Shown: positions 1 to 64,000 of the stretch, in pieces
Layout of the letters: each line of letters begins with the position of its first letter
How positions within the stretch are numbered: the stretch's first letter is position 1
DNA from: Phormidesmis sp.
Lineage (GTDB): Bacteria; Cyanobacteriota; Cyanobacteriia; Leptolyngbyales; Leptolyngbyaceae
NCBI GenBank assembly: GCA_965248535.1
Contig: CBDFJR010000002.1
Location: 2,400,001-2,464,000 of the forward strand
Length of the DNA stretch: 64,000 nucleotides
Direction of reading: 5' to 3'
Translations under genes and position numbers: made by a program
The notes under the pieces: generated by a model
What the model was told of the DNA's origin: nothing
Seen by the model: only the letters and a program-made list of their open reading frames with translations
The model's database searches: none

Positions 1-64
1 TTCCAGCAAAAAGCGCAGGCGGAAATGCAATGACTCTGGGATTGTCCACGGTTTCTTCTGGCAT
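1..64 (-). CDS. 5' end of a gene running off the window; possibly isoprenylcysteine carboxylmethyltransferase family
   Basis: Manual translation MPEETVDNPRVIAFPPALFAG; GAGG RBS upstream; divergent from PadR. Confidence 0.5.
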   Translation of the reverse strand, partial: MPEETVDNPRVIAFPPALFAG

Positions 65-104
65 TGTAGGTTTCCTCAAAGGTTGATCCTATTTATTCCA
101 TTTT

Positions 105-128
105 TTGTATTCAAAAACTTGAATACAA
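105..128. promoter_or_regulatory. Perfect inverted repeat TTGTATTCAA-N4-TTGAATACAA, probable PadR operator
   Basis: 10-bp perfect arms between divergent genes, just upstream of PadR. Confidence 0.65.
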
Positions 129-177
129 TAATCAAGGTATGCTCAACCTATTGAATCCGTCAAGTAGAGTTTTGGTT

Positions 178-759
178 ATGGCACTCAAGCACACCATCCT
201 GGCATTCCTATCACGTCAGCCTTTGAGCGGCTATGACGTTGCCAAAGAGTTTGCGGAAGGGTTTGGTAGTTGCTTTTGGAAAGCAAGTCAGCAGCAAGTC
301 TATGTCGAACTAACCAAGCTAGAACAGCAGGGCAGCGTCACTTATGAGGCAATTCCTCAACCGGGACGACTCGATAAAAAAATCTATTCCATCACCGATC
401 AAGGGCACCAAGAGTTGCTCGATTGGTTAGCAAAACCCTGCGAACCTGCCGCCATTCGTGAAGACCTAGGTGTGATGGGATTGGCGGGTCATCTTGTTCC
501 CTCTCAGGGTGTGATCCGCGAAATTGAACGGCGGCGACAACTACACCTTGAAATGGTGCAACACGTCAAGAAATTAGATGAGCATTTTTCCCAGCATCTC
601 GATTCGCTGGAACTGAAGGATCTCTATATGCACTTAGTCATTCGTCGTGGCATTCGGTATCAAGAAGAGTGGGTGGCTTGGTGTGACGAAGCGATTCACG
701 CGATCGGGCAAGCTGTCAAACGTCAGGCAGTTGAGAAGGAGAGAAAAGAGCCGCCTTAA
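178..759 (+). CDS. PadR family transcriptional regulator
   Basis: MALKHTILAFLS..SGYDVAKEF..FWKASQQQVY..L.KLE..DKKIYSIT wHTH signature; longest ORF starts at 139. Confidence 0.9.
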   Translation: MALKHTILAFLSRQPLSGYDVAKEFAEGFGSCFWKASQQQVYVELTKLEQQGSVTYEAIPQPGRLDKKIYSITDQGHQELLDWLAKPCEPAAIREDLGVMGLAGHLVPSQGVIREIERRRQLHLEMVQHVKKLDEHFSQHLDSLELKDLYMHLVIRRGIRYQEEWVAWCDEAIHAIGQAVKRQAVEKERKEPP

Positions 760-791
760 ATTTCAACGTTTCGTAGTTGTGAAGCGGAGAC

Positions 792-1220
792 ATGAGCCAG
801 GAAATCATACCCCTTAACAAAATAATGCTAACCACCCCAATCTATGCAGCGATTCTCGGTCTTGTGTTCGTCGCACTGAGTATCCGCACACTCTTGCTGA
901 GAAGGCGACTAGGGGTCGCGATCGGGAATGGAGATCAGCCCACGTTAATGAGAGCCTCCCGCGTTCATGCAAACTTTGCGGAATATGTCCCGCTTTCACT
1001 CCTCTTAATCTATTTCTTAGAAATTCAGACGCAAACCAGCCTCTGGATTCACCTTCTGGGCAGCACCCTCGTGATCGGACGCATCACCCATGCAGTTGGG
1101 GTCAGCCAAGTCAAAGAGAACTTTCGCTATCGAATCATCGGCATGATGCTCACATTCACAGTGATCATCGTTTCATCCATCGGAGTGATCATTCGCTATG
1201 CCTTTCATCGTGAGGTTTAG
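792..1220 (+). CDS. MAPEG family membrane protein
   Basis: RVHANFAEYVP and GRITHA motifs; hydrophobic helices. Confidence 0.85.
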   Translation: MSQEIIPLNKIMLTTPIYAAILGLVFVALSIRTLLLRRRLGVAIGNGDQPTLMRASRVHANFAEYVPLSLLLIYFLEIQTQTSLWIHLLGSTLVIGRITHAVGVSQVKENFRYRIIGMMLTFTVIIVSSIGVIIRYAFHREV

Positions 1221-1410
1221 TGGGTCACAATAAAATTGCGAGTCTATTGAGTTCATCGCTTCAATGATGCTAAATGTCCACAGCACTTAGAAATCCTAGA
1301 AGCGGCTCGAAGCGACAATGCTCAAGAGTAGCCAATCTTCGGTTACATAGTTCACCCGATAGACCAGGCAGGTATCTCGCCCTGCATGAGCCTGCGTTAA
1401 GCTCAAGGAC

Positions 1411-2290
1411 ATGATGCACCGCTTTTCTTCCCAGGTTAGCAGCTTCGAGATCCAGAGGCAATTTCCTTAATCCAGCAGATCGAGCATCCCGCGATCGCAC
1501 TCGCACCGACTTCTCAGATTATCTCGACTGCCTGCGTGCATCAAGGGCACGGCAATCCTCCCATTCTGCTGCTGCACGGATTTGACAGTTCGCTGCTTGA
1601 ATTTCGCTGTCTCCTGCCTCGGTTAGCTCGTCAAACGCAAACGTGGGCAGTCGATTTGTTCGGCTTTGGGTTCACTCAGCGAGTGAGCGGAGTGTCCATC
1701 AATCCCGCTTCGATTCGGCAACACCTGTATCAAGTGTGGCAAACCCTCATTCACCAACCTGTGGTTCTTGTCGGTGCGTCTTTGGGAGGGGCGGTGGCAA
1801 TTGACTTCGCCCTGACCTATCCAGAGTGCGTCAGTCGATTAGTGCTAATCGATAGCGTGGGCTTTTCGGGCAGTTTTGCGATCGGGCAATGGCTTTTTTC
1901 ACCCCTCGACACGATCGCCGCTGAGTGGTTGCGCTGGCGAAAATGGGCAGCGTTAGCAGCAGCAGAGGCAATGCCCACTCCTGACATTCAGATGGTGGAT
2001 GCCATTCGCTGTTCGTTGATGCATCACGAGATGCCCGGTTGGAGTGATGCCATCATTTCTTTCACCAAAAGCGGGGTTACTCCGGGTTAGAGGCGAGGAT
2101 TCACCAAATTCAGCATCCTACCCTGATTTTGTGGGGAGACTCAGATGATGTGTTGGGTACGCAGGATGCCGAGAAATTCCACAGCGCGATCGACCGTAGC
2201 CAGCTTGTTTGGCTCAAGCACTGTGGGCATAATCCTCATTTGGAGCAACCGGACGTGATGGCTGAACAGATTCTAAAATTCATTCAGTAA
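1411..2290 (+). pseudogene. Alpha/beta hydrolase with apparent frameshifts (~1437 and 2073-2076)
   Basis: LLHGFDSS and GASLGG in ORF 1536-2090; C-terminus PTLILWGDSD...CGHNPHLEQP continues in another frame to TAA 2290. Confidence 0.8.
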
Positions 2291-2303
2291 CTCAGGATTT
2301 GGA

Positions 2304-2576
2304 TCAGACGCTAAACCGCAAGTCATCTAAACTTTCTTGCAGGACTTGATCCAAATGAGTATGTTGCCAAATTAACCGTTGAATCAAGCAATTGACGACG
2401 GCGGGAACTTCATCAGGTTGGATCAGCGACTGCTCAGAATCGATCGTGTTCTGTGCGATGTAAGTCACAAGCCGATCCATCTCAAGCGCTGGGCAGGAAG
2501 ATGCGTAGATGTTCAAGTGTTGAGTCACGGTTGTTCTCCTGTTTAATCGTATTGGTGTTTCTGAAGCGTTATACAT
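2304..2576 (-). CDS. Hypothetical protein
   Basis: 90-aa ORF co-oriented with upstream minus-strand cluster. Confidence 0.5.
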   Translation of the reverse strand: MYNASETPIRLNRRTTVTQHLNIYASSCPALEMDRLVTYIAQNTIDSEQSLIQPDEVPAVVNCLIQRLIWQHTHLDQVLQESLDDLRFSV

Positions 2577-2666
2577 TCACATCTTCATTGAGTTACGGTT
2601 GCCATAACTGTTTACGAACTGGTTGCAGTTCTATGTCTCTCTGCAATTCGTTATATCCCTTCGCGT

Positions 2667-3149
2667 CTACAGTCTGGCAGAGTTAAATTTCAAAACCGTC
2701 TGAGCTTCAACAATCCGTTGAATGCGGGGATCACTCTTCTCAACCCACCGCTCAGAAATACCAAAGTAACTGCCAAACATCACGATCGGGACATTAGCAG
2801 TTTCAACCAGCAACGGGTAAATCGAATCTTCATCCCCCGATCGCTCGTCGGGTAAAAGTTCACCCGTTAACTCTGCATATAACTCCCAATTTACCCACAG
2901 ACAGTCGATACATTGTCCATACAGCGCATCGAGCATCATCCACTGATCGAGACGCACCTGCTTACGATCTACGAGCCAAAAAATATCACCGCTCTTATCT
3001 CGCTTGAATCGGGCAGGATACAGCTTTCCAGTCACCTGATCTGCCAGCATCAGCGCGGGAAACCCCTCTGGGAATCTTTCCAGCACTGGATCAAATGGTG
3101 AGTGGTGTCCCTCAACGACCTGAATGAAAAAGCCTTCTTCCATTGCCAT
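2667..3149 (-). CDS. Hypothetical protein
   Basis: 160-aa ORF with GAGG RBS, operon-like position. Confidence 0.65.
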   Translation of the reverse strand: MAMEEGFFIQVVEGHHSPFDPVLERFPEGFPALMLADQVTGKLYPARFKRDKSGDIFWLVDRKQVRLDQWMMLDALYGQCIDCLWVNWELYAELTGELLPDERSGDEDSIYPLLVETANVPIVMFGSYFGISERWVEKSDPRIQRIVEAQTVLKFNSARL

Positions 3150-3162
3150 TGCAGCCTCTTGC

Positions 3163-3630
3163 TTAACTGCGCTTTAAGATTTGCTCGATCGTCGCTTTAC
3201 TAGGTTCTACAAACGCTCAAGTGCCATTCGATTGCTTCCGAAAAGTTGCGAATACCAAAAGATCTGCCGTTCCCATCACCTGCCCTTTCCGCAGCGTTCC
3301 GACCTTTGCAGTAGTCAGCCCACAAAATCGAAACAGATAACCCGGAAGCTCTGTCCCAGAAAACAGCACACACCCAGTTTGATCCCGCTTGGCTTCCCCG
3401 TTCATCGGTGCATAGGTCGGTTTCCCATTTGTCTCGATCGCCAGATCACCGAGAGCGCTCACAACGGGTTGGTTGTGAACTCGATCGCCGCGTTGAAGCT
3501 CCCATTTCTGATAAGTCTGAATCTTCATTGGCTTGGCAGCAGCGGATAACCGAGGCTTACTCAAACCACAAGCCGATAGATTGCCACCCATCAATCCTGC
3601 AAACAAACATGCCCAAAACTTGCTGTCCAT
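3163..3630 (-). pseudogene. Cyanobacterial hypothetical exported/lipoprotein-like gene with premature TGA at 3217-3219
   Basis: MDSKFWACLFAGLMGGNLSAC start; frame reads KQSNGT*AFVEPSKATIEQILKRS* through the stop. Confidence 0.6.
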
Positions 3631-3650
3631 CCGGCAAAGCTCCTTGATGG

Positions 3651-4085
3651 CTAAAGTGCAGAACTGGAACACTGCTGAGTTCGCGGCACCAATCGAACTC
3701 CCACATAGTTGTTGTCTTCGTAGAGAATGACCGCCCAAATGGTCGGGTCAAACTCAAGCGGGTAGACTTCCCGTTCAGCGATCGCTCCTGCACGCACCGT
3801 CATCGGCTTCAACTTGCAGTAAGGAGCTTTCAAGACCCCTCGAACTCCCGCTTTGCTGGCTCCCTCCACGATCGTCATCAGCTTCAAAACACGTTCTCGG
3901 CTGAGCAGTGCATTCGGTGTGACCATTTCTGCACACTGAAGTTCATCAACAGGAGTGAATGCTCCAATTGAAACCAGAGCTGGATTAAATTGCCAGAGGA
4001 GCTTGATAGAGGCAGCGGCGATCGCGCCCACAACCAGTAGAGCAACTGAAATTTTCAGATATCGCTGTTTGGGTGAATGGCTCAT
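3651..4085 (-). CDS. Hypothetical protein with N-terminal membrane anchor
   Basis: 144-aa ORF, hydrophobic N-terminus, start overlaps stop of upstream gene. Confidence 0.7.
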   Translation of the reverse strand: MSHSPKQRYLKISVALLVVGAIAAASIKLLWQFNPALVSIGAFTPVDELQCAEMVTPNALLSRERVLKLMTIVEGASKAGVRGVLKAPYCKLKPMTVRAGAIAEREVYPLEFDPTIWAVILYEDNNYVGVRLVPRTQQCSSSAL

Positions 4086-4699
4086 AGGAACAACACTGCG
4101 ACCAGCAGCCCTCCAAAAAGACAGCTTAAATTCCAGAGCAATTTCTTCTTCCGAGGGACAAAGACCACGACCATCAGAACACTGATGCCGCTAATCGCAA
4201 CCAGGATGCCTAAAAGAAGAATTGCCCACCGTTGAAAATAGAGAATCAGGGCGTAGCGAATGAGAATGCCCAGCACAAATGCCAAACACCGTGCAGCGAT
4301 CGTCAGCGTGGCATTTGACTGACTAATGTTTTTGGGTGCAACAAGATTGCGAGTCTCTTGACCTGAATCTGCAATCTCAGTCGGATCGGGGTGAGAAGCG
4401 GTCGTAGGGTGTCGATCGCTGAAATCAGAATTCGAGTTCCACGGAGTAGCTTGAGATCTATTGCGAACGCTTGGATTAGGTGCGTCTTGAGAGCGATCCG
4501 CTTGATAGAGCGCGACCAGATCGAGTGAGAGAACGTGTAACCAGGAAGATTTAATAGATCGACTTCGACGGGCAAGCGCAAGCTGACGTTCGGTTGACCG
4601 TTTTCTGGGCGTTAAGGATTGCCGTTTTGGATGAGGCATGAGATGAATCTCCAGGTGCTTGGAGACAAAGGACTGCTTTACATAGAACAAAAGTACCAT
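4082..4699 (-). CDS. Hypothetical membrane protein (start uncertain)
   Basis: Low-complexity N-terminus, three hydrophobic C-terminal segments. Confidence 0.55.
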   Translation of the reverse strand: MVLLFYVKQSFVSKHLEIHLMPHPKRQSLTPRKRSTERQLALARRSRSIKSSWLHVLSLDLVALYQADRSQDAPNPSVRNRSQATPWNSNSDFSDRHPTTASHPDPTEIADSGQETRNLVAPKNISQSNATLTIAARCLAFVLGILIRYALILYFQRWAILLLGILVAISGISVLMVVVFVPRKKKLLWNLSCLFGGLLVAVLFL

Positions 4700-4812
4700 A
4701 GTTAAGATTAGAAAGTTCTATTTATTTAGAATTTCTTAATTCTAATAATTGAGACTTGATAGATGTGTTTCGGTGCTAGTGTTGGATTGTTCAACAAAAG
4801 TAATGAATTCAG

Positions 4813-5499
4813 GTGTTACAGGAGAACGATCGCAGTCAGCGACTTGCTCGATTAGTTCGACGCTTACGCGGCGATGCCAGCACGTATGTCTTTGGTTCTC
4901 AGCTTGGTGTAACGCACAGCACGATTCGGCGTTGGGAAAGCGGTCAAGGCGGTATCAACGAGGAAGGTGTGGAGAAGCTGAGTCACGGGTCTGGAATTTC
5001 AGCCGACGCGATTCGGGCTTATCTGAGAGGAAGCATCGGTCTGAGAACGTGTTTGGGACTTGAAGCGCCTACCCAATCAGAAGCCCAACTCGTTCTAGAA
5101 CAGCTGCCAACACTACCAACTCAGGAATTACTTAGGGTTTTGGAAGCGGCGATCTCACAGCTACTTCAACGCCTGCCGGACACTCGACCAGAAATTCTAC
5201 AAATTCTACAATCGGCGATCGGGCTACTCAACGTCCCTCCGTCCTCAAAGCGGTCTCGAAAATCTGAACTACCCGTATCAACGGAGGAGCGCTTTTTGCC
5301 GAGGACGGTTCAGGATGCGATCGTGGATGAAATTGAATCTCGATATGGCAGCGTGAACTCGGCGACGATCGCACGATTTTCTCAAGAGGTTGGGATTCAG
5401 CCGAGCGATCGTTTGATTGAGATTGTGCAAGGAAATAGCCCAAAGCAGGCTGAGTTAAATAAGTTGCGACTGCATCTCCACAAGTTCTATTCCGAATGA
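4813..5499 (+). CDS. XRE-family HTH regulator
   Basis: FGSQLGVTHSTIRRWESG HTH; divergent from the hypothetical operon. Confidence 0.75.
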   Translation: MLQENDRSQRLARLVRRLRGDASTYVFGSQLGVTHSTIRRWESGQGGINEEGVEKLSHGSGISADAIRAYLRGSIGLRTCLGLEAPTQSEAQLVLEQLPTLPTQELLRVLEAAISQLLQRLPDTRPEILQILQSAIGLLNVPPSSKRSRKSELPVSTEERFLPRTVQDAIVDEIESRYGSVNSATIARFSQEVGIQPSDRLIEIVQGNSPKQAELNKLRLHLHKFYSE

Positions 5500-5516
5500 T
5501 TCGGACAATCATCATT

Positions 5517-6977
5517 CTAGAAGTCAGTGAGTTTGAGTAGTGCTTGATGAATTTCAACCATCGCTAGGGTATCAAGTTGGCAATAGGCTTGTAGGTCTGC
5601 GATAGCTTGAGTTTTCTGGGCTTGATCTGTACAAAAAATCATCTCATCCCAGACGGTTTGGGCTTGATCACCTCGCTGAACTGAGAGGGTTTTGTAGCTT
5701 AAATCGGGAACCAAAGTCGGAAGAACCTTTTTGATCGAAGTTGAGCCTCGAAAATCAGGGTGCTTATAGTGTTTTTTGAAAACTTCTTCGAGATCCCACA
5801 GGCGATCGGCGATCGATTCCAAATGCTTTGCGTATATAGGAAAGTTCTGAGCCAGTTTTCGCAGTAGGCTGGCTTCAAAGGATTGGTGGTAAACGATAAC
5901 AGAACCTACCGGAGCAATGTCGATCGCTAAAGCGGCAAGGAGCGCAAGTCTCGGATCGGAACTGTCGATGTGAAGATATTCACGATGCTCAATGCTCCCA
6001 TCGCTGTGCAAGACGTGACAACTATATTGGAAGGGAAATTGTTCGTAGGGTTTCAAACCGTCGAATCTAGGAATTGCAGGGTTTTGTGCCTCGAAGTCGA
6101 AGAAATGAATTGGGTAGGTGAGGTCTGCGAGGCTAGCAGCGATAGCGTCTCCGTCAGCGTAAGGTTCATCGTTCAGGATGCTATCGACGTAGGTGCGTTG
6201 GTTTGTCGTGAGGGAGAAATCAGAGGGGAGATCTGCGATCGCCAAAATTCCCTGGGTGATGAGTGCCTCTTTTTTCTTCCAATCCAGTCGAGGAATCGTG
6301 AAAATAGAAACGTCTGGAACGTGCTTCCAGCAATCGGTTGTGAAGGAACAAGGATTAGGATTAGCGCAGTGTTTTCCGATCTCTAATGTTGGCTCTAGAT
6401 TCTCAGTTAAGATTGCCCTGAATTGCCGCAGGTTGTCAGGGATCTGAGGCAGGAGAAGCTCGACTTCGGCGGTGACATCTGCGATCTCAAATAGGTTCGT
6501 CAAGTTTGGAAAGAAGCAGGTTTGAGTATTGATGTGCATCAGTTTTGTTGCACCAACAGACAAACCTGCTTTAATCAGAACGTATTTTTGAATGGCAATA
6601 TCCCACTGATGCTCGTCTTTGACTTTGCTAGAAGATTTAACCTTGACCAATTCCCAGATGTCTACCGAAGTTTTTTGGAGAATGTCACATCGGACGAATA
6701 AACCGTCGAAACTGAAGGCAGCTTCAAATAGGCAAGAGGCTCCAGCAGCGATCTCATCCTGAGTGGCTTGAATTGCTTCGACTCTGTTCCCTTCTATTAA
6801 TTGTCCATCTGGAAACTGCTGACGCGCGTATCGTCCAACGTCCTCACCTTGATCAATGATGCGCTGCTGGGCCGGAGTGACGGCAGTTGCTCGATGTGGC
6901 TCATTCACTGTCAGCCAAAGTTGCTTGTGGCATTGTAGACCACTCATGAAGTTGGATTTTGTTAGGGGGGCAGCCAT
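5517..6977 (-). CDS. DUF2779-family protein (RecB/Cas4-like N-terminus plus RNase H-like C-terminus)
   Basis: LTKSNFMSGLQCHKQLWL, HC..P.PC.F...CW, FFDFE, PFQYSCH, SIKKVLP, YCQLDT motifs. Confidence 0.8.
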   Translation of the reverse strand: MAAPLTKSNFMSGLQCHKQLWLTVNEPHRATAVTPAQQRIIDQGEDVGRYARQQFPDGQLIEGNRVEAIQATQDEIAAGASCLFEAAFSFDGLFVRCDILQKTSVDIWELVKVKSSSKVKDEHQWDIAIQKYVLIKAGLSVGATKLMHINTQTCFFPNLTNLFEIADVTAEVELLLPQIPDNLRQFRAILTENLEPTLEIGKHCANPNPCSFTTDCWKHVPDVSIFTIPRLDWKKKEALITQGILAIADLPSDFSLTTNQRTYVDSILNDEPYADGDAIAASLADLTYPIHFFDFEAQNPAIPRFDGLKPYEQFPFQYSCHVLHSDGSIEHREYLHIDSSDPRLALLAALAIDIAPVGSVIVYHQSFEASLLRKLAQNFPIYAKHLESIADRLWDLEEVFKKHYKHPDFRGSTSIKKVLPTLVPDLSYKTLSVQRGDQAQTVWDEMIFCTDQAQKTQAIADLQAYCQLDTLAMVEIHQALLKLTDF

Positions 6978-7046
6978 GCTCTATGTTGAGAAAATTCTAA
7001 ACTGTCTACAGAATGAGGATGCCCGATTCAGGAGGCTTGCGATTGA

Positions 7047-7622
7047 ATGCACGAAAAATTATTGGGAAAGTCCCTCACTTTGCAGGAATTTTGCACTTGC
7101 ACCCAGACTTACCGCAAGTATGCAGATCTCATTGACCCTTATCCGCAAAATCTGGAAGAGACGATTCCAGCGTTGGAGGCTCTGTGTCTGCATCTCCTTG
7201 ATCCAATCATTGCTCACTTCGGGAGAGAGCGATTTCAGCTTACGTATGGCTTTTGCTCAAAGGATTTGAAGCGGTTTCTGAGCCAGAAAGACCCGGAGAC
7301 CAGAATGAAGAATGGTCGGGTTGATCCCAGTCGAGATCAGCACATGGTGCATGAGGTAAATCGGAGTGGCAAGTATTACTGCGATCGCTTAGGGGCTGCC
7401 TGTGATTTTCGGATTCTAGGGGTGGAGAGCGATCTCTTAGTGGACTGGATTTTGGAGCAGCGATCGCCGTTTGATTCACTGTATTTTTATGGCAGCGATC
7501 GACCGATTCACATCAGCTATGGGGCACAGCACAAGCGAGAAGTTTGGACGTTTACAGAAAAGGGAGTTCCAACGCGGCAAGGGATTGAGCGTTGGGTTGA
7601 GTTGACGAAAGAGCAGGTTTAG
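7047..7622 (+). CDS. Peptidase M15-like hypothetical protein
   Basis: LDPIIAHFG..LTYGFCS, DQH...GAACDF, PIHISYG pattern resembling H-D-H metallopeptidases. Confidence 0.55.
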   Translation: MHEKLLGKSLTLQEFCTCTQTYRKYADLIDPYPQNLEETIPALEALCLHLLDPIIAHFGRERFQLTYGFCSKDLKRFLSQKDPETRMKNGRVDPSRDQHMVHEVNRSGKYYCDRLGAACDFRILGVESDLLVDWILEQRSPFDSLYFYGSDRPIHISYGAQHKREVWTFTEKGVPTRQGIERWVELTKEQV

Positions 7623-7869
7623 ATGGAGCGATCGCTCAAGTAGCCGGGTCTGCATTAAAGGGCATAACCGATGGATAAAGCTCGCAAACTATTAGAAGTT
7701 CCGATTCCGCAATTCTTGAAACACTTGATCAGCAGGAATTGAGTTGATTTTATTTTGTTGCACGTCTTGAATGCGCTGCTCAGCAGCATCTGCCCAAGCA
7801 GTAGCGAAGCGATCTCAGCTTGATCTAAAGAGAGCGATTGAAGTGAATCCTTGCTACCTCCGAGGATCG

Positions 7870-9045
7870 CTAACTGTTGAAAAGCGCACTTATAAACTCT
7901 TGCCCATTTCTCTGCAAATCGCCCTGTAGTGCAAACGCGATTGCCTGAACTCGAATGTCTCCCATTTTATAAACTGCATTTCTGCCAAAATCTTGTGGAT
8001 ATACTAAAACTGCTTTGCTCACCTCTTTGGTCACAGCATAAGTAGTGATTTGATATAAGTCAGAATCACTAATTTTCCGTTTATACTTAGTATCCAGGAC
8101 ACAATATACTGAACCACTTCTTGTGTCGTATATTACTAAATCAATTTTGAGAAAGCGATTTTCCCTAGGCTCAATCAAAATTCTTTCTTGCTTCCTTAAA
8201 GCATAGCCTGCGGGCAAGTTCTGAGCCAACCACTCGGCGACAAATACTTCAAAAAGCTGAGCCATGTTTACTAGAAAAGCAAGCATGGTGTAATCTCCTA
8301 AATAATGACTAGCTCCGGTGCTTTCTACGAAAAATCTGCATAGTGCGTGTAATGGATGATAATCTTCATTCAGGCGGTTGTAACTTCTGTTCGTGCAGTC
8401 ATATGAGCTATATGGATATATTGTGGCTATACCTCGTAGCGCCTGATATGATTGGCGAATTAGCGGCAAGCTGTGAGAACACAAACCGCTATTGACAATT
8501 AGGAACAGCGCCCAAGCTAAAATTTGGTTCTCTGGAACATCACCAGTAAGCTCTTGATAGCAGCATTTTAAGTTTACTTCCCACGGATTGTAGATTGCGT
8601 GTTTGATATCTATGCGCCCTCGAACACGAGGAAGGCGTTCGGCTGCTGAAACATACGTTTGATAAAATCCTTTTTGTGCTTTTCTTAGTACTTTCGATGC
8701 TAAAAGTTCAGCTAGGCGCTCATAAAAGCCTTCAATAGTAGCGCAATTAACTAAATTGTCTTGAAAGCTAATATTCAAGCCATAGGCGTACTCTAACATC
8801 TGAAATAAATTGCTAATCTCGACCTTCGGAATTAACCTCAATGTGATTTGTGAATTTAGAGGAATGAAGCCGACCCAACCCCTAGAAATTAACCTCCACT
8901 GATGGTCTGTTCCAGCAGAAGGAAACTCCACAGAAATCTTATTTCCATACCGACTTCTAAGAAATTTTCCAATGTGAAGAGGTAGCAATTCCTGGGACAG
9001 TTGAAGCGGAGCATATTCGTCTAGCTCAATTATTCGTTTGTTCAT
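7870..9045 (-). CDS. mcrC: McrC family restriction endonuclease subunit
   Basis: GWVGFI..LRLIPKV, NMAQLFEVFV, IDLVI...VLDTKYK (PD-(D/E)xK), DLYQITTYA. Confidence 0.9.
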   Translation of the reverse strand: MNKRIIELDEYAPLQLSQELLPLHIGKFLRSRYGNKISVEFPSAGTDHQWRLISRGWVGFIPLNSQITLRLIPKVEISNLFQMLEYAYGLNISFQDNLVNCATIEGFYERLAELLASKVLRKAQKGFYQTYVSAAERLPRVRGRIDIKHAIYNPWEVNLKCCYQELTGDVPENQILAWALFLIVNSGLCSHSLPLIRQSYQALRGIATIYPYSSYDCTNRSYNRLNEDYHPLHALCRFFVESTGASHYLGDYTMLAFLVNMAQLFEVFVAEWLAQNLPAGYALRKQERILIEPRENRFLKIDLVIYDTRSGSVYCVLDTKYKRKISDSDLYQITTYAVTKEVSKAVLVYPQDFGRNAVYKMGDIRVQAIAFALQGDLQRNGQEFISALFNS

Positions 9046-9048
9046 GTC

Positions 9049-10530
9049 TCACAATCCTATCTGAGACATAATAGCGCCCCATCTAAATTGATCTAACCTT
9101 TGGCGTTGTGTGAAAAAATACTCTTCTAAATATGGCTCAATCTCTGTTTTCCATATGACTTCGATGTTTTCAGCTAGGTCATCGCACAGGAAAAAGGATG
9201 ATCCTATTTCATAACTCGGATCATCAATTTCTCGATTGAGAGATTCTAGAGTTTCGATAAGCTTCTCTATCGAGAAAGGCAATTCTTTTCCTGCGTGGGA
9301 TCGTCTCAACACATCATAATCAGGTTGTAAAGCAATAAACGCAAATCTGCGACGCAGTGCGTAGTCTATCAAAGCGATAGATCGGTCAGCCGTGTTCATT
9401 GTGCCAATAACAATCACATTTCGAGGAATTTCAAAAAGCTTGCCGCTTGCCAAAGGAATTTTTTTATCACGATATTCTAGCAAGTACATCAATTCGCCGA
9501 AAACTTGAGCAAGATTTGCACGGTTCATCTCATCCAAAATGAGGACGCAGATCCCCTGATAATTTTTTGCCTTTTCGCAGAAGTCTAGAAATCTACCATT
9601 CTTGTATGGATAGGTCAAAGTGCCAGATCTAGTGGAGACTGGACGAATCCCTTGAATAAAATCTTCATAGCTGTAGGCTGGATGAAACTGCACTACGTCG
9701 TGAAAGCCACTTTCACCAGTGATGTGACGAACCAAATGCTCTGCAATGAAAGTCTTACCTGTACCAGGCGGACCATACAATATGGCTTGCTTCTTGCGTT
9801 TGATTACTTTAATCCACTGACCTAGTTTTTCCTCTGGCAGATACGTCGCGTTCGCACAGTCTTCTAGTGAATATGCTGATTGATGCAACATCTGACCAGA
9901 ATTAACTTCTTGTTCAGCAAATGAGACTGAAACTGTATCTTCTGGAGAACTTATAGCACCTTGCTCAGAAGCATTCGGAGTCAGGTAAGCAGCTTCTGGC
10001 GAACCAGAAACTTCTATTTCAGCAGGAGTGTCATTGCCTTGAATATCTTCGATTTGGTCAAACAGCAGACCTTGATTGTCTGACGGAGATAATCTCTCAC
10101 TTATTTCTTCGCGAATTGTGTCCCGAACTGATTGAGATTGAAAGGAAGACCAGACCTCATCGTTGATTTTGATATAAGGTACACCTCGCCTAACCGATGC
10201 TGGGTAAGCAGGGTTAATCGTCTCAATATCAACACCTTCTGAGGGTTGAGGTATCCAAACCTGTAAAGGTTCTTGATCACTTCGGAGCCTGATATATGGG
10301 TTGGAGAACTGCCGCTCAAGAACTTGGTTACTAGCTCGCTCTGGAATTAAGGTTTTGAAGAAATTAAAAAGCTCAGTGTACTCGAATTTATTGGGATGAT
10401 CAGGTTGGTTGTTCAAAAGTTCAAGTACAGACAAAATCAGTAAAGACTTGTATTCTTCTTTCCACTCTGGATTGAGCCTTGTCCGAATTCTCTTAATCCA
10501 TTGAATAACTTGAAAGTCTGGACTTGGCAT
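9049..10530 (-). CDS. mcrB: McrB family AAA+ GTPase with SBD-like N-terminal domain
   Basis: GPPGTGKT, FHPAYSYEDF, ILDEMNRAN, GTMNTADRS (NxxD), ALRRRF; 3 bp upstream of mcrC. Confidence 0.9.
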   Translation of the reverse strand: MPSPDFQVIQWIKRIRTRLNPEWKEEYKSLLILSVLELLNNQPDHPNKFEYTELFNFFKTLIPERASNQVLERQFSNPYIRLRSDQEPLQVWIPQPSEGVDIETINPAYPASVRRGVPYIKINDEVWSSFQSQSVRDTIREEISERLSPSDNQGLLFDQIEDIQGNDTPAEIEVSGSPEAAYLTPNASEQGAISSPEDTVSVSFAEQEVNSGQMLHQSAYSLEDCANATYLPEEKLGQWIKVIKRKKQAILYGPPGTGKTFIAEHLVRHITGESGFHDVVQFHPAYSYEDFIQGIRPVSTRSGTLTYPYKNGRFLDFCEKAKNYQGICVLILDEMNRANLAQVFGELMYLLEYRDKKIPLASGKLFEIPRNVIVIGTMNTADRSIALIDYALRRRFAFIALQPDYDVLRRSHAGKELPFSIEKLIETLESLNREIDDPSYEIGSSFFLCDDLAENIEVIWKTEIEPYLEEYFFTQRQRLDQFRWGAIMSQIGL

Positions 10531-10575
10531 AGTACTCTTCCTGTTTTAGATCGAAATAAATTAATTGTTGCATTC

Positions 10576-12633
10576 CTAACTTTTGCGTTCCGCTTGTTTT
10601 GCTCGGATTGTCGATCGCACCAATTTCACTCGATATGGATCAGCGTCTTTGCGCCACACCACTCGATGCCCCTTCAACTCAGCACAATGATCCTCTAGGC
10701 AAGATCGCCACCCTCTATGATCGCTGATCCGTTTCCAATCCTCCAACAATCCCCAATCCTCTTCCTGCCGACTGAGCTTGGCAAACTTCTCATAACCGGG
10801 ATACTCCGACGTGACCAGCAAATCCTTTTGATGCAACACAGGTGGATTTTCGGCTGAATCATAGTCGCGGTAATGGACATGCAAATCTCGTAAATCAATT
10901 TGCATACTCGTGTGCAGCGCAGGATGGGGATCAGCATCAAAGTCTGGATAAACCAGGTACGTAATTTTAGGCTTCCGACAGTGAAATTTAATCACGTTCG
11001 CTTCTTCAGGGCGACCAATCGTGCGCGACGCACAGCCTTCGTAGAGGCGAAGGAGCGGATCAAGAGTGTCGATCGCGGATAGATGAACCCAAAGGGAATT
11101 CGCTAGCTTCTTCCCGATCGGGCTGTTTTGACATCGTTCTGCCACTACGTCCAAATTGCCCAAACTCATGAGCATGAGATCTGCGGCTGTGCAGGCTTGC
11201 TGAAAGCCTCCAAACAGACTCTTGAGGTCGGTCTGAATCACGCTTGCCAAATCTCGCATCTTGGGACGATGACCAAAATGACTCAGCGCCAGGTAAACTA
11301 GCAAGTCTTGGCGACGGCGATTGCTAATCTCATCCCATTCTTGCGGATTCGTGGCTTGCAAGACAATCTGAAACGCACGGCGGAGATTGCCAAACTCCGC
11401 GCTGAGGGTTTCCGTTTCGGGCAATTCCTCCAGCGTGGGCAATCGTCCCCGCTCGGTGAAGAAAGTCATCAGTGGCGCGAGCTGATCCTTGTAATCTTCA
11501 AATCGCTTGTTCTGAAGCTGCACTTTGGGGACGCTGACGCGCGATCGAAACCGAGCGGCGCGGAAATTCTGTGCTTGTGCCTCATCTCGAAAGACAAAAT
11601 AAATCCCTAGCGCAACCGGAACCGCGTCTACTCCTAGCACCTGGTCGATGTAAAGCTTGAGTTCTTCCTGGTCGTAATATTTCTGAAAGGTATTGCGGCT
11701 GGTGATAATGCCATCTCCATAGGCAATTTGGCTATTGCCCTGCGCGATCAATACCTGCGCTGCCACAATCAAAACTTGCTGGGTAAGTTCCCAAGCTTTA
11801 ATTAGAGCCTCTCGCCGCTCTGTTTGGGATTCAACTACATTAATGATGTAGCCCAAATTCACGACATCGGCTGTCACCAATTGGGTATCCGGTTGATAAT
11901 AAGGGTCCCAACCTGAACTGGGATAACCCAATTTGGCGATCCGCTCCAAATCGCCGCCCTGACCGCATCCATAGTCAAAGAATCTCGTCTCTTTCTGAAA
12001 AAGACTTGCTTCCAAGGCGAGACGGACAGGTTTAGAAAAGTCATTGCGGCTGATCGCAGCTTTGTGTCGATCGATCTTGACTTGAGAACTTTGAGAATTG
12101 AGGAGCGATCGCTGAATCAGGGTATGTCCCTGAAACGCAACGCGAAACGCTGCTAATCGTTTTTCCCACGCCAAACGAGTGCCAATCCCACGCGAATTAT
12201 CCAACAACCCTAAAGCCTCTTCTTGACGAGTCAGAGCCGCAAACTGTTGGTAACGCGGATAATCTGGAGCAACGAACGTTTCCTTGCGATGCAAGATGAA
12301 AGGGTTCTCACTGCTGCTGTAGTCCCGGTGATTCACTTCCTGCTTGGCTAAATCAACCTGAAGGCTAGCGACCAGCGCTGGATGGGGATCGCTGTCAAAT
12401 TCTGGATAGGTTAAATACGAGAGGCTAGGTTTATCAAAACTAAATTTGACTAGCGTAACGGCTTCAGCAGAATCGAGGAGTTGACGCGCTTCAGCTTCGT
12501 ATGTTTGTAAAAGCGGATCGAGAACTGGGACGGCTGAAATGTGAACGTAAAGCGCATCCGGCAAAAGTTTACCCACCCGACTTCGCTGGCAGGCACTGGT
12601 GATGGTGCTGAACTCATCAAGGCTACAAAACAT
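10576..12633 (-). CDS. DNA phosphorothioation-associated putative methyltransferase
   Basis: IDRHKAAISR..SKP, FFDYGCGQGGD SAM motif, GWDPYY, VVNLGYIINVVE, TFQKYY. Confidence 0.85.
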   Translation of the reverse strand: MFCSLDEFSTITSACQRSRVGKLLPDALYVHISAVPVLDPLLQTYEAEARQLLDSAEAVTLVKFSFDKPSLSYLTYPEFDSDPHPALVASLQVDLAKQEVNHRDYSSSENPFILHRKETFVAPDYPRYQQFAALTRQEEALGLLDNSRGIGTRLAWEKRLAAFRVAFQGHTLIQRSLLNSQSSQVKIDRHKAAISRNDFSKPVRLALEASLFQKETRFFDYGCGQGGDLERIAKLGYPSSGWDPYYQPDTQLVTADVVNLGYIINVVESQTERREALIKAWELTQQVLIVAAQVLIAQGNSQIAYGDGIITSRNTFQKYYDQEELKLYIDQVLGVDAVPVALGIYFVFRDEAQAQNFRAARFRSRVSVPKVQLQNKRFEDYKDQLAPLMTFFTERGRLPTLEELPETETLSAEFGNLRRAFQIVLQATNPQEWDEISNRRRQDLLVYLALSHFGHRPKMRDLASVIQTDLKSLFGGFQQACTAADLMLMSLGNLDVVAERCQNSPIGKKLANSLWVHLSAIDTLDPLLRLYEGCASRTIGRPEEANVIKFHCRKPKITYLVYPDFDADPHPALHTSMQIDLRDLHVHYRDYDSAENPPVLHQKDLLVTSEYPGYEKFAKLSRQEEDWGLLEDWKRISDHRGWRSCLEDHCAELKGHRVVWRKDADPYRVKLVRSTIRAKQAERKS

Positions 12634-12911
12634 TCAACACAGACTTTGGGTGACACGTCCGCCCTAACTGGAACTCATTATGCTACCGCTTGGCAAAAGT
12701 TGGTTAACTTGTACCGCTTCAGGGATCATCGTTCAGTCTATCGCTGTCGGGCTTCCTCAATCTTACCGCTATGGATGGAGTGATGAGAATTTCTTATGCG
12801 CTCCTTGAACGCTACCTGTAGTAAAATAAACCCGCTTCGATTATCTTGATCAGGATAATGTTCAATTAGCCTCGAATCATAGACAATAAATACATTAGTT
12901 CTATATTAATT

Positions 12912-13820
12912 ATGGCAGTAGAGCAGATCACCCACAGCAATAGCGCCTCAAACCCAGTTGTGTTTGCGCGTCATGAGACCTTTCATCCCCGGTTCGGTTG
13001 GCTCAAGAAAGGGTTTGATCGCGCCTCTGCCGATTCGGAAATTTTCCTACGAGAGGATGCTCCTGTTCGCTTGGGCGTAGGAAAGAATATGGTGCGATCG
13101 ATTCGCTATTGGTGTCAAGCCTTTAAGCTGCTGGAAGCTGATCAGCCCACAGAATTTGGCATTCAATTATTGGCAGAAGCAGGCTGGGACTCATTCTTAG
13201 AAGATCCTGCCTCCTTGTGGTTACTGCATTGGAAACTACTGGAACCACCCTGTTACGCCACGACATGGGAGTTTGTCTTTAACCAGTTTCGCCCCGTCGA
13301 GTTTTCCGTTGAGGAATTGTTTAATCAGCTTTGTGAGTACCGCGATCGTATCGCTCCTCGGATGGCAGAGTCATCCTTGCGAAAGGATATTAGCTGCCTC
13401 CTGCGAACCTATACCCAACAGGTGAGCGGTAAGAATTCGGTCAGTGAAGACTCGCTAGATTGCCCCTTTTCCGAATTGGGGTTGCTCTATCCAGCAGGCA
13501 ATTCTCGCACTTATGGATTTCGGATGGGGCAAAAGCCAACGTTACCCGCCGCTGTTGTCGTCTATGCCTGTTTACATTACGCCGCTCGATCGATGGAAGG
13601 ACAAAAGCGAATTCCGATTGGCAAGCTGCTTTACGACCCCGGTAGCCCTGGGCAGGTGTTTCGTCTGACAGAAAGCGCCTTGGATGCTGCAATTACAGTA
13701 TTCGCAGATGAGACTTCCTTGGGAATCAGCGATGCCGCCGGAAAACGAGAATTTTTCTTTAGCGATGAGCCGATCGATAAAGCAACGAATATCCTGAACA
13801 CGTATTACAGAGCGAGGTGA
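12912..13820 (+). CDS. DUF4007 family protein (SspB-like)
   Basis: FARHETFHPRFGWLKKG, LGVGKNMVRSIRYW, LEDPASLWLLHW, DCPFSELGL. Confidence 0.85.
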   Translation: MAVEQITHSNSASNPVVFARHETFHPRFGWLKKGFDRASADSEIFLREDAPVRLGVGKNMVRSIRYWCQAFKLLEADQPTEFGIQLLAEAGWDSFLEDPASLWLLHWKLLEPPCYATTWEFVFNQFRPVEFSVEELFNQLCEYRDRIAPRMAESSLRKDISCLLRTYTQQVSGKNSVSEDSLDCPFSELGLLYPAGNSRTYGFRMGQKPTLPAAVVVYACLHYAARSMEGQKRIPIGKLLYDPGSPGQVFRLTESALDAAITVFADETSLGISDAAGKREFFFSDEPIDKATNILNTYYRAR

Positions 13821-13824
13821 GGCG

Positions 13825-16482
13825 ATGAAAAATCAATCTTTAGCAAGCTATTTCAGCCTGCATCGCCGCTACCATCGCTCTATTAATCTAGAGCGAGATT
13901 TTGACAAGGTTGATGCGGTTGAGGGATATGTTCTGACAGAGCGATCGAGTGAAGCGCTCCAACGAATCGTGACGGCAATCGGTAATCCTAAAGCGCATCG
14001 TACCTGGACTCTCACTGGGACATATGGCTCAGGTAAATCAGCATTTGCGCTTTATCTAACTGCGCTCTGCGCTCCAGAAGACAGCTCATTCGATGAGGCG
14101 GCTTGGACGATCGCAGAACGGACACTGCCAAAAAATAGCCCTATTTTTCAGGCAATTAGAGAGTACTTGCCGACAGAAGGGTTGCTGCGGGCAGTCGTTG
14201 CGGGAGCCAGAGAGCCGCTTGGATGGACGATTATTCGAGCGCTTGCCAATGGAATAAGGCAAATCGGGTCGCGCAAGCGAAGATCAGCAGTGATACAGGC
14301 AATCCTGAATTGGGATAGTGAGGTGGCAGTGGGTCGCTGCCAGATTACAAATCAGCAAGTGTTGACGACACTCCAGCAGCTAGCCCAGATTGCAGGTATG
14401 GATATTTTGCTGGTGATTGATGAGTTGGGCAAGAACTTAGAATATGCTTCTCATCATCGCAGCACTGAGGATTTGTACTTACTTCAGCAGATCGAAGAGT
14501 TGCGCCATCAGGATCATCAGGTCTATTTCCTGGGCTTGTTGCATCAGTCGTTTGTAGGCTACAGCGAACAGTTAACCGCGATCGAGCAAAATGAATGGAC
14601 AAAAATTCAGGGGCGGTTTGAAAATCTGCAACTAACTGAGTCTCCGAGTCAGATGACGCGGCTGATTGGCTTAGCGATCGAGCAATCTGATTCGATTTCA
14701 TTAGTCTGTAATCAGCAGGCGAACCTTTGGTATCAAGCACTTCAAGCAACGTTAGTTGATCAAGAAGTATCTGCGAAAGTTTTAGCCTCAACGTATCCAC
14801 TGCATCCCATTACGGCGTTAGTCCTACCGCTGTTATGCACTCGCTATGCCCAAAATGATCGCTCGCTCTTCACCTTTTTAACGAGTGATGAACCTCACGC
14901 CTTGACTCGATTCCTTCAAACTCACGAGCTAGAAGAAGATGAGTTTTCGACGCTTAAACTGCATCAGCTATATGATTATTTCGTGGAATCTGTTGCAGGG
15001 TTGGCTTCTCAAGTAAATCTTCAGCGCTGGGTTGAAATTCAGACTCTAATTCAGGATGCGCGATCGCAAGATGAAGACATTCTCAAGGTACTGAAAACCA
15101 TCGGAATTCTTAACCTAATTGCTTCAACAGGAACACTCAAGGCAACACCTGACTTGGTTTCATTGGCACTGTGCGATCGTCCAAATGATAAAACAGCGTT
15201 AAAGCATTGGCGTAAACAAATTGACTTGCTGAAAAAACGCGGCACGATTATCTACCGCTCTCAGGCAGACGAACTGCGGATTTGGGAAGGATCAGATTTC
15301 GACGTAGAGGCAGAGATCGTTGAACACATTGAAAAGTCGCAGCGAGTCTCCCTTGCTGAGCTTTTGACGGCGACTCATCCGCTCAAGCCAATGGTGGCAC
15401 AGCGCCACTACACAACAACCGGGAACCTTCGCTACTTTGAACAACGCTATGTGGATAGCCTGACTTCATTGGGGGATCTGCGAACGTCGCTACCTGGTAC
15501 AGATGGGCTAATTCTTTATTGGCTTGATATTGATGCTCCACGAGAGATCCCTAATCAGACTGCTGATGGTAAACCTCTGATCTTAATCACAACGAACCAG
15601 CTTGATCTACTTCGGATTCGATCGCAGCATTTGCAAGCGCTTAAAACAATTAAAGATGCACCAGAGTTAACGTCCGATGGTGTAGCAAAGCGAGAAGTGA
15701 GGCATCGCCTAGTGTTGGCTGGTAGCTTGCTCAATGAGACCATGCAGCAAGCATTTAGTTGGGCAGAAAAACAGAATCGGTGTTGGGTCGATGGAGAACG
15801 ACACAAGATTTGCAGTACTCGTGAGTTTCAAGCTGCTCTTTCTGAATTGTGCGATCGCACCTATCCGCTAGCTCTACGTCTCGACAATGAATTGATCAAT
15901 CGTCGGGATTTAACGTCTCAAGGTGCAAAAGCGCGGCGAGAACTGATCGAAGAAATGCTGAAATCTGCTCATCTTGAAAGATTAGGGCTAGAAGGGTACG
16001 GTCCTGAAGTGGCGATGTACTACTCAGTTTTAGAGGCAACCGGAATTCATCGACAGGAAGCGGGTGAGTGGGATTTCTATCCGCCTCGTCTAGAGTCTGG
16101 AGTAGAAACAGTTTGGGAAAGAATAGAATCTTTTTGCATCGCATCAGTTGATCAACAGCGATCGCTAGATTTGCTCTATCGAGAATTAGAATATCCGCCC
16201 TATGGCGTGAAGGCAGGCGCAGTGCCGCTGCTGCTGGCGGCGTTCTTACTTCACCGAGCCGAGGATATTGGGGTTTACAAGGATGGAACGTTTATTCCTG
16301 TTCTTGGTCCTGAACATTTTGAATTGTTGGTGAAAGCGCCTGAGCGGTTCTCAGTTAAACATTTTGAGATTGCTGGACTGCGATCGCAGGTCTTCCAAAA
16401 GCTAGAGGTGGTGCTGAAGTCTCCCAATAGCAAAACTCCATCGGGAGTGCGGAATGCGTCTTTGTTAGCGATTGCGAGTTAG
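13825..16482 (+). CDS. P-loop ATPase (SspC-like), probably C-terminally truncated
   Basis: RSINLERD, GTYGSGKS Walker A, LLVIDELGK Walker B, YPLHP, QNDRSLFTFL; stop overlaps stop of convergent HNH gene. Confidence 0.75.
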   Translation: MKNQSLASYFSLHRRYHRSINLERDFDKVDAVEGYVLTERSSEALQRIVTAIGNPKAHRTWTLTGTYGSGKSAFALYLTALCAPEDSSFDEAAWTIAERTLPKNSPIFQAIREYLPTEGLLRAVVAGAREPLGWTIIRALANGIRQIGSRKRRSAVIQAILNWDSEVAVGRCQITNQQVLTTLQQLAQIAGMDILLVIDELGKNLEYASHHRSTEDLYLLQQIEELRHQDHQVYFLGLLHQSFVGYSEQLTAIEQNEWTKIQGRFENLQLTESPSQMTRLIGLAIEQSDSISLVCNQQANLWYQALQATLVDQEVSAKVLASTYPLHPITALVLPLLCTRYAQNDRSLFTFLTSDEPHALTRFLQTHELEEDEFSTLKLHQLYDYFVESVAGLASQVNLQRWVEIQTLIQDARSQDEDILKVLKTIGILNLIASTGTLKATPDLVSLALCDRPNDKTALKHWRKQIDLLKKRGTIIYRSQADELRIWEGSDFDVEAEIVEHIEKSQRVSLAELLTATHPLKPMVAQRHYTTTGNLRYFEQRYVDSLTSLGDLRTSLPGTDGLILYWLDIDAPREIPNQTADGKPLILITTNQLDLLRIRSQHLQALKTIKDAPELTSDGVAKREVRHRLVLAGSLLNETMQQAFSWAEKQNRCWVDGERHKICSTREFQAALSELCDRTYPLALRLDNELINRRDLTSQGAKARRELIEEMLKSAHLERLGLEGYGPEVAMYYSVLEATGIHRQEAGEWDFYPPRLESGVETVWERIESFCIASVDQQRSLDLLYRELEYPPYGVKAGAVPLLLAAFLLHRAEDIGVYKDGTFIPVLGPEHFELLVKAPERFSVKHFEIAGLRSQVFQKLEVVLKSPNSKTPSGVRNASLLAIAS

Positions 16483-17924
16483 CTTCGAGAGTAAGCCCAG
16501 CCAGCTTCAAAGCCTAAGCTCGTAGCGAGAGACATCAAGGGTTGTATGGTAGAACTGTAAGCCTTGCTGAGTTTCTCAAAGTCAGTTAAATCATCTTTCG
16601 TATTCAGTCTCAAATCAGAAATATAGGAATCAATAAACTTGTTCCAGGTTCTATCTTTGCTCATCTTTTCTTTCCAGACGATTAAGCCAAGATGATGCAC
16701 TCTCACAAAGGAATCAAAATAGACTGACGAAGGAATTATTTTAGATTTTGAAGAATTAACATCGCCAAATGTTGGAATTAGATTCCAGATTTGATCATGT
16801 GCCACGAATGACCAGGGAAGATAATGATCAAGAGAAAGTTTAGAATCTGCTCTCAAAGGGCGATTTGAGTAAATGCAGCTAATTTCGTCTGTATGCTCTA
16901 GAACTGCTTGCCAGTACTTTGTTTGGGAAGTTAAAGCGCCTCTTCTAATTTGAGGAAAAAGTTTATTTGAGATTGCAGGTGTACTTGGATTTCGGCTTTG
17001 CATATATTGCAGCCATTCCCAAGCAACCCATCCTCTTACAATGGAATAATTCATTCTAATGTAAGAAGTCCATTCGGGAGATAGGTAAATGGATTTGCAT
17101 GAATTTGGGGAATCACCATCAAGTTTGTAAAGCGGTTTAGCTGTATCGAAATGCTGTTCAGCTAGAAGCATGATTATTTCATTTTCGATATGATCGTTTC
17201 TTACAGCGTCTCGGTTCTGGCTCTTGTAAGCTTTCAACTGCTGAGATAGAAAAGGTGTAATCAGTCGAAACGGTACATATCTCATTAACGAATCTTTCCC
17301 TATCAAAAGGCTGTCTAGGTTTCGTTTTGAGAGTTCTTCTCTAAGCAGTTCTTTCTCTGATTCGTCGAAAGCTGGCTTATCAAGATTTAGAGCAAGAGAG
17401 TCTAGCTTGATAGCAATTTTGTCTTGTGTGCCAAATGATAATTTGAAATAAGTATGCGGATACCAAGCATTGACTAATATTTCAATCAGCAACTCTCTAA
17501 AGCTGATTGGCGACTCAGCATCAAAGTTTCGTCTTCTCAGAATGTCGAGCAAGGAGAGAAAGAAAACGTACTTATAAGAAGTGGTTGTTTTATCGAAAAG
17601 TCTGGAGAAAGCAGCAACGTTTAAGCCTTCGTTTTCAGGAAGCCACCCGAAGCCCTCACCGACAGGATTTGTCCATGTTTCTGATGAACTGGCTCCTATA
17701 GACAAATCGGCGGCATATAGGCTGATAAACTCGTCGGCTGCATCAGGATTAATCGACCTGAGTGCTGCAATGATGCCTTGAACAGTTTCCGAGTTAGGAT
17801 CTCTGACTTCAGCGACCCATCGATGAACGTTAGACCGAGCAATACTAAGCTTTTCAGCCAATTTACCCTGGCTGATGCTGTGACTTGTCAAAACTTGCCC
17901 TAGAACCTTGCCTGCTTTTCCCAT
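16479..17924 (-). CDS. XRE-HTH fused to HNH endonuclease-family protein
   Basis: N-terminal ISQGKLAEKLSIARSNVHRWV HTH; TTSYKYVFFLSLL; CIYS..SLDHYLPWSFVAHDQIWNLIP....NSSKS HNH motif. Confidence 0.85.
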   Translation of the reverse strand: MGKAGKVLGQVLTSHSISQGKLAEKLSIARSNVHRWVAEVRDPNSETVQGIIAALRSINPDAADEFISLYAADLSIGASSSETWTNPVGEGFGWLPENEGLNVAAFSRLFDKTTTSYKYVFFLSLLDILRRRNFDAESPISFRELLIEILVNAWYPHTYFKLSFGTQDKIAIKLDSLALNLDKPAFDESEKELLREELSKRNLDSLLIGKDSLMRYVPFRLITPFLSQQLKAYKSQNRDAVRNDHIENEIIMLLAEQHFDTAKPLYKLDGDSPNSCKSIYLSPEWTSYIRMNYSIVRGWVAWEWLQYMQSRNPSTPAISNKLFPQIRRGALTSQTKYWQAVLEHTDEISCIYSNRPLRADSKLSLDHYLPWSFVAHDQIWNLIPTFGDVNSSKSKIIPSSVYFDSFVRVHHLGLIVWKEKMSKDRTWNKFIDSYISDLRLNTKDDLTDFEKLSKAYSSTIQPLMSLATSLGFEAGWAYSRS

Positions 17925-17960
17925 GCTTCTGATCGTGTCAGAGAAGTTTGTTTCCGTAAA

Positions 17961-18013
17961 TAGAAGCCAATTGGCTTCCAACTCGTGTTATTGTGGAAAC
18001 TAATTGGTTTCCA
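17961..18013. promoter_or_regulatory. Tandem palindromic operators
   Basis: GAAGCCAATTGGCTTC (17963-17978, perfect) and TGGAAACTAATTGGTTTCCA (17994-18013, one mismatch). Confidence 0.65.
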
Positions 18014-18040
18014 TTTATTTAACCTTCAGGATGAACTTCG

Positions 18041-18232
18041 ATGCGATACGAAGACCTTCTGCACCCTTGGATAATCGTTCGTCACCTTCCAAATCTGCAA
18101 AATCTCACAGTGAAGCGGTTTCGCCGTCGGAATGATGCTGATGAGTGCCTGAAAGCCCTCCGCCGTCTTTCCCCTAACGGGGAATTCATCATCATGTTTG
18201 ATGGTGCGGTTCAAACACAGGAGAAGCTCTAA
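18041..18232 (+). CDS. Small conserved cyanobacterial hypothetical protein
   Basis: Y..LLHPWIIVR.LP.LQ...V.RFRRR.DAD pattern; divergent from the XRE-HTH gene. Confidence 0.7.
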   Translation: MRYEDLLHPWIIVRHLPNLQNLTVKRFRRRNDADECLKALRRLSPNGEFIIMFDGAVQTQEKL

Positions 18233-18489
18233 TGACCAGAGTTAGACATTTTCAGGAGTTAGATTATGCTTTGACTCTGAGAATCCTTCATGATACGAGG
18301 GGCTGTGATAGAAGCACGATTCAAGTTAAAGACTTAACTGGTAAAGTGTTTGAGACGTGGCATCGTAGGTATAGGCTGTGGCGCAATCCAATTCATGGAA
18401 CAGCTAAAAACCTTGCTGCAATCAAGACTATCTATAACGCGATCGACATTGACGATTACGTTAGAAAAAACGGTTACTACGATTATTAG
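18232..18489 (+). CDS. Hypothetical protein
   Basis: 85-aa ORF coupled to upstream gene by TAATG overlap. Confidence 0.55.
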   Translation: MTRVRHFQELDYALTLRILHDTRGCDRSTIQVKDLTGKVFETWHRRYRLWRNPIHGTAKNLAAIKTIYNAIDIDDYVRKNGYYDY

Positions 18490-18504
18490 CCTTTCTTCTC
18501 AGTC

Positions 18505-18740
18505 GATCGCTGCACTCCTTGCTATTGATAGAGCGCTTCTTTCTACTGAAGAATTGCTCCTTTGCCATAGTGGACAGTTTCTTCGTGCTGATGGACAGTC
18601 TCTTCGTGCTGATGGACAGTTTCTTTGCAACGATGGACAGTTTCTTCGTACTGATAGATAGTTTCTTCATGACTGATAGATTGTTTCATGTCGCCGATCG
18701 AATAGCTCTTGCTGCTGATGCACTATTTCATTAGCCAGAA
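18505..18740. repeat. Degenerate 21-bp tandem repeat (core GATGGACAGTTTCTTCGTGCT), about 11 units
   Basis: Four near-identical units at 18569-18652 with degenerate flanking units. Confidence 0.8.
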
Positions 18741-18844
18741 GAACGGCTCCTTTGGTAAAAAGAAACGTTCCTACCGTGAGATAGAAACGTTGTCTAATTA
18801 ACCCGATTGAAGCAAGTTGAACAAAGGTTGTCCGATTCAGGTAA

Positions 18845-19339
18845 TCAGGAAACCCCAGCAGGAATCGGTTGTGAGCTAGACTCAACCGTGTCTTTCTTGT
18901 TGCGACGAGCAAACTGCTGCTTGAGTTGTTCCACAACAATCTTCATTCCTGGCATATCATCGTGAGCTTTGGCAGCATCGTATACTTTCAAAGAAGCGGT
19001 ATACGCCTCACATTGAGCGGTGAAATAGGTGTCATCAACTAGGCTGTGCAGTTCAGTTAGAGCCATCAGCACCGGATAGAGATCTTCCATCAACTTCACG
19101 TCTTTCTGCATCTCTTCTACGTCAAACGATCGCGGTAAGCAATCGGTATGTTGTTGCGCGGCATCCAAACAATTGAGCATGAAACCACGACTGCGATCGC
19201 CAACTTTAGGCGCGGCTTTGCGATCGTCTACGGTCAAATGCACCAAAAAGGGCATGGCTTGCTTAATCGTGTCGATCGCTGCCATGACAGCTTTGCGATC
19301 TTCTGCGCTTAACGTGGCACTAATTCGGTTTGATGTCAT
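18845..19339 (-). CDS. Conserved hypothetical all-helical protein
   Basis: NRISATLS..PFLVHLT.DDRK..K.GD.S..F..LPRSFDVEEM.KD..DDT....EAY...L.VY. Confidence 0.75.
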   Translation of the reverse strand: MTSNRISATLSAEDRKAVMAAIDTIKQAMPFLVHLTVDDRKAAPKVGDRSRGFMLNCLDAAQQHTDCLPRSFDVEEMQKDVKLMEDLYPVLMALTELHSLVDDTYFTAQCEAYTASLKVYDAAKAHDDMPGMKIVVEQLKQQFARRNKKDTVESSSQPIPAGVS

Positions 19340-19405
19340 ATAAATTACACAAAAAACAGCTTGTACTTAGACGGTACTGCTCCTGTTATATCGTTGGGAA
19401 AGTTA

Positions 19406-19751
19406 AAACCCCTGTGATCAAGCTCACTGCACTTGTGAAATCGGTTTATCTTTTAGCCGCCGCACTCGCTATGCACCTAATGACGCGCTTCTCAGAACGC
19501 TTGTGCTTGCATCTGTGTCAACTCGGATGGAGTTTCAAGAATTTTTAGCAAAATTGCATCAGAAATACGGCTTTATCATTGGCGATCGCCAAGCCGAAGC
19601 TCTGATCAACTCCGGTGATGCCGATCGTGAAGACTTCGTGGCAAATGCCGAACGGCTCGAACGTCGCCTTGCCAGTATCGGGCTGCTCAAACGCCTCTCC
19701 GATGCCTGTGCCTACGTCCAAAACCCCTTTGCCTCAGAGGTGAAATCATGA
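19406..19751 (+). pseudogene. C-terminal remnant of an SspG/DndG-like restriction-module subunit
   Basis: EIGL...RYAPNDALLRTLVLA...RMEFQEFL..L..KYGFIIG...LERRLASIGLLKRLSDACAYV.NP; ATGA-coupled to FtsK gene; no N-terminus. Confidence 0.6.
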
Positions 19752-22700
19752 AAACTATCGAATTGATTGGTCAAGTCGCGGCTGACTTTCTCAAGCGATC
19801 GATTCAAACCGATGAAGCCAGCGAAGGGGTTGCACGATTCCTGCTCAATCGTCTAACTGCCCAACAGATCGCGGCAGTCTGCAAAACGATTCTGCAAGAC
19901 TCCGAGCTTTCTCCGCTCATCAAAATTCAAATTCCGCGCGATTTAGTCGAAAGCTACAATTTACCTGAAGAAATTCTCACTGTTGAATCAACCGTTCACT
20001 TACGACATTCAGCGTGCGATCGCCCTGCGCTCCTGCTAGTCAATATTAGTGACGACCAAGCCCAATCCCTAAAGGATATTACTTCAGTCGGCGCTCAAGA
20101 ATTGAGAGGGCAAATTGACTGTTGGATTGACCTAGCCGCGAGGGATTTAGCAATTCCGTCTGAGCAAATCGAGTATTGGCGTAAAGCTCTCAACGGACTG
20201 CAAAAAGTTGGCACCCCTAGCTTAGAAAATTTTGCGGAATTCATTGTTCAGACGCGATCGCGCATTCTTGACCAAAGCCTTCCCGTCGTCGATGCGCTGG
20301 GCTGGGCACTTCCCGCGCTGCGCCTTCCTCGTGATTCTGGTTACTTTCGAGCGATTCCTGAAACCCAGTGGGGACAAACTCAGCGTTGGGAAAACCTATT
20401 TCAGCAAGCCTTCACAAAACGCGCTTGTCTATTGCTAAAGCAAACGCCTAACCGTAAACCGATCGATGAGCAAGAGCTACAAACTGCCTTCGATAAAGTA
20501 AAAGATGATATCCCTGCGATCGCTCATCCCATTATTCAATCATTCATCGCGAGTTCCGCAGGCTGGAATCCTCATGCTGAAAATCTCGCTCAGTTCGAGT
20601 GGGAATCTGAAAATATCAACACACTTTTCTCTGGCTTACAGGCACAGAAAACAGACATTGCTTCTCTCACGCTAGAGTTTTTCAATGATGAGTATCCCGA
20701 TGTTCTGACTGAAGAGGAGTCGCAGTACATCAATGCACTCAAGAAGAAACGTAGTAAGCGTGAGGCACTAGACGAGGATCGGGAGTTCTATGATGCCCAT
20801 CGTCCAGAGCTTGAAGATAATCCTAAACTTAAAGCCAAGTGGGATAAATTCGTCTACGGGCAACCCCTTGAATGCACAGATTTCATGATTGGGTTACTCC
20901 AAGCCTTTGAGCGCCTCTTTAACCAAGCAGAGACGGTTGATGGTGTTAAATCGCTCAAAATCGAGACGCAGAAGAAAGCTGGCAAAAGTAAATGGCTAGA
21001 ACTGAATGCTGATGTGGGTCGATATTTCTGCACCCGCTATCGAGGAATTGAACAACTAACTGCCGCACACATTGAATGGGACACTCACTGGCTATTTAAG
21101 TACGAAACCCTGCTCGAAGAAACTCAGAAAAAGCAGAAGTCGAAATATCGTGAGAATACCTCCGCTGCAAAAACCGCAACAGAAATTAAGTTCTACATAG
21201 AGATGCGGGATAGCGCTAAGACATTAATTGCAAAAACTCAACTCGTTTGGCGCTGTAACCCGAATGCGATCGGGATGGAGTTGAGCAGTGATTTAGCAAG
21301 GCTTCTGAATAAATCTCCCTTTCAGCTTTCAACAGTGGCGCGAGAGCTAGTTAGCAGAAAGGGGCGTTTGCAGGGAATTTCCCTATCTGATGTCGGAACT
21401 TTGATGGCTACATACAGCAAAGATCGCGGTTCCTTAATCGGTAAATATGAAAATAAGGACGATCTCGCCAAGATTCTACCTAAACAACTTAAACAAGCCG
21501 TTGCAGAAGGTCGCCTCTCGAAGGAAGGGGCAGATGCGATCGCAGATGCTTGGAAAGCTTTTACAGATCGATATCGGGCTGCGATCGCAGGGTTTACATC
21601 CGCAGACGGACGAGGCATCGCCAATCCAGAATTGCTACACCAGTGCGAAGCTTACAAGGCGCTGCTCAACACGATCCTCACTCATGTCAAAGGCGATCTC
21701 AATCGCATCAACTTGTACCAACCTGTGTTGCGTTTAGGCTGTATTCAAGTTGAACGCGGTAAACCTGCGGCGATCGTTGCGCCTTGGCATCCTCTGAGAT
21801 TAGCCTCTCTAGCAATCAAGGTTCGTCAACTCGCAGGCTTGCTCCAATACATTATCTCCACCCCAGAAGTGAATTTTGGAGATTCTCGCCTATTCTTTGC
21901 CGACTTACGAAACGAACTCGATCACCCTTACTATCCCGAAGTCTGCGTCGGCTACCAAGGGCAGCAACCCGAACTTCTATCTGTCTCCGATACGCTCAAT
22001 GACTATAGTTTGATGGAGCGCCCGACACGAGACGAAAGCGATCGCACCACTAATGAGAACCCTGCCGAAGCAGCCGATCGATTACTTGGCATCATTCGTC
22101 GCTATGTCGAACTAATGCCCCACGAGAAGGCTAATCTGAGCGTGGTGCTGTACCAAACCGACTCGATTAAACTGCCTCAAGCGATCGTCCATAAACTGAG
22201 CGAAGAACTTCAAGACGATCGTGAGGAAGTTCGCTGTCAGGTTATTCTGCGTCATCGAAATGGACAGAAACTCACTCAACTCTACGAGCAAATGCTAGAG
22301 AGTTCTGATGCTGACCCAGATGCGTTTATTGCTAGCGAAGTTTCTCAAGACTTTATGGCAAGACTTCGCATTTCAGTCATGTCTCATGATGTCCCGACCA
22401 CTAACCCTAGAGAAGGCAAGTTTGCTGACATCGTGTTTCTACAAGATGCAATTTCCCGGCAAGCGAAAGTTGTCTGGCAACCGTCTCCTTTCGATAGCGC
22501 CGCAGCCGATCTTCTAATTCACTCCCCTGCGCGTTGGTCGCGTAAGCGCCCTTCTGCGACAGATGAACTCAAGTCCACAGTTTACCTTACCTGCCCTAAG
22601 CAACCCGTAGTCGGACAGATCTACCTCGACCTCGTGTACAGCATTATTGAGGGCGAAGACTGCTCTCCTGAGCAACACTTTCTACCTGCTCGTCAGATTT

Positions 22701-25078
22701 CTTTTCAAGACGAAACCACAAAGACAACCTTTGATGAAAGTCATCGTTTAGGAGAATGGGTCGTCAACTACGATGATCTCTTAGAAAGGAGACAACTGGT
22801 TAATCAAGGCGTAAAGGTCATTCGCTACCAGCAGCATCGTACCGACGAACGCAATTTCTTAGTCTCTTCAGATGCGTCATTGAATGTTCTCAAAGTGCTA
22901 GTAAGGAAGCGACTCGGTGATCTCAATCTGGCACTGGAAAGTGATCGCATTGATAAACTTGTAGAGCGCTTGATTAACGATGCCAATGCAGTTTCTGGTG
23001 ACATTGTGTTGCGAGCTGCGAAATGCGGCAGATTTGCGAGTGAACTGATGGGCGTTGTTCTTAGCAAGGCACTCATTACAGCAGAAATGGGAGCGCAAAA
23101 TCCCATCGGCTGGTACTTCCTGGATGACTATGCCTCCTGGCTCGGACAGAAAGAGGGGCAAATTGCTGACATGATGGCAATTTCACCGCAGTACATTGAT
23201 GATGAGCCTGTTCTCAAAGTCATTGTTTCAGAAGCAAAATATGTTGATGTCGCTGGCTTAGCCGATGCCCGCAAGACTTCTCAGAATCAATTAAGGCAGA
23301 CGGTCGATCGTATTGCCGATGCTCTGTTCATTAGTCCTGGTCGCCTCGATCGCGATCTTTGGCTTTCTCGTCTCAGCGATCTTCTCATTGATGGCATTGA
23401 GTTTAGCTCCAACAATAAAGTGAATATTGAGCAGTGGCGTGAACAGATTCGCTCAGGGACTCTTCGCATCGATTTATCTGGCTATTCACACGTTTTCGTC
23501 ACGGGCACGAATGATAGCAATGCTGAAGGAGAACGATCGCCCATTCCCAAAGTGCAGCGATGTTTTCAAGAAGTCTTCGATCGTGAATCTGTTCGCAAGC
23601 TGGTTCTGGCTTACGAGTCGGGACAGTCGTTGTTTCCCACACGAGAGCAAATCGGCGATGACAAGCCGTGGACAGTGACTCAAGCCTTGCCACCTGCAGA
23701 TCGAGTCACCTGGGTATTAGAGATTGAGAAAGTAGAAGCCGTAAATGCTACTCCCTTAGTAGCGGATGTTACTCCATTAGTAGGAAAGGAAGATAACCAG
23801 ACAGAGAACCCTGACCAGCTAGTTCAGCTAACCCTTCCTGATGAGCCACTCCAACCTACACCCGCCGATTCTTCTATCGTTTCAAATGTTCAGGCTCTCC
23901 ATAGTTGGGCAAGTCCGGCACTTGTTGCGTGGTGGCAGCAAGGACAAGCACAAAGCAATCAGAGTGATGCAGCAGCAGAAAAATGGCTAGAAGAAACTGC
24001 CGGAAAATTGCGGACGGCATTACTGGGATACAGCCTACAAGCCAAAATTGAAGGCAAGCGATTGACTCCCAATGCGGCGATCGTGCGATTCAAAGGTTCT
24101 GATCATCTGAAGCTAGAGGACATTGAGAAGAAGCGATCGCAACTCTTAACCACTCATTCCCTAAACGTAATCAGCCTCTATGGTCAGCCAGGTGAAATTG
24201 TGGTTTCGGTTGCCCGTCCTCAGCGCCAAACCATCTCTCTACGTGAGGTGTGGGAGAAACGAAAAGTCAATCGCTCTTCTTCAGGAATTAACCTCAGTTT
24301 TGTCCTTGGAGTCAAAGAAATCGATGGCGAACTGCTCTACCTCAACCTAGATAGTAGCTTCGAGAATCTGGAGCAACACGCTCCTCACACCTTAATTGCT
24401 GGAGCAACGGGAAGCGGAAAATCAGTTCTGCTACAAAATCTCCTGCTCGATATTTGTGCAACCAACTCGCCTAAACTCGCCCAGATCTACCTCATTGATC
24501 CCAAGATGGGTGTCGATTATGCCAATATTAGCGACCTTCCTCATCTCAAAGAAGGCATCATTATCGAGCAAGAACGCGCGATCGAGATTCTGGAATTTCT
24601 AGTCGAAGAAATGGACAATCGGTACCGTAAATTCCTTCCTCAGAAAGCAAAATCTTTGCAGGATTACAATTCCAAAATGCCTGAGCAGGATCGACTCCCG
24701 GTACTTTGGCTTGTTCACGATGAGTTTGCCGAGTGGATGCTGATCGATGAGTACAAAACGGCTGTATCTGCTGCTGTACAGAGATTAGGTGTGAAAGCGA
24801 GAGCCGCAGGAATTCATCTCATTTTTGCCGCACAGCGTCCTGATGCCAATGTGCTTCCAGTGCAGCTTAGAGATAATTTAGGCAATCGACTAATCCTAAG
24901 AGTCGAAAGTGTCGGCACTTCAGAAATCTCACTCGGACAAAAGGGTGCAGAGAACCTCTTGGGTAAAGGACATTTAGCGGCTCGTTTAACAAACCAATCC
25001 GATCTGATTTACGCTCAAGTTCCCTTCCTTGGGGATGAAGACATGGCTACAGTCGCAGAAATTATCAAACAGCAGTGA
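19748..25078 (+). CDS. Large FtsK/SpoIIIE-domain protein (SspH/DndH-like)
   Basis: 1776 aa; PHTLIAGATGSGKS, LIDPK, LVHDEFA, ARAAGIHLIFAAQRP; central IAD...SEAKY possible PD-(D/E)xK motif. Confidence 0.8.
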   Translation: MKTIELIGQVAADFLKRSIQTDEASEGVARFLLNRLTAQQIAAVCKTILQDSELSPLIKIQIPRDLVESYNLPEEILTVESTVHLRHSACDRPALLLVNISDDQAQSLKDITSVGAQELRGQIDCWIDLAARDLAIPSEQIEYWRKALNGLQKVGTPSLENFAEFIVQTRSRILDQSLPVVDALGWALPALRLPRDSGYFRAIPETQWGQTQRWENLFQQAFTKRACLLLKQTPNRKPIDEQELQTAFDKVKDDIPAIAHPIIQSFIASSAGWNPHAENLAQFEWESENINTLFSGLQAQKTDIASLTLEFFNDEYPDVLTEEESQYINALKKKRSKREALDEDREFYDAHRPELEDNPKLKAKWDKFVYGQPLECTDFMIGLLQAFERLFNQAETVDGVKSLKIETQKKAGKSKWLELNADVGRYFCTRYRGIEQLTAAHIEWDTHWLFKYETLLEETQKKQKSKYRENTSAAKTATEIKFYIEMRDSAKTLIAKTQLVWRCNPNAIGMELSSDLARLLNKSPFQLSTVARELVSRKGRLQGISLSDVGTLMATYSKDRGSLIGKYENKDDLAKILPKQLKQAVAEGRLSKEGADAIADAWKAFTDRYRAAIAGFTSADGRGIANPELLHQCEAYKALLNTILTHVKGDLNRINLYQPVLRLGCIQVERGKPAAIVAPWHPLRLASLAIKVRQLAGLLQYIISTPEVNFGDSRLFFADLRNELDHPYYPEVCVGYQGQQPELLSVSDTLNDYSLMERPTRDESDRTTNENPAEAADRLLGIIRRYVELMPHEKANLSVVLYQTDSIKLPQAIVHKLSEELQDDREEVRCQVILRHRNGQKLTQLYEQMLESSDADPDAFIASEVSQDFMARLRISVMSHDVPTTNPREGKFADIVFLQDAISRQAKVVWQPSPFDSAAADLLIHSPARWSRKRPSATDELKSTVYLTCPKQPVVGQIYLDLVYSIIEGEDCSPEQHFLPARQISFQDETTKTTFDESHRLGEWVVNYDDLLERRQLVNQGVKVIRYQQHRTDERNFLVSSDASLNVLKVLVRKRLGDLNLALESDRIDKLVERLINDANAVSGDIVLRAAKCGRFASELMGVVLSKALITAEMGAQNPIGWYFLDDYASWLGQKEGQIADMMAISPQYIDDEPVLKVIVSEAKYVDVAGLADARKTSQNQLRQTVDRIADALFISPGRLDRDLWLSRLSDLLIDGIEFSSNNKVNIEQWREQIRSGTLRIDLSGYSHVFVTGTNDSNAEGERSPIPKVQRCFQEVFDRESVRKLVLAYESGQSLFPTREQIGDDKPWTVTQALPPADRVTWVLEIEKVEAVNATPLVADVTPLVGKEDNQTENPDQLVQLTLPDEPLQPTPADSSIVSNVQALHSWASPALVAWWQQGQAQSNQSDAAAEKWLEETAGKLRTALLGYSLQAKIEGKRLTPNAAIVRFKGSDHLKLEDIEKKRSQLLTTHSLNVISLYGQPGEIVVSVARPQRQTISLREVWEKRKVNRSSSGINLSFVLGVKEIDGELLYLNLDSSFENLEQHAPHTLIAGATGSGKSVLLQNLLLDICATNSPKLAQIYLIDPKMGVDYANISDLPHLKEGIIIEQERAIEILEFLVEEMDNRYRKFLPQKAKSLQDYNSKMPEQDRLPVLWLVHDEFAEWMLIDEYKTAVSAAVQRLGVKARAAGIHLIFAAQRPDANVLPVQLRDNLGNRLILRVESVGTSEISLGQKGAENLLGKGHLAARLTNQSDLIYAQVPFLGDEDMATVAEIIKQQ

Positions 25079-25085
25079 GTCAACC

Positions 25086-26279
25086 ATGCCCCACAGCAAG
25101 TTAGAGAATAATTCACCTCAAAAGCCCATCTATCTGGACTATCACGCGACTACGCCGACCGATCCGCGAGTTGCAAGTTTGATGCTGCACTACATGACTG
25201 AGGAATTTGGCAATGCTAGCAGCACCGATCATGAATATGGCGATCGCGCTGAAGCTGCCATTAAACAAGCCGCCAAAAACGTTGCCGATTTAGTCGGAGC
25301 TTCACCACGAGAAATCATCTGGACATCAGGCGCAACTGAAAGCATAAATCTTGCCATCCAAGGCAGTCTTTCTCCCAATCCGCAAAAGCCGCATCGAATC
25401 GCTCTGCCTCCGATCGAACATAAAGCCGTTCTCGACACCTGCCATGCTCTTGAAAAGCGCGGTTGGGCAGAGCTAATTTATTTGCGAGTCGATTCTAAAG
25501 GTAAGCTCGACCTCGACCATTTAGAGCAAGTTTGTGCTGAGGGAGTGTCTTTACTCTGCGTCATGGCTGCAAATAACGAGATTGGTAACATCTACCCAAT
25601 TCAGGCGATCGGGCGAATTGCTCAACGTCACAATATTCCGTTTCTTTGCGATGCCTCCCAAGCCGTTGGTAAGATTCCAATTCAGTTTGAGGAGTGGGGC
25701 ATTACTTATCTCGCAATCTCTGGGCATAAGCTTTACGCTCCTAAAGGAGTTGGGGCGATCGTTGTGCGTAAAGGACATCATTTAGAGCCAATGATGTTTG
25801 GGGGCGGGCATCAGAAGGGAATGCGATCGGGGACGCTCAACGTTCCAGGAATTGTGGGATTGGGAGAGGCTTGTCGGCTGCGATCGCTAGAAATGGAAGC
25901 CGATGAACGTGCGATCGCGACCCAGCGTGACAGGCTCCAAGCTTTACTTCTAGAGAAGTTCTCCAATCTAGTCATCAATGGGGATGTAGAACACCGTTTA
26001 GCGGGCAATCTTCATCTTTCAATTCCTGGAATTCCTAACAGTGCCGTCATCGCTAGAATTCGTCACCAGTTGGCAATTTCAACGGGTTCGGCTTGTTCAT
26101 CAGGCATCGAGTCGCCTTCTCATGTGCTTCAAGCCTTACGCTTGCCAGAGGATATCGTCGAAGGCGCGTTCCGAATTGGACTCGGAAAATTTACGACGGA
26201 TGATCAGGTTAACAAAGCATTTGAAGTTCTCTCTGATGCAATTACTCAGGTTCAGCAGGTTCTCTGTGCGATTTCTTAA
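25086..26279 (+). CDS. Cysteine desulfurase (IscS/DndA/SspA-like)
   Basis: IYLDYHATTP, SGATES, NNEIG, SGHKLYAPKG (PLP Lys), STGSACSS (catalytic Cys). Confidence 0.92.
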   Translation: MPHSKLENNSPQKPIYLDYHATTPTDPRVASLMLHYMTEEFGNASSTDHEYGDRAEAAIKQAAKNVADLVGASPREIIWTSGATESINLAIQGSLSPNPQKPHRIALPPIEHKAVLDTCHALEKRGWAELIYLRVDSKGKLDLDHLEQVCAEGVSLLCVMAANNEIGNIYPIQAIGRIAQRHNIPFLCDASQAVGKIPIQFEEWGITYLAISGHKLYAPKGVGAIVVRKGHHLEPMMFGGGHQKGMRSGTLNVPGIVGLGEACRLRSLEMEADERAIATQRDRLQALLLEKFSNLVINGDVEHRLAGNLHLSIPGIPNSAVIARIRHQLAISTGSACSSGIESPSHVLQALRLPEDIVEGAFRIGLGKFTTDDQVNKAFEVLSDAITQVQQVLCAIS

Positions 26280-26362
26280 AGTCGGGGCGTTTACCCTTCG
26301 GGAACTTGCAAAGCAAACCGCACCCGTCAGACATCCTGTAATCAGGGAATAAGTTACTCTTG

Positions 26363-26809
26363 TCAAGGCGAAGATAAGATCTCGTCCAAAAGCATGAGAG
26401 GTAAATTAGGAACGTTGCGGAAGGCACGATCGTTGCTCAGGAAAACTGTACAGTTCGCACTTAAAGCAGTAGCTGCATGAATGGCATCAGGCGTTTTCAG
26501 ATTGGTGGTCGCTCGCAGATTAGCGGCATCCCGTAAAATAGAACGCTGAATCGGAATCAGTTGAATGTCTGAGTTTTCCAGTAGCTGTTCGTAGTCGTTC
26601 GCAAGGACTGTATTTGTCTGTCTCAGAGGGAAGACGAGCGTTTCCATGAGAGTTAATTCACTGGTTACGATCTCAAGTTCGCTTGCCTGAAATTTTGCCC
26701 AGAGAGGTTGAAGCAGGTCAAAATAGGTTGGATTCGCTTCGACGGTGTAAATAATGATCTGAGTGTCGATATAAATACTGGCAGCAGTAGGTAGTGCTAG
26801 CGGTCCCAT
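26363..26809 (-). CDS. VapC-like PIN-domain toxin
   Basis: IYIDTQIIIY, TLMETL, LKTPDAIHAATA, FLSND acidic PIN motifs. Confidence 0.88.
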   Translation of the reverse strand: MGPLALPTAASIYIDTQIIIYTVEANPTYFDLLQPLWAKFQASELEIVTSELTLMETLVFPLRQTNTVLANDYEQLLENSDIQLIPIQRSILRDAANLRATTNLKTPDAIHAATALSANCTVFLSNDRAFRNVPNLPLMLLDEILSSP

Positions 26810-27036
26810 GAATTTCTTTCAGCAGCAAGGTCACGATCGAGGTCTTCTGTGGAGCGGTAAGGATGGCGACTGCGGATGTCTTCAAGGAGTTTCAGAACAT
26901 TGCGCCGTCCAGTGGGAATGGTTTGAGGTAGCACGACGATGACTTCAACGTCTTCGCCAACAGAACCTTCAGGAACTTCAATTTCAATTTTGTTTCCTGG
27001 CAAAACTTTAGTCATAATCCGAACGGTTTCTTGCAT
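26797..27036 (-). CDS. Putative antitoxin
   Basis: 79 aa overlapping PIN gene start; VLPGNKIEI..P....G..VEVIV, ERNSWD. Confidence 0.75.
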   Translation of the reverse strand: MQETVRIMTKVLPGNKIEIEVPEGSVGEDVEVIVVLPQTIPTGRRNVLKLLEDIRSRHPYRSTEDLDRDLAAERNSWDR

Positions 27037-27072
27037 CGTGATTTTCCTTTAAGGGTTCTTCATTTTACGGTT

Positions 27073-30000
27073 TTAATCCTCGATCGCGCCTAATGCTTTG
27101 AGAGTTGCTATTTCTGATTCTGTTAAGCCTTTTACTTCAGTAATATTCATACCTTCGTAAGGACGGTTAGCGAATGTTTTCAAGCATTTTCCAGTCTTCA
27201 CATCCCAGAAGCGGACATCTGAACCACCGCTTATGATTTGCTGACCATCAGGACTGAAAGATACTGAAAAAGCGTGATGAGTGCTACCACAAATATCTTG
27301 AAGAAATTCCCCCGTCCTAGCGTTCCATAATTTGATAATTCCGTCACTACTACCACTAGCTAATAATTGCCCGTCAGGGCTAAAGCAAACAGATTCTATC
27401 CACCCAGAATGACCATAGAGTGCCTTGACCAACTCACCTGTAACAGGATTCCATAGCCTGACGCTTAGGTCATCACCTCCACTAGCTATTATTTCTCCAT
27501 CAGGGCTAAAAGAAACAGATTGAACCCAATCTGTATGCCCCTCCAGAGTCTGTAGACATTGCCCAGCAAGATTCCAGATTTTGATTGTCCGATCGGCGCT
27601 ACTACTCAATATCAACTGACCATTAGGACTAAAACACACTGATAAAACCTTGTCAGTGTGCCCTTCTAGGATACTTAAACATTGCTGGCTTTGGAAGTCC
27701 CATACTCTGAGTGTGTCATCACTACTAGAACTCACGATGAGTGCATCGTCAGGACTAAATGCAAGGCTGTGAATTCGACTAGAATGTCCTCCTAAAGTAC
27801 CAAGATAATGACCACTATGCACATCCCATAATTTAATTACTCTGTCTCCTCCTGCACTAGCAATCACATTAGAATTGTTATTGAATTCGGCACAGCCAAT
27901 CCAACTTGTATGCCCTTTCAACGTATACAAGACTTTTTGAGTAGCGCGTTCCAGAATTTGTACTTCTCCATCATTAGAGCCAATGGCAAGAAAGTGCCCA
28001 TCAGGACTACTCGTGACTCTTATCAAAGACATGAATCCTCGAATGGTCTGAGAGCTAATGCCATGTTCAACATCCCAGACTTTGATAGACTGATCTCGAC
28101 CTCCACTAACGAGTGTGGAGCCATCTGAATTAAACACGACTGAGTAAACATAATCTGTATGCTCATTCAAAGTTTTCAGGCATTGTCCATCTAGAGACCA
28201 GAGTTTGATGGTCTTGTCTTGACTGCAACTAGCTAATGTTGTGCCATCTTGACTGAATGTTACTTTATTGACACGCCCCAAATGCCCGCTAATTGTCATC
28301 AAATGAGAGCCAGTTTCGGAGTTCCATAGCTTGACTGTTTTATCACGCCCACAACTTGCAAGAATCTGTTCTTTGGGACTAAACTCTACACCCAAAACCT
28401 TATCAGTATGCCCTTCAAGAGAAAATAGCAATCTACCAGTCTCAACGTCCCAGAGTTTGATAGTTTGATCGTCACTACAACTAGCTAACTTTTTACCATC
28501 TTGGCTAAAAGAGACTTCACGAACTCTACTACGCCCACTCAACACAAAAACACAGGTTTTGTGTTGGATATCCCATAATCGAACAGTGCCGTCACTTCCG
28601 CCGCTTGCAAGAAATCTACCATTAGGATGAAATTTAACACTATGGACTCTGCCACTGTGTTCTTCAAAAGAGCAGGCACACTCACCCGTTTGAACATCCC
28701 AAAGTTTAACTGTTGCGTCATGGCTGGCAGTTGCTAGAAATTGATTTGAAGGAGAAAAAGCAACTGAAGCAACAAGATTAAAATGAGAGAAATTGATGAT
28801 TTCTTTTGATGTTCGGAGATGAAAAATACGAACCATGCCGCTGTATCCACCTGCCGCTAAGAGGTTATCATCTGAACTCAACGCAACAGAAGTTGTCCTT
28901 CCTACTAAATTAGCTAGCTTTGACTCTGCTAAATTAGCTCCTGAAAAATTTGTCTGATGTAAGATGGCAAGTGAAAGGTCAGCGCCTTGAATATTAATTT
29001 GCTGCAAATCTCGGCATTTCAGCGCATTCTTATCCAACTGCATTATCACAGTAACTGCATTTCCTCCAGTGAATCTAGTTTTTTCGGGACTTTCGTTTCT
29101 TGTGCAGTAAATGAGTTCTATCAAACTGTCAGTAGTTGCGGAAGAAAGCATTGGTACTAACAAATCTACAATTGCTTTGGATAAAGGTACTTTCCCAAAA
29201 CTTAAACCCAAAATCTCCAAATTTTCTTGCCCCAGCTTTTTCAGTTGTCCAATGCAATTGCTTTGTTGTGCAAAGCATTCTGACCAAGTAGATTGTTGTG
29301 ATAGAGTGCTGTAATCCAAGTTGAAATCTGTTTGTATCAATTCAAGAAAATCAGGCGCTAGTAAACCAAGCTCCGCTGCAAATTTATAGGCAACAAAAAA
29401 CTCTAACAGCGATCGATGTGCCGGACTATAATCACCGTCAGCATTCCGAATCAGCATCGTTTGCCCCATCATGTCGTAGTGCCAATGGTCAAGGTCTTTC
29501 TCTTCTTGCACCGCAGATCCAAACAAGCGACGAATGCGATCGGGGAACTCGCGATAGTTCAAACTCATGCGATCGCTCGACAACATCTCCCACGACAACT
29601 CGCACAGAAAATACAGCTTATCGGCTAACGAGGTAAACGTGCGCTCTGCCTTGATATCCCGCTCCATCTTGCGTCGAACCGCATAGAGATACACCCGCGA
29701 CATATCTATAGGCTTTCCCGCCTCAATCTCTGGCAACGCTTCCAAAATCAACTCTGTCATCACCGGACGACGAGCGAGATCGAGTAATTGTGGATTGCTA
29801 ATCACTTGGTCCACTGTTGGCATCGATGCTTGAAATGACATCACCTGCCGAATTTGCTCATCGTTAAACTTTTCTAGCTCCAAGACTTCAAACTGTGGAG
29901 TTTCTCCGGTTAAGTTCGAGGTGGAGGCTTGCAGTTGAGCATTTAATAACGCTCGTCCTTCTCGCGCATCGGGAAAATGCTCCGTCCGACAGGTCAAGAT

Positions 30001-31503
30001 CACCTTGGCTCCGGGAACGACGACTTTCGCCAATTCCCAGAAGTTGTTAATCATCTGCTGCTTATCGACTTTCGCCGCCATTTCATCAAAGCCATCGAAA
30101 ATCAGCAACAGCTTGCCCATGCGGTTCAGTTGGTCAAAGACCTCGCTGTTAAGCCGAATATTATGCTGCGTAAAAAAGAAGCCTGCCAAAACATTCTCGA
30201 CGTTCAGAGCTTTGGCATAATCGCGTAAGGTAATGACAAGCGGCAATCGTGGGCGCTGTACTCCGCGCTCTTTCGCTTCCTGGTAGCGTTGTAGAGCCGT
30301 CCAAGCGTAGTGGAACGCGACCCAAGTTTTTCCTGTGCCGAATTCGCCCAGGACTGAAATATGTTCTTTCGCGGGATCATCAAGCCAGCGATCGAGATAG
30401 CCATCAATTCAACCGTCGCGCTCATCGTATCGACTTACGCCTAACCGTTGTTGGGTATCCGGATCAATTTCTTCCTTCGTGCAGCCCAACGGAACATAGC
30501 GCGTGTCAATCTTGCGATGTTTAATTTCAGTCTCTAACCATTTGATATAGCCTGTGAAATCTGCGTCTAAATCAACTAACTCATCAAAGGTGTAGCAGTC
30601 GAGATGTCGATTTTCGGGCTTTTCCACTTCATCACGGGCAGCACGACTAATCCGACGGGAAGTGACAAGCCAACCTTCATCGGTTTGCTGCGCCTCGACT
30701 GATTGCCGCAATGCCATCACATCCCGTAATTCTGCTTCGCCTTCAATGCCTCGGACTAAGATGCGATCGTATCTCCCCCGTCTGACCGGAATATTGAGAA
30801 TCCACTCAAACCCGTCCGCTTGCCACTGCTCATACGGCTCAAAGCGGTAGCCCAACGTTTCAAACCAACCGCGCATCTGTTGAGCGAGAGCAAACGCACG
30901 GCACTGCTCAGAAACTGAAGCCTCTGGCAAAGCGGGCAGCGATTGAGCCGCGAGTCTTGCCATCTCAGTGCGAATGCCTTCGATCGTGGGTAACCGTTCC
31001 AACCGATCTTGCACCTGGGCAACTTGGCGATGAAGCGAGTTCAGTTGTTGAGTCGTCAAGATATCCCCCGGAGTGCGCGTGCGTTTCGCGATCGCGATAA
31101 ACACCGCTGCAAACTGATAAAACTCTTGTCGCGCCTCGATTCCCAGCGCTCGAAGTTCATCGCCTAATGTGGCATTTTCAAGAAAGCTTTCTCCCGCTTT
31201 TGAGAGTACCGAGAAATTATCCTGCCCCCAGGCATCCTGAAACGCTTGACGAATTTCGGGCTGACGAAAGAGTTCCAACACGGCTTTGGGCTTTCCCACG
31301 CCATACTCCACCAAGGTGTAGGCATAAACACCACCAAAATCCGCAGGGGGGCTATCAGGACTGAGGTTGAACTGTTTTAACAGCCGAATGATCGCTTCAT
31401 TGCGCTCTAATTTGTCTCTCAGCAACGCAGTGGGATTGGCGATGCCAGTAATTGCTTGAATCAGGACGGTGAAATCGATCGGAATCACGGGGGCAGCCTC
31501 CAA
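27073..31503 (-). pseudogene. REase-like/NACHT/pentapeptide/WD40 NLR-like protein split by in-frame TGA at 30409-30411
   Basis: ORFs 30409-31503 and 27073-30246 are in one frame; gap encodes IDGYLDRWLDDPAKEHISVLGEFGTGKT (Walker A); LLIFDGFDE; ~14 WD40 repeats. Confidence 0.85.
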
Positions 31504-32063
31504 ACGGACGATTTCAAGCTAACTGTTTTGATGACGAGTTGCCAAGATCAAAACTATGAAATTTGATACCCGTACCACCTCTTTATGTCCACAACCCGTT
31601 CACCTATTGAGAATTTATTGCCAGCGCTGATGAACTCAAGAAACCGGGTCAGACTTTGAACATCAGAATTGGGCACAGTCGATCGAAAACTTCCACCAAT
31701 CCCGCTTGCACTTGGGTATCAATCACAGGTGTAGTTGGTTTGTAGGCAGGGGCTTTCTCAATCCGTCGTTCCTCTCGCAAGGTGATGCAAGCGATTCCTT
31801 CTAATCCCAACGATTCTTCAGTTTCATTCGCACTCGCACGAGTCAGATCAAGGCAAACAGTTCATCCAGTGGCGACTATAGATTTGATTTCCTATTCCAT
31901 TCACGCTCTCCTCAGATTATTCAGCATGAATTCAGCAATAAAATAGGGTCAACACAAATATTTAAGCTATTTTTCAGCACAGGTTCAGAAAAATCTTTTA
32001 CGATCGACATATTAATCTAGGCGCAACATCGTGAAGTGCCTCTAAAAGACTGAGGAGTTTCTG

Positions 32064-32330
32064 ATGATGAATATGTTTGTCGGTAAGCAGCAAGCCTGTC
32101 AGTTTCTCGATTTGAGCAATGACACTCTGAAGAAGTATCGACTTCAAGGCGAGTGGATTGAAGGCATTCATTGGGTGCGGATTAATCAGCGGTGTGTCCG
32201 CTACAATCTGCCACTGATTCAAGACTGGATGCACAATCGCTGTAATCCTGCCGCGCATCGACGCGCGATTGTAACTTACGAAGCCACTCTTTTAAGCCAT
32301 CAAAAGAAAGCCAAAAAAATTGCCCAATGA
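32064..32330 (+). CDS. Excisionase-like small DNA-binding protein
   Basis: ACQFLDLSNDTLKKYR....IEGIHW...RYNLPLIQDW; convergent with integrase. Confidence 0.7.
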   Translation: MMNMFVGKQQACQFLDLSNDTLKKYRLQGEWIEGIHWVRINQRCVRYNLPLIQDWMHNRCNPAAHRRAIVTYEATLLSHQKKAKKIAQ

Positions 32331-32366
32331 GCTATTGAGCAATTAGCTTTATCAACCAGACAACAT

Positions 32367-33555
32367 TCAAGTCAGATCCGGTGGTCGAAGATTTGTGAAA
32401 TTCGTTGCGCCGTAGTGCTTGTCGATCATCTTGGCACTCGTTCCCGTCCAACGTCCGATCGCGGTGCTGTTAATATGAGCCTCCACACATAGGCTGATGA
32501 AAGTGTGTCGGCATTGGTAGCTCTTTCGATAGGGAATGCCGCTCTTCGACATAATCGCCTGCCACGGGCGATTAGCAAAATTGTGCTGGTCAATAAATCT
32601 GTCTCTCGGACTTCTGAAAATGAAGGCTTCAGGATCAATCGTTTCAGCCTTCATACCGTCCAAAATTGTCTTGACTTCGGGGGTAATCGGAAAGTCGCGT
32701 TTATGCTGAGTCTTCAAGCCTTCTTTCAGAATCAGCCCTTTCTTAGACACCACCACCGCTTGCCGGAATCGGATCACGCTTTCGGTGACGTGTTTCCATT
32801 GCAGCCCAATCACTTCTGATGGACGTGCGCCTGTAAAGAACAAAAAGCGCACGTAATTGGTGTAGTGCTTGTATTGGTGATCCATTTCAAAGGTTTGAAT
32901 AATCCGATCGCGCTCCTCTTTTGAAAATGGACTGACATCCTCATCTTCAGTCAACCCTTTAGGAGCTTTAAGCTTCATTGAGCTAAAAGGATTAATCTCG
33001 ATGATGCCGTCTTCAACTGCCCAATCACAGCACGCTTTCAGTTGAGTCACACACCGCTTCGCTGCATCCGGTGTCAAATTTGCTAAGAGATAATCTCGAA
33101 TGGCGATTGCATCATTCAAAGACTGACTTGGAAACCGACGAATGTGATTTTGCTGCTTTGTGTAGTCCTTGCAAAATGTACTGGGACTTACCTGCGGCTG
33201 TTTGAATTCCATATAGCGCTCCCACAAGTCAGCGAGGGTTGGCTGCAATTTGGCTGGAGGATTGGGGGAAATTGGGGGAATGGAGGAAACGGTGGTCAGA
33301 GCCGCGTAGGGCTGATACTTGGCAAGGCTCAGATCCACCTCTCCGTAATCAATATCCCGTTGAAGCGTTCTTACCGTATCCCCAACTCGTTGCCGATTGA
33401 TCGGTGTATCCTCGTGCCCAGTAGAAATATAGAACCGCTTCCGTTTGATCTCCCCGTTTTCTTGAATTGGGTAAGAAAAGACGATTTGCAACCGACCTCG
33501 CGTATTTTTGAACTGAACCCTTGTTACCCTTGCCTTGTGATGATGACGAATACAT
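32367..33555 (-). pseudogene. Tyrosine integrase with arm-binding N-terminus, frameshifted near 33505
   Basis: TGARPSE, LKT, YQCRHTF, GTS..MI.KHY catalytic motifs; MYSSSSQGKGNKGSVQ is out of frame with KNTRGRLQIVFSY. Confidence 0.8.
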
Positions 33556-33713
33556 CGGCAACTCCTGTTAGGGGAATCAGAGGAATATGCTGTTCAGTCT
33601 AACTTTGCTCTATTTTTCTTTTTACAACAATTCCCCCAATTTTCCCCCAATTTTGCCTCTAAACCCCTCTAAAAATGCCTAACGTGAAGACACACCTTTG
33701 AGATGAGAGCGCC

Positions 33714-33752
33714 AAAAACAAAGCCCACAGGCTAGTTGCAGTGGGCTTTTTG
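33714..33752. terminator. Hairpin AAAGCCCAC...GTGGGCTTT with A/T tails downstream of the tRNA
   Basis: 9-bp inverted repeat ~15 bp from tRNA 3' end. Confidence 0.6.
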
Positions 33753-33767
33753 CTTGAGATATCTGAA

Positions 33768-33840
<73 letters not shown>

Positions 33841-34103
33841 AGATTTAATTACGTTTAGCGCTTAACTAAGGTAGCAAAAACAAATGCAATTTGCAAGTAG
33901 TTTTGGAAAATAGGATTGTGGAGTAATTCCACTCTAAAGTCGCATCTCAAAGTCTTCTCCTAACTTTCTCAACGTAGCCAGAGCAAACAAACTTCAACCC
34001 TTTCTCCTAAATTTGATCTGCCAACCGGGTGCTGATCGGTCAAAATGGGTGTGTGCTCATTAATGGGTCACAAATCTTTAGAGCTACTCTATCTAAAACG
34101 CTT

Positions 34104-35066
34104 ATGCGCCGACGTTCTACCCCGTGGATTCATCGCTGGTCACGCCCTTTGATTGGGTCGATCGCCGTCCTCGGAGCCATCAATACGGGTTATCTCACGA
34201 TCAACAAGTTTTTAGACAGCAGCCCAGTTTGCACGAGCAACTGTGAATCGGTGCTTAACAGCCCCTATGCCACGGTGTTGGGGTTGCCCCTGTCGCTGTT
34301 TGGGTTTTTAGCTTATGTGAGCATGGCGCTACTGGCGCTAGTTCCGTTAGCGGTGAATGCTGAAGAGCAGCGATCGCTGCGAACCACCCTAGAAAATCGA
34401 ACTTGGCTGCTGCTATTTGCTGGCTCAACCGCTATGCTGCTCTTTAGCGGCTATTTGATGTATGTGTTAGCGTTCGACATCAAAACGGTTTGCTACTACT
34501 GCATCGCGTCAGCCACCTTTGCCACCGCGATGTTTGTCTTGACCCTGCTGGGTCGTACTTGGGATGATGTGGGGCAACTCTTTTTTACAGGCATTGTTGT
34601 GGCGGCGGTGACACTGGTCGGCACGTTGGGCATTTATGCACCCATTAATTCAGCCAATGCCGATGCGGGTAGCTCTTATAGTCTCGGCCCAGCCAGTGGG
34701 CAGGCTTACTTCACCATTACTGATACATCTGGCGATGCTGAGGTTGAACTGGCTCGGCATCTCAAAAATATTGGAGCCAAGATGTATAGTGCCTATTGGT
34801 GCCCTCACTGCTATGAGCAGAAGAAGATCTTTGGGGTCAAGGCGCTAAAAGACGTTCCTTCTGTGGAATGTGCGCCTGAGGGCAAAAATCCGCAGACGGC
34901 TTTGTGTCAAGAGGTTGCACCTAAGATTGAGAAGCAGACGGGTCAGAAGTTTGGGTTTCCAACCTGGGAGATTAACGGCAAGTTTTATTCGGGTCAAAAG
35001 CCGTTAGATGAGTTGGCAAAGATTTCTGGCTATCAAGGCCCTGCTAACTTTAAGAACAGCTTCTGA
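34104..35066 (+). CDS. VKOR-thioredoxin fusion (DsbAB-like)
   Basis: C...CESVLNSPYA, CYYC, C-terminal YWCPHC and GFPTW. Confidence 0.92.
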   Translation: MRRRSTPWIHRWSRPLIGSIAVLGAINTGYLTINKFLDSSPVCTSNCESVLNSPYATVLGLPLSLFGFLAYVSMALLALVPLAVNAEEQRSLRTTLENRTWLLLFAGSTAMLLFSGYLMYVLAFDIKTVCYYCIASATFATAMFVLTLLGRTWDDVGQLFFTGIVVAAVTLVGTLGIYAPINSANADAGSSYSLGPASGQAYFTITDTSGDAEVELARHLKNIGAKMYSAYWCPHCYEQKKIFGVKALKDVPSVECAPEGKNPQTALCQEVAPKIEKQTGQKFGFPTWEINGKFYSGQKPLDELAKISGYQGPANFKNSF

Positions 35067-35335
35067 TCAGCAGATTCAGGCACTTTGTTCTGCTGAATTT
35101 TAGGGTGAGGATGTACGAAATCACGTCATTCTTGCCCTATTTTATTTGAATTTTTATTGGCACCACGATCGCTCCAGCTAATCGGAGAACTGACTTGAAA
35201 TATCTCAGCCAGATTGGCTACATAAACGGCAAGGAATCCCCCAGTCATTTGTGAGGGAAGATATCTTATACATAACAGCTTAAACAGAGTTGTTAATCAA
35301 CAAAGCTACTCTATTACAAACCAAAGGAGACTACT

Positions 35336-35554
35336 ATGATTATCTCAGAACTTAGCTATCTCGAAGTTGCTACTGAAGCCAATGAGCTAGAAGGTGGGCT
35401 TGATTTATCGGTGACTTCTACTCACTTTGCACAACAATTAGCCGTGTTGCAATCTGGTTCATCGTCGGGCCCTGGAGGCAGCATTTCTTTTGCAAATGCA
35501 CAGCATTTAATCACTGACACGAGTAGTTTTAGCGCGATCGTGTTGGGCGCTTAA
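35336..35554 (+). CDS. Double-glycine-leader peptide 1 (72 aa)
   Basis: MIISELSYLE...LEGG leader; SGPGGS core; AAGGAG RBS. Confidence 0.8.
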   Translation: MIISELSYLEVATEANELEGGLDLSVTSTHFAQQLAVLQSGSSSGPGGSISFANAQHLITDTSSFSAIVLGA

Positions 35555-35780
35555 TCAATCAGTTCATTTTCTTTCTGATATCTCATCTATCAAACAGGGC
35601 ATATTTGGCGCGTTTATTTATCATAGACGCGCTTTTCTTTAAGGCATAAGATATCGCCGCCATATTGGCTACATAAACTGCAATAGAGGCCATATAAACG
35701 GGTAAGTAAGATACGTTATAAAAAGCAGCTTGAATAAGCTTCTATCAATCTGACCGGATTAAATTAGAAAGGAGAGAATA

Positions 35781-35999
35781 ATGCTGATTACTGACCTAAA
35801 TTATTTAGAAAGCGTTGACGAAGCCACAATCTTAGAAGGTGGAACTGACTGGGCGGCAACCTTAACTGCCTTTAGTCAAGCGCTTTCGATGCTGCAAACC
35901 GGAGCTACTTCAGGGCCTAATGGTAGTTCGGCGTTTGCGAATATTGGTCGCTTGAATATGGCGACACTCGGTTTAGGTGCCGTTTTTCTGGGAGTCTAA
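35781..35999 (+). CDS. Double-glycine-leader peptide 2 (72 aa)
   Basis: MLITDLNYLE...LEGG; SGPNGS; AAGGAG RBS. Confidence 0.8.
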   Translation: MLITDLNYLESVDEATILEGGTDWAATLTAFSQALSMLQTGATSGPNGSSAFANIGRLNMATLGLGAVFLGV

Positions 36000-36242
36000 A
36001 TTAGAGGTCGATCGCTATCTTACAAAGTTACAAGCAACTGGCGCATTTATTCATTTAGGTGCGCCAGACTTGTGTTTTTTATTAGGGATTATTGTTCCGA
36101 TCTCCACTCTAAAATAACCCTGCCAGATTGGCTACACAAACTGCAAAAGAGCACCTATTCCTAAATCTAAGAAGATATCTTATACATAACAGCTTAAACA
36201 GAGTTGTTAACAACTAAACCACTCATTTCAAAGGAGACTACT

Positions 36243-36461
36243 ATGATTATCTCAGAACTCAACTATCTAGAAATCGCGACCGAAGCAGCTAGCCTAGAAG
36301 GTGGCATTGACCTGTCTGTAAACTTCACTCAGTTCAAACAACAAACTTCAGTGCTGCAAACTGCATCAACGTCTGGGCCAGGGGGCAGCACTTCTGTTGC
36401 CAATGGCGGCAGCTTGAAGATTGACACCTCTGGTTTTGGGGCGATTGTCTTGGGTGTCTAA
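36243..36461 (+). CDS. Double-glycine-leader peptide 3 (72 aa)
   Basis: MIISELNYLE...LEGG; SGPGGS; AAGGAG RBS. Confidence 0.8.
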   Translation: MIISELNYLEIATEAASLEGGIDLSVNFTQFKQQTSVLQTASTSGPGGSTSVANGGSLKIDTSGFGAIVLGV

Positions 36462-36652
36462 CGAGACAAACTCCCAAACAAATCGGGCAAGTTAGATGCT
36501 TATCAATTCCTCTAGTCAAGAGCTTTTTCTTAACCTCACGCTTTGACTAGAGGAAAATCAAATTCGAGCTTATAAAGCTAATGCTGATTCTATTAGGGAC
36601 ATGGCACTGCTATGCCCCTAGCAATCATTTTTTCGTTTATGAGGGCATACAA

Positions 36653-36961
36653 ATGATTATTTCTGATCTTGATTGTGTTGAAGAAATTGATGCACTATTG
36701 GAGATAGAAGGTGGTGGAGTCTGGAGCGTCGGCTCTGAAGATGGCTATACAAGAGGAAGCAACCGTTCATGGTTCTCAATGATTCAACCCATTTTGCAAT
36801 CTCTCAACATTTTTCCGGCGGCCTCTTCTACGGTGGCAAATTTGGGCGGAACCTCGATCGGGAACACCGCAATCTCAACCAATATATCGATGCCAATCTT
36901 TATTGTGATTAATCAATTTGGCTCAGGGAGAGGTGGAAATCGCAACTACTTCTCATTTTGA
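36653..36961 (+). CDS. Double-glycine-leader peptide 4 (102 aa, divergent core)
   Basis: MIISDLDCVE...IEGG leader. Confidence 0.7.
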   Translation: MIISDLDCVEEIDALLEIEGGGVWSVGSEDGYTRGSNRSWFSMIQPILQSLNIFPAASSTVANLGGTSIGNTAISTNISMPIFIVINQFGSGRGGNRNYFSF

Positions 36962-37003
36962 TAACTAAAAATAGTCGCCTCACTCAAGTCAAGGATAAAC
37001 CCG

Positions 37004-37735
37004 ATGACTATCTTTAAAGGAGAAGTAATTCAACCAGAGACTATCACGTTTGCATTAAGAAAAGAGATGCAGATTAAAGAAGTCTGCCGTAAGGTTTTTC
37101 ATCAAAAGATTATCGATCAAGCCGTAGAATCACGCGGCATTTGCTTGATCCCTGATGAGATTCAAGCTGAAGCAGATCGAATGCGCTATGAAAACCGATT
37201 ATTTCGATCGAGCGACACGCTAGCCTGGCTGTCTGATCAGTTAGTCACCGCCGATGATTGGGAGGCAGGCATTCGCGATCGCTTGATTGCTAAAAAGTTA
37301 TCTCAAATTTTGTTTGCCAAGGAAGTCGAACGGTTTTTTGCTGAAAATCAGCTAGAGTTTGACCAGGTTTTACTCTATCGATTTGCCGTTCCTTATGAAC
37401 AGTTTGCTCAAGAGATCTCCTATCAGATTCAGGAAGACGAAATCAGTTTTTACGAGGCGGCTCATCTCTATGATATTGACTGTCAGCGTCGATATCACTG
37501 TGGGTATGAAGGTAAGCTTTATCGCCGCAGCCTCAAGCCAGATTTGTCGGCGATCGTGTTTAGCGCCACGCCGGGTCAGGTGATTGGCCCTCTGACCATG
37601 GATCAAGCAAGTCACTTGCTGATGGTTGAAGAATTTATTCCGGCTGAGTTAACGCCAGAGCGTCATCAAGAAATTCTCAACCGAATGTTTAGCGAATGGT
37701 TGACCTCAGAATTGAATTATTTATTAAATGTATAA
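37004..37735 (+). CDS. Parvulin/PpiC-type peptidylprolyl isomerase-like protein
   Basis: EIQAEADRMR...AWL, SFYEAAHLY, GYEG...R..L.P.LSA.VF, VIGP. Confidence 0.8.
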   Translation: MTIFKGEVIQPETITFALRKEMQIKEVCRKVFHQKIIDQAVESRGICLIPDEIQAEADRMRYENRLFRSSDTLAWLSDQLVTADDWEAGIRDRLIAKKLSQILFAKEVERFFAENQLEFDQVLLYRFAVPYEQFAQEISYQIQEDEISFYEAAHLYDIDCQRRYHCGYEGKLYRRSLKPDLSAIVFSATPGQVIGPLTMDQASHLLMVEEFIPAELTPERHQEILNRMFSEWLTSELNYLLNV

Positions 37736-37873
37736 GTTCTGATAAATGTATAAGTTCTGAGTTTTAGGTATAAGGTCTGAGTTTTAGCGGGTCATGTTTT
37801 AGGCAGCGTTAGACCACTTGCACGCTGCTAGGCGAGTCCTCCAAAGGTTTCGATTTGGAGGACGTTTCACTGG

Positions 37874-39286
37874 TTAGCCCCTCTGTTGCTCGACTTTTCC
37901 AGCACTCGCTTTTTGCGCTTGCACTAATTGCGTCCGCGCTGCCTCTAACTGAGGGCCCGGATCGAGGGTAAGCCAGCCCGAACCCTGCTGCTTTCTGGTT
38001 TCATAGTGCAGGTGCGGCCCGGTTGATAGCCCTGTGGTGCCCACTCGCCCAATGATCGTGCCCGGTTTGACCAAATCGCCGGGGTGCACAAACATCTCTG
38101 ACATATGAGCATAGAGCGTGTCTTGCTTGCCTTGAGCGTGCTGAAGCACCACGGCCAACCCATAGCCACCCATGCGATCGGCGACAGCAACTCGTCCGGT
38201 TCGCGTGGCTAAAATGGGCGTTCCCTGAGCGGCACCTAGATCAACGCCCGCATGAAATCGGCGAACGCCGCTAACCGGATGTACGCGCCAACCAAACTTA
38301 GAGGTGACGGGGGCTGGCAGGGGCAGCGGATACATAATCTGTTCACCCTTTAAGTTATTGGGAATAGACAGTCCCCGATAGGCTTGCAACCCTGAAGTGG
38401 TGCTGTAATCTGGGCTAGCGGTTCGCAGCCCTGATGAGTCGCTGCTGGCCGAACTGGCGATCGCAACTTGGCGATTGATTAACGGCTGGGGCAGAGTTTG
38501 AATGGCGATCGGCACCGACCCAAATCCCCGATTGACCGATGCTTGACGAACAGGGGTGGGCAGGGGTGGCAGGCTGGGCAACGATTTCAGCAGATCTTGC
38601 TGGCGCTGAGATTGGCGCTGGTTGAGCACGATTTTGATCGGCTCGGTGGCTTGGGCAACGCCTACTTTACGGCTTTTGGCTTCTAACGAATTGATGGTGT
38701 TCACCAGATCTGCCCGAACCGTTGCCGAAAGCGTGGGATCTTGCAGCAGTTGACGCGCCTGATCAAAGTTTCCTTGGCTGATGGATTCATAAGTGCGAGA
38801 AACTACACTTTCTTGAGCTACTTTTTTAGCTGCGTCTTTAGCCACAATTTCTGCGAGGCGTTGCTTTAAAACTTGGCGGCGCTCTAACAACTGCTTTGAC
38901 TGATTGGAGTCACCGTTTTGCACGGGCGATGGTTGCCCGATCGCCGGATTTGTGACCGGGCTGACTGCGGCTTGAGTTTGGACTGAAGGTTTGCCGATCG
39001 TAGGGGCAACTTGGGTCGAAAGTGGCATGGCCTTCGGACTTTGAAGCGGGGATGAAGCCGCAACATGAGGCGTTTGAATCGGGGCTACAGAGACGGCAAC
39101 CGATGGGAGGTGACTTGGCGGTAATCGCTCTGATGGGAGTGACTCAGGCGGCGCGATCGGGGCGATCGTGGTCGGAACCACAGCCTCTCGTTGAAAGACA
39201 AGTTCAGTCCCTGTTGGCTGAACGTCATCAATAGCAGCCTTTTGGGTCGTGAGTTGTGATAATAGAGAAGGGATCAGGTCTAGCAT
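37874..39286 (-). CDS. M23 family metallopeptidase
   Basis: FGWRVHP, HAGVDL, TLYAHM, STGPHLHYE. Confidence 0.9.
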   Translation of the reverse strand: MLDLIPSLLSQLTTQKAAIDDVQPTGTELVFQREAVVPTTIAPIAPPESLPSERLPPSHLPSVAVSVAPIQTPHVAASSPLQSPKAMPLSTQVAPTIGKPSVQTQAAVSPVTNPAIGQPSPVQNGDSNQSKQLLERRQVLKQRLAEIVAKDAAKKVAQESVVSRTYESISQGNFDQARQLLQDPTLSATVRADLVNTINSLEAKSRKVGVAQATEPIKIVLNQRQSQRQQDLLKSLPSLPPLPTPVRQASVNRGFGSVPIAIQTLPQPLINRQVAIASSASSDSSGLRTASPDYSTTSGLQAYRGLSIPNNLKGEQIMYPLPLPAPVTSKFGWRVHPVSGVRRFHAGVDLGAAQGTPILATRTGRVAVADRMGGYGLAVVLQHAQGKQDTLYAHMSEMFVHPGDLVKPGTIIGRVGTTGLSTGPHLHYETRKQQGSGWLTLDPGPQLEAARTQLVQAQKASAGKVEQQRG

Positions 39287-39550
39287 CAGACTCCTAGTGG
39301 AGGGGACACCTAGCTAATACGCAGACTCGTCTTGATTACAGGACAACTTTATCGACTTGCCAACAATTCACCAATCCAGATGAAAGCTTTATGTCAGCGC
39401 AGGCTGAGGGTCAGAAGATCCCCGTGATGTCTCGACCCAAACGCCAGTGCAGAGACCAATTCTGAGCTACTGAATTCACCATCAAAACTGAAGTGCTAAG
39501 GTAGAAATACTTACCCTCTCGCCCAGACCAGCAGGCTGCAATCACTCAGC

Positions 39551-40342
39551 ATGGCCAACCAAACCTTCACGGCTTTGAATGATCAGACCCCTCAAGACTC
39601 AAGTGCTTTGTCGTTTGCTTCACCCCTAGTTGGATGGAGCATTGCCTTGATTTTGTTAGGAGGCGTGGCGAGTTGGCAGGTGGCTCGTCAGCGTCGCTTA
39701 CTCAAACTGCCTCAAAGCGTGATCCCTAAGGGCACTGAGAGCGCAGCAATCTACCCGCGCTTTACGCAGGCTCTACAGTGGGTTGCCTACGCCAAAGAGC
39801 AAGGGCGATCGCAGGGTTATGAAGCAGCGATCGCTATTTATAACCGGGCCTTAAGCGACTATCCTGATGATTTTCGGCTGTGGCATGAGCGCGGCTTGGC
39901 GCTGGCCAAACTTCAGCGATTTGAGGCGGCGATCGCCAGCTACGATCGGGCCTATGCCCTGCAACCCAACCAGCGCGATCTGGCCCATGAACGCGGCGAT
40001 GCCCTCTTGCAGCTAGGGCGCTATGAAGAAGCCATTGTCTCTCTCGACACATTTTTGCGCCATGACCCCGGCAATGCCCATGTTTTAACCGATCGGGGCT
40101 ACGCCTGCTATCAACTTAATCGCCCCGAAGAAGCCCTGCGATCGCTCAACCAAGTGTTGCAAAATGAGCGCCGCGATCGTGCCTCCCTCGCTCGTGCTCA
40201 CTACTACCAGATCGAAGCCCTGCGTCAGATGAAACAGTTTGAGGCGGCGCTGCGATCGTCGCAAGCAGCCATCAAGCAACATTCTGAAGAAGTCTTCAAG
40301 GCTCAACACGCTGCCCTGAAACGACAGATGGGTGGCCCTTAA
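39551..40342 (+). CDS. TPR protein with N-terminal TM segment
   Basis: Repeated RG.AL..L.R.E.AI.S.D motifs. Confidence 0.85.
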   Translation: MANQTFTALNDQTPQDSSALSFASPLVGWSIALILLGGVASWQVARQRRLLKLPQSVIPKGTESAAIYPRFTQALQWVAYAKEQGRSQGYEAAIAIYNRALSDYPDDFRLWHERGLALAKLQRFEAAIASYDRAYALQPNQRDLAHERGDALLQLGRYEEAIVSLDTFLRHDPGNAHVLTDRGYACYQLNRPEEALRSLNQVLQNERRDRASLARAHYYQIEALRQMKQFEAALRSSQAAIKQHSEEVFKAQHAALKRQMGGP

Positions 40343-40501
40343 TAAGGGAATTGCTCTGGGTCAGTCAACCCGATCGAACGCTAGTCAACCCGCAAAACCT
40401 AAGAAATCAGGGGAGTCCTAAAATCGCCCCCTTCGATGAATTACAGTGATAAAAGGTAGATAAAATTACCGATCACATACATTCCTAAGGATATTCCCGG
40501 T

Positions 40502-42394
40502 ATGCATCTGAGTGAACTGACCCACCCAAACCAGTTGCATGGTCTGTCGATCTATCAGCTTCAGCAAATGGCTCGTCAGATTCGTGAAAAGCATCTACAA
40601 ACGGTTGCAACCATTGGGGGGCACCTCGGCCCAGGATTAGGTGTCGTCGAGCTAACCCTGGCCCTTTATCAAACGTTGGATCTCGATCGCGACAAAGTAA
40701 TCTGGGATGTCGGGCACCAAGCCTATCCCCACAAGCTGATCACCGGGCGATATGCCAACTTTGACACGCTACGTCAAAAAGAGGGCATTGCGGGTTATCT
40801 CAAGCGCGGTGAAAGCAAGTTTGACCATTTTGGTGCAGGTCACGCCTCGACCAGCATCTCGGCAGGTCTCGGAATGGCGCTAGCCCGCGATGCCAAAGGT
40901 GAAAACTTTAAAGTCGTCTCAGTGATTGGCGATGGAGCGCTCACGGGCGGCATGGCCCTCGAAGCGATCAATCACGCGGGTCATTTGCCCAAAACCAATC
41001 TGCTGGTCGTGTTGAACGATAACGAGATGTCGATTTCGCCCAACGTCGGCGCGATTCCTCGCTATCTAAACAAAATGCGCCTCAGTCCGCCTGTGCAGTT
41101 TCTCACCGACAACCTAGAGGAACAGTTCAAAAATATGCCCTTCTCGCCCGAACTGTCGCGGCTCAAAGAAGGCATGAAGCGGCTGGCCGTCCCTAAAGTG
41201 GGCGCGGTGTTTGAAGAATTGGGCTTTACCTATATGGGCCCGATCGACGGTCACAATCTTGAAGAACTGATTGCCACCTTTAAGCAGGCTCACCAGCATC
41301 CCGGCCCGGTTTTGGTGCACGTCGCGACAGTGAAAGGCAAAGGCTATGCGATCGCCGAAAACGATCAGGTCGGCTATCACGCCCAAACGCCTTTTAACCT
41401 GGCCACAGGCAAAGCGAATCCTTCTAGCAAGCCCAAGCCGCCCAGCTACTCAAAGGTGTTTGGTGAAACGTTGAGCACGATCGCCGAAAACGATCCGCGA
41501 GTCATTGGCATCACCGCCGCCATGGCCACCGGAACAGGATTGGATATCTTTCAAAAGCGGGTGCCTAAGCAATATGTCGATGTCGGCATTGCCGAACAGC
41601 ACGCCATCACTCTCGCCGCCGGACTGGCCTGTGAAGGAATGCGCCCCGTGGCTACGATTTACTCAACCTTTTTGCAGCGCGCCTTTGATCAGATTATCCA
41701 TGACGTTTGCATTCAAAATCTGCCCGTGTTTTTCTGCCTCGATCGCGCCGGAATCGTCGGTTCAGACGGCCCCACTCACCAGGGTATGTACGACATTGCC
41801 TATCTTCGCCTCATTCCCAATATGGTGCTGATGGCTCCCAAAGACGAAGCCGAATTGCAGCGCATGATTGTGACAGGAATTCAGCACACGAGTGGCCCGA
41901 TCGCCATGCGATATCCCAGAGGCAACGGCTACGGAGTGCCCCTGATGGAAGAAGGTTGGGAAGAACTGCCGATCGGGAAGGGTGAAATTCTCCGTCAAGG
42001 CGATGACCTCCTATTGCTCGGCTATGGTTCGATGGTCTATCCCTCGATGCAGGTGGCTGAGATTTTGAGCGAGCACGGCATCGAAGCCACGGTGATCAAC
42101 GCCCGATTTGCCAAACCGCTTGACACCGAATTGATTTTGCCACTGGCAGAAAAAATTGGCCGAGTGGTGACCCTTGAGGAAGGCTGTCTGCCTGGTGGGT
42201 TTGGCTCTGCGGTGGTCGAAGCCTTGATGGATGCGGATATCACGGTTCCCGTCAAGCGGATCGGCGTTCCTGACATTTTGGTTGACCACGCCACGCCCGA
42301 CGAGTCGAAAGCCGACCTGGGCTTGACTTCGCCGCAAATGGCCGAGCAAATTCTCAAATTGTTTAGCCGTCAGCCGTCAGCCGTCAGCGTCTAA
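40502..42394 (+). CDS. dxs: 1-deoxy-D-xylulose-5-phosphate synthase
   Basis: [43 protein letters not shown]...DGPTHQG. Confidence 0.98.
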
Positions 42395-42465
42395 GCGATC
42401 GGGGTCTTAAAAGGCTGGCGGTGGGACGACAATCTAGCTGCCAGTCTATCTTTGGAAGAACGATC

Positions 42466-43122
42466 ATGAATCAAATCGCCTCAACAGTTCCCACGATCGA
42501 GACAGACACCTGGGTAAAAGCTAGCTGGGAAACCTTGTCTGCTTTGGCGGATGATCCGGCTTATGAAAATGGGCGACTTTATTACGATCGTGGAAACTTA
42601 AGAATCGAAATGGCAGCCCTCGGATCAGCACATGGTCAAGACAATACCGTGCTTTCTAACGTCGTCGCTATCTTTGCAGCCCTTAAGAATCTTCGGACTA
42701 AAGGATTGACCAATGCAAGTTTTTGGAAAACGGGAGTCAGAGGGTGTCAGCCTGATCTCGCGTTTTATATTGGAACAGAATTTGGACAACTCCCCCGCAA
42801 CAATTCTCCTGTAAATGTCGATGAGTTTGGCGCGCCAAGTTTGGTGATTGAGATTGGAGCCTCCTCCTTTCAAGATGACTTGGGAAATAAGCGCCTACTG
42901 TATGAGCAGCTTGGGATTCAAGAATATTGGGTTGTAAACGTTGAGACGAGCGAAGTGTTTGCCTTTAAGGTCAATCAGGGATCGAGCGGTCGAATTCACG
43001 AATCGCTGGTCTTGCCCAGATTGAAGATTTCCCTCGTCGAAGAAGCATTACAGCGCAGTCAGGTAGAGGATGATGGCACAATTAACCGTTGGTTACTGCA
43101 AACCTTCACAGATCTTTCTTAA
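42466..43122 (+). CDS. Uma2 family endonuclease
   Basis: [30 protein letters not shown]. Confidence 0.88.
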
Positions 43123-43139
43123 CTCAATCCCTAGCTTTT

Positions 43140-44201
43140 ATGTCTCTCAAAAACCAGGTTTTTCCCGTAGTTTGGCAAGACGATCGAGTCTTGCTGATCG
43201 ATCAAACCCGTCTCCCTGGCGAATATGCGCTGGTGGATATTCATCGCTGTGATGACATGGTGCAGGCGATTAAAACGATGATTGTGCGAGGGGCCCCCGC
43301 GATCGGAGTCGCTGCCGCCTATGGGATGTATCTCGGCGCACGCGAAATTGAAACCAGCGATCGTGACCACTTTCTCACCCAACTCGAAGACGTTGCCAAG
43401 ACCCTGCGCGCCACTCGCCCCACGGCAGTGAATTTATTTTGGGCGATCGAGCGAATGCTCAAAACCGCCCGCCAAACCCTGGGCAGCGTGGACTATTTGA
43501 AGCAAGTCATGCTCAAAACGGCAAAGATGATTAACGCCGACGACATTGAGACGTGCAAAGCGATCGGCGATCATGGGTTGGCGACTCTGCCCTCTGCGCC
43601 GGGCAAACTGCGGCTGTTGACTCACTGCAACGCTGGCGCACTGGCGACGGCAGGCTATGGCACCGCTCTGGGAGTGGTGCGATCGGCGTGGCAAGCTGAT
43701 CGGCTAGAGCGAGTTTATGCTGACGAAACCCGACCTCGGCTGCAAGGCGCAAAACTCACCGCCTGGGAATGTGTGCAGGAGGGCATTCCCGTCACGGTGA
43801 TCACCGACAACATGGCGGCCCACTGTATGCAGCGCGGCATGATTGATGCAGTGGTCGTCGGAGCCGATCGCATCGCTGCTAATGGCGACACTGCCAATAA
43901 AATCGGCACTTATAGCGTGGCACTGATTGCCAAGGCGCACAAAATTCCGTTTTTTGTCGCGGCTCCGCTGTCCACGATCGACTTCGAGATTAGCGATGGC
44001 AGTCAGATTCCGATCGAAGAACGCGATCCGTCTGAAATCTATCGGGTCGGAGAAACCCTGCTCTGTCCGCCCGGAGTTGATTATTACAATCCCGCTTTTG
44101 ATGTCACCCCGGCAGATTTGATTGCGGCGATCGTCACCGAGCATGGAGCGTTTGCCCCTAGTCAACTCCACGGCGAGTTGCATGAAAAAAGAGTTCTCTA
44201 A
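43140..44201 (+). CDS. mtnA: S-methyl-5-thioribose-1-phosphate isomerase
   Basis: [39 protein letters not shown]. Confidence 0.96.
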
Positions 44202-44338
44202 CTTGGCGAGAGGCAAACCCCGCCTGAACCCGCGTAGGGCATGGCAATGCCCACTAGTGTCAACTTAACACAATCAGTTCCTGATCTATACCAGGCAATA
44301 GATTGATCTAAGCAATGGATATCAGAATTCGATCGCCG

Positions 44339-45325
44339 CTAATTTCGCAAGCGATCGAGTTCTGTTTGCATTTCTGCTCTGAGATCTTCGGCTTGATGAT
44401 AGGTGTGCGATCGCGCCGACTCATGATGCAGTGAATGTGTCCAGGGATGCTGAACTGGCTGAAAATAATAACGCAGCCGCGTTCTCACGGCCCACACTCC
44501 CATTGATGGGAAAAACACAAACAAAACTACCAACGGTGACACAGGAAGTAATGGCAGCTTGAACCATCGTGCCAATCGTTTGCTGTTAACCGCCCAAGGG
44601 TGCAAATATTCACTGCCGAGGCAAACCACGGGCAAAATCTGCACCTGATGCTGAACGCTAAGACGAATAAAACTTGGATCAAACGTGGCTAAATTATAGC
44701 GATCGTGCCATCCCTTAACGAGACCTCGCCAGCTTTCGGGCGCATAGAGCAGCAGGTTTTTTTGCGAAACGGCCGCTTCAAAGCTCTGTTTTTCGGCTCT
44801 GACTCCCCCCAAGATCTGCGCCCAGCCGCGAGGCACCCACCACACTAGCCAGGGATGATCAAAAAAGAGCGCGTGCGCTACGGGCTGCACATACCAGCCT
44901 TTTTTTTGACTTAAGAGAACGCCCAGGCACAAAAAATCCCATGGAAAACACATGCCTGCGTGGTTAAGGATCACGATCGCAGGGGGCTGATCCGGCAGGT
45001 TTTCTAACTGGTGCAACTCGGCTCGAAAAAATCGGGTCGCGATCGGGGTCAAAATCTCCTCGCGAAACGCCTGCTGATAGTGTAGGTCGGGCTGAGTAGC
45101 GGGCGATTGCGGCGCTCTAAACCCCAGCCTCATCCACCGCAGCAGCAGCGCCACATAAAACCCACCCGGAATCAAAAACAGCAGATATTCCAACCAGTTC
45201 CAGCCGTCAGGATCAGGCTTATAGTGTTGCCAATGGCGATTAAACAGAATCAACCAACCAGGCGGATACCACAGGCAAAGCCAATCAAACCAACCAAACT
45301 GATAGGAGCCATCGGTCTTATTCAC
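44339..45325 (-). CDS. PlsC-like acyltransferase
   Basis: NHAGMCFPWD, YAPES. Confidence 0.8.
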   Translation of the reverse strand: MNKTDGSYQFGWFDWLCLWYPPGWLILFNRHWQHYKPDPDGWNWLEYLLFLIPGGFYVALLLRWMRLGFRAPQSPATQPDLHYQQAFREEILTPIATRFFRAELHQLENLPDQPPAIVILNHAGMCFPWDFLCLGVLLSQKKGWYVQPVAHALFFDHPWLVWWVPRGWAQILGGVRAEKQSFEAAVSQKNLLLYAPESWRGLVKGWHDRYNLATFDPSFIRLSVQHQVQILPVVCLGSEYLHPWAVNSKRLARWFKLPLLPVSPLVVLFVFFPSMGVWAVRTRLRYYFQPVQHPWTHSLHHESARSHTYHQAEDLRAEMQTELDRLRN

Positions 45326-45393
45326 AGCAAGATTCAGCGATTCACAGCCAATCTAGTTATATCAATTTGAAGAAGATCCTCCCAAAATTTATC

Positions 45394-46813
45394 TCATTTC
45401 ACCAGTTCTGCTTGCTTTTCGGGCTTTGGCTCTTCGAGCGGCAATCCCAACACTTGGCGATAGAGCTTGATGTATTCGATCGCTGATTTGTCCCAGCTAA
45501 AGTTTTGTTTCATGCCGCGCTGCTGAAGTTCTTGCCACTGAGGTTTAAATCTAAACGCCTCCCACGCCCGCACCAGACAGGTATAGAGGTCAAGCGGCTC
45601 ATAGCGATCGAAGCAGTAGCCCGTTCCGGCATGGTTCATCGGGTCGTGGTGCGTGACCGTATCGACTAAGCCCACCTGTGCGGCGCACGATCGGGACACA
45701 CCCATAGCGCAACGCCAGCATTTGGCTAATCCCACAGGGTTCAAATCGCGACGGCATCAAAAAGGTGTCTGCTCCAGCATAAATGCGTCTCGCTAGGGCA
45801 TCGTTGTAGAGCAAATAGACGGCCATCCGTCCCGGATATCGACCTGCGAGTTGCCACATTTGGGTTTCATAATAGCGATCGCCCGTTCCTAATAAGATGA
45901 ACTGAGCATCGCTGTAGGCCATGAAGCGATCGAGCATTTGAATCACGAGATCCAATCCTTTTTGCTCGACTAATCGCGACACCATGCCCAAGACCAACGC
46001 CTTTGAGTTGACTTCTAAGCCGACTTCTTCTTGGAGGGCAATTTTGTTTTTAACGCGCTGATCAATGGTCTCGATCGTGAAGGGCTGTGCCAGACTCTTA
46101 TCCACCGCCGGATCGTAGGCCTCGGTGTCAATGCCGTTAAGAATGCCGGACAGTTTGCTGCCAATAAACGACAGCAATCCCTCTAGGGTTTCACCATAGG
46201 CAGGGGTTTTAATCTGGTCAGCATAGGTGGGCGAAACGGTGTTGACGCGATCGGCAAACTGCACCGCCGCCGCCATCACGTTATGACCCTGCATATACCA
46301 CGGGCACCAGGTCATCTTTTCTAGCTTCCAGCGCCACGGCCCTTGATAAGCCAGGTTGTGAATCGTGAACACTGTTGAAATATCGGGGTCTTGGTGCATC
46401 CACACCGGAATCATGCCCGTGTGCCAGTCGTGACAATGGACGATTTCAGGCTTCCAATAATTCCAACAAAATTCTGCGGCCCCGTTAGAAAAGAAGGTAA
46501 ACCGCCAATCTTCATCGTCTCCGCCATAGACGCGACGCGGATCAAACACCGGATGCCCAAATAGATAAAGGGGAACATCAGAGCCGGGCAACACCGCTTC
46601 ATAGACTGCGAACTGATTAAACATGGCGCTGCCCTTCCAAATTGGGTCAGCGGGGATGTCAATTTTGTCTGACAAAAACCCATAGTAGGGCATAAAAATC
46701 CGCACGTCGTGCCCCATGTCTCTCAGCACTTTGGGCAGCGCACCGACCACATCCCCCATTCCACCGACTTTAGCGATCGGCGCAGCTTCGGCAGCAACTA
46801 TCAAAATTCGCAT
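45394..46813 (-). CDS. glgA: Glycogen synthase with a +1 frameshift near 45672 (possible assembly error)
   Basis: [30 protein letters not shown] continues as LVDTV in the other frame to 45394. Confidence 0.9.
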
Positions 46814-46959
46814 CTTAGCTCTCGTGTCCCCTTAGAGTGGTCAGCATTGTGATCATACCGATTAAGGGGCACGGTTCAACGGCTTGGCGCGATCGCATGT
46901 TTCCGATCGCACCTTCTCGTCTGTGACAGAATGAAATCACCCATCGTGAGCCAAGTCCC

Positions 46960-47640
46960 ATGCTGAAACGTTCCTCAGTCTCAGTGCCACGGTTAGAGAA
47001 TGGCGATCGACTGTCTCGCGTCGAATTTGAGCGTCGCTATGCAGAGACTCCTGAAAAATTTAAGGCAGAACTCATTGAAGGAACTGTTTACGTGGCATCT
47101 CCAGTTCGAGTCAAAAATCACGGTAGACCTCACGCCTACGTCATGGGCTGGCTGGCTTTTTATGTTTCAGCAACGCCAAGAGTCGATATTGCAGACAACT
47201 CAACCGTCAGATTAGATCTCGACAACGAACCTCAGCCCGATGCCTTGCTGCGAATTGAGCCAGAGTTTGGCGGCAAGTCTCGCATCACCGAAGACGATTA
47301 CATTGAGGGTTCTCCAGAACTCGTAATCGAAATCGCGGCAAGTAGTGCTTCTGTGGATATGAACGCCAAACTCAACGCTTATCGCCGCAACGGAGTGCAA
47401 GAGTATCTGGTTTGGCAAGTTTACGAAAATCAAATCGCCTGGTTTTGCCTACAAGATGGTGAGTATATCCGTTTACAACCCGATGCGATAGGAATGATTA
47501 GGAGTCGAGTTTTCCCAGGACTTTGGTTAGCCGTGGACGCACTTTTGAGGGGAGAGTTAGCAACGGTTCTCACAGAGTTGCAAACCGGATTAGCAACACC
47601 AGAACATGGGGAATTTGTCGATCGACTCAGCAAAAAATAG
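46960..47640 (+). CDS. Uma2 family endonuclease
   Basis: LENGDRL, EPQPDALL, PELVIEI, YRRNGVQEYLVW. Confidence 0.9.
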   Translation: MLKRSSVSVPRLENGDRLSRVEFERRYAETPEKFKAELIEGTVYVASPVRVKNHGRPHAYVMGWLAFYVSATPRVDIADNSTVRLDLDNEPQPDALLRIEPEFGGKSRITEDDYIEGSPELVIEIAASSASVDMNAKLNAYRRNGVQEYLVWQVYENQIAWFCLQDGEYIRLQPDAIGMIRSRVFPGLWLAVDALLRGELATVLTELQTGLATPEHGEFVDRLSKK

Positions 47641-47729
47641 AAAGTTTGTTCCTTGCGTTTTCGTTGAATTAGTTATCGAGAATCAATTCGCCAGAGCAAT
47701 GCACCAAATCAATTTAAAATAGCTTCGAT

Positions 47730-48407
47730 TCACGGGGTGGCCATAACTTCCTTGATTACTTCCAAAACTTCTTTGGGGTGCGAAATCATTGGAAAATGGC
47801 TTGATTCCACAATAATTGTTTTTGCACTCATTCTCTGAGACAAGTCACGCTGTAAATCAGGCGGAACAGATTTATCGTTCGTCGCTAAGATATACCAGCT
47901 TGGTTTATCTTTCCAAGCGGGTAAACCTGCCTTAACTTCCATTAATGATGTTGAGGGTGGCGTTTGAGTCGCATGGATTATTACCTTTCTTTCTTCGGAG
48001 AGATCGTTTGCCAAAACTTCATCTACACCTTCTTTAGAAATCCAAACAAAACCATTTTGTTCTTGAAAATGTGGTGAAGGTTTTCCATATTTACTCATTA
48101 GATCAATCATAGACTCGCCAGCATCGGGAGCCAGCGCCGCAATATACACTAAACCAGAAACTCGTTCGTCATTGCCGACTTCAGTAATGACAAAACCGCC
48201 CCACGAATGACCAACCAGAATACATTTTCCCTCGGTGCGATCCAAAGCACGTCTTGTCGCAGCAATATCGTCCGTCAGAGATGTTAGCGGGTTTTGAACT
48301 GCAATAACGTTGTAGCCTTCTGCCAACAGCGTCGGAATAATTTCGTTGTAACAAGAGCCATCTGCCCAAAAACCGTGAACCAATAGAATGTTTTTAACTT
48401 CGCTCAT
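47730..48407 (-). CDS. Alpha/beta hydrolase
   Basis: LVHGFWADGS, GHSWGG, SSHFPMISHP. Confidence 0.88.
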   Translation of the reverse strand: MSEVKNILLVHGFWADGSCYNEIIPTLLAEGYNVIAVQNPLTSLTDDIAATRRALDRTEGKCILVGHSWGGFVITEVGNDERVSGLVYIAALAPDAGESMIDLMSKYGKPSPHFQEQNGFVWISKEGVDEVLANDLSEERKVIIHATQTPPSTSLMEVKAGLPAWKDKPSWYILATNDKSVPPDLQRDLSQRMSAKTIIVESSHFPMISHPKEVLEVIKEVMATP

Positions 48408-48573
48408 AAATATTTCTGCAACTGCAAATTAGCCATAGAGCATCTGCGATAGCGTTGCCAAAAGCTGTCGAACTATTGTTTCTGCCGTTTTGACTCCTCT
48501 TAATCAGGATAATATGCTTTACGGGGAACTACGCTGTCTAAGTTCAAACCACGATCGCACCACCTAACAAACT

Positions 48574-49416
48574 ATGGCAACCAACGAAAACTGGGTAGAT
48601 GTAGGGTCACTGGGTTGGTTTTATCGAGAGGCTGAGGCGATCGGGCGCAGCGATCGCTCACCCGTTTTGCTCCTGCATGGGTTGATCTCTCAAAGCTATA
48701 GCTGGCGAAAGGTGATGCCCGTTTTAGCAGAACAGGGATTTCGCACGATCGCCCCTGATTGGGTGGGCTGCGGCTATTCAGATAAGCCCGATCGTCGAGA
48801 GTTTGCCTACACGCCAGAGCGTCTGCTCACCGCGCTCACAGACCTGATTTCTGAGTTGAAGCTAGAGACGTTTTCGCTAGTGGCGCAAGGATTTTTGGGG
48901 TCGGTTGGCGTTCAATATGCGCTGCGGCATCCTCAGCAGGTTGAGCGGCTTGCTATTCTCAATGCGCCGCTTAGTCAAACGGTTAAGCTTCCCTGGAAGC
49001 TCCAGCAGATGGGCATTCCATTAGTTGGCGATATGTTGACCCAAAACCCGCTGCTGGTCGATCGCCTTCTTGAAGGCGCAGGCGGCTATCGCATTAACGA
49101 TCAGGATATGGATATTTATCGCCGCCCTTGGATCAAGAGTTCTGATGCGGGTCGGGCCTTAATGGCGCTGCTGCAAAATTTGCAGCTTCCGCAAGTGACC
49201 GCAGAAATTGAGACGGGCTTAACCCAGTGGGATCAGCCGCTGCTGTTGGCTTGGGGAGCGCGTGACCCTTGGCTGCCGATGGCGATCGCGCAAACGATCG
49301 CGCAATCTCACAAAACCGCCGAGTTTGTCGCCCTTGAAGAAGTCGGCCACTACCCCCAAGAAGATTGGCACGAAAAAGTCAGCGAAGCGCTAGTAACGTT
49401 TTTGCGACGACGTTAA
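48574..49416 (+). CDS. Alpha/beta fold hydrolase
   Basis: LLHGL, APDWVGCGYSDKP, WGARDPW, GHYPQED. Confidence 0.88.
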   Translation: MATNENWVDVGSLGWFYREAEAIGRSDRSPVLLLHGLISQSYSWRKVMPVLAEQGFRTIAPDWVGCGYSDKPDRREFAYTPERLLTALTDLISELKLETFSLVAQGFLGSVGVQYALRHPQQVERLAILNAPLSQTVKLPWKLQQMGIPLVGDMLTQNPLLVDRLLEGAGGYRINDQDMDIYRRPWIKSSDAGRALMALLQNLQLPQVTAEIETGLTQWDQPLLLAWGARDPWLPMAIAQTIAQSHKTAEFVALEEVGHYPQEDWHEKVSEALVTFLRRR

Positions 49417-49522
49417 AAAAATCGGGACTGAGTTATTGCTAACCTAGTCCCCGTGTGGGCGTGGCGTTGCTGTGCCCTCTGAGAAATCTGCCGTGTCTCG
49501 TTGGATCTGTACAAACCAATCT

Positions 49523-50332
49523 TTATAAATCAGAAGCAGACGATTTGCTAAACATCGGGGCCAAAAATGCCACCAGCGCCCCTAACGCAAACCCTGACAC
49601 ATTGCGAAATAGCGGCAGCCAATCAGACGTGCGCGTCACCACCGGGCCCACCCCAAACGCGAGAAATAAAATGCCCCAAAGCGGCGAAAAGATCAGCGCC
49701 CACTGCCACGAAAAGCCCTTTCCTTCTTGACCTTTGCGAGGCTGCCCTGCAAACCCAAAAATCACGCCCCCGATCGTAGAAGTCACCAGCGTGAGCACCC
49801 ATTGTTCTCTAGGCAAGCCCGGCACAACGCTGCAACCGTTTTGACGCAGACAGAGTTTGACCGCATCTAGAGCTTGAATGATGGACTGGTCTTCACCATT
49901 TTCACGGACAAAAAACTGGTTGCCAAATCGGGTCTGTAGCTCGATCCAAAAAGTCCGAGAGAGCAGGGGATAGAAATCATCTCCCACACTGAAGTTAAGA
50001 ATGTTGCCGCCTCGTTGATCAGCAACCAGCATCACACTTTTTTTATCAAGCCCCCAAAATTGTTTAACGGCAGTGCCCGGAGTGCGATCGAACTGGGTCA
50101 GCACTCGCAGCTTCCAGCCTGTTTCGGCTTCAAACTCTCCCAGATTCTTAGAGAGCGTCTCTTCTTGAACGGCGGTTAATATCTTGGCCAGATCAATCAC
50201 GTTAGTAGGCTGGTCGGGCAATAGATCTGGGTTGTTGTAGGCCTGCGCTGCGGGCGCGATCGTCCAGATCGATAGCGTTAGACAACAGACAGTGACTGCC
50301 TTCCAAAAAGGGCGACTCAAAAAATGGTGCAT
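49523..50332 (-). CDS. TPM-domain-containing protein
   Basis: Signal peptide, VIDLA..L, WKLRVLTQ, C-terminal TM helices. Confidence 0.8.
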   Translation of the reverse strand: MHHFLSRPFWKAVTVCCLTLSIWTIAPAAQAYNNPDLLPDQPTNVIDLAKILTAVQEETLSKNLGEFEAETGWKLRVLTQFDRTPGTAVKQFWGLDKKSVMLVADQRGGNILNFSVGDDFYPLLSRTFWIELQTRFGNQFFVRENGEDQSIIQALDAVKLCLRQNGCSVVPGLPREQWVLTLVTSTIGGVIFGFAGQPRKGQEGKGFSWQWALIFSPLWGILFLAFGVGPVVTRTSDWLPLFRNVSGFALGALVAFLAPMFSKSSASDL

Positions 50333-50746
50333 TGACGTTTGAGATAGGGGTGATTAAACGAGATGGGCAGATATCTGAAGCGGCCGGCGTGATCAGGCTT
50401 ACTTTTCTTTACATTTGTTTACTCTAATCTAATATTAGGAGCCTAAGGGGAACTGAGTCAATTTGCTGAGTGAAGTTTGCCCAAAAAAGGCACCCCTTGC
50501 GGGCGCTGATCGTCAATGAGGCTAAAAAAGGGCTAGAAATTATTGCTCTCACTGCGAGGAGGGGGGTTAACGTCACCCCGATCGCTGGGGTCTCTGAGTG
50601 CGTCGCGGAAGCCATTTCTAGGCACCTCTGACGAGTGGGAGTCTAGCTCTGAGTTGCCCAAGTCCTCGACTTCAGGGTAAGCAAGATAGCTAGGAGAGAC
50701 GTAGGAGCGATCGTGGGGTTCGCCAGAGCGCTCAGAGCGGCGAGAT

Positions 50747-51175
50747 TCATTCACCTCGATCGGGGCTGCGGGGCGACGAACTCAGGCGATCAGCCCGCCT
50801 CGCCTTAGCAGCAGGCTGAGTCAGCGTTTTCCAAGCTGCTTTGGCTCCCGCAAACACGCTGCGACTGGTGGTTTGGGCTTTCTGGACTTGCTGCTTGACC
50901 CCGCTGATGCTCTGGTCAACTTGCTTGACAACCTGCCCCGCGCTTTGCACGCCCTGACTCATATCGTCTGTCAGTTCACTAATCTCTAGCCCCGTCAGCC
51001 TAATCGCCTCCAACGTGGGAGGAAGCTCACGGTTGAGGGTGTCAAACAGCTTTTCGGCACTGCGAGCAGCGCGGCTCAGTTCTTGAATCGCGGGCACCAT
51101 GACCACCAAGACGGCAGTCAGGCTAACTGCCACCAATAGAATCGAGAGTCCTAACCAAAAGAGGGGATCAATCAC
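50747..51175 (-). CDS. DUF948-like protein (may extend to 50533 via frameshift)
   Basis: MIDPLFWLGLS, ELPPTLEAIRLTG; follows YtxH gene. Confidence 0.8.
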   Translation of the reverse strand: MIDPLFWLGLSILLVAVSLTAVLVVMVPAIQELSRAARSAEKLFDTLNRELPPTLEAIRLTGLEISELTDDMSQGVQSAGQVVKQVDQSISGVKQQVQKAQTTSRSVFAGAKAAWKTLTQPAAKARRADRLSSSPRSPDRGE

Positions 51176-51185
51176 CAGATTTCGC

Positions 51186-51539
51186 CTATAGCAAACGATC
51201 GCGGAGAGGGGTTTGAGGGTCAGTGGGTGGCTCTAGGTCGGTGCGATTGAGCAGTTGGTGTTCGCGCTGAGTGGCATCTAGCCCCGCAGATACGGCTTCA
51301 CGTAACCGTCCTAGGGTGCCGTCCCAGTTTCGCAAAGCGGTTTCTGAAAGTCTATCTGCCTGAAGTTGCACGGTCGTTGAGAGATCTTCTGCCAACTCTG
51401 GGAGCGCGTCAGCAGATTTTTTGATTAGCTGTCGAGTCTCACGTCCGGTACGAGGGGCAACCAGCAGACCTGCGATCGCTCCAAAGGCGGCCCCGATGAT
51501 CATTCCTCCCAAAAAAGCTCCAGAACGATTGTTTGACAT
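51186..51539 (-). CDS. YtxH-domain protein
   Basis: FLGG..IGAA.G...GLL.APRTGRETR. Confidence 0.9.
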   Translation of the reverse strand: MSNNRSGAFLGGMIIGAAFGAIAGLLVAPRTGRETRQLIKKSADALPELAEDLSTTVQLQADRLSETALRNWDGTLGRLREAVSAGLDATQREHQLLNRTDLEPPTDPQTPLRDRLL

Positions 51540-51827
51540 ATCCTCGCACTAATCCTTTGTTAACGCCTGCTCAGACTTTGCATTTGGGCAAGTTAACCCC
51601 ATTCTGCCAGAATCTTGCTGAATCCTTCCAGACTATGGGACAGATCTCAGAAGCTTAGGCAGATCTGCAAACTCGTCTGTCTTCTCTAAGTATCTCAAGG
51701 ATTAAAAGCTAGAGACGTTGCAAAAGGAAAGTTTGGTGAGGAGTTGTCCATCCGGTTCTCTTGGCAGACCCTAAATTTTGTGAGAGGGTTTAGATCTGAA
51801 CTGGGCTTTTAGCCTGTCCGATCGGAA

Positions 51828-52184
51828 TTATTTTCTCAATTTGTTGGGTGATTTTCTAACCGCCTGCTGAGATGGGGTTGAGAAAGGCAAAAATCGGGTG
51901 CGTTGCCACACTGTTTGTCCTAGACTCAACAGTGCTAGGGCCTGTCTGGCTTGCTGATAGTGAGGCTCTAGCTGCTGATAGCGCTGTCGAAGCTGGCGCG
52001 TTTTGATCTGACCCTTGAGAATTGCGTCAGGGGCACCGTGGAGTGCAGCATGGGTGTTTTTTTCAGCGATCGTCAACACATCGGCCGCGTGGGCGATCGC
52101 TCGTCTAAACTGCCCCACCTTCCACGCGACATAAAAGCCGCCGAGCGCCAAGAGCAGATTGACCGTCACAACCAATGTCAGCAT
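51828..52184 (-). CDS. Hypothetical membrane-anchored protein
   Basis: 118-aa ORF with N-terminal TM segment. Confidence 0.65.
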   Translation of the reverse strand: MLTLVVTVNLLLALGGFYVAWKVGQFRRAIAHAADVLTIAEKNTHAALHGAPDAILKGQIKTRQLRQRYQQLEPHYQQARQALALLSLGQTVWQRTRFLPFSTPSQQAVRKSPNKLRK

Positions 52185-52277
52185 TTTTGTGTCTTTGCAG
52201 CAGCGGTTTGCAAGGTTGACCCATTTTCAGCATCATAGCGCCATCTGTTAAAAGCGCGGGTCTGAGATTGAAGGAGA

Positions 52278-53087
52278 TCAGGATCTTGATTTCCGTTTAA
52301 GTAGTGTTTTGGCGCTCAAAGTCGCGATCGCCACTAAACTGATGGCTGACGTTGATTCTGGAACCGATTTGATCGGCACGGCGCTGCTGCCGTTGGCGCG
52401 CAATAGCCAATAGCCCGCTGTATAGACATCGCTATCGGTTAACTTAGGAGGCTGGGGAAGCGGATTGATCCCGCGGGTGGAGTCGCTAAACACGAGCCAA
52501 GACTTGCCGCCTCTAGCAACTTTGTCAGTCGGGTTAGGAATGTCAAGCGCCGCCGGAAATTGTCCTTCTTTTTGGTTGGGAAACAGAGCGGCTATGTAGA
52601 ACGTTCCCTCGACTGGCTGACGCTGCTTAAACACGATTCTAGAAAAAACATCAGAGCGGTCAGGCCGCGTCGTATCGGGGGGCTGAACGATCGTGTCTTC
52701 TTCGGCTAAAAGCTCTAACTGCTGGTCATTATTCGTGTCGGCGTATAGAAAAACTTTTGCGGGTTCGTTAGAGAGTCCGGCGGTGAGTAAGGGAGTTTGA
52801 GTGCAGGGATCGGTGACTCGCGCACCCCAAACGATGTCGATCGAGTCAATAAACTCGCCCCCGGCTCTAGCGTTAAAAGAATTGAGCCACATCAAATCGC
52901 CCAAAACGCGGGGAGGAGTGGGTTGAGCAGGTGGCTGAGAAGCCCGATTGCAGGTGGTCAGCCCTACGGCTGCGTTGCTCTCTCCATCGTCAAGCTGATA
53001 GACCGTGGCGGCCCTCGCCGCAGACGGCAGAGAGAGGGTGGCGATCGCGCTCAGGGTGACAAGTCTAGTAGTGAATTGCTGAAACAT
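52278..53087 (-). CDS. PEP-CTERM-like secreted protein
   Basis: Signal peptide (A-R-A); C-terminal VPES, hydrophobic stretch, KRKSRS. Confidence 0.75.
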   Translation of the reverse strand: MFQQFTTRLVTLSAIATLSLPSAARAATVYQLDDGESNAAVGLTTCNRASQPPAQPTPPRVLGDLMWLNSFNARAGGEFIDSIDIVWGARVTDPCTQTPLLTAGLSNEPAKVFLYADTNNDQQLELLAEEDTIVQPPDTTRPDRSDVFSRIVFKQRQPVEGTFYIAALFPNQKEGQFPAALDIPNPTDKVARGGKSWLVFSDSTRGINPLPQPPKLTDSDVYTAGYWLLRANGSSAVPIKSVPESTSAISLVAIATLSAKTLLKRKSRS

Positions 53088-53563
53088 GGGGCTACTTCCT
53101 AGACGGAATGGTGATCGATAGTCAGGAACGAAAGATTCAAGAACAAATTAAAGAATAGGAAGGACGGTTCCAGATAACTCATCCGTATTTTGCGAGTTAT
53201 TACTTACTGGTTACTACCGAGTGATTAACGGATTCCCCGGAGAAACCGCCATAAGTTACGTAGTTTTGCGGAGGAACTTCAACAACTTTGTCAAAGCTTT
53301 TTAGAAAGCGTCGGTAGGTCGAAGGTTTTGGGGGAAGTCTCATGGTTTAAGGGATTGCGTAAATTAACGATCGTCTGGTTTGCCTGATTATTTTGTTAGC
53401 TGAATCCAAGGTATAAGCAGTGAGTTAAAACTGCACAAAGGCAAGCGAGAATTCATAGATTTTTCTTAAATGAGTGATCTGAGGAGCATTTCTAACGTCT
53501 ACAAAGCGATCTTTCGCTGTCAGCAGTGATACGCTGGTTGCGATTCACTTCGCACGCAACTCT

Positions 53564-54895
53564 ATGGCACCGTCTAAACTCTCTAAGCGAGTCTCTACTG
53601 CTTTAATCAACGCATTAGGGGCAGGAGTTGTTCCCCGCTTGGGGCTAGAGCAAATTGCTGTAGGAAGAGAAAAAGAAGTGGCAACGCTGCTGCAAGACTT
53701 CACTAACATTGCGGCGGGCGGGGCGGCGTTTCGACTGGTGATTGGGCGTTATGGAGCCGGAAAAAGCTTTATGCTGCAACTGCTTCGCAGCCATGCGATC
53801 GAGCAAGGGTTTGTGGTAGCAGATGCCGATATCACGCCCGATCGTCGCCTCGCCGGAACCAACGGGTCTAGCCTCGCGACCTATCGAGAACTGATGTGCA
53901 ATCTCACAACCAAAAGCCGACCTGATGGCGGAGCGTTGACGACGATTTTAGAGCGCTGGATTGCGGGCATTCAAACTCAGGTGGCTCAGGAGACGGGCTT
54001 AAAGTCCAGCGATCAGGGGTTTGATGCTCAGGTGGAAGCCAAAATTAGAGAAGTGACTCAAGATGTCACCGATTTGGTGAATGGGTTTGAGTTTGCCACT
54101 GTGATCATTGCCTACTGGTCTGGCTATCGCAGCGATGATGATTTTAAGAAAGAGTCGGCGCTGCGCTGGCTTCGAGGCGAATTTTCGACTAAAACAGAGG
54201 CAAAAGCGGCGCTGGGAGTGCGGGTGATTATTGACGATGACAATTGGTATGACTACATCAAGCTGTTGGCTCGATTTGTGGCAGACATTGGCTACAAGGG
54301 TCTGATCATTGTGCTAGATGAGGTGATTCACCTGCTCAAAATCACCACTACGGTGTCTCGTCAAAACAATTATGACAAGCTGTTGGCGATGTTTAACGAT
54401 GTGATGCAGGGCAGAGTCGCTCATCTGGGCATTGTGATTGGCGGCACGCCGCAATTTTTAGAAGATCCGCGACGGGGGCTTTATAGTGACCCGGCTTGGC
54501 AGCGGCGCACGGCTCAGAGTGCGTTGGTCAGTCAGAGCGGCATGGTAGATACGATCGCGCCTGTGATTCGTCTAGAGCCGTTGAGTCAAGCTGAGGTTTT
54601 GCAACTGCTGCAACGATTGGCGGAAATGCACAAGCACCACTATGAGTATGGCAAGATGCTTTCGCCGCCGGAGTTGAAAGAATTTTTGAGGCTGATCAGC
54701 GATCGGGTGGGGGCTGATAAATTATTGACTCCGGGGGAGATTGTGCGCGACTTTATGAGTGTGCTCAATATCTTGCATCAAAATCCTCAGTTGTCTATGG
54801 GTCAGCTTTTGCAGCGGTCAGATTTTCAGCCGAGTCGGGTGAATAAGGTTGGACAAGCGGAATCCAATGGGGAGTTTGCAGAGTTTACGCTTTAG
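53564..54895 (+). CDS. DUF2791/BrxD-like P-loop ATPase (Shango SngB-like)
   Basis: ALGAGVVP, GRYGAGKS, WLRG, IVLDE. Confidence 0.8.
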   Translation: MAPSKLSKRVSTALINALGAGVVPRLGLEQIAVGREKEVATLLQDFTNIAAGGAAFRLVIGRYGAGKSFMLQLLRSHAIEQGFVVADADITPDRRLAGTNGSSLATYRELMCNLTTKSRPDGGALTTILERWIAGIQTQVAQETGLKSSDQGFDAQVEAKIREVTQDVTDLVNGFEFATVIIAYWSGYRSDDDFKKESALRWLRGEFSTKTEAKAALGVRVIIDDDNWYDYIKLLARFVADIGYKGLIIVLDEVIHLLKITTTVSRQNNYDKLLAMFNDVMQGRVAHLGIVIGGTPQFLEDPRRGLYSDPAWQRRTAQSALVSQSGMVDTIAPVIRLEPLSQAEVLQLLQRLAEMHKHHYEYGKMLSPPELKEFLRLISDRVGADKLLTPGEIVRDFMSVLNILHQNPQLSMGQLLQRSDFQPSRVNKVGQAESNGEFAEFTL

Positions 54896-55069
54896 ATCTG
54901 GGTGAAAGAGGGGTTGGATGATATGGGTTGTTTGCGTGGAAATGGGTACGGTGATGTTTTTGCGTTGGGGTGGGGCACGGCGGTGCCATGCCCGTATGGT
55001 TATTTTGGGGTTTAAATTTATGATTCTAAATATTACAAATGGGTTTATCGTTGGCATTTAACGTTATTT

Positions 55070-57262
55070 ATGCAAAATTCTTTTCAGCGTCTTGCACCGT
55101 TTATTCAAGACTATATCTATAGCAATGGCTGGACTGATCTTAGACAGGCGCAAATTGAAGCCTGCCGCGTTATTTTTGATAGCGATGATCATTTATTGAT
55201 TGCCGCAGGAACGGCTGCTGGAAAAACAGAGGCAGCGTTTCTTCCGGTGTTGACGTTGCTATATGAAAATCCGTCTAAGACCGTAGGCGCGATGTATATC
55301 GGCCCGATTAAGGCACTGATTAATGATCAGTTCGATCGCTTGAATGATCTCTTAAAACACGCAGACATTCCCGTCTGGGCGTGGCATGGTGATGTGACGC
55401 AAAGCCGCAAAAAAAAGCTGTTGACTCAGCCCCAGGGCATTTTGCAAATCACTCCAGAGTCTCTAGAAAGTTTGCTGATTAATAAAAGTGCCGATCTCGA
55501 TCGCGTCTTTGGCGATTTGCGGTTCATCGTAATTGATGAGATTCATGCGTTTATTGGCAGCGATCGGGGCGCGCAGATTCTCTGTCAGCTATCTCGGCTG
55601 GCTCACCTCACTCACAATCAGCCGCGCAGAATTGGACTTTCTGCCACGTTAGGCGATTACAGTTTGGCAGAAGACTGGCTGCGATCGGGCACGACTCGAT
55701 CGGTGAGCACTCCCAAAATCGAAGGCGGACAGCGCAATATTCAGCTTTCGTTAGAGCATTTTTATGATCCTGGGCTGGTGGTGAGAGCGATCGGGGAAAC
55801 CAAAGATTCGGCGTTTAACCCCTATCATTTGCATCTGTTTAATCAGAGTCAGGGGCGCAAATGTCTGATCTTTGCCAACGGTCGCACCGCCACTGAGGAC
55901 GCGATCGCCGCCCTGCGAGATATTGCCCGCGCTAAAGGGTTTCCTGATATCTATCACGTCCATCACGGCAGCATCTCGGCCGCGTTGCGAGAAACCGCAG
56001 AAACGGCGATGCGAAAACCCGATACGCCTGCTGTGACTGCCGCGACGGTGACCTTTGAAATGGGCATCGATTTGGGACAACTCGATCGCGTCATTCAGCT
56101 TGAGGCTCCGGCTGGGGTGGCGAGTTTTTTGCAGCGATTGGGGCGATCGGGCAGACGGGGCGGCGCGGCTGAGATGCGGTTTATCTGTGCCGAAGATCGA
56201 CCCACGGGTGAAGAACCCTTGCCCGAACAGGTGCCCTGGCAGCTTTTGCAAAGCATTGCCGTGATTCAGCTATATCTCGAAGAGAAGTGGATCGAGCCAG
56301 CCCGATCGCTGCAATATCCCTTTAGTTTGCTCTATCACCAAACGATCAGCGTCTTGGCTTCAAGAGGTGAGCTTTCCCCCTCGGCGCTGGCAGAACAAGT
56401 CCTCACCCTGCCGCCGTTTCACGCCATTTCACAGGCTGATTTTCGGCAGCTATTGCGGCACTTGATCGAAATTGATCACCTCGAAAAAACGCCTGAAGGC
56501 GGACTGATCATCGGCTTGCAGGGTGAGAAAATTGCCCGCAACTTTAAGTTCTACGCGATTTTTCCCGATGTTGAAGATTATGTGGTTAAGCGCGACGGCA
56601 AAGCGATCGGCAGCATAGTTGTGCCGCCCGGAGAGGGCGATCTCATCTCGCTAGCAGGTCGAGTTTGGGAAGTGCTAGAAGTCGATGCCAAGCGAAAAGT
56701 GATCGCGGTGCAGGCGAGTCAAAATCCCGCAACCGCTAGTTCTTGGCGAGGCAGTGCAGGCGAGATCCACGATCGGGTGCTGCAACGAATGCGGCAAGTT
56801 TTGCAAGAGTCTACTGATTATTCCTATTTGCAGGCGGGGGCAAAGCAGCGATTGCAGTTAGCCCGCGAGATGGCACGCAAAACGGGATTATTTAGTCAGC
56901 CGATCGTGCTGCTTGATGAAGAGCTTTGCTGCATTTTTCCCTGGGCTGGCACGATCGCGTTTCGCACCTTAGAGCGGTTTTTGCGGGTCTATTGCAAAGG
57001 GGCGTTAGGTCTAAAAGGGATTAAAGCCCGATCGCCCTATTTCCTGACCGTGAGACTCGGCAAATGCAAGCTAGAAAGTCTGGACTATGAGATGCGATCG
57101 CTGACTGAAAGACGACTGAATGCTGATGAATTGCTGAATGTGGACGACGTTCCGCACCTGCAAAAATATGATGAATTCATTCCCACTGAGCTACTTCAAA
57201 AAAGCTTTGTCGGGGATCATCTCAACCTGAAAGCCTTGGCAGATGCGATTCAGCGCTGGTAA
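55070..57262 (+). CDS. Lhr-like DEAD/H helicase (Shango SngC-like)
   Basis: TAAGKTEAAF, TPESLE, DEIH, LSAT, HHGS, QRLGRSGR. Confidence 0.88.
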   Translation: MQNSFQRLAPFIQDYIYSNGWTDLRQAQIEACRVIFDSDDHLLIAAGTAAGKTEAAFLPVLTLLYENPSKTVGAMYIGPIKALINDQFDRLNDLLKHADIPVWAWHGDVTQSRKKKLLTQPQGILQITPESLESLLINKSADLDRVFGDLRFIVIDEIHAFIGSDRGAQILCQLSRLAHLTHNQPRRIGLSATLGDYSLAEDWLRSGTTRSVSTPKIEGGQRNIQLSLEHFYDPGLVVRAIGETKDSAFNPYHLHLFNQSQGRKCLIFANGRTATEDAIAALRDIARAKGFPDIYHVHHGSISAALRETAETAMRKPDTPAVTAATVTFEMGIDLGQLDRVIQLEAPAGVASFLQRLGRSGRRGGAAEMRFICAEDRPTGEEPLPEQVPWQLLQSIAVIQLYLEEKWIEPARSLQYPFSLLYHQTISVLASRGELSPSALAEQVLTLPPFHAISQADFRQLLRHLIEIDHLEKTPEGGLIIGLQGEKIARNFKFYAIFPDVEDYVVKRDGKAIGSIVVPPGEGDLISLAGRVWEVLEVDAKRKVIAVQASQNPATASSWRGSAGEIHDRVLQRMRQVLQESTDYSYLQAGAKQRLQLAREMARKTGLFSQPIVLLDEELCCIFPWAGTIAFRTLERFLRVYCKGALGLKGIKARSPYFLTVRLGKCKLESLDYEMRSLTERRLNADELLNVDDVPHLQKYDEFIPTELLQKSFVGDHLNLKALADAIQRW

Positions 57263-57301
57263 AGATTGCTCTATGCCCTCCTGACTGCATAAGCACGTTG
57301 G

Positions 57302-57550
57302 TTACGACTTTTTTGATTTTGTCTCACAGCCTATACCGTCTTTGTCACGATCGAATCGATGTGGGTCGGGAGGCAGCACTTTAAAGTTTCGATAAGGAAT
57401 GTCTTTGCAATCTAGATCAGGTGGCGGAGAAGGAATGCAAACACTCGGATAAGCAGGGTCACAGTTTTTTGTTGTAGAAGATAAAGCAGCCAACAAAAAA
57501 GGTGACAACATCAGTGAGGTTAAAGTGCAGGTGATGGCGAACGATTTCAT
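57302..57550 (-). CDS. Small secreted Excalibur-like calcium-binding protein
   Basis: CDPAYPSVCIP..PPDLDC...DPHRFDRDKDGIGCE. Confidence 0.75.
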   Translation of the reverse strand: MKSFAITCTLTSLMLSPFLLAALSSTTKNCDPAYPSVCIPSPPPDLDCKDIPYRNFKVLPPDPHRFDRDKDGIGCETKSKKS

Positions 57551-57699
57551 TCGGTAATCAAAGCCATGATTTAAGTGTCAAAAATATAACCTACTTCTAG
57601 AGGAGGATGACATGGGCTGGTTTTCTTCGTCAAAACAACACAATTTAGCTCTTCACCTGATATGCTATCCCATAACAAACTCAGCTAAGAGAAAAACGA

Positions 57700-57948
57700 G
57701 TGAATAGTCAGCCCCTAATTGTCGATTTGGGTATGTCTGATGCAGAGTATTTGGAGCTTTTGGCGATCGGGAGAAATCCTGCACGAGACTGTAGCTATGA
57801 GCGAGAATTAACAAGCTATGGCGTTATGCTAGATGAGGCTCGACGAGTTGCGCCACTGCTAGACAAACGAGACTGCACGATCGCTGAAAAGATTCTTGTT
57901 AACCAAGCGCTGAGACAGATTTGGAAACGGCTAATTCGCAGCCTCTAA
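57700..57948 (+). CDS. Hypothetical protein
   Basis: 82-aa ORF upstream of glycosyltransferase. Confidence 0.55.
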   Translation: MNSQPLIVDLGMSDAEYLELLAIGRNPARDCSYERELTSYGVMLDEARRVAPLLDKRDCTIAEKILVNQALRQIWKRLIRSL

Positions 57949-57970
57949 AAAACTTCATTGTTCAAACCTT

Positions 57971-59053
57971 GTGACCCGATTCAACCATCCCCTCAAGTTA
58001 TTGTTGCTGTCTACATCAGTGGGGGCTTTGGGGTCGGGTCTGGGGGGCGGCGTAGAACTGACGCTCAAAAATATTGCTCAAGCCCTAAAACAGCAGGGAC
58101 ACGAGGTCACGATCGTGGCTCCTTCTGACTCTGTGCTTGAAGGTGCGTCTCTAGTGACGATCGCCGGAGACTTGCAGATCACCGCTCAAACTCAAGGGCG
58201 CGATGCTGCGATCGTGCTGCCTCCAAACTCAGTGCTGGGCAATATGTGGGGCTATGCGCGTCAGGTTCACCATGACTACGATTTGCTGATTAACTTCGCC
58301 TACGATTGGCTGCCGTTTTATTTGACTCCGTTTTTTCGTCGCCCGATCGCGCATCTGGTCAGCATGGGTTCGTTGACTGACGCAATGGATCAGGTGATTG
58401 AACAGATTGCGGTTGAGTTTCCGGGCACGATCGCGGTGCACAGTCGCGCTCAGGCAGAAACGTTTCGGTTTGGCGATCGCTGTCGCAATATTCAAAACGG
58501 CTTTGACTTGTCGCTCTATGAGTTTTGCGCTCAACCTCAACAACAGCTTGCCTGGGTCGGACGCATTGCCCCCGAAAAAGGGCTAGAAGATGCAGTGGCG
58601 GCGGCTCAAATTGTTGGCATTCCGCTTAAGATTTGGGGTGTGATTCAAGATAAAGACTACTGGGATCAGATCTGTGCAGAGTATCCCGATGCGCCGATCG
58701 AGTATTGCGGATTTTTGCCCACCTCAGACTTACAGCAAAAACTGGGACAATCCCAAGCTCTTTTAATGACTCCGCGCTGGGTCGAAGCCTTTGGCAATGT
58801 GGCGATCGAAGCCCTTGCCTGCGGCGTGCCCGTCATTGCCTACCGTCGCGGCGGCCCCGCCGAAATTGTTCGTGATGGTGAGACGGGTTGGTTAGTGGAA
58901 CCGGACAACGTTGACGGATTGGTGAGCGCGATCGGGCAGTTAGATCACCTCGATCGTCAAGCCTGTCGCCGCCAAGCCGAAGCCGAATATTCTCTAGAAG
59001 CGATGAGCGATCGCCTAGAAGCTTGGTTTGAAACGATCTTAAAAAAAGGTTGA
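57971..59053 (+). CDS. Glycosyltransferase family 4
   Basis: GRIAPEKG, EAFGNVAIEALACGVPV. Confidence 0.9.
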   Translation: MTRFNHPLKLLLLSTSVGALGSGLGGGVELTLKNIAQALKQQGHEVTIVAPSDSVLEGASLVTIAGDLQITAQTQGRDAAIVLPPNSVLGNMWGYARQVHHDYDLLINFAYDWLPFYLTPFFRRPIAHLVSMGSLTDAMDQVIEQIAVEFPGTIAVHSRAQAETFRFGDRCRNIQNGFDLSLYEFCAQPQQQLAWVGRIAPEKGLEDAVAAAQIVGIPLKIWGVIQDKDYWDQICAEYPDAPIEYCGFLPTSDLQQKLGQSQALLMTPRWVEAFGNVAIEALACGVPVIAYRRGGPAEIVRDGETGWLVEPDNVDGLVSAIGQLDHLDRQACRRQAEAEYSLEAMSDRLEAWFETILKKG

Positions 59054-59056
59054 GAC

Positions 59057-59956
59057 ATGAAACGCTGCCAGCCTCCAGCCCCGCTTAAACCAGGTGATTT
59101 GCTGCGGGTAATCTCTCCGAGCGGCACCTTGAGAGAACTGAGTGCCTTTGAGCAAGGGTTGAATGTTTGGCGCGATCGCGGCTATCGAGTCGAGCTAACC
59201 CCCGGATTTGACGATCGCCACGGCTATCTCGCCGGAACGGATGCAAACCGCCGCACCCAGCTAGACATTGCTCTCAAAGACTCTGAGTGCAAAGGCATTC
59301 TCTGCGCTAGAGGCGGCTATGGCGGAGCCAGACTGCTCGAAGATTGGACGTTTCCGGTCACCGAACCGAAGTGGCTGATCGGATTTTCTGACATCACTAG
59401 CCTGCTGTGGAGCTTTGCCAATCAGGGCATTTCGGGGGTTCATGCGCCTTTGTTGACTACGATCGCCGCCGAGCCAGAGTGGTCAAAAGCACGGCTGTTT
59501 GATTGGGTCGAAGGTCGGACGCTACGATCGCTCACAGGCTCAGGTTGGGGGGGTGGACAGGCAACCGGATTGTTACTTCCCGCTAATCTGACGGTTGCGA
59601 CTCATCTTCTCAACACACCATTACAGCCTGATCTATCAGGTGTCATTTTAGCGTTTGAGGATGTGAGTGAAGCGCCTTATCGCATTGACCGAATGTTGAC
59701 TCAGTGGCGCTTATCGGGTGCATTTAAGAATGTGTGTGCGATCTTGTTGGGAAGATTTAGCCAATGTGATCCGCCTAGCAATATTCCTAGCTTTACCGTT
59801 AGCGAAGTCTTGCGTGATCGTCTTAGTGATTTAGGAATTCCGATCGTTTCTGATCTGCCGTTTGGTCACGATGGCGAAAATGCTGCTCTACCCGTAGGAG
59901 TTTCGGTTTGGATCGACGGCGATCGGGGAATTCTTAGTTTTGAGCCATTGCGTTAA
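59057..59956 (+). CDS. LD-carboxypeptidase (S66)
   Basis: RGGYG, GFSDIT, EDV.E.PYRIDR, FGH. Confidence 0.92.
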   Translation: MKRCQPPAPLKPGDLLRVISPSGTLRELSAFEQGLNVWRDRGYRVELTPGFDDRHGYLAGTDANRRTQLDIALKDSECKGILCARGGYGGARLLEDWTFPVTEPKWLIGFSDITSLLWSFANQGISGVHAPLLTTIAAEPEWSKARLFDWVEGRTLRSLTGSGWGGGQATGLLLPANLTVATHLLNTPLQPDLSGVILAFEDVSEAPYRIDRMLTQWRLSGAFKNVCAILLGRFSQCDPPSNIPSFTVSEVLRDRLSDLGIPIVSDLPFGHDGENAALPVGVSVWIDGDRGILSFEPLR

Positions 59957-59984
59957 CGTTGACTATTCCCTCATCCTAACTGCT

Positions 59985-61469
59985 ATGCCGATCGAAGTGT
60001 CTAACTTCTATAATCCAGAACATTGCCACAATGAATCTGAAGTTGAAAGTAAATTCATTGTTCACTATTTACTTCCAGCGTTAGGATATTCTCCTCAGAG
60101 TTGGCGGCAAGAAGTCACTTTTGGCAATATTCGACTCGATTTTTTAGCGGTTGCTGTCAATATTTTTGGGCATCGAAGCCATCTGCAACTGATTATAGAA
60201 GCTAAACATCCTCGACAAAACCTCGATCGTCACACCCGAAAATTTCGTCGCTATCTCACCCTTCTCAACGTTCGCTATGGCATCTTAACCAACGGTCGCT
60301 TCTTAAGAATCTACGAACAAATTAACGGAGAACTCGCCCTCTTACTGCAAGTTTCCGGACACGCCATTCCTCAGCATCTAAATGAGATTCAGCAACTTGT
60401 GAGCCGAGAGGCACTACACACGCGAGTCCAAGAAATAAAACTATCTGCACATCGTTCTCCAATTTCAGACGCTCAAAGTCATCTAGATTTAGCATATTCA
60501 GAGAGTTCTCAGGATCTAGGCACCCGATCGGGGGATTCTCCCATACAATCAATGGCAGCGACACCCAAAACCATTCTTCAGATTTCTCAGACCCCCTCTC
60601 GTTTGGAGTCAACTATGCAAGTTATCGCGATTTATCACAATAAAGGTGGTGTTGGAAAGACAACCACTGTTATCAACCTTGCAGCCGCTTTAAGTAAGTT
60701 AGGGAAACGTATCTTAGTCATCGATTTAGACAGTCAAGCCAACACAACCTATGCTACAGGATTAGTAAAATTCGAGGACGAACTCACAGACACCATTCGA
60801 GAAAGTTATATCTATCACGTCTTAAGAGAGCGCAATAAATTTTTTATTCCTGAAGTGGTTCGACGATCGAGTTTTACGTCACCTGAATTTGATGTCGTAC
60901 CCAGTCACATTGATCTGATGGAACGAGAGCAAGAATTTGTGCAAACTGAACAGGCTCGCACTCGACTATTTAGAAAGCTACAGGATGTCAAAGATCGCTA
61001 CGATATTGTTTTAATCGACACGCCTCCATCGCTCAACATCTATGCTCGTATCGCCTTAATTGCTGCCGATTATGTAATTATTCCATCTGACCTTAAACCC
61101 TTTGCAAACCAGGGCTTACGGAACGTCAGCAAATTTGTAGAAGACATCAATTCTTTTCGGGAAGAGATGAATCGAGAGGCATTAAACATCTTAGGGATTC
61201 TGCCCTCTAAAATCTCAACAGCCACTAAGTTTGTGCAATATACCCTACCTAAAATGGAAGCGATCGTGAAAGATCAATATGGATTTCCACTCTTCAAAAC
61301 GCGAATTTTTGAACGTCGTCCGATTTCAGCCGCAGTCGAAGAAACCCTTGATGTAGGCGACTTATCAATTCCTAACCCGCGCTCGATCTTAGATTTTGCA
61401 CCCAACTCCGACGCGGCTGCCGAATTTGAACAATTAGCCGACGAAGTTTTGGCGCGTCTCAGTGCTTAA
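59985..61469 (+). CDS. HsdR_N-like nuclease fused to ParA-family ATPase
   Basis: NESEVE..LLPALGY, LDFL..IIEAK, ILTNG; NKGGVGKTT, DLDSQAN, IDTPPS. Confidence 0.85.
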   Translation: MPIEVSNFYNPEHCHNESEVESKFIVHYLLPALGYSPQSWRQEVTFGNIRLDFLAVAVNIFGHRSHLQLIIEAKHPRQNLDRHTRKFRRYLTLLNVRYGILTNGRFLRIYEQINGELALLLQVSGHAIPQHLNEIQQLVSREALHTRVQEIKLSAHRSPISDAQSHLDLAYSESSQDLGTRSGDSPIQSMAATPKTILQISQTPSRLESTMQVIAIYHNKGGVGKTTTVINLAAALSKLGKRILVIDLDSQANTTYATGLVKFEDELTDTIRESYIYHVLRERNKFFIPEVVRRSSFTSPEFDVVPSHIDLMEREQEFVQTEQARTRLFRKLQDVKDRYDIVLIDTPPSLNIYARIALIAADYVIIPSDLKPFANQGLRNVSKFVEDINSFREEMNREALNILGILPSKISTATKFVQYTLPKMEAIVKDQYGFPLFKTRIFERRPISAAVEETLDVGDLSIPNPRSILDFAPNSDAAAEFEQLADEVLARLSA

Positions 61470-61486
61470 CCTAATTTAGAATCCCT

Positions 61487-62212
61487 ATGAGTTTATTAAC
61501 ATCCATCGTCGATCTTGACAGCATTCAGCTAAATTCTGCTCCCTTTGCTCCCACCGATCGACAGGCAGAAATCGAAACTCTGGCACACGCGATCGTCGAG
61601 CTTCGAGGCTTGCTAAAAATTCCTGTAGTCCGAGAACTCGGCATTGATGACTACGAATTAGTATCGGGACATTTAGAGTATTATGCCTTTCTCAAAGCAC
61701 GAGAAATCGATGATCAATTGCCCGATCGTCTAACAGTATTTATTCTCAAACCCAACAACGAGGAAGCGATTCTCAAACAACTTGAAGCCAGCCAAGCCAT
61801 TCAACAGGCTACTACATCTTCAAACAATTCACCTCAGTCAGACGCGACTCTAGCCTTAAAAGTCAATAATTTGGAGTCGAGACTTGATCAAAACGCTAAA
61901 CAAACCAGTGCTGAACTTGCTCAATTCAAGGCAGAAGTGTTGGCAGCGATCGACACCAAATTACCACAACCATTACCTGCCCTGGAAGCATTTAATCAAA
62001 TACAAGATCCGGTAATTAAAGTGCAAGTTGTTAGCAAGTTAACATTCTTGGGCAAGAAAAAGGCAGAAACGATTGTAGCCTTGCTTCAGGAATATAAAAC
62101 AAACAATAATAATGCAGAATTTCGGCAGTTTAGTGAGGTTAGGAAAGCATTAGGGACGGGTATATTGTCCCCCGAAAAAATGCTAGAAGTGATTGATCAA
62201 TGGAACAGTTAA
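61487..62212 (+). CDS. ParB-like N-terminal domain protein
   Basis: IETLA..I..L.GL...PVV...YELVSGH; 17 bp after the ParA gene. Confidence 0.65.
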   Translation: MSLLTSIVDLDSIQLNSAPFAPTDRQAEIETLAHAIVELRGLLKIPVVRELGIDDYELVSGHLEYYAFLKAREIDDQLPDRLTVFILKPNNEEAILKQLEASQAIQQATTSSNNSPQSDATLALKVNNLESRLDQNAKQTSAELAQFKAEVLAAIDTKLPQPLPALEAFNQIQDPVIKVQVVSKLTFLGKKKAETIVALLQEYKTNNNNAEFRQFSEVRKALGTGILSPEKMLEVIDQWNS

Positions 62213-62236
62213 ATCAAATCAATTTGGAGAAGTCCA

Positions 62237-62902
62237 ATGATTAGCACTGACGAAGCGATCGCTCCTCAAGTTCTTGCCGAAAAACGAATCTCACTCTACA
62301 ACATCAGTTGGCAGACCTATGAAACTATCTCAAACGCGCTTGGCGATCGCAGTTCTCCCCGCTTAACTTACTACAGAGATACTTTAGAAATTACGACTTT
62401 CTCAGAACTCCATGAAACTGCAAGCGAATTGATCGGCGACTTCGTTGAGATCTTAGTCGAGGAAGCAGATTTGAATATCAAAAGCATGGGATCGACTACA
62501 CTCAACCGACCCGATTTAAGAGCCGGAGCCGAACCTGATAGATGTTATTACATTCAAAACGAGCCATTGGTGAGAGGTCGAACCGTTAATTTAGAAACCG
62601 ATCCGCCCCCTGATTTAGTGATCGAAGTTGATATTACCCACACAGATATCAATAAAAAAGCCCTCTATCAACAGATGGGAGTCCGAGAATTTTGGCGCTA
62701 TAACGGCAGGACCTTGACGCTCTATCATCTCCAAGACAACCAATATCAAGAAGTGCAGACCAGTCCCACGTTTGCTTGGGTGCAGAAAGAAACGCTCTAT
62801 CGGTTTTTGAAAGACTGCGCCGAACAGGGCGAAACTCAAGCAAAACGAACCTTTCGGAACTGGGTGCAAGAACAAATTTTGCTAGTGGAGACCGATCGCT
62901 AA
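62237..62902 (+). CDS. Uma2 family endonuclease
   Basis: ISWQTYE, EPDRCYYI, PPDLVIEVD, GVREFWRY. Confidence 0.9.
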   Translation: MISTDEAIAPQVLAEKRISLYNISWQTYETISNALGDRSSPRLTYYRDTLEITTFSELHETASELIGDFVEILVEEADLNIKSMGSTTLNRPDLRAGAEPDRCYYIQNEPLVRGRTVNLETDPPPDLVIEVDITHTDINKKALYQQMGVREFWRYNGRTLTLYHLQDNQYQEVQTSPTFAWVQKETLYRFLKDCAEQGETQAKRTFRNWVQEQILLVETDR

Positions 62903-64000
62903 CCCGGTTTCAAAATTAAAGAGATGAATTTTTTCAAGGGCGATCGCTAACCAAAGCTCTTCACCCAGTCTCACAGGGCGATCGGGTTCCACCCTCGCTT
63001 GCATCATCTCGCCCGCCAAACTCACCGCCAAAAAGGTCTCATTTCCTAGCGCTTCGACGACCTCAACCTGCACAGGCAAATGGTCAGGAGCCTCACCATC
63101 CACCTTCAAATGTTCAGGACGGATGCCCAATAAAACGGTGTCGCCCTCAGAGGATTGCAGGGCCAAAGCCCAGCGATCGGGCAACGTCAGCCGAAACTGA
63201 GGATGACTCAGACCTAACCCTTTGACCTGGACGGGCAAAAAATTCATCGGCGGCGACCCGATAAACTCGGCAACAAAACGGTTTGCTGGATAGTTATAGA
63301 GTTCGAGCGGCGTAGCAAGTTGTTGAATCTGTCCAGCATTCATCACGGCAATGCGATCGCCCATGGTCATCGCCTCGGTTTGATCGTGCGTAACGTAAAT
63401 CGTCGTGGTTCCCAACTGGCGCTGAAGTTTGACAATTTGGGCGCGAGTTTCTGCCCGCAGTTTGGCATCAAGATTTGAGAGCGGCTCATCCATCAAAAAC
63501 ACTTGAGGGTTGCGGGCCATTGCCCGACCCAAGGCAACTCGCTGCTTTTGCCCGCCTGACAGTTGTTTGGGCAACCGTTCGAGAAGTGGCTCGATTTGCA
63601 GCATCTGAGCCACCATTTTGACTCGCCGATCGACAGATTTTTCGCGATCGCTCTGATAGCGCCACCGCTTCGGAAACTTGCGAGTAGCGCCGACTAAAAG
63701 ATTTTGGCTCCAGTTAGGCATGGAGGTTTCAGACTCGTCTTGACTCGCAAACGTCGTGCGTCGCAGCCCAAAGGCAAGATTGTCGTAGACCGTCATGTGA
63801 GGATAGAGCGCGTAATTTTGAAACACCATCGCAATGTCGCGCTCTTTAGGCGGCAGATCGTTGACTAAGCGATCGCCCACGCGAATGGTTCCGGCTGTGA
63901 GGTCTTCTAGCCCCGCAATCAGGCGCAGCAGGGTGCTTTTGCCGCAGCCAGAGGGGCCAACTAACACCATAAACTCGCCATTGTGGACGGTCAGATTAAT
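62882..64000 (-). CDS. MalK/UgpC-type sugar ABC transporter ATPase (5' end beyond window)
   Basis: [36 protein letters not shown]. Confidence 0.93.

Follow-up and report, generated by a model that had tools for sequence, protein, structure and literature searches.

The analysed window, a stretch of 64,000 nucleotides from the cyanobacterium Phormidesmis sp., was found to encode an McrBC system whose McrB carries, in place of the usual modified-base reader, an N-terminal domain that sequence profiles and structure prediction identify as a diverged sulfur-binding domain (SBD) homologue, SBD being the fold by which phosphorothioate (PT) links are read in DNA. A PT-dependent, modification-dependent (type IV) McrBC is the reading that we favour for this locus, at about even odds. 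In such a system, the SBD would let McrB rings dock at PT sites on DNA entering the cell, which would then be reeled in through GTP hydrolysis with McrC and cut by the PD-(D/E)xK site of McrC.

Genes for a methyltransferase (10576..12633, 685 aa), the whole McrB protein (9049..10530, 493 aa) and the McrC nuclease subunit (7870..9045, 391 aa) were all located on the minus strand. Their co-orientation and the gaps of 45 and 3 bp between them, reported in the initial annotation, were confirmed from the list of open reading frames. A promoter and terminator scan yielded counts no higher than those for shuffled sequences (11 vs. 8.6; 6 vs. 5.7). In McrB, residues 1-150 (10081..10530, minus strand) form the presumed DNA reader, in which the previously quoted motifs were all present: YKSLLILSVLELL at residue 27 and FSNPYIRLRSD at residue 75, followed by IKINDEVW. 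Residues 151-235 (9826..10080, minus strand) make up a low-complexity linker whose composition was acidic, as described earlier (17 D/E vs. 1 K/R in 85 residues), and for which domain searches returned no family match. The AAA+ GTPase motor occupies residues 236-493 (9049..9825, minus strand), with an AAA_5 domain at residues 250-396 (E 8.3e-19), a match to the McrB model NF008457 (E 3.7e-53), Walker A (GPPGTGKT) at 253, Walker B at 330 and an NxxD motif (NTAD) at 379-382. McrC matched PF10117 (E 3.1e-43) and the McrC model NF007277 (E 1.7e-28), and its PD-(D/E)xK site was represented by IDLVIYD at 301 and D-T-K at 318-320. Domain searches placed the nuclease in McrC and not in McrB, and reader and nuclease are therefore not combined in one polypeptide. 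The McrBC is complete, with intact motor and nuclease motifs, by which it is predicted to be a GTP-driven restriction nuclease of the McrBC type. Comparison with the related genome G442 gave a dN/dS of 0.098 over the 126 codons of the SBD part, and for residues 128-333 the value was 0.213; these low values favour PT-dependent restriction.

A single-sequence search with the N-terminal 191 aa of McrB against PDB and Pfam returned only chance-level rows. When a profile of the 14-member family was used instead, the sole match in PDB was the SBD of Hahella ganghwensis Hga (SBDHga, 8H0L; E 3.5e-5), with profile positions 15-146 covering chain positions 16-146. Alignment by hhalign with 15 cyanobacterial SBD-HNH proteins was likewise significant (96.8%, E 2.9e-10, 132 columns). 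The predicted structure of the reader domain (pLDDT 92.2) showed the helical SBD fold with two short strands, and 142 of 146 residues could be aligned with SBDHga. Foldseek returned two matches at E<=0.001, both to 8H0L (TM 0.72), with the SBDs of SprMcrA and ScoMcrA next in rank, and the top Atlas clusters were labelled PF26340 (score 0.95; 213/256 features). The SBD-like nature that the initial annotation had ascribed to the McrB N-terminus was thus upheld by profile, hhalign and Foldseek at a level exceeding chance. This sequence-profile and structural homology to verified SBDs argues for PT-dependent restriction. Another family, PF28529.1, was found precomputed on the close homologues; it was absent from P0014 and P0158, which carry the reader domain, and may therefore model a different part of the protein.

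The reader domain is rare, with 17 clusters in 1.84 billion representatives. Of the 401 cyanobacterial genomes sampled, only one gave a strong match, and within the order the domain occurred in 3 of 90 genomes. A 5-row alignment of the domain recovered two loci among genome contigs and none in metagenome or viral contigs, and tblastn against plasmids and phages gave no match. Scanning of metagenomes with the whole McrB protein yielded 79 loci, among which the reader domain was present in a single short one (L022), so that few contexts could be read. All long proteins that carried the domain were McrB motors. In 13 family proteins that were scanned, AAA_5 was detected in each of the nine long ones, three of which also contained MrcB_N/DUF3578; precomputed Pfam assignments for 14 longer matches showed AAA_5 in all 14, MrcB_N in three and EVE in one. 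These architectures establish that the family follows the swappable-reader design of McrB proteins, and the co-occurrence of the domain with other McrB readers is in line with PT-dependent restriction. Among the 44 McrB proteins with the closest motors, five carried an EVE reader and one carried Mrr_N.

Five residues of the predicted pocket were compared with those of verified SBDs. According to the available parts of the structural reports (PMC6224610, PMC7470945, PMC10602919), the pocket comprises a basic residue paired with the phosphorothioate (R117 in Sco, K26 in Hga; K in most homologues), a cavity-floor proline (P165 in Sco, P79 in Spr, P76 in Hga), a wall residue preceding the basic one (H116 in Sco, H25 in Hga, Y31 in Spr), and two non-polar positions, the lid and the fifth residue of the wall (Y164/A168 in Sco, Y78/A82 in Spr, L75/H79 in Hga). 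In the McrB studied here, K28 aligned with K26 of Hga and was conserved in 13 of 13 family members, P78 aligned with the floor proline and was conserved in 14 of 14, and Y27 aligned with Y31 of SprMcrA (Y in 11 and F in 2 of 13 members; Y in 9, N in 4 and H in 2 of the 15 cyanobacterial SBD-HNH proteins). These three matches are consistent with PT-dependent restriction. At the lid position, N77, the family contains Q (8), N (3), E (1), H (1) and Y (1) in 14 members, whereas solved SBDs have Y or L; at the fifth position, R81 is shared by 12 of 14 members, whereas solved SBDs have A or H. Two of the five pocket positions, both polar, thus differ from every solved SBD. The pocket of verified SBDs is kept in part: Y27, K28 and P78 agree with it, and N77 and R81 lack a counterpart in solved SBDs. 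Judging from these residues, the pocket is more polar than those of solved SBDs and may be less suited to sulfur, which counts against PT-dependent restriction.

It is conceivable, though unlikely, that the SBD fold uses its polar Q/N and R pocket to bind a different ligand, such as another backbone or base feature or a DNA shape; the system would then still be a type IV McrBC, with some other specificity. The occurrence of N/Q and R at the lid and fifth positions in most members and in no solved SBD, the separation of the family as a rare clade of 17 representative clusters, and its being reachable from known SBDs by profile or structure only are all compatible with such a ligand. However, the floor proline and the lysine are invariant, the model superimposes on SBDHga over nearly its entire length, and the locus is PT-related on both sides. 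Moreover, the lid varies among verified SBDs: in the available text of PMC6224610, Y164 is retained in 7 of 23 homologues, and the lid residue contributes methylene groups alone to the lining of the cavity.

The gene upstream of mcrB matched the family TIGR04096 (dnd_rel_methyl, 'DNA phosphorothioation-associated'; E 4.7e-265; 879.7 bits, cut-off 150), in agreement with its earlier assignment as a PT-associated methyltransferase. The protein contains an internal repeat, residues 1-175 and 487-661 being 42% identical. The initial annotation had also suggested that this enzyme might mark self for McrBC. Such a restriction-modification-like pair, in which the methyltransferase would protect host DNA, gains some plausibility from the co-orientation of the genes, the lack of a terminator-like site in the 45-bp gap and the recurrence of the methyltransferase-mcrB order in G442. 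A co-occurrence search, however, spoke against it: the methyltransferase scored above cut-off in 125 of the 401 cyanobacterial genomes, far more widely than the reader domain, and none of 20 sampled methyltransferase neighbourhoods contained McrB, McrC or Ssp genes. A conserved 191-aa ORF (7047..7622, plus strand) marks the far edge of mcrBC. Homologues with 62-72% identity are separated from the methyltransferase gene by 17-37 bp in L140, L147 and L150 and by 3 kb in L135, and a remnant of the ORF adjoins a scrap of McrC in a second related genome, G401. Since a homologue of this ORF is the usual convergent neighbour of the methyltransferase, mcrBC is an insertion between the two. The lower G+C of mcrBC (0.40-0.44 vs. 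0.47-0.52) and its lower dS to G442 (0.48-0.49 vs. 1.17 for the methyltransferase) also mark it as a later insert. The methyltransferase gene is accordingly close to core in cyanobacteria and adjoins mcrBC as a conserved neighbour without being its dedicated or protective partner, which leaves the restriction-modification-like pair highly improbable.

On the other side of the methyltransferase, a Ssp PT cassette was found that lacks sspD and sspF. It includes sspB (DUF4007; 12912..13820, plus strand; PADLOC SspB E 1.3e-116, PF13182 E 8.7e-95), followed by a short sspC of 885 aa (13825..16482, plus strand). This SspC covers positions 2-873 of the 1104-position PADLOC profile and has about 280 C-terminal residues fewer than the 1190-aa copy of G401; it aligns with residues 25-908 of 1190 in L155. 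The place of sspD and sspF is taken by a gene for an HTH-HNH protein (16479..17981, minus strand; HNH_4 and HTH_3), which occupies the same position in G442 and has 619 relatives, the named ones being cyanobacterial. As a candidate second SBD nuclease this protein gave no Foldseek match and no significant hhalign score. An 82-aa ORF (19503..19751, plus strand) corresponds to the C-terminal 81 residues of SspG (92.6% identity to residues 451-531 of SspG from G401), and the SspG PADLOC profile matched window positions 19455-19730 with profile positions 387-476 of 476. SspH, with an FtsK-like C-terminus, is full length (19748..25078, plus strand; PADLOC positions 1-1766 of 1766, 2402.6 bits), and an SspA/DndA-type cysteine desulfurase follows (25029..26279, plus strand; Aminotran_5; PADLOC DndA E 6e-141, SspA E 1.1e-140). 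An ORF designated orf164 is also counted among the genes of this cassette. No SspE model matched within the window.

In the source genome, which is 99.76% complete, SspD and SspF were not found with the G401 proteins as queries, nor was DndC, and the one PAPS-reductase gene present was a 259-aa frame on another contig. The source genome thus lacks a PT writer, as is characteristic of hosts of PT-dependent restriction endonucleases. Its absence supports PT-dependent restriction, because McrBC would then not attack the organism's own DNA. Pieces of the ssp cassette showed dN/dS values of 0.03-0.08. An interpretation as decaying debris was rejected on these values; under purifying selection, the cassette is more than mere debris, and its maintenance without a writer is a point against PT-dependent restriction.

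Because of the adjoining cassette, which the initial annotation had overlooked, PT sensing has to be taken seriously as a rival, although we think it rather doubtful. The McrBC would then be an effector arm of Ssp, with the SBD reading host PT as self and releasing or licensing the motor, in the manner described for DndI and SspE, so that unmarked invader DNA is cut; the mcrBC described here would be an orphan left after loss of the writer. In all three readable genomes (the window, G442 and G401), mcrBC lies beside sspB and sspC across the same methyltransferase gene, an arrangement that favours PT sensing and weighs against PT-dependent restriction. Between the window and G401, the SBD parts are 44-45% identical, compared with 80% for the methyltransferase and 65% for SspB, which suggests long co-residence. 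Cyanobacterial SBD-HNH genes also tend to accompany PT writers: dndB and/or dndC were within 1.5 kb in 11 of 15 loci, with the SBD-HNH gene placed between dndB and dndC in L010 and L012. Full-length SBD-HNH genes beside full-length dndBCDE in G206 and G242 weaken the alternative notion of a strict incompatibility between reader and writer. Proximity of these readers to dnd writers is compatible with a partner role as well as with conflict, and is unfavourable to PT-dependent restriction.

Gene content of the relatives bears on PT-dependent restriction in both directions. G401 retains a full ssp cassette, with sspB, sspC, sspD, sspF, sspG and sspH, and of its mcrBC there remain a 153-aa SBD ORF, a 48-aa piece of the motor and the C-terminal 81 residues of McrC, surrounded by transposases. 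sspD, absent from the window and not found in G442, is thus present where mcrBC has been destroyed. This reciprocal loss, with a reader and no writer enzyme in the lineage of the window and the reverse in G401, supports PT-dependent restriction but is based on two lineages only. In G442, mcrB contains an in-frame TAG at the W127 codon although sspD was not found there either, which runs counter to that reading.

Precedents for PT sensing are provided by DndI (PMC11662687) and by SspE and SspFGH (PMC8092258), which, like McrBC, combine an NTPase and a nuclease encoded beside PT-writer genes. In the available portions of these reports, DndI raises its ATPase activity on sensing PT and is thereby released from self DNA, and SspE and SspFGH operate with SspBCD, 36 genomes carrying both. 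SspH and the SspG scrap share the locus with mcrBC. These systems spare PT-marked DNA. However, no PADLOC Ssp or Dnd effector model matched McrB or McrC, and no homology of either protein to SspE, SspF, SspG, SspH or DndI-type proteins was detected. In addition, the tandem DUF3578 or EVE readers in relatives are hard to reconcile with sensing of self, and mcrBC has stayed intact, with low dN/dS, in a lineage without a writer. To our knowledge, every characterised McrBC attacks the DNA bound by its reader. The same is described for all characterised SBD-nucleases in the accessible parts of PMC6224610, PMC10602919 and PMC7461809, and both precedents speak against PT sensing.

SBDHga (PMC10602919), which belongs to the PT-dependent PD-(D/E)XK endonuclease Hga and is the best match to the McrB reader by sequence profile as well as structure, shares with it the K and P that align in the pocket, on helices A2 and A4, and the coupling to a PD-(D/E)xK nuclease. 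It differs in sequence (about 15% identity), in its pocket (H-K-L-P-H, versus Y-K-N-P-R in McrB) and in that the nuclease here is a separate subunit reached via an AAA+ GTPase ring. ScoMcrA, SprMcrA and EcoWI-type enzymes (5ZMO, 5ZMM, 7CC9) are described in the available parts of PMC6224610, PMC7470945 and PMC7461809 as single-chain type IV HNH enzymes with no motor, unlike the two-gene McrBC found here, for which GTP-dependent translocation is predicted. The pairing of the reader with MrcB_N or EVE in relatives parallels the SBD-SRA pairing of ScoMcrA. In the accessible part of a survey of 1722 SBD homologues (PMC10602919), HNH, SRA, kinase, PD-(D/E)XK and unknown partners are named, and AAA+ or McrB is not among them. 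With E. coli K-12 McrBC, the system shares the AAA+ GTPase with Walker A, Walker B and NxxD motifs, the PF10117 McrC and the mcrB-first operon. It resembles McrB proteins with EVE, YTH or DUF3578 readers in that its closest motors carry EVE or Mrr_N. In contrast to all of these, its reader has the SBD fold and would recognise a backbone mark, not a base. Structures of YTH and EVE McrB proteins exist, and the SBD enzymes described to date are, as far as we know, single-chain nucleases. The main text of a McrBC census (PMC11090510) contains neither 'sulfur' nor 'phosphorothio'. The literature searched held no description of an SBD-McrB, in keeping with the earlier statement that no characterised example was known.

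If PT-dependent restriction applies, the joining of an SBD to a translocating GTPase-nuclease would extend such restriction to the McrBC machine and add a backbone mark to the targets of McrB readers. More tentatively, and with a probability we consider low, cyanobacterial SBD readers may in general be effector arms of PT writers, SBD-HNH in dnd and SBD-McrBC beside ssp. The organism's own sulfur marks would then hold back or license the nuclease, placing a McrBC motor under the control of a self mark in a reversal of textbook type IV logic, and the mirror-image deletions would record the outcome of losing either half. SBDs are being turned into tools to detect and target PT, and a clade whose sequences predict a different pocket, Y-K-Q/N-P-R, may therefore have a new specificity. 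The locus offers a naturally occurring test of whether readers of PT oppose its writers or act as their partners.

In the window, genes for a TIGR04096 'DNA phosphorothioation-associated putative methyltransferase' (MTase; 10576-12633, 685 aa, E 4.7e-265), McrB (9049-10530, 493 aa; NF008457, E 3.7e-53) and McrC (7870-9045, 391 aa; PF10117, E 3.1e-43; D-T-K at residues 318-320) were found as minus-strand ORFs with gaps of 45 and 3 bp, in agreement with the single-strand arrangement described in the initial annotation. In the McrB motor (AAA_5 at residues 250-396), the Walker A, Walker B and NTAD motifs were located at 253, 330 and 379-382, respectively. Every McrB motif quoted in that annotation was present in the translation, and the acidic linker it had described was located at residues 151-235 (17 D/E vs. 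1 K/R).

As a single sequence, the McrB N-terminal domain gave no match in PDB or Pfam. When 1.84 billion cluster representatives were searched exhaustively with phmmer, only 17 proteins matched (E ≤ 0.001); 13 of these were scanned with Pfam, while P0015, P0023, P0024, and P0025 were omitted as fragments or short-stretch matches. All nine long proteins among the 13 scanned carriers had a McrB-type AAA+ and, in three of them (P0013, P0014, and P0018), the domain had an MrcB_N/DUF3578 reader on one side and the motor on the other. Searching for longer proteins with a profile gave 14 matches; by the precomputed lists, all had AAA_5 and some had an additional reader (MrcB_N in 3, EVE in 1). PF28529.1, a newer Pfam model, was precomputed on close homologues. 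The sole PDB match of a 14-member domain profile was the sulfur-binding domain (SBD) SBDHga (8H0L, E 3.5e-5, nearly full length). Of 400 further cyanobacterial genomes, 15 also gave weak matches to this profile. All 15 proteins aligned to an HNH_2-bearing copy (L133/L019; 43–100% identity, ~303–319 residues), and HNH_2 was present in three of the four that were scanned with Pfam. When the McrB-domain alignment was compared with the cyanobacterial SBD-HNH alignment, hhalign gave a probability of 96.8% (E 2.9e-10, 132 columns), and the nearest Atlas (protein-language-model) clusters were PF26340 DNA-SBD_ScoMcrA (0.95). The profile, hhalign and Atlas results bore out the proposed likeness to an SBD and demonstrated that the McrB N-terminal domain is a relative of this domain.

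Pocket residues (wall, basic, lid, floor, and fifth position) were compared with those of enzymes that read phosphorothioate (PT) in DNA: H116, R117, Y164, P165, and A168 in ScoMcrA (PMC6224610), Y31, Q32, Y78, P79, and A82 in SprMcrA (PMC7470945), and H25, K26, L75, P76, and H79 in SBDHga (PMC10602919). Profile-vs-PDB and hhalign alignments placed Y27, K28, N77, P78, and R81 of the window McrB at these positions, with a wall tyrosine like Y31 of SprMcrA. Across the McrB SBD-like family, the wall was Y (11/13) or F (2/13), the basic residue K (13/13), the lid Q, N, E, H, or Y (8, 3, 1, 1, and 1 of 14), the floor P (14/14), and the fifth position R, L, or N (12, 1, and 1 of 14). The equivalents of P165 and R117, whose mutation harms binding by ScoMcrA most, were thus invariant, whereas the polar lid and fifth position of the window McrB were without counterpart in solved SBD structures. 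An SBD fold with a diverged ligand is considered improbable. Since the lid is reported to differ with sequence context, with Y164 kept in 7 of 23 homologues (PMC6224610), and the proline and basic positions are invariant, the partly kept pocket is compatible with sulfur reading without proving it.

Of 401 cyanobacterial genomes sampled, 125 had the TIGR04096 MTase above cut-off, and in several families almost every member had it. The copy in the window showed an internal duplication (residues 1-175 vs. 487-661, 42% identity), and the MTase often directly followed dndE. Twenty MTase neighbourhoods were fetched, four of them picked for a nearby SBD match. A dnd-like gene adjoined the MTase in nine and a full dndBCDE set was present in five (L131-L134, L148), while McrB, McrC, and Ssp genes were detected in none at E ≤ 1e-6. 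In three (L140, L147, and L150), a homologue of the window ORF at 7047-7622 was situated 17–37 bp from the MTase; in the window, mcrBC occupied exactly this gap. G+C content of mcrBC was lower (0.40–0.44 vs. 0.47–0.52), as was its dS relative to genome G442 (0.48–0.49; flanking MTase, 1.17; flanking SspB, 1.65). Therefore, mcrBC was inserted beside a conserved MTase gene, which adjoins PT-writer genes in roughly half the neighbourhoods sampled. The MTase, for which the initial annotation had suggested a possible self-marking role, is no dedicated partner of mcrBC.

Divergent from the MTase, an Ssp cassette (12912-26279) that had previously gone unmentioned encoded SspB (12912-13820), an 885-aa SspC (13825-16482) that extends over positions 2-873 only of the 1104-position profile, an HTH-HNH protein on the opposite strand (16479-17981), a 164-aa ORF (orf164), an 82-aa ORF corresponding to the SspG tail, full-length SspH (19748-25078), and a DndA/SspA desulfurase (25029-26279). 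Between the HTH-HNH gene and orf164 (18350-18700), overlapping ORFs on both strands with repetitive peptides (KKLSISTK, DSFFVLMDS) pointed to a short tandem DNA repeat. The cassette lacked sspD and sspF. The genome as a whole (5 contigs, 99.76% complete) had a single PAPS-reductase gene, away from the cassette, and gave no DndC and no match to SspD or SspF of genome G401; by these tests, the organism lacks a PT writer. Relative to G442, dN/dS was about 0.03–0.17 across all cassette pieces (SspB 0.034; SspC parts 0.048 and 0.079; SspG tail, 81 codons, 0.028; SspH 0.046; HTH-HNH 0.071); these ratios are rough because dS was near saturation (1 to 2.6), and pN was far below pS throughout. The writer-less cassette thus looks maintained rather than decaying.

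A BrxD/SngB-like ATPase (PADLOC SngB, E 6e-173) beside a SngC/BrxHI-like helicase (E 4.8e-248) at 53564-57262 constitutes a second defence module. On the minus strand, 27073-31503 and 32367-33491 hold genes for a WD40 protein of 1057 aa and a NACHT-associated protein with NNH5 + NA-iREase1, after which comes a gene of the phage-integrase family; this suggests a defence island whose edge is mobile. Three genes for Uma2-family putative endonucleases (42421-43122, 46960-47640, and 62237-62902) were located amid housekeeping genes.

Among 90 genomes from the order, 3 carried the McrB SBD-like domain; among 7 from the same genus, none did. In G442 (L154, L164), layout and breakpoints were as in the window: SspC-SspB led to the MTase (87% identical) and on to mcrB, and SspC, which ended at residue 885, was followed by HTH-HNH, orf164, the SspG tail, and SspH. 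Its mcrB had a TAG at the W127 codon, and its fragmented, 96% complete assembly yielded a single PAPS-reductase gene. G401 (L155, L165) was the mirror image of the window, with sspB, sspC (1190 aa), sspD (292 aa, PAPS_reduct), sspF (620 aa), sspG (531 aa), and sspH (1796 aa) all present, and mcrB reduced to a 153-aa SBD ORF between DDE transposases; its next contig held a 48-aa motor scrap, the final 81 McrC residues, and a remnant of the 191-aa neighbour. In none of the genomes seen were mcrBC and the ssp writer set both intact.

Between the window and G401, identity was only 44–45% in the SBD parts, against 62–85% in the flanks, which suggests long co-residence with ssp and would fit McrBC as a PT-sensing partner of the writer, with the SBD serving self-recognition. 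Cyanobacterial SBD readers do live with writers: SBD-HNH genes were found inside or beside dnd clusters (L007-L021, L131-L134, L150), with dndB and/or dndC within 1.5 kb at 11 of 15 loci, an AIPR gene only at two and neither at two, and in L010 and L012 the reader lay between dndB and dndC. In a published survey, <3.6% of these enzymes were situated close to dnd (PMC7461809). Reader and dndBCDE were all full length in G242 and G206, though the G260 and G234 readers had an in-frame stop. DndI (PMC11662687) and SspE (PMC8092258) are examples of NTPase-nucleases whose PT sensor can act in recognition of self. Against this proposal, which is judged rather unlikely, stand the upkeep of mcrBC without a writer and the tandem DUF3578/EVE readers.

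A survey of 1722 SBD homologues listed HNH, SRA, kinase, unknown, and PD-(D/E)XK partners and no AAA+ or McrB (PMC10602919); 'sulfur' and 'phosphorothio' were both absent from the main text of a McrBC census. Full-text searches returned no paper joining sulfur binding domain, phosphorothioate, and McrB, a fusion that supplementary tables could list, and for McrBC, phosphorothioate, and SBD only PMC6224610, whose text mentions McrBC once. Two known modules, SBD and McrBC, are thus combined as in no paper found by these searches.

Published work argues that a PT-dependent nuclease and a writer of the same specificity should be incompatible, and that in any exception one side should be broken (PMC7461809). 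The mirror-image losses in the window and G401 agree with this reasoning, as does the upkeep of mcrBC in a lineage that lacks the writer (dN/dS relative to G442: McrB SBD part, 0.098; residues 128-333, 0.213), and the tandem readers of relatives agree with a modification-dependent enzyme. Because of these three observations, a type IV, PT-dependent McrBC is favoured with moderate confidence, in which the SBD-like domain would read PT.

Follow-up and report, generated by a model that had tools for sequence, protein, structure and literature searches.

Phosphorothioate (PT) modification systems are usually described either as a writer with a restriction partner or as solitary writers. Among the described systems closest to the locus presented here is SspABCD-SspFGH of Vibrio and E. 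coli, in which, according to the portions of PMC8092258 drawn on here, sspF, sspG and sspH are each essential and SspFGH is toxic in the absence of PT. A gene for a PAPS-reductase-domain protein belongs to four of the four known PT systems (excerpts of PMC12914056), and the same source describes cyanobacterial islands of the sspBCDB-brxCZL type, in which a left module of sspB, sspC and sspD and a variable effector slot are closed by sspA, as is also the case in three loci of our comparison (G469, L015 and L028). Among PT-reading nucleases, ScoMcrA, SprMcrA and Hga carry a winged-helix domain followed by an HNH domain (PMC6224610, in part), and a survey of Dnd loci (PMC10853773) reports nucleases with the architecture wHTH+SAD+HNH directly downstream of PT modification genes, as well as decoupled DndFGH, in which a DndH/SspH-type protein is kept without the modification module.

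Here, we analyzed a locus of the cyanobacterium Phormidesmis sp. in a 64,000-nucleotide stretch of contig CBDFJR010000002.1 (hereafter, the window). From left to right, it comprises sspB, a truncated sspC that stops at residue 885 of ~1170, a cassette of 2.96 kb, the final ~106 codons of sspG coupled to sspH, and sspA (Table 1); Pfam, PADLOC models and tblastn agree with the gene order and identities given in a preliminary description of this DNA. The locus shares SspB, SspC, SspH and SspA homologues (PADLOC) with SspABCD-SspFGH but lacks sspD, sspF, all of sspG except this terminal part, and ~290 residues of SspC. Compared with the system as described in the portions of PMC8092258 drawn on here, the cyanobacterial form further includes a divergent gene for a TIGR04096 methyltransferase (MTase). 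This gene adjoins sspB in G442, G463, G427, an Egbenema record and two other genomes (G430 and G469), and its product has no match among PDB sequences. Unlike the sspBCDB-brxCZL-type islands, the window locus has SspH and not BREX-like genes, and no sspD.

Table 1 Features of the Ssp-type locus and its neighbors in the window. Ratios for MTase, SspB, SspC, HNH, SspG stub and SspH compare the window with G442 (Nei-Gojobori) and are rough, dS being about 1 or more and saturated above 1.
Feature	Position	Strand	dN/dS	Evidence and remarks
McrC-like subunit, 391 aa	7870..9045	-		PF10117 E 3.1e-43; adjoins Ssp locus
McrB-like GTPase, 493 aa	9049..10530	-		AAA_5; N-terminal domain is residues 1-215
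Phosphorothioation-associated putative methyltransferase (MTase), divergent from sspB	10576..12633	-	0.069	TIGR04096 E 4.7e-265
sspB (DUF4007), 302 aa, intact	12912..13820	+	0.034	PF13182 E 8.7e-95; PADLOC SspB PDLC02768 E 1.3e-116
sspC, 885 aa, ~290 C-terminal residues gone	13825..16482	+	0.063 (885 codons)	PDLC02781 positions 2-873/1104
Replacement cassette, 2960 bp	16477..19436	.		tblastn limits: end of sspC homology to start of sspG homology
HNH nuclease, 500 aa	16479..17981	-	0.071	PF13395 HNH_4 E 2.5e-9; HTH_3
Two palindromes, candidate operators	17964..18014	.		within 59-bp HNH/63-aa gene spacer; putative operator role
63-aa gene, divergent from HNH gene	18041..18232	+	0.29	partner-family profile E 5.4e-28
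85-aa gene	18232..18489	+	0.16	start overlaps stop of 63-aa gene
21-nt tandem repeat, 5 copies	18571..18677	.		inside cassette
164-aa gene, no known family	18845..19339	-	0.17	87% identical in G442
sspG stub	19437..19751	+	0.028 (dS 1.1)	homology to SspG residues 418-523
sspH, 1776 aa, intact, FtsK-like C-terminal ATPase	19748..25078	+	0.046 (first 886 codons)	PDLC02806 1-1774 vs 1-1766/1766; PF01580 E 4.3e-35
sspA, cysteine desulfurase, intact	25029..26279	+		PADLOC SspA PDLC02759 E 1.1e-140; Aminotran_5

In the intact relatives G463 and G427, a divergent MTase gene is followed by sspB, sspC, sspD (268 aa), an sspE or Uma2-like gene, sspF, sspG (523 aa), sspH and sspA. The window locus matches this order, including the coupling of the sspG stop to the sspH start, and the stretch that is absent from it measures ~7.2 kb in G463 and ~5.4 kb in G427. 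Synteny with these relatives upholds the earlier proposal of a deletion or replacement: the sspC tail, sspD, sspF and the greater part of sspG are gone, with other DNA in their place. Among the SspABCD components, SspA and SspB are present, SspC is short and SspD is absent; among those of SspFGH, SspH is present, SspF is absent and SspG is reduced to residues 418–523. As previously stated, the window contains no PAPS-reductase ORF, and the genome as a whole, at 99.76% completeness on 5 contigs, has no sspD elsewhere. PF01507, which detects sspD of the intact loci in G463 and G427 as a positive control, found a single place in the genome, the housekeeping gene cysH (NF002537, 296 bits vs. a cut-off of 154), and neither the SspD model PDLC02782 (E ≤ 0.01) nor the SspD protein of a relative (E ≤ 1) matched anywhere in the genome. 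Whole-genome tblastn with SspD, SspF, SspG and SspC of intact relatives returned no additional pieces, and SspF of G463 or G427 matched neither the window nor the rest of the genome. Loss of the writer from the locus is well supported, and CysH is the only PAPS-reductase-type enzyme of the cell. Ssp-type PT could presumably not be written by this locus. The ATPase core of sspC as well as sspA and sspB are intact and constrained, as would be expected if a stand-in enzyme replaced SspD and 885 residues of SspC sufficed for writing PT; compact sspB-sspC-HNH-sspA loci without sspD also exist elsewhere (L020 and L021). We nevertheless regard continued writing of PT as very improbable, given that cysH is the genome's only gene with a PAPS-reductase fold, that all four known PT systems possess a PAPS-reductase-domain gene (excerpts of PMC12914056), and that disappearance of the mark would lead one to expect the loss of sspF and sspG.

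The ATPase gene sspC had been noted to run into the convergent HNH gene at its stop codon, and indeed its TAG (16480–16482) shares two bases with the HNH stop (TTA on the plus strand, 16479–16481). Length comparisons across the order and the database confirmed that homologues of this ATPase are by nature longer than ~885 aa: at 12 places in the order where the match ends at query residue 883–884, the open frames encode 1115–1207 aa, 105 of the best 120 homologues in the database have at least 1080 aa, SspC homologues of 858–951 aa also being on record, and SspC of relatives comprises 1159–1179 aa (1172–1179 aa in intact loci). The 885-aa protein falls outside the length range of full-length SspC (about 1050–1200 aa). 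At the sspG end, tblastn aligns positions 19437–19745 with residues 418–523 of the 523-aa SspG at 91% identity, and the stub covers positions 424–498 of the SspG model (498 positions). Its open frame begins at GTG 19503 (82 aa) or ATG 19527 (74 aa), and its TGA (19749–19751) overlaps the sspH ATG (19748–19750). In a sample of the phylum, SspG is present in 5 of 401 genomes, with the window's copy being the sole cut one among them, and the protein database contains 20 short SspG C-terminal ORFs, some with other junctions. Prediction of a complex between the stub and residues 1400–1776 of SspH yielded no verdict (score 0.00), and Pfam at E ≤ 10 yielded nothing meaningful for the stub and the small ORFs.

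The cassette between these edges had been considered unrelated to the locus. This view did not hold, as the HNH gene and its 63-aa partner occur regularly in cyanobacterial Ssp loci. Of 58 loci retrieved with the HNH protein, 43 contain an Ssp-type or MTase gene and 24 contain sspB or sspC, with which the HNH gene is co-oriented in 22; in the window, it is inverted relative to this usual arrangement. Partner ORFs upstream of the HNH gene numbered 19 among the 58 loci, and 17 upstream ORFs were used to build the partner profile. The HNH protein consists of an XRE-type HTH (structural-comparison Z 9.6), a winged-helix middle domain (residues ~112–348) and a Cas9-type HNH domain, with models of pLDDT 83 and 92, the latter for the middle domain. 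Its catalytic D-H...N...N stretch, which 39 sequences share without variation, can be aligned with Cas9 HNH domains, and the family profile matched nothing among PDB sequences beyond the HNH domain. Homologues of the 85-aa gene were found only in G442 and in the Egbenema record, which has two copies; the 164-aa gene has a paralogue in the same genome (41%) and a homologue beside the HNH gene in L015 (36%). One palindrome of the HNH/63-aa gene spacer was also scored as a stem by a promoter and terminator scan, the counts of which were not above those of shuffled sequences. In a quick tree, the three inverted HNH copies form one clade (SH-aLRT 100) on a stem of 0.68 changes per column.

Several other ideas on the cassette were discarded. 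It is not a multi-copy mobile element, since the genome holds one copy, and no terminal inverted or direct repeats of the transposon kind flank it. An IscB/omega-RNA-like guide RNA upstream of the HNH gene was dropped because the conserved stretch there corresponds to two small genes; Rfam at E ≤ 1 was empty over 16000–20000. Presence of the HNH gene is not associated with loss of sspD within the order, where sspD is kept in 6 of 9 genomes with sspC and HNH versus 9 of 11 with sspC and no HNH. At 10 HNH loci without Ssp genes, PADLOC shows ordinary defense-island neighbors, none of them PT-specific.

An independent view of the locus comes from G442, a genome of another genus (96% complete), in which the junctions are identical in arrangement at ~80% nucleotide identity and the island is kept from mcrB to sspH, mcrB again adjoining the MTase gene. 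As G442 was assembled independently, an assembly artefact is excluded. One of its contigs (C929) is colinear with 15854–22410 (80.8% over 6589 columns), another (C966) aligns with 9532–15855 (78.8% over 6363 columns), and cysH is likewise its only PAPS-reductase gene. Purifying selection on the remaining genes is strong, and the replacement event is old and its product stable. The decaying wreck implied by the preliminary description is at odds with dN/dS ratios of 0.03–0.08 for SspB, truncated SspC, HNH, the stub, SspH and MTase (Table 1); for truncated SspC and the stub, this argument draws on one independent comparison, that with G442. Ratios for SspH against five relatives were 0.04–0.06, many of the dS values in this set being saturated (nan), and those of the intact pair G463–G427 (0.070 for SspC and 0.053 for SspH) are similar to the values between the window and G442, so that there is no sign of relaxed selection. 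The sets exclude three rows in wrong or non-coding frames with dN/dS ~1 (o64, o103 and o90), as well as the McrB row and all G486 pairs, whose codon alignments were thrown out of register by an in-frame stop. The spacer between the HNH and 63-aa genes is 92% identical in G442. The central cassette genes have dS values of 0.27–0.41, far below those of the flanks; a mosaic history is thus possible, in which flank divergence could partly predate the event in one lineage. As judged from coverage by bin, most of the locus, cassette bins included, is represented in run contigs of an organism ~95–97% identical (X3).

Plain decay, i.e., a dead remnant of a defense island that has lost its function, has to be weighed against these ratios. 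In its favor, the locus lacks its writer along with two essential restriction subunits, related loci have sspC truncated to differing lengths (438, 568, 740, 745, about 873, 900 and 949 residues, plus frameshifts) and carry insertions of selfish genes (LAGLIDADG, IS630 and Uma2), and the short SspG ORFs in the database with their differing junctions point in the same direction. In three genomes of the order (G422, G477 and G478), sspC is fragmented and sspD is lacking, showing that writer loss can simply precede decay. A related cassette in a third genome, the Egbenema record, is flanked by an sspC cut at another point and an sspG cut at a similar one, and apparently represents an independent event. 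There, sspC is cut far shorter (438 aa) and an IS630 transposase splits sspA, so that this copy seems to be decaying and not maintained. A window-type sspC tail in the Egbenema cassette was looked for and rejected, as the 234-bp spacer there is without any match. For the window locus, however, we consider decay quite improbable, given that sspH (1776 codons), sspC (885), HNH (500) and the stub have all remained open despite ~20% base difference to G442 and at the low ratios given above, while the unconstrained spacer just upstream of the stub has dropped to 57% identity. An old event followed by maintenance of open genes under such constraint implies that the leftovers probably still do something visible to selection.

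Compared with 48,161 chains, the middle domain of the HNH protein has PT sulfur-binding domains, namely those of Hga, ScoMcrA and SprMcrA, as 5 of its best 7 matches (Z 7.0 for 8h0l_B with 123 residues aligned, 6.7 for 5zmn_A, 6.4 for 5zmo_A, 6.3 for 5zmm_A and 5.6 for 7ccd_A). These Z scores are middling, and the best match overall is a generic Cdc6 winged helix at 7.4. Foldseek of both HNH models against the PDB gave no match at E ≤ 0.001, Pfam at E ≤ 10 yielded nothing meaningful for the middle domain or the McrB N-terminus, and the Atlas places the middle domain in unnamed clusters rather than with PF26340, the sulfur-binding domain of ScoMcrA. In the sequence alignment, a Y-K pair is invariant in the HNH family and a W-Y-P-H motif also occurs, K137 and Y174-P175 being among the invariant residues; the pair and the motif recall the H/R(K) and Y-P residues of the ScoMcrA sulfur cavity (excerpt of PMC6224610). 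The window protein resembles ScoMcrA, SprMcrA and Hga in having a reader-like winged helix and then an HNH domain, and differs from them in the absence of a sequence-level match and of an SRA domain, in its additional N-terminal XRE-type HTH, and in its 63-aa partner and usual location inside PT-writing loci. Placement of a reader-plus-HNH nuclease directly downstream of modification genes and retention of an SspH-type protein without a modification module both have parallels in the Dnd survey (PMC10853773), but the window represents an Ssp context with a different nuclease family, and its SspH is accompanied by an SspG stub and no SspF. McrB matches E. coli McrB chains over residues 216–478 (E 1e-53); for its N-terminus, an Atlas language-model lead of 0.82, below the 0.9 mark, points to clusters in which 19–37% of members have PF26340. 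An hhalign comparison of the HNH middle domain with the McrB N-terminus gave a probability of 1%. Of the two, the HNH protein would be the better, though likewise weakly indicated, candidate for a PT reader.

Such a reader would fit a switch from writing to reading PT, in which HNH and possibly McrBC act as PT-dependent type IV nucleases of the ScoMcrA kind against PT-modified invaders and could be carried by a host that no longer writes PT; the preliminary description had tied this idea to McrBC. The domain order, the residue likeness, the McrB lead and the position of mcrB beside the island in G442 as well all agree with it, and the long stem of the inverted HNH clade is compatible with a functional shift. 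Yet HNH homologues share their locus with intact sspBCD in five genomes (G430, G436, G449, G450 and G470), and sspD is retained in most genomes of the order that have both sspC and HNH; this co-residence is hard to reconcile with a nuclease directed against its own locus's mark. Together with the absence of the domain from Foldseek, Pfam and PF26340 clusters, and with the failure of the two candidate readers to align with each other, this makes us consider the switch unlikely.

In our view, the locus is probably a derived Ssp PT island that lost its writer in one replacement and whose leftovers are kept by selection. A single replacement would have taken the C-terminal ~290 residues of SspC, sspD, the variable gene, sspF and the 5' ~417 codons of sspG, and put in their place an inverted module of three to four genes (HNH, its 63-aa partner, and the 85-aa and 164-aa genes), the core of which normally lies downstream of sspC/sspD in the Ssp loci of cyanobacteria. 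Given the toxicity of SspFGH without PT (portions of PMC8092258), one event taking writer and restriction subunits together fits: by simultaneously removing sspF and sspG, it would have disarmed SspFGH, and loss of the writer could thereby be survived. Our best guess is that the retained modules are PT-independent or modification-reading nucleases, one made up of HNH and its partner and the other of SspH and the C-terminal peptide of SspG; SspB, truncated SspC and MTase may have a role in scanning or marking DNA. A bolder version, which we find doubtful, holds that SspB, short SspC, HNH with its sulfur-binding-like reader domain and the 63-aa partner, the ~75-residue SspG peptide and SspH form a working defense without a writer and without self-PT, hitting PT-marked invaders or using the MTase mark to recognize self; the HNH cassette lineage would then have converted writing loci at least twice, in different Ssp backgrounds and with sspG cuts that fall within ~25 nucleotides of the same position.

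The window locus represents an outcome opposite to the arrangements commonly described for PT systems, as it lost its writer jointly with two restriction subunits and selection kept the rest across genera. It thereby illustrates the need for one-step loss of writer and restriction genes and offers a natural experiment on SspB, SspC, SspH and the C-terminal tail of SspG without PT. The unannotated nuclease family, composed of an HTH, a reader-like domain and HNH, together with its small partner, is a candidate for a third kind of Ssp effector or for a PT reader. Identifying the selected function would help to tell whether proteins of the DndFGH/SspFGH type can act without PT.

The preliminary description held that the centre of the Ssp locus had been replaced and the writer of phosphorothioate (PT) marks lost; this core reading holds, given the tblastn junctions, the genome-wide absence of sspD and the synteny of intact loci. 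The gene order and junctions were likewise accurately described, as judged by the ORF listing, profile scans and tblastn (Table). Homology to the proteins of intact relatives ends at 16476 and resumes at 19437 (tblastn), so that the foreign stretch, here called the cassette, measures 2960 bp. The 885-aa SspC aligns to positions 2-873 of the SspC model (1104 positions), and the TAG of its gene overlaps the stop of the HNH gene by two bases, while at the other end the TGA of the sspG stub overlaps the ATG of sspH. Blast against homologues shows similarity between residues ~490-661 of the MTase and its first ~170 residues, and the protein gave no Pfam methyltransferase domain and no PDB sequence match. 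Just past the locus, the island contains what resembles a further pair of defence-type genes, one encoding a WD40-repeat protein of 1057 aa and the other a 364-aa protein in which NACHT-associated NNH5 and inactive-restriction-endonuclease domains are found.

Table. Features of the window locus, with dN/dS (Nei-Gojobori) between the window and its copy in G442, a genome of another genus; dS values above 1 are saturated.
Feature	Position	Strand	Basis	dN/dS
mcrC	7870-9045	minus	ORF listing, profile scans	
mcrB	9049-10530	minus	ORF listing, profile scans	
MTase (TIGR04096, phosphorothioation-associated putative methyltransferase)	10576-12633	minus	profile scan	0.069
sspB/DUF4007	12912-13820	plus	profile scan	0.034
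sspC, 885 aa	13825-16482	plus	profile scan	0.063 (885 codons)
HNH gene, convergent to sspC	16479-17981	minus	profile scan	0.071
Palindrome 1	17964-17980			
Palindrome 2	17993-18014			
Small genes	between HNH gene and SspG frame		ORF listing	
63-aa gene, divergent from HNH gene	18041-18232			0.29
85-aa gene				0.16
Tandem repeat, 21 nt x 5 copies	18571-18677			
164-aa gene				0.17
sspG stub, short frame matching the SspG C-terminus only	19503-19751	plus	profile scan	0.028 (81 codons, dS 1.1)
sspH	19748-25078	plus	profile scan	0.046 (first 886 codons)
sspA	25029-26279	plus	profile scan	
PIN toxin gene	26363-26809	minus	profile scan	
WD40-repeat and NNH5 proteins	27073-31503			

Intact loci in a congener (G463) and in a further genome (G427) follow the order MTase, sspB, sspC, sspD, variable gene, sspF, sspG, sspH, and thus carry the sspD, sspF and full sspG that are absent from the window. 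Their sspC genes encode 1172 aa (G463) and 1179 aa (G427), with an sspD of 268 aa and an sspG of 523 aa in both; the gene after sspD is sspE in G463 and Uma2-like in G427. A full sspA follows sspH in G463, and the SspA-like match of G427 is short and weak within the fetched stretch. By coordinates, ~7.2 kb of G463 and 5.4 kb of G427 are absent from the window. The end of SspC at 885 aa is not a natural one: 105 of the 120 best database homologues are 1080 aa or longer, and the remaining 15 (681-951 aa) include the window's own protein and are in part contig-edge fragments. Open frames of 1115-1207 aa occur at 12 places in the order where the SspC match stops at query residue 883-884.

The loss of sspD extends to the whole genome (5 contigs, 99.76% complete). 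The only place matched by PF01507 is cysH (NF002537 296 bits, cut-off 154), and neither the PADLOC SspD model nor a relative's SspD protein gave any match. Genome-wide tblastn with relatives' SspD (four queries), SspF (two queries), SspG and SspC returned no extra pieces. The search itself works, since PF01507 recovers the sspD genes of G463 and G427, whose loci are intact. Across 90 genomes of the order, sspC is present in 20 and sspD in 15, all within those 20; sspC comes without sspD in five of them, namely the window's genome, G442, and G422, G477 and G478, whose sspC is fragmented.

The cassette had been described as unrelated, which proved incorrect: it carries a nuclease module that normally resides in Ssp loci and is inverted in the window. 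With its HNH protein as query we gathered 58 related loci, mostly cyanobacterial, 43 of which hold an Ssp-type or MTase gene (blast against an Ssp reference set, in which SspA matches may include generic desulfurases). In 22 of the 24 loci with sspB or sspC, the HNH gene is co-oriented, 3' of sspC/sspD and 5' of sspA, and it is inverted only in the G442 locus and in an Egbenema record. The three inverted HNH proteins form one clade (SH-aLRT 100, stem of 0.68 changes per column in a quick tree), and the 85-aa gene is confined to these three copies; the 63-aa family lies directly 5' of HNH in 19 ORFs. Homologues outside Ssp loci are surrounded by ordinary defence genes. As five genomes of the order (G430, G436, G449, G450, G470) have the HNH gene in one locus with sspC and sspD, it is an accessory of writing loci and not a marker of writer loss. 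Writer degeneration is common among these HNH-selected loci, as indicated by an SspD profile (5 sequences) that matches only 8 of the 58, two of them as fragments, by widely varying sspC cut points, by inserted LAGLIDADG, IS630 and Uma2 genes, and by five further genomes with HNH loci in which no true sspD was found, only 34-44-bit matches to other PAPS-reductase-like ORFs.

Six loci (L018:8957-9913, L028:8970-9989, L031, L043, L022, L026) carry an antisense LAGLIDADG_2 gene with a ROS/MucR zinc-finger region immediately 5' of HNH; the four with a visible sspC have lost sspD, and their sspC is cut short (residues 745-949). L020:5663-12608 and L021 are compact sspB-sspC-HNH-sspA operons with full-length sspC and no space for sspD, possibly a natural four-gene variant; no true sspD was found elsewhere in the genome of L020. 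At L015:8637-13869, an Ssp island of BREX-like effector type, the HNH gene, a homologue of the 164-aa gene and two small ORFs are flanked by the remnant of a 1840-aa-type gene, of which just residues 27-208 are left, and by a PglW-like gene lacking its first ~295 residues; this island centre is also replaced, yet sspD is retained. The 164-aa gene of the cassette has a 41%-identical paralogue in its own genome (C2:2343524-2343973), ~75 kb upstream of the locus. In G442, the alignment of the tandem-repeat region, which separates the 85-aa gene from the 164-aa gene, contains gaps. Two palindromes with a common CCAATTGG/CTAATTGG core sit in the 59-bp spacer between the HNH and 63-aa genes and could serve as operators bound by the XRE-type HTH of the HNH protein itself; this spacer is 92% identical in G442, above most coding sequence here.

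In a full-length model of the HNH protein (pLDDT 83), residues 17-96 form that HTH (best match Z 9.6, rmsd 2.7, 74 residues aligned) and residues 369-417 a Cas9-type HNH domain, whose D-H...N...N stretch, invariant in 39 sequences, can be aligned with Cas9. The middle domain, modelled alone (pLDDT 92) and compared with 48,161 chains, matched the Cdc6 winged helix best (Z 7.4), followed by the sulfur-binding domains of Hga, ScoMcrA (three entries) and SprMcrA (Z 7.0-5.6, 123-136 residues aligned). According to the comparison tool's notes, Z below 8 may mean a common arrangement only, and Foldseek, Pfam and Atlas gave no support for a sulfur-binding middle domain, so we treat the predicted PT reader as a lead. 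Frames of 256-264 aa in G479 (C1:5967746-5968417), G432, G431 and G460 match only positions ~10-238 of the HNH-family profile, a span that includes the reader-like middle domain but not the nuclease domain.

The preliminary description had also suggested that the neighbouring McrBC reads PT. McrB and McrC are ordinary by conserved domains (profile scans), and no family was matched by the first 215 residues of McrB. For this region, the nearest Atlas clusters (score 0.82, a level reached by a third of shuffled proteins) contain the ScoMcrA sulfur-binding-domain family in 19-37% of their members. The mcrB gene adjoins the MTase gene in G442 too, but not in the other loci examined.

The Egbenema record apparently represents a second, independent placement of the cassette. 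Its HNH gene, 81% identical to the window's, lies inverted between an sspG stub and an sspC of the G463/G427 lineage cut at residue 438; a 234-bp spacer shows no sspC homology, and the place of the 164-aa gene is taken by other, CoiA-nuclease-like ORFs. Its SspH and SspB have diverged little from their counterparts in the intact G427 locus (dS 0.43 and 0.57) and the stub protein is identical to G427's, whereas the HNH gene is far from the window's (dS about 1.5), which places the cassette lineage in two Ssp backgrounds. The sspG junctions of the two placements are ~25 nt apart, possibly reflecting a selected domain boundary, a hot spot or chance. The protein database contains further short SspG C-terminal ORFs, whose junctions are different. 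An IS630-type transposase (HTH_32 + DDE_3; L012:35-2416) interrupts the Egbenema sspA.

Both window junctions recur in G442 (96% complete), where cysH is again the sole PAPS-reductase gene. One contig (C929, 6671 bp) is colinear with window 15854-22410 across both junctions at 80.8% identity, and the abutting contig (C966) matches 9532-15855, from mcrB to sspC residue 677, at 78.8%. The SspC and SspH dN/dS values of the truncated-locus copies (Table) are similar to those of the intact G463-G427 pair (SspC 0.070, SspH 0.053) and thus show no relaxation. Unconstrained sequence at this distance is gauged by the 97 bp that separate the 164-aa gene from the sspG stub, with just 57% identity. CysH of the window's genome is 93% identical to that of G463 and 78% to that of G442, whereas for sspB and sspC the identity to G463 is no more than 63-66%, indicating from this one marker that island and species differ in their phylogeny. 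The locus history is possibly mosaic as well: dS is 0.27-0.41 in the three small cassette genes (18041-19339), 1.1 in the HNH gene and at least 1.7 in sspC and sspH, which points either to such a history or to unusual silent-site constraint.

PMC8092258 reports that SspFGH causes DNA damage where a cell lacks the mark, and that all three of its genes are required; joint removal of sspD, sspF and sspG in one event would therefore be a loss that a cell survives. PMC10853773 reports reader-plus-HNH genes directly 3' of Dnd modification genes as proposed restriction partners, and the HNH family of the cassette would be their Ssp counterpart. The portions of the Ssp literature covered here described neither this HNH family nor an Ssp locus that selection maintains after loss of its writer. 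By the single comparison with G442, in which dS values above 1 are saturated, the product of the replaced centre is conserved and not decaying, and this conservation is a new finding.
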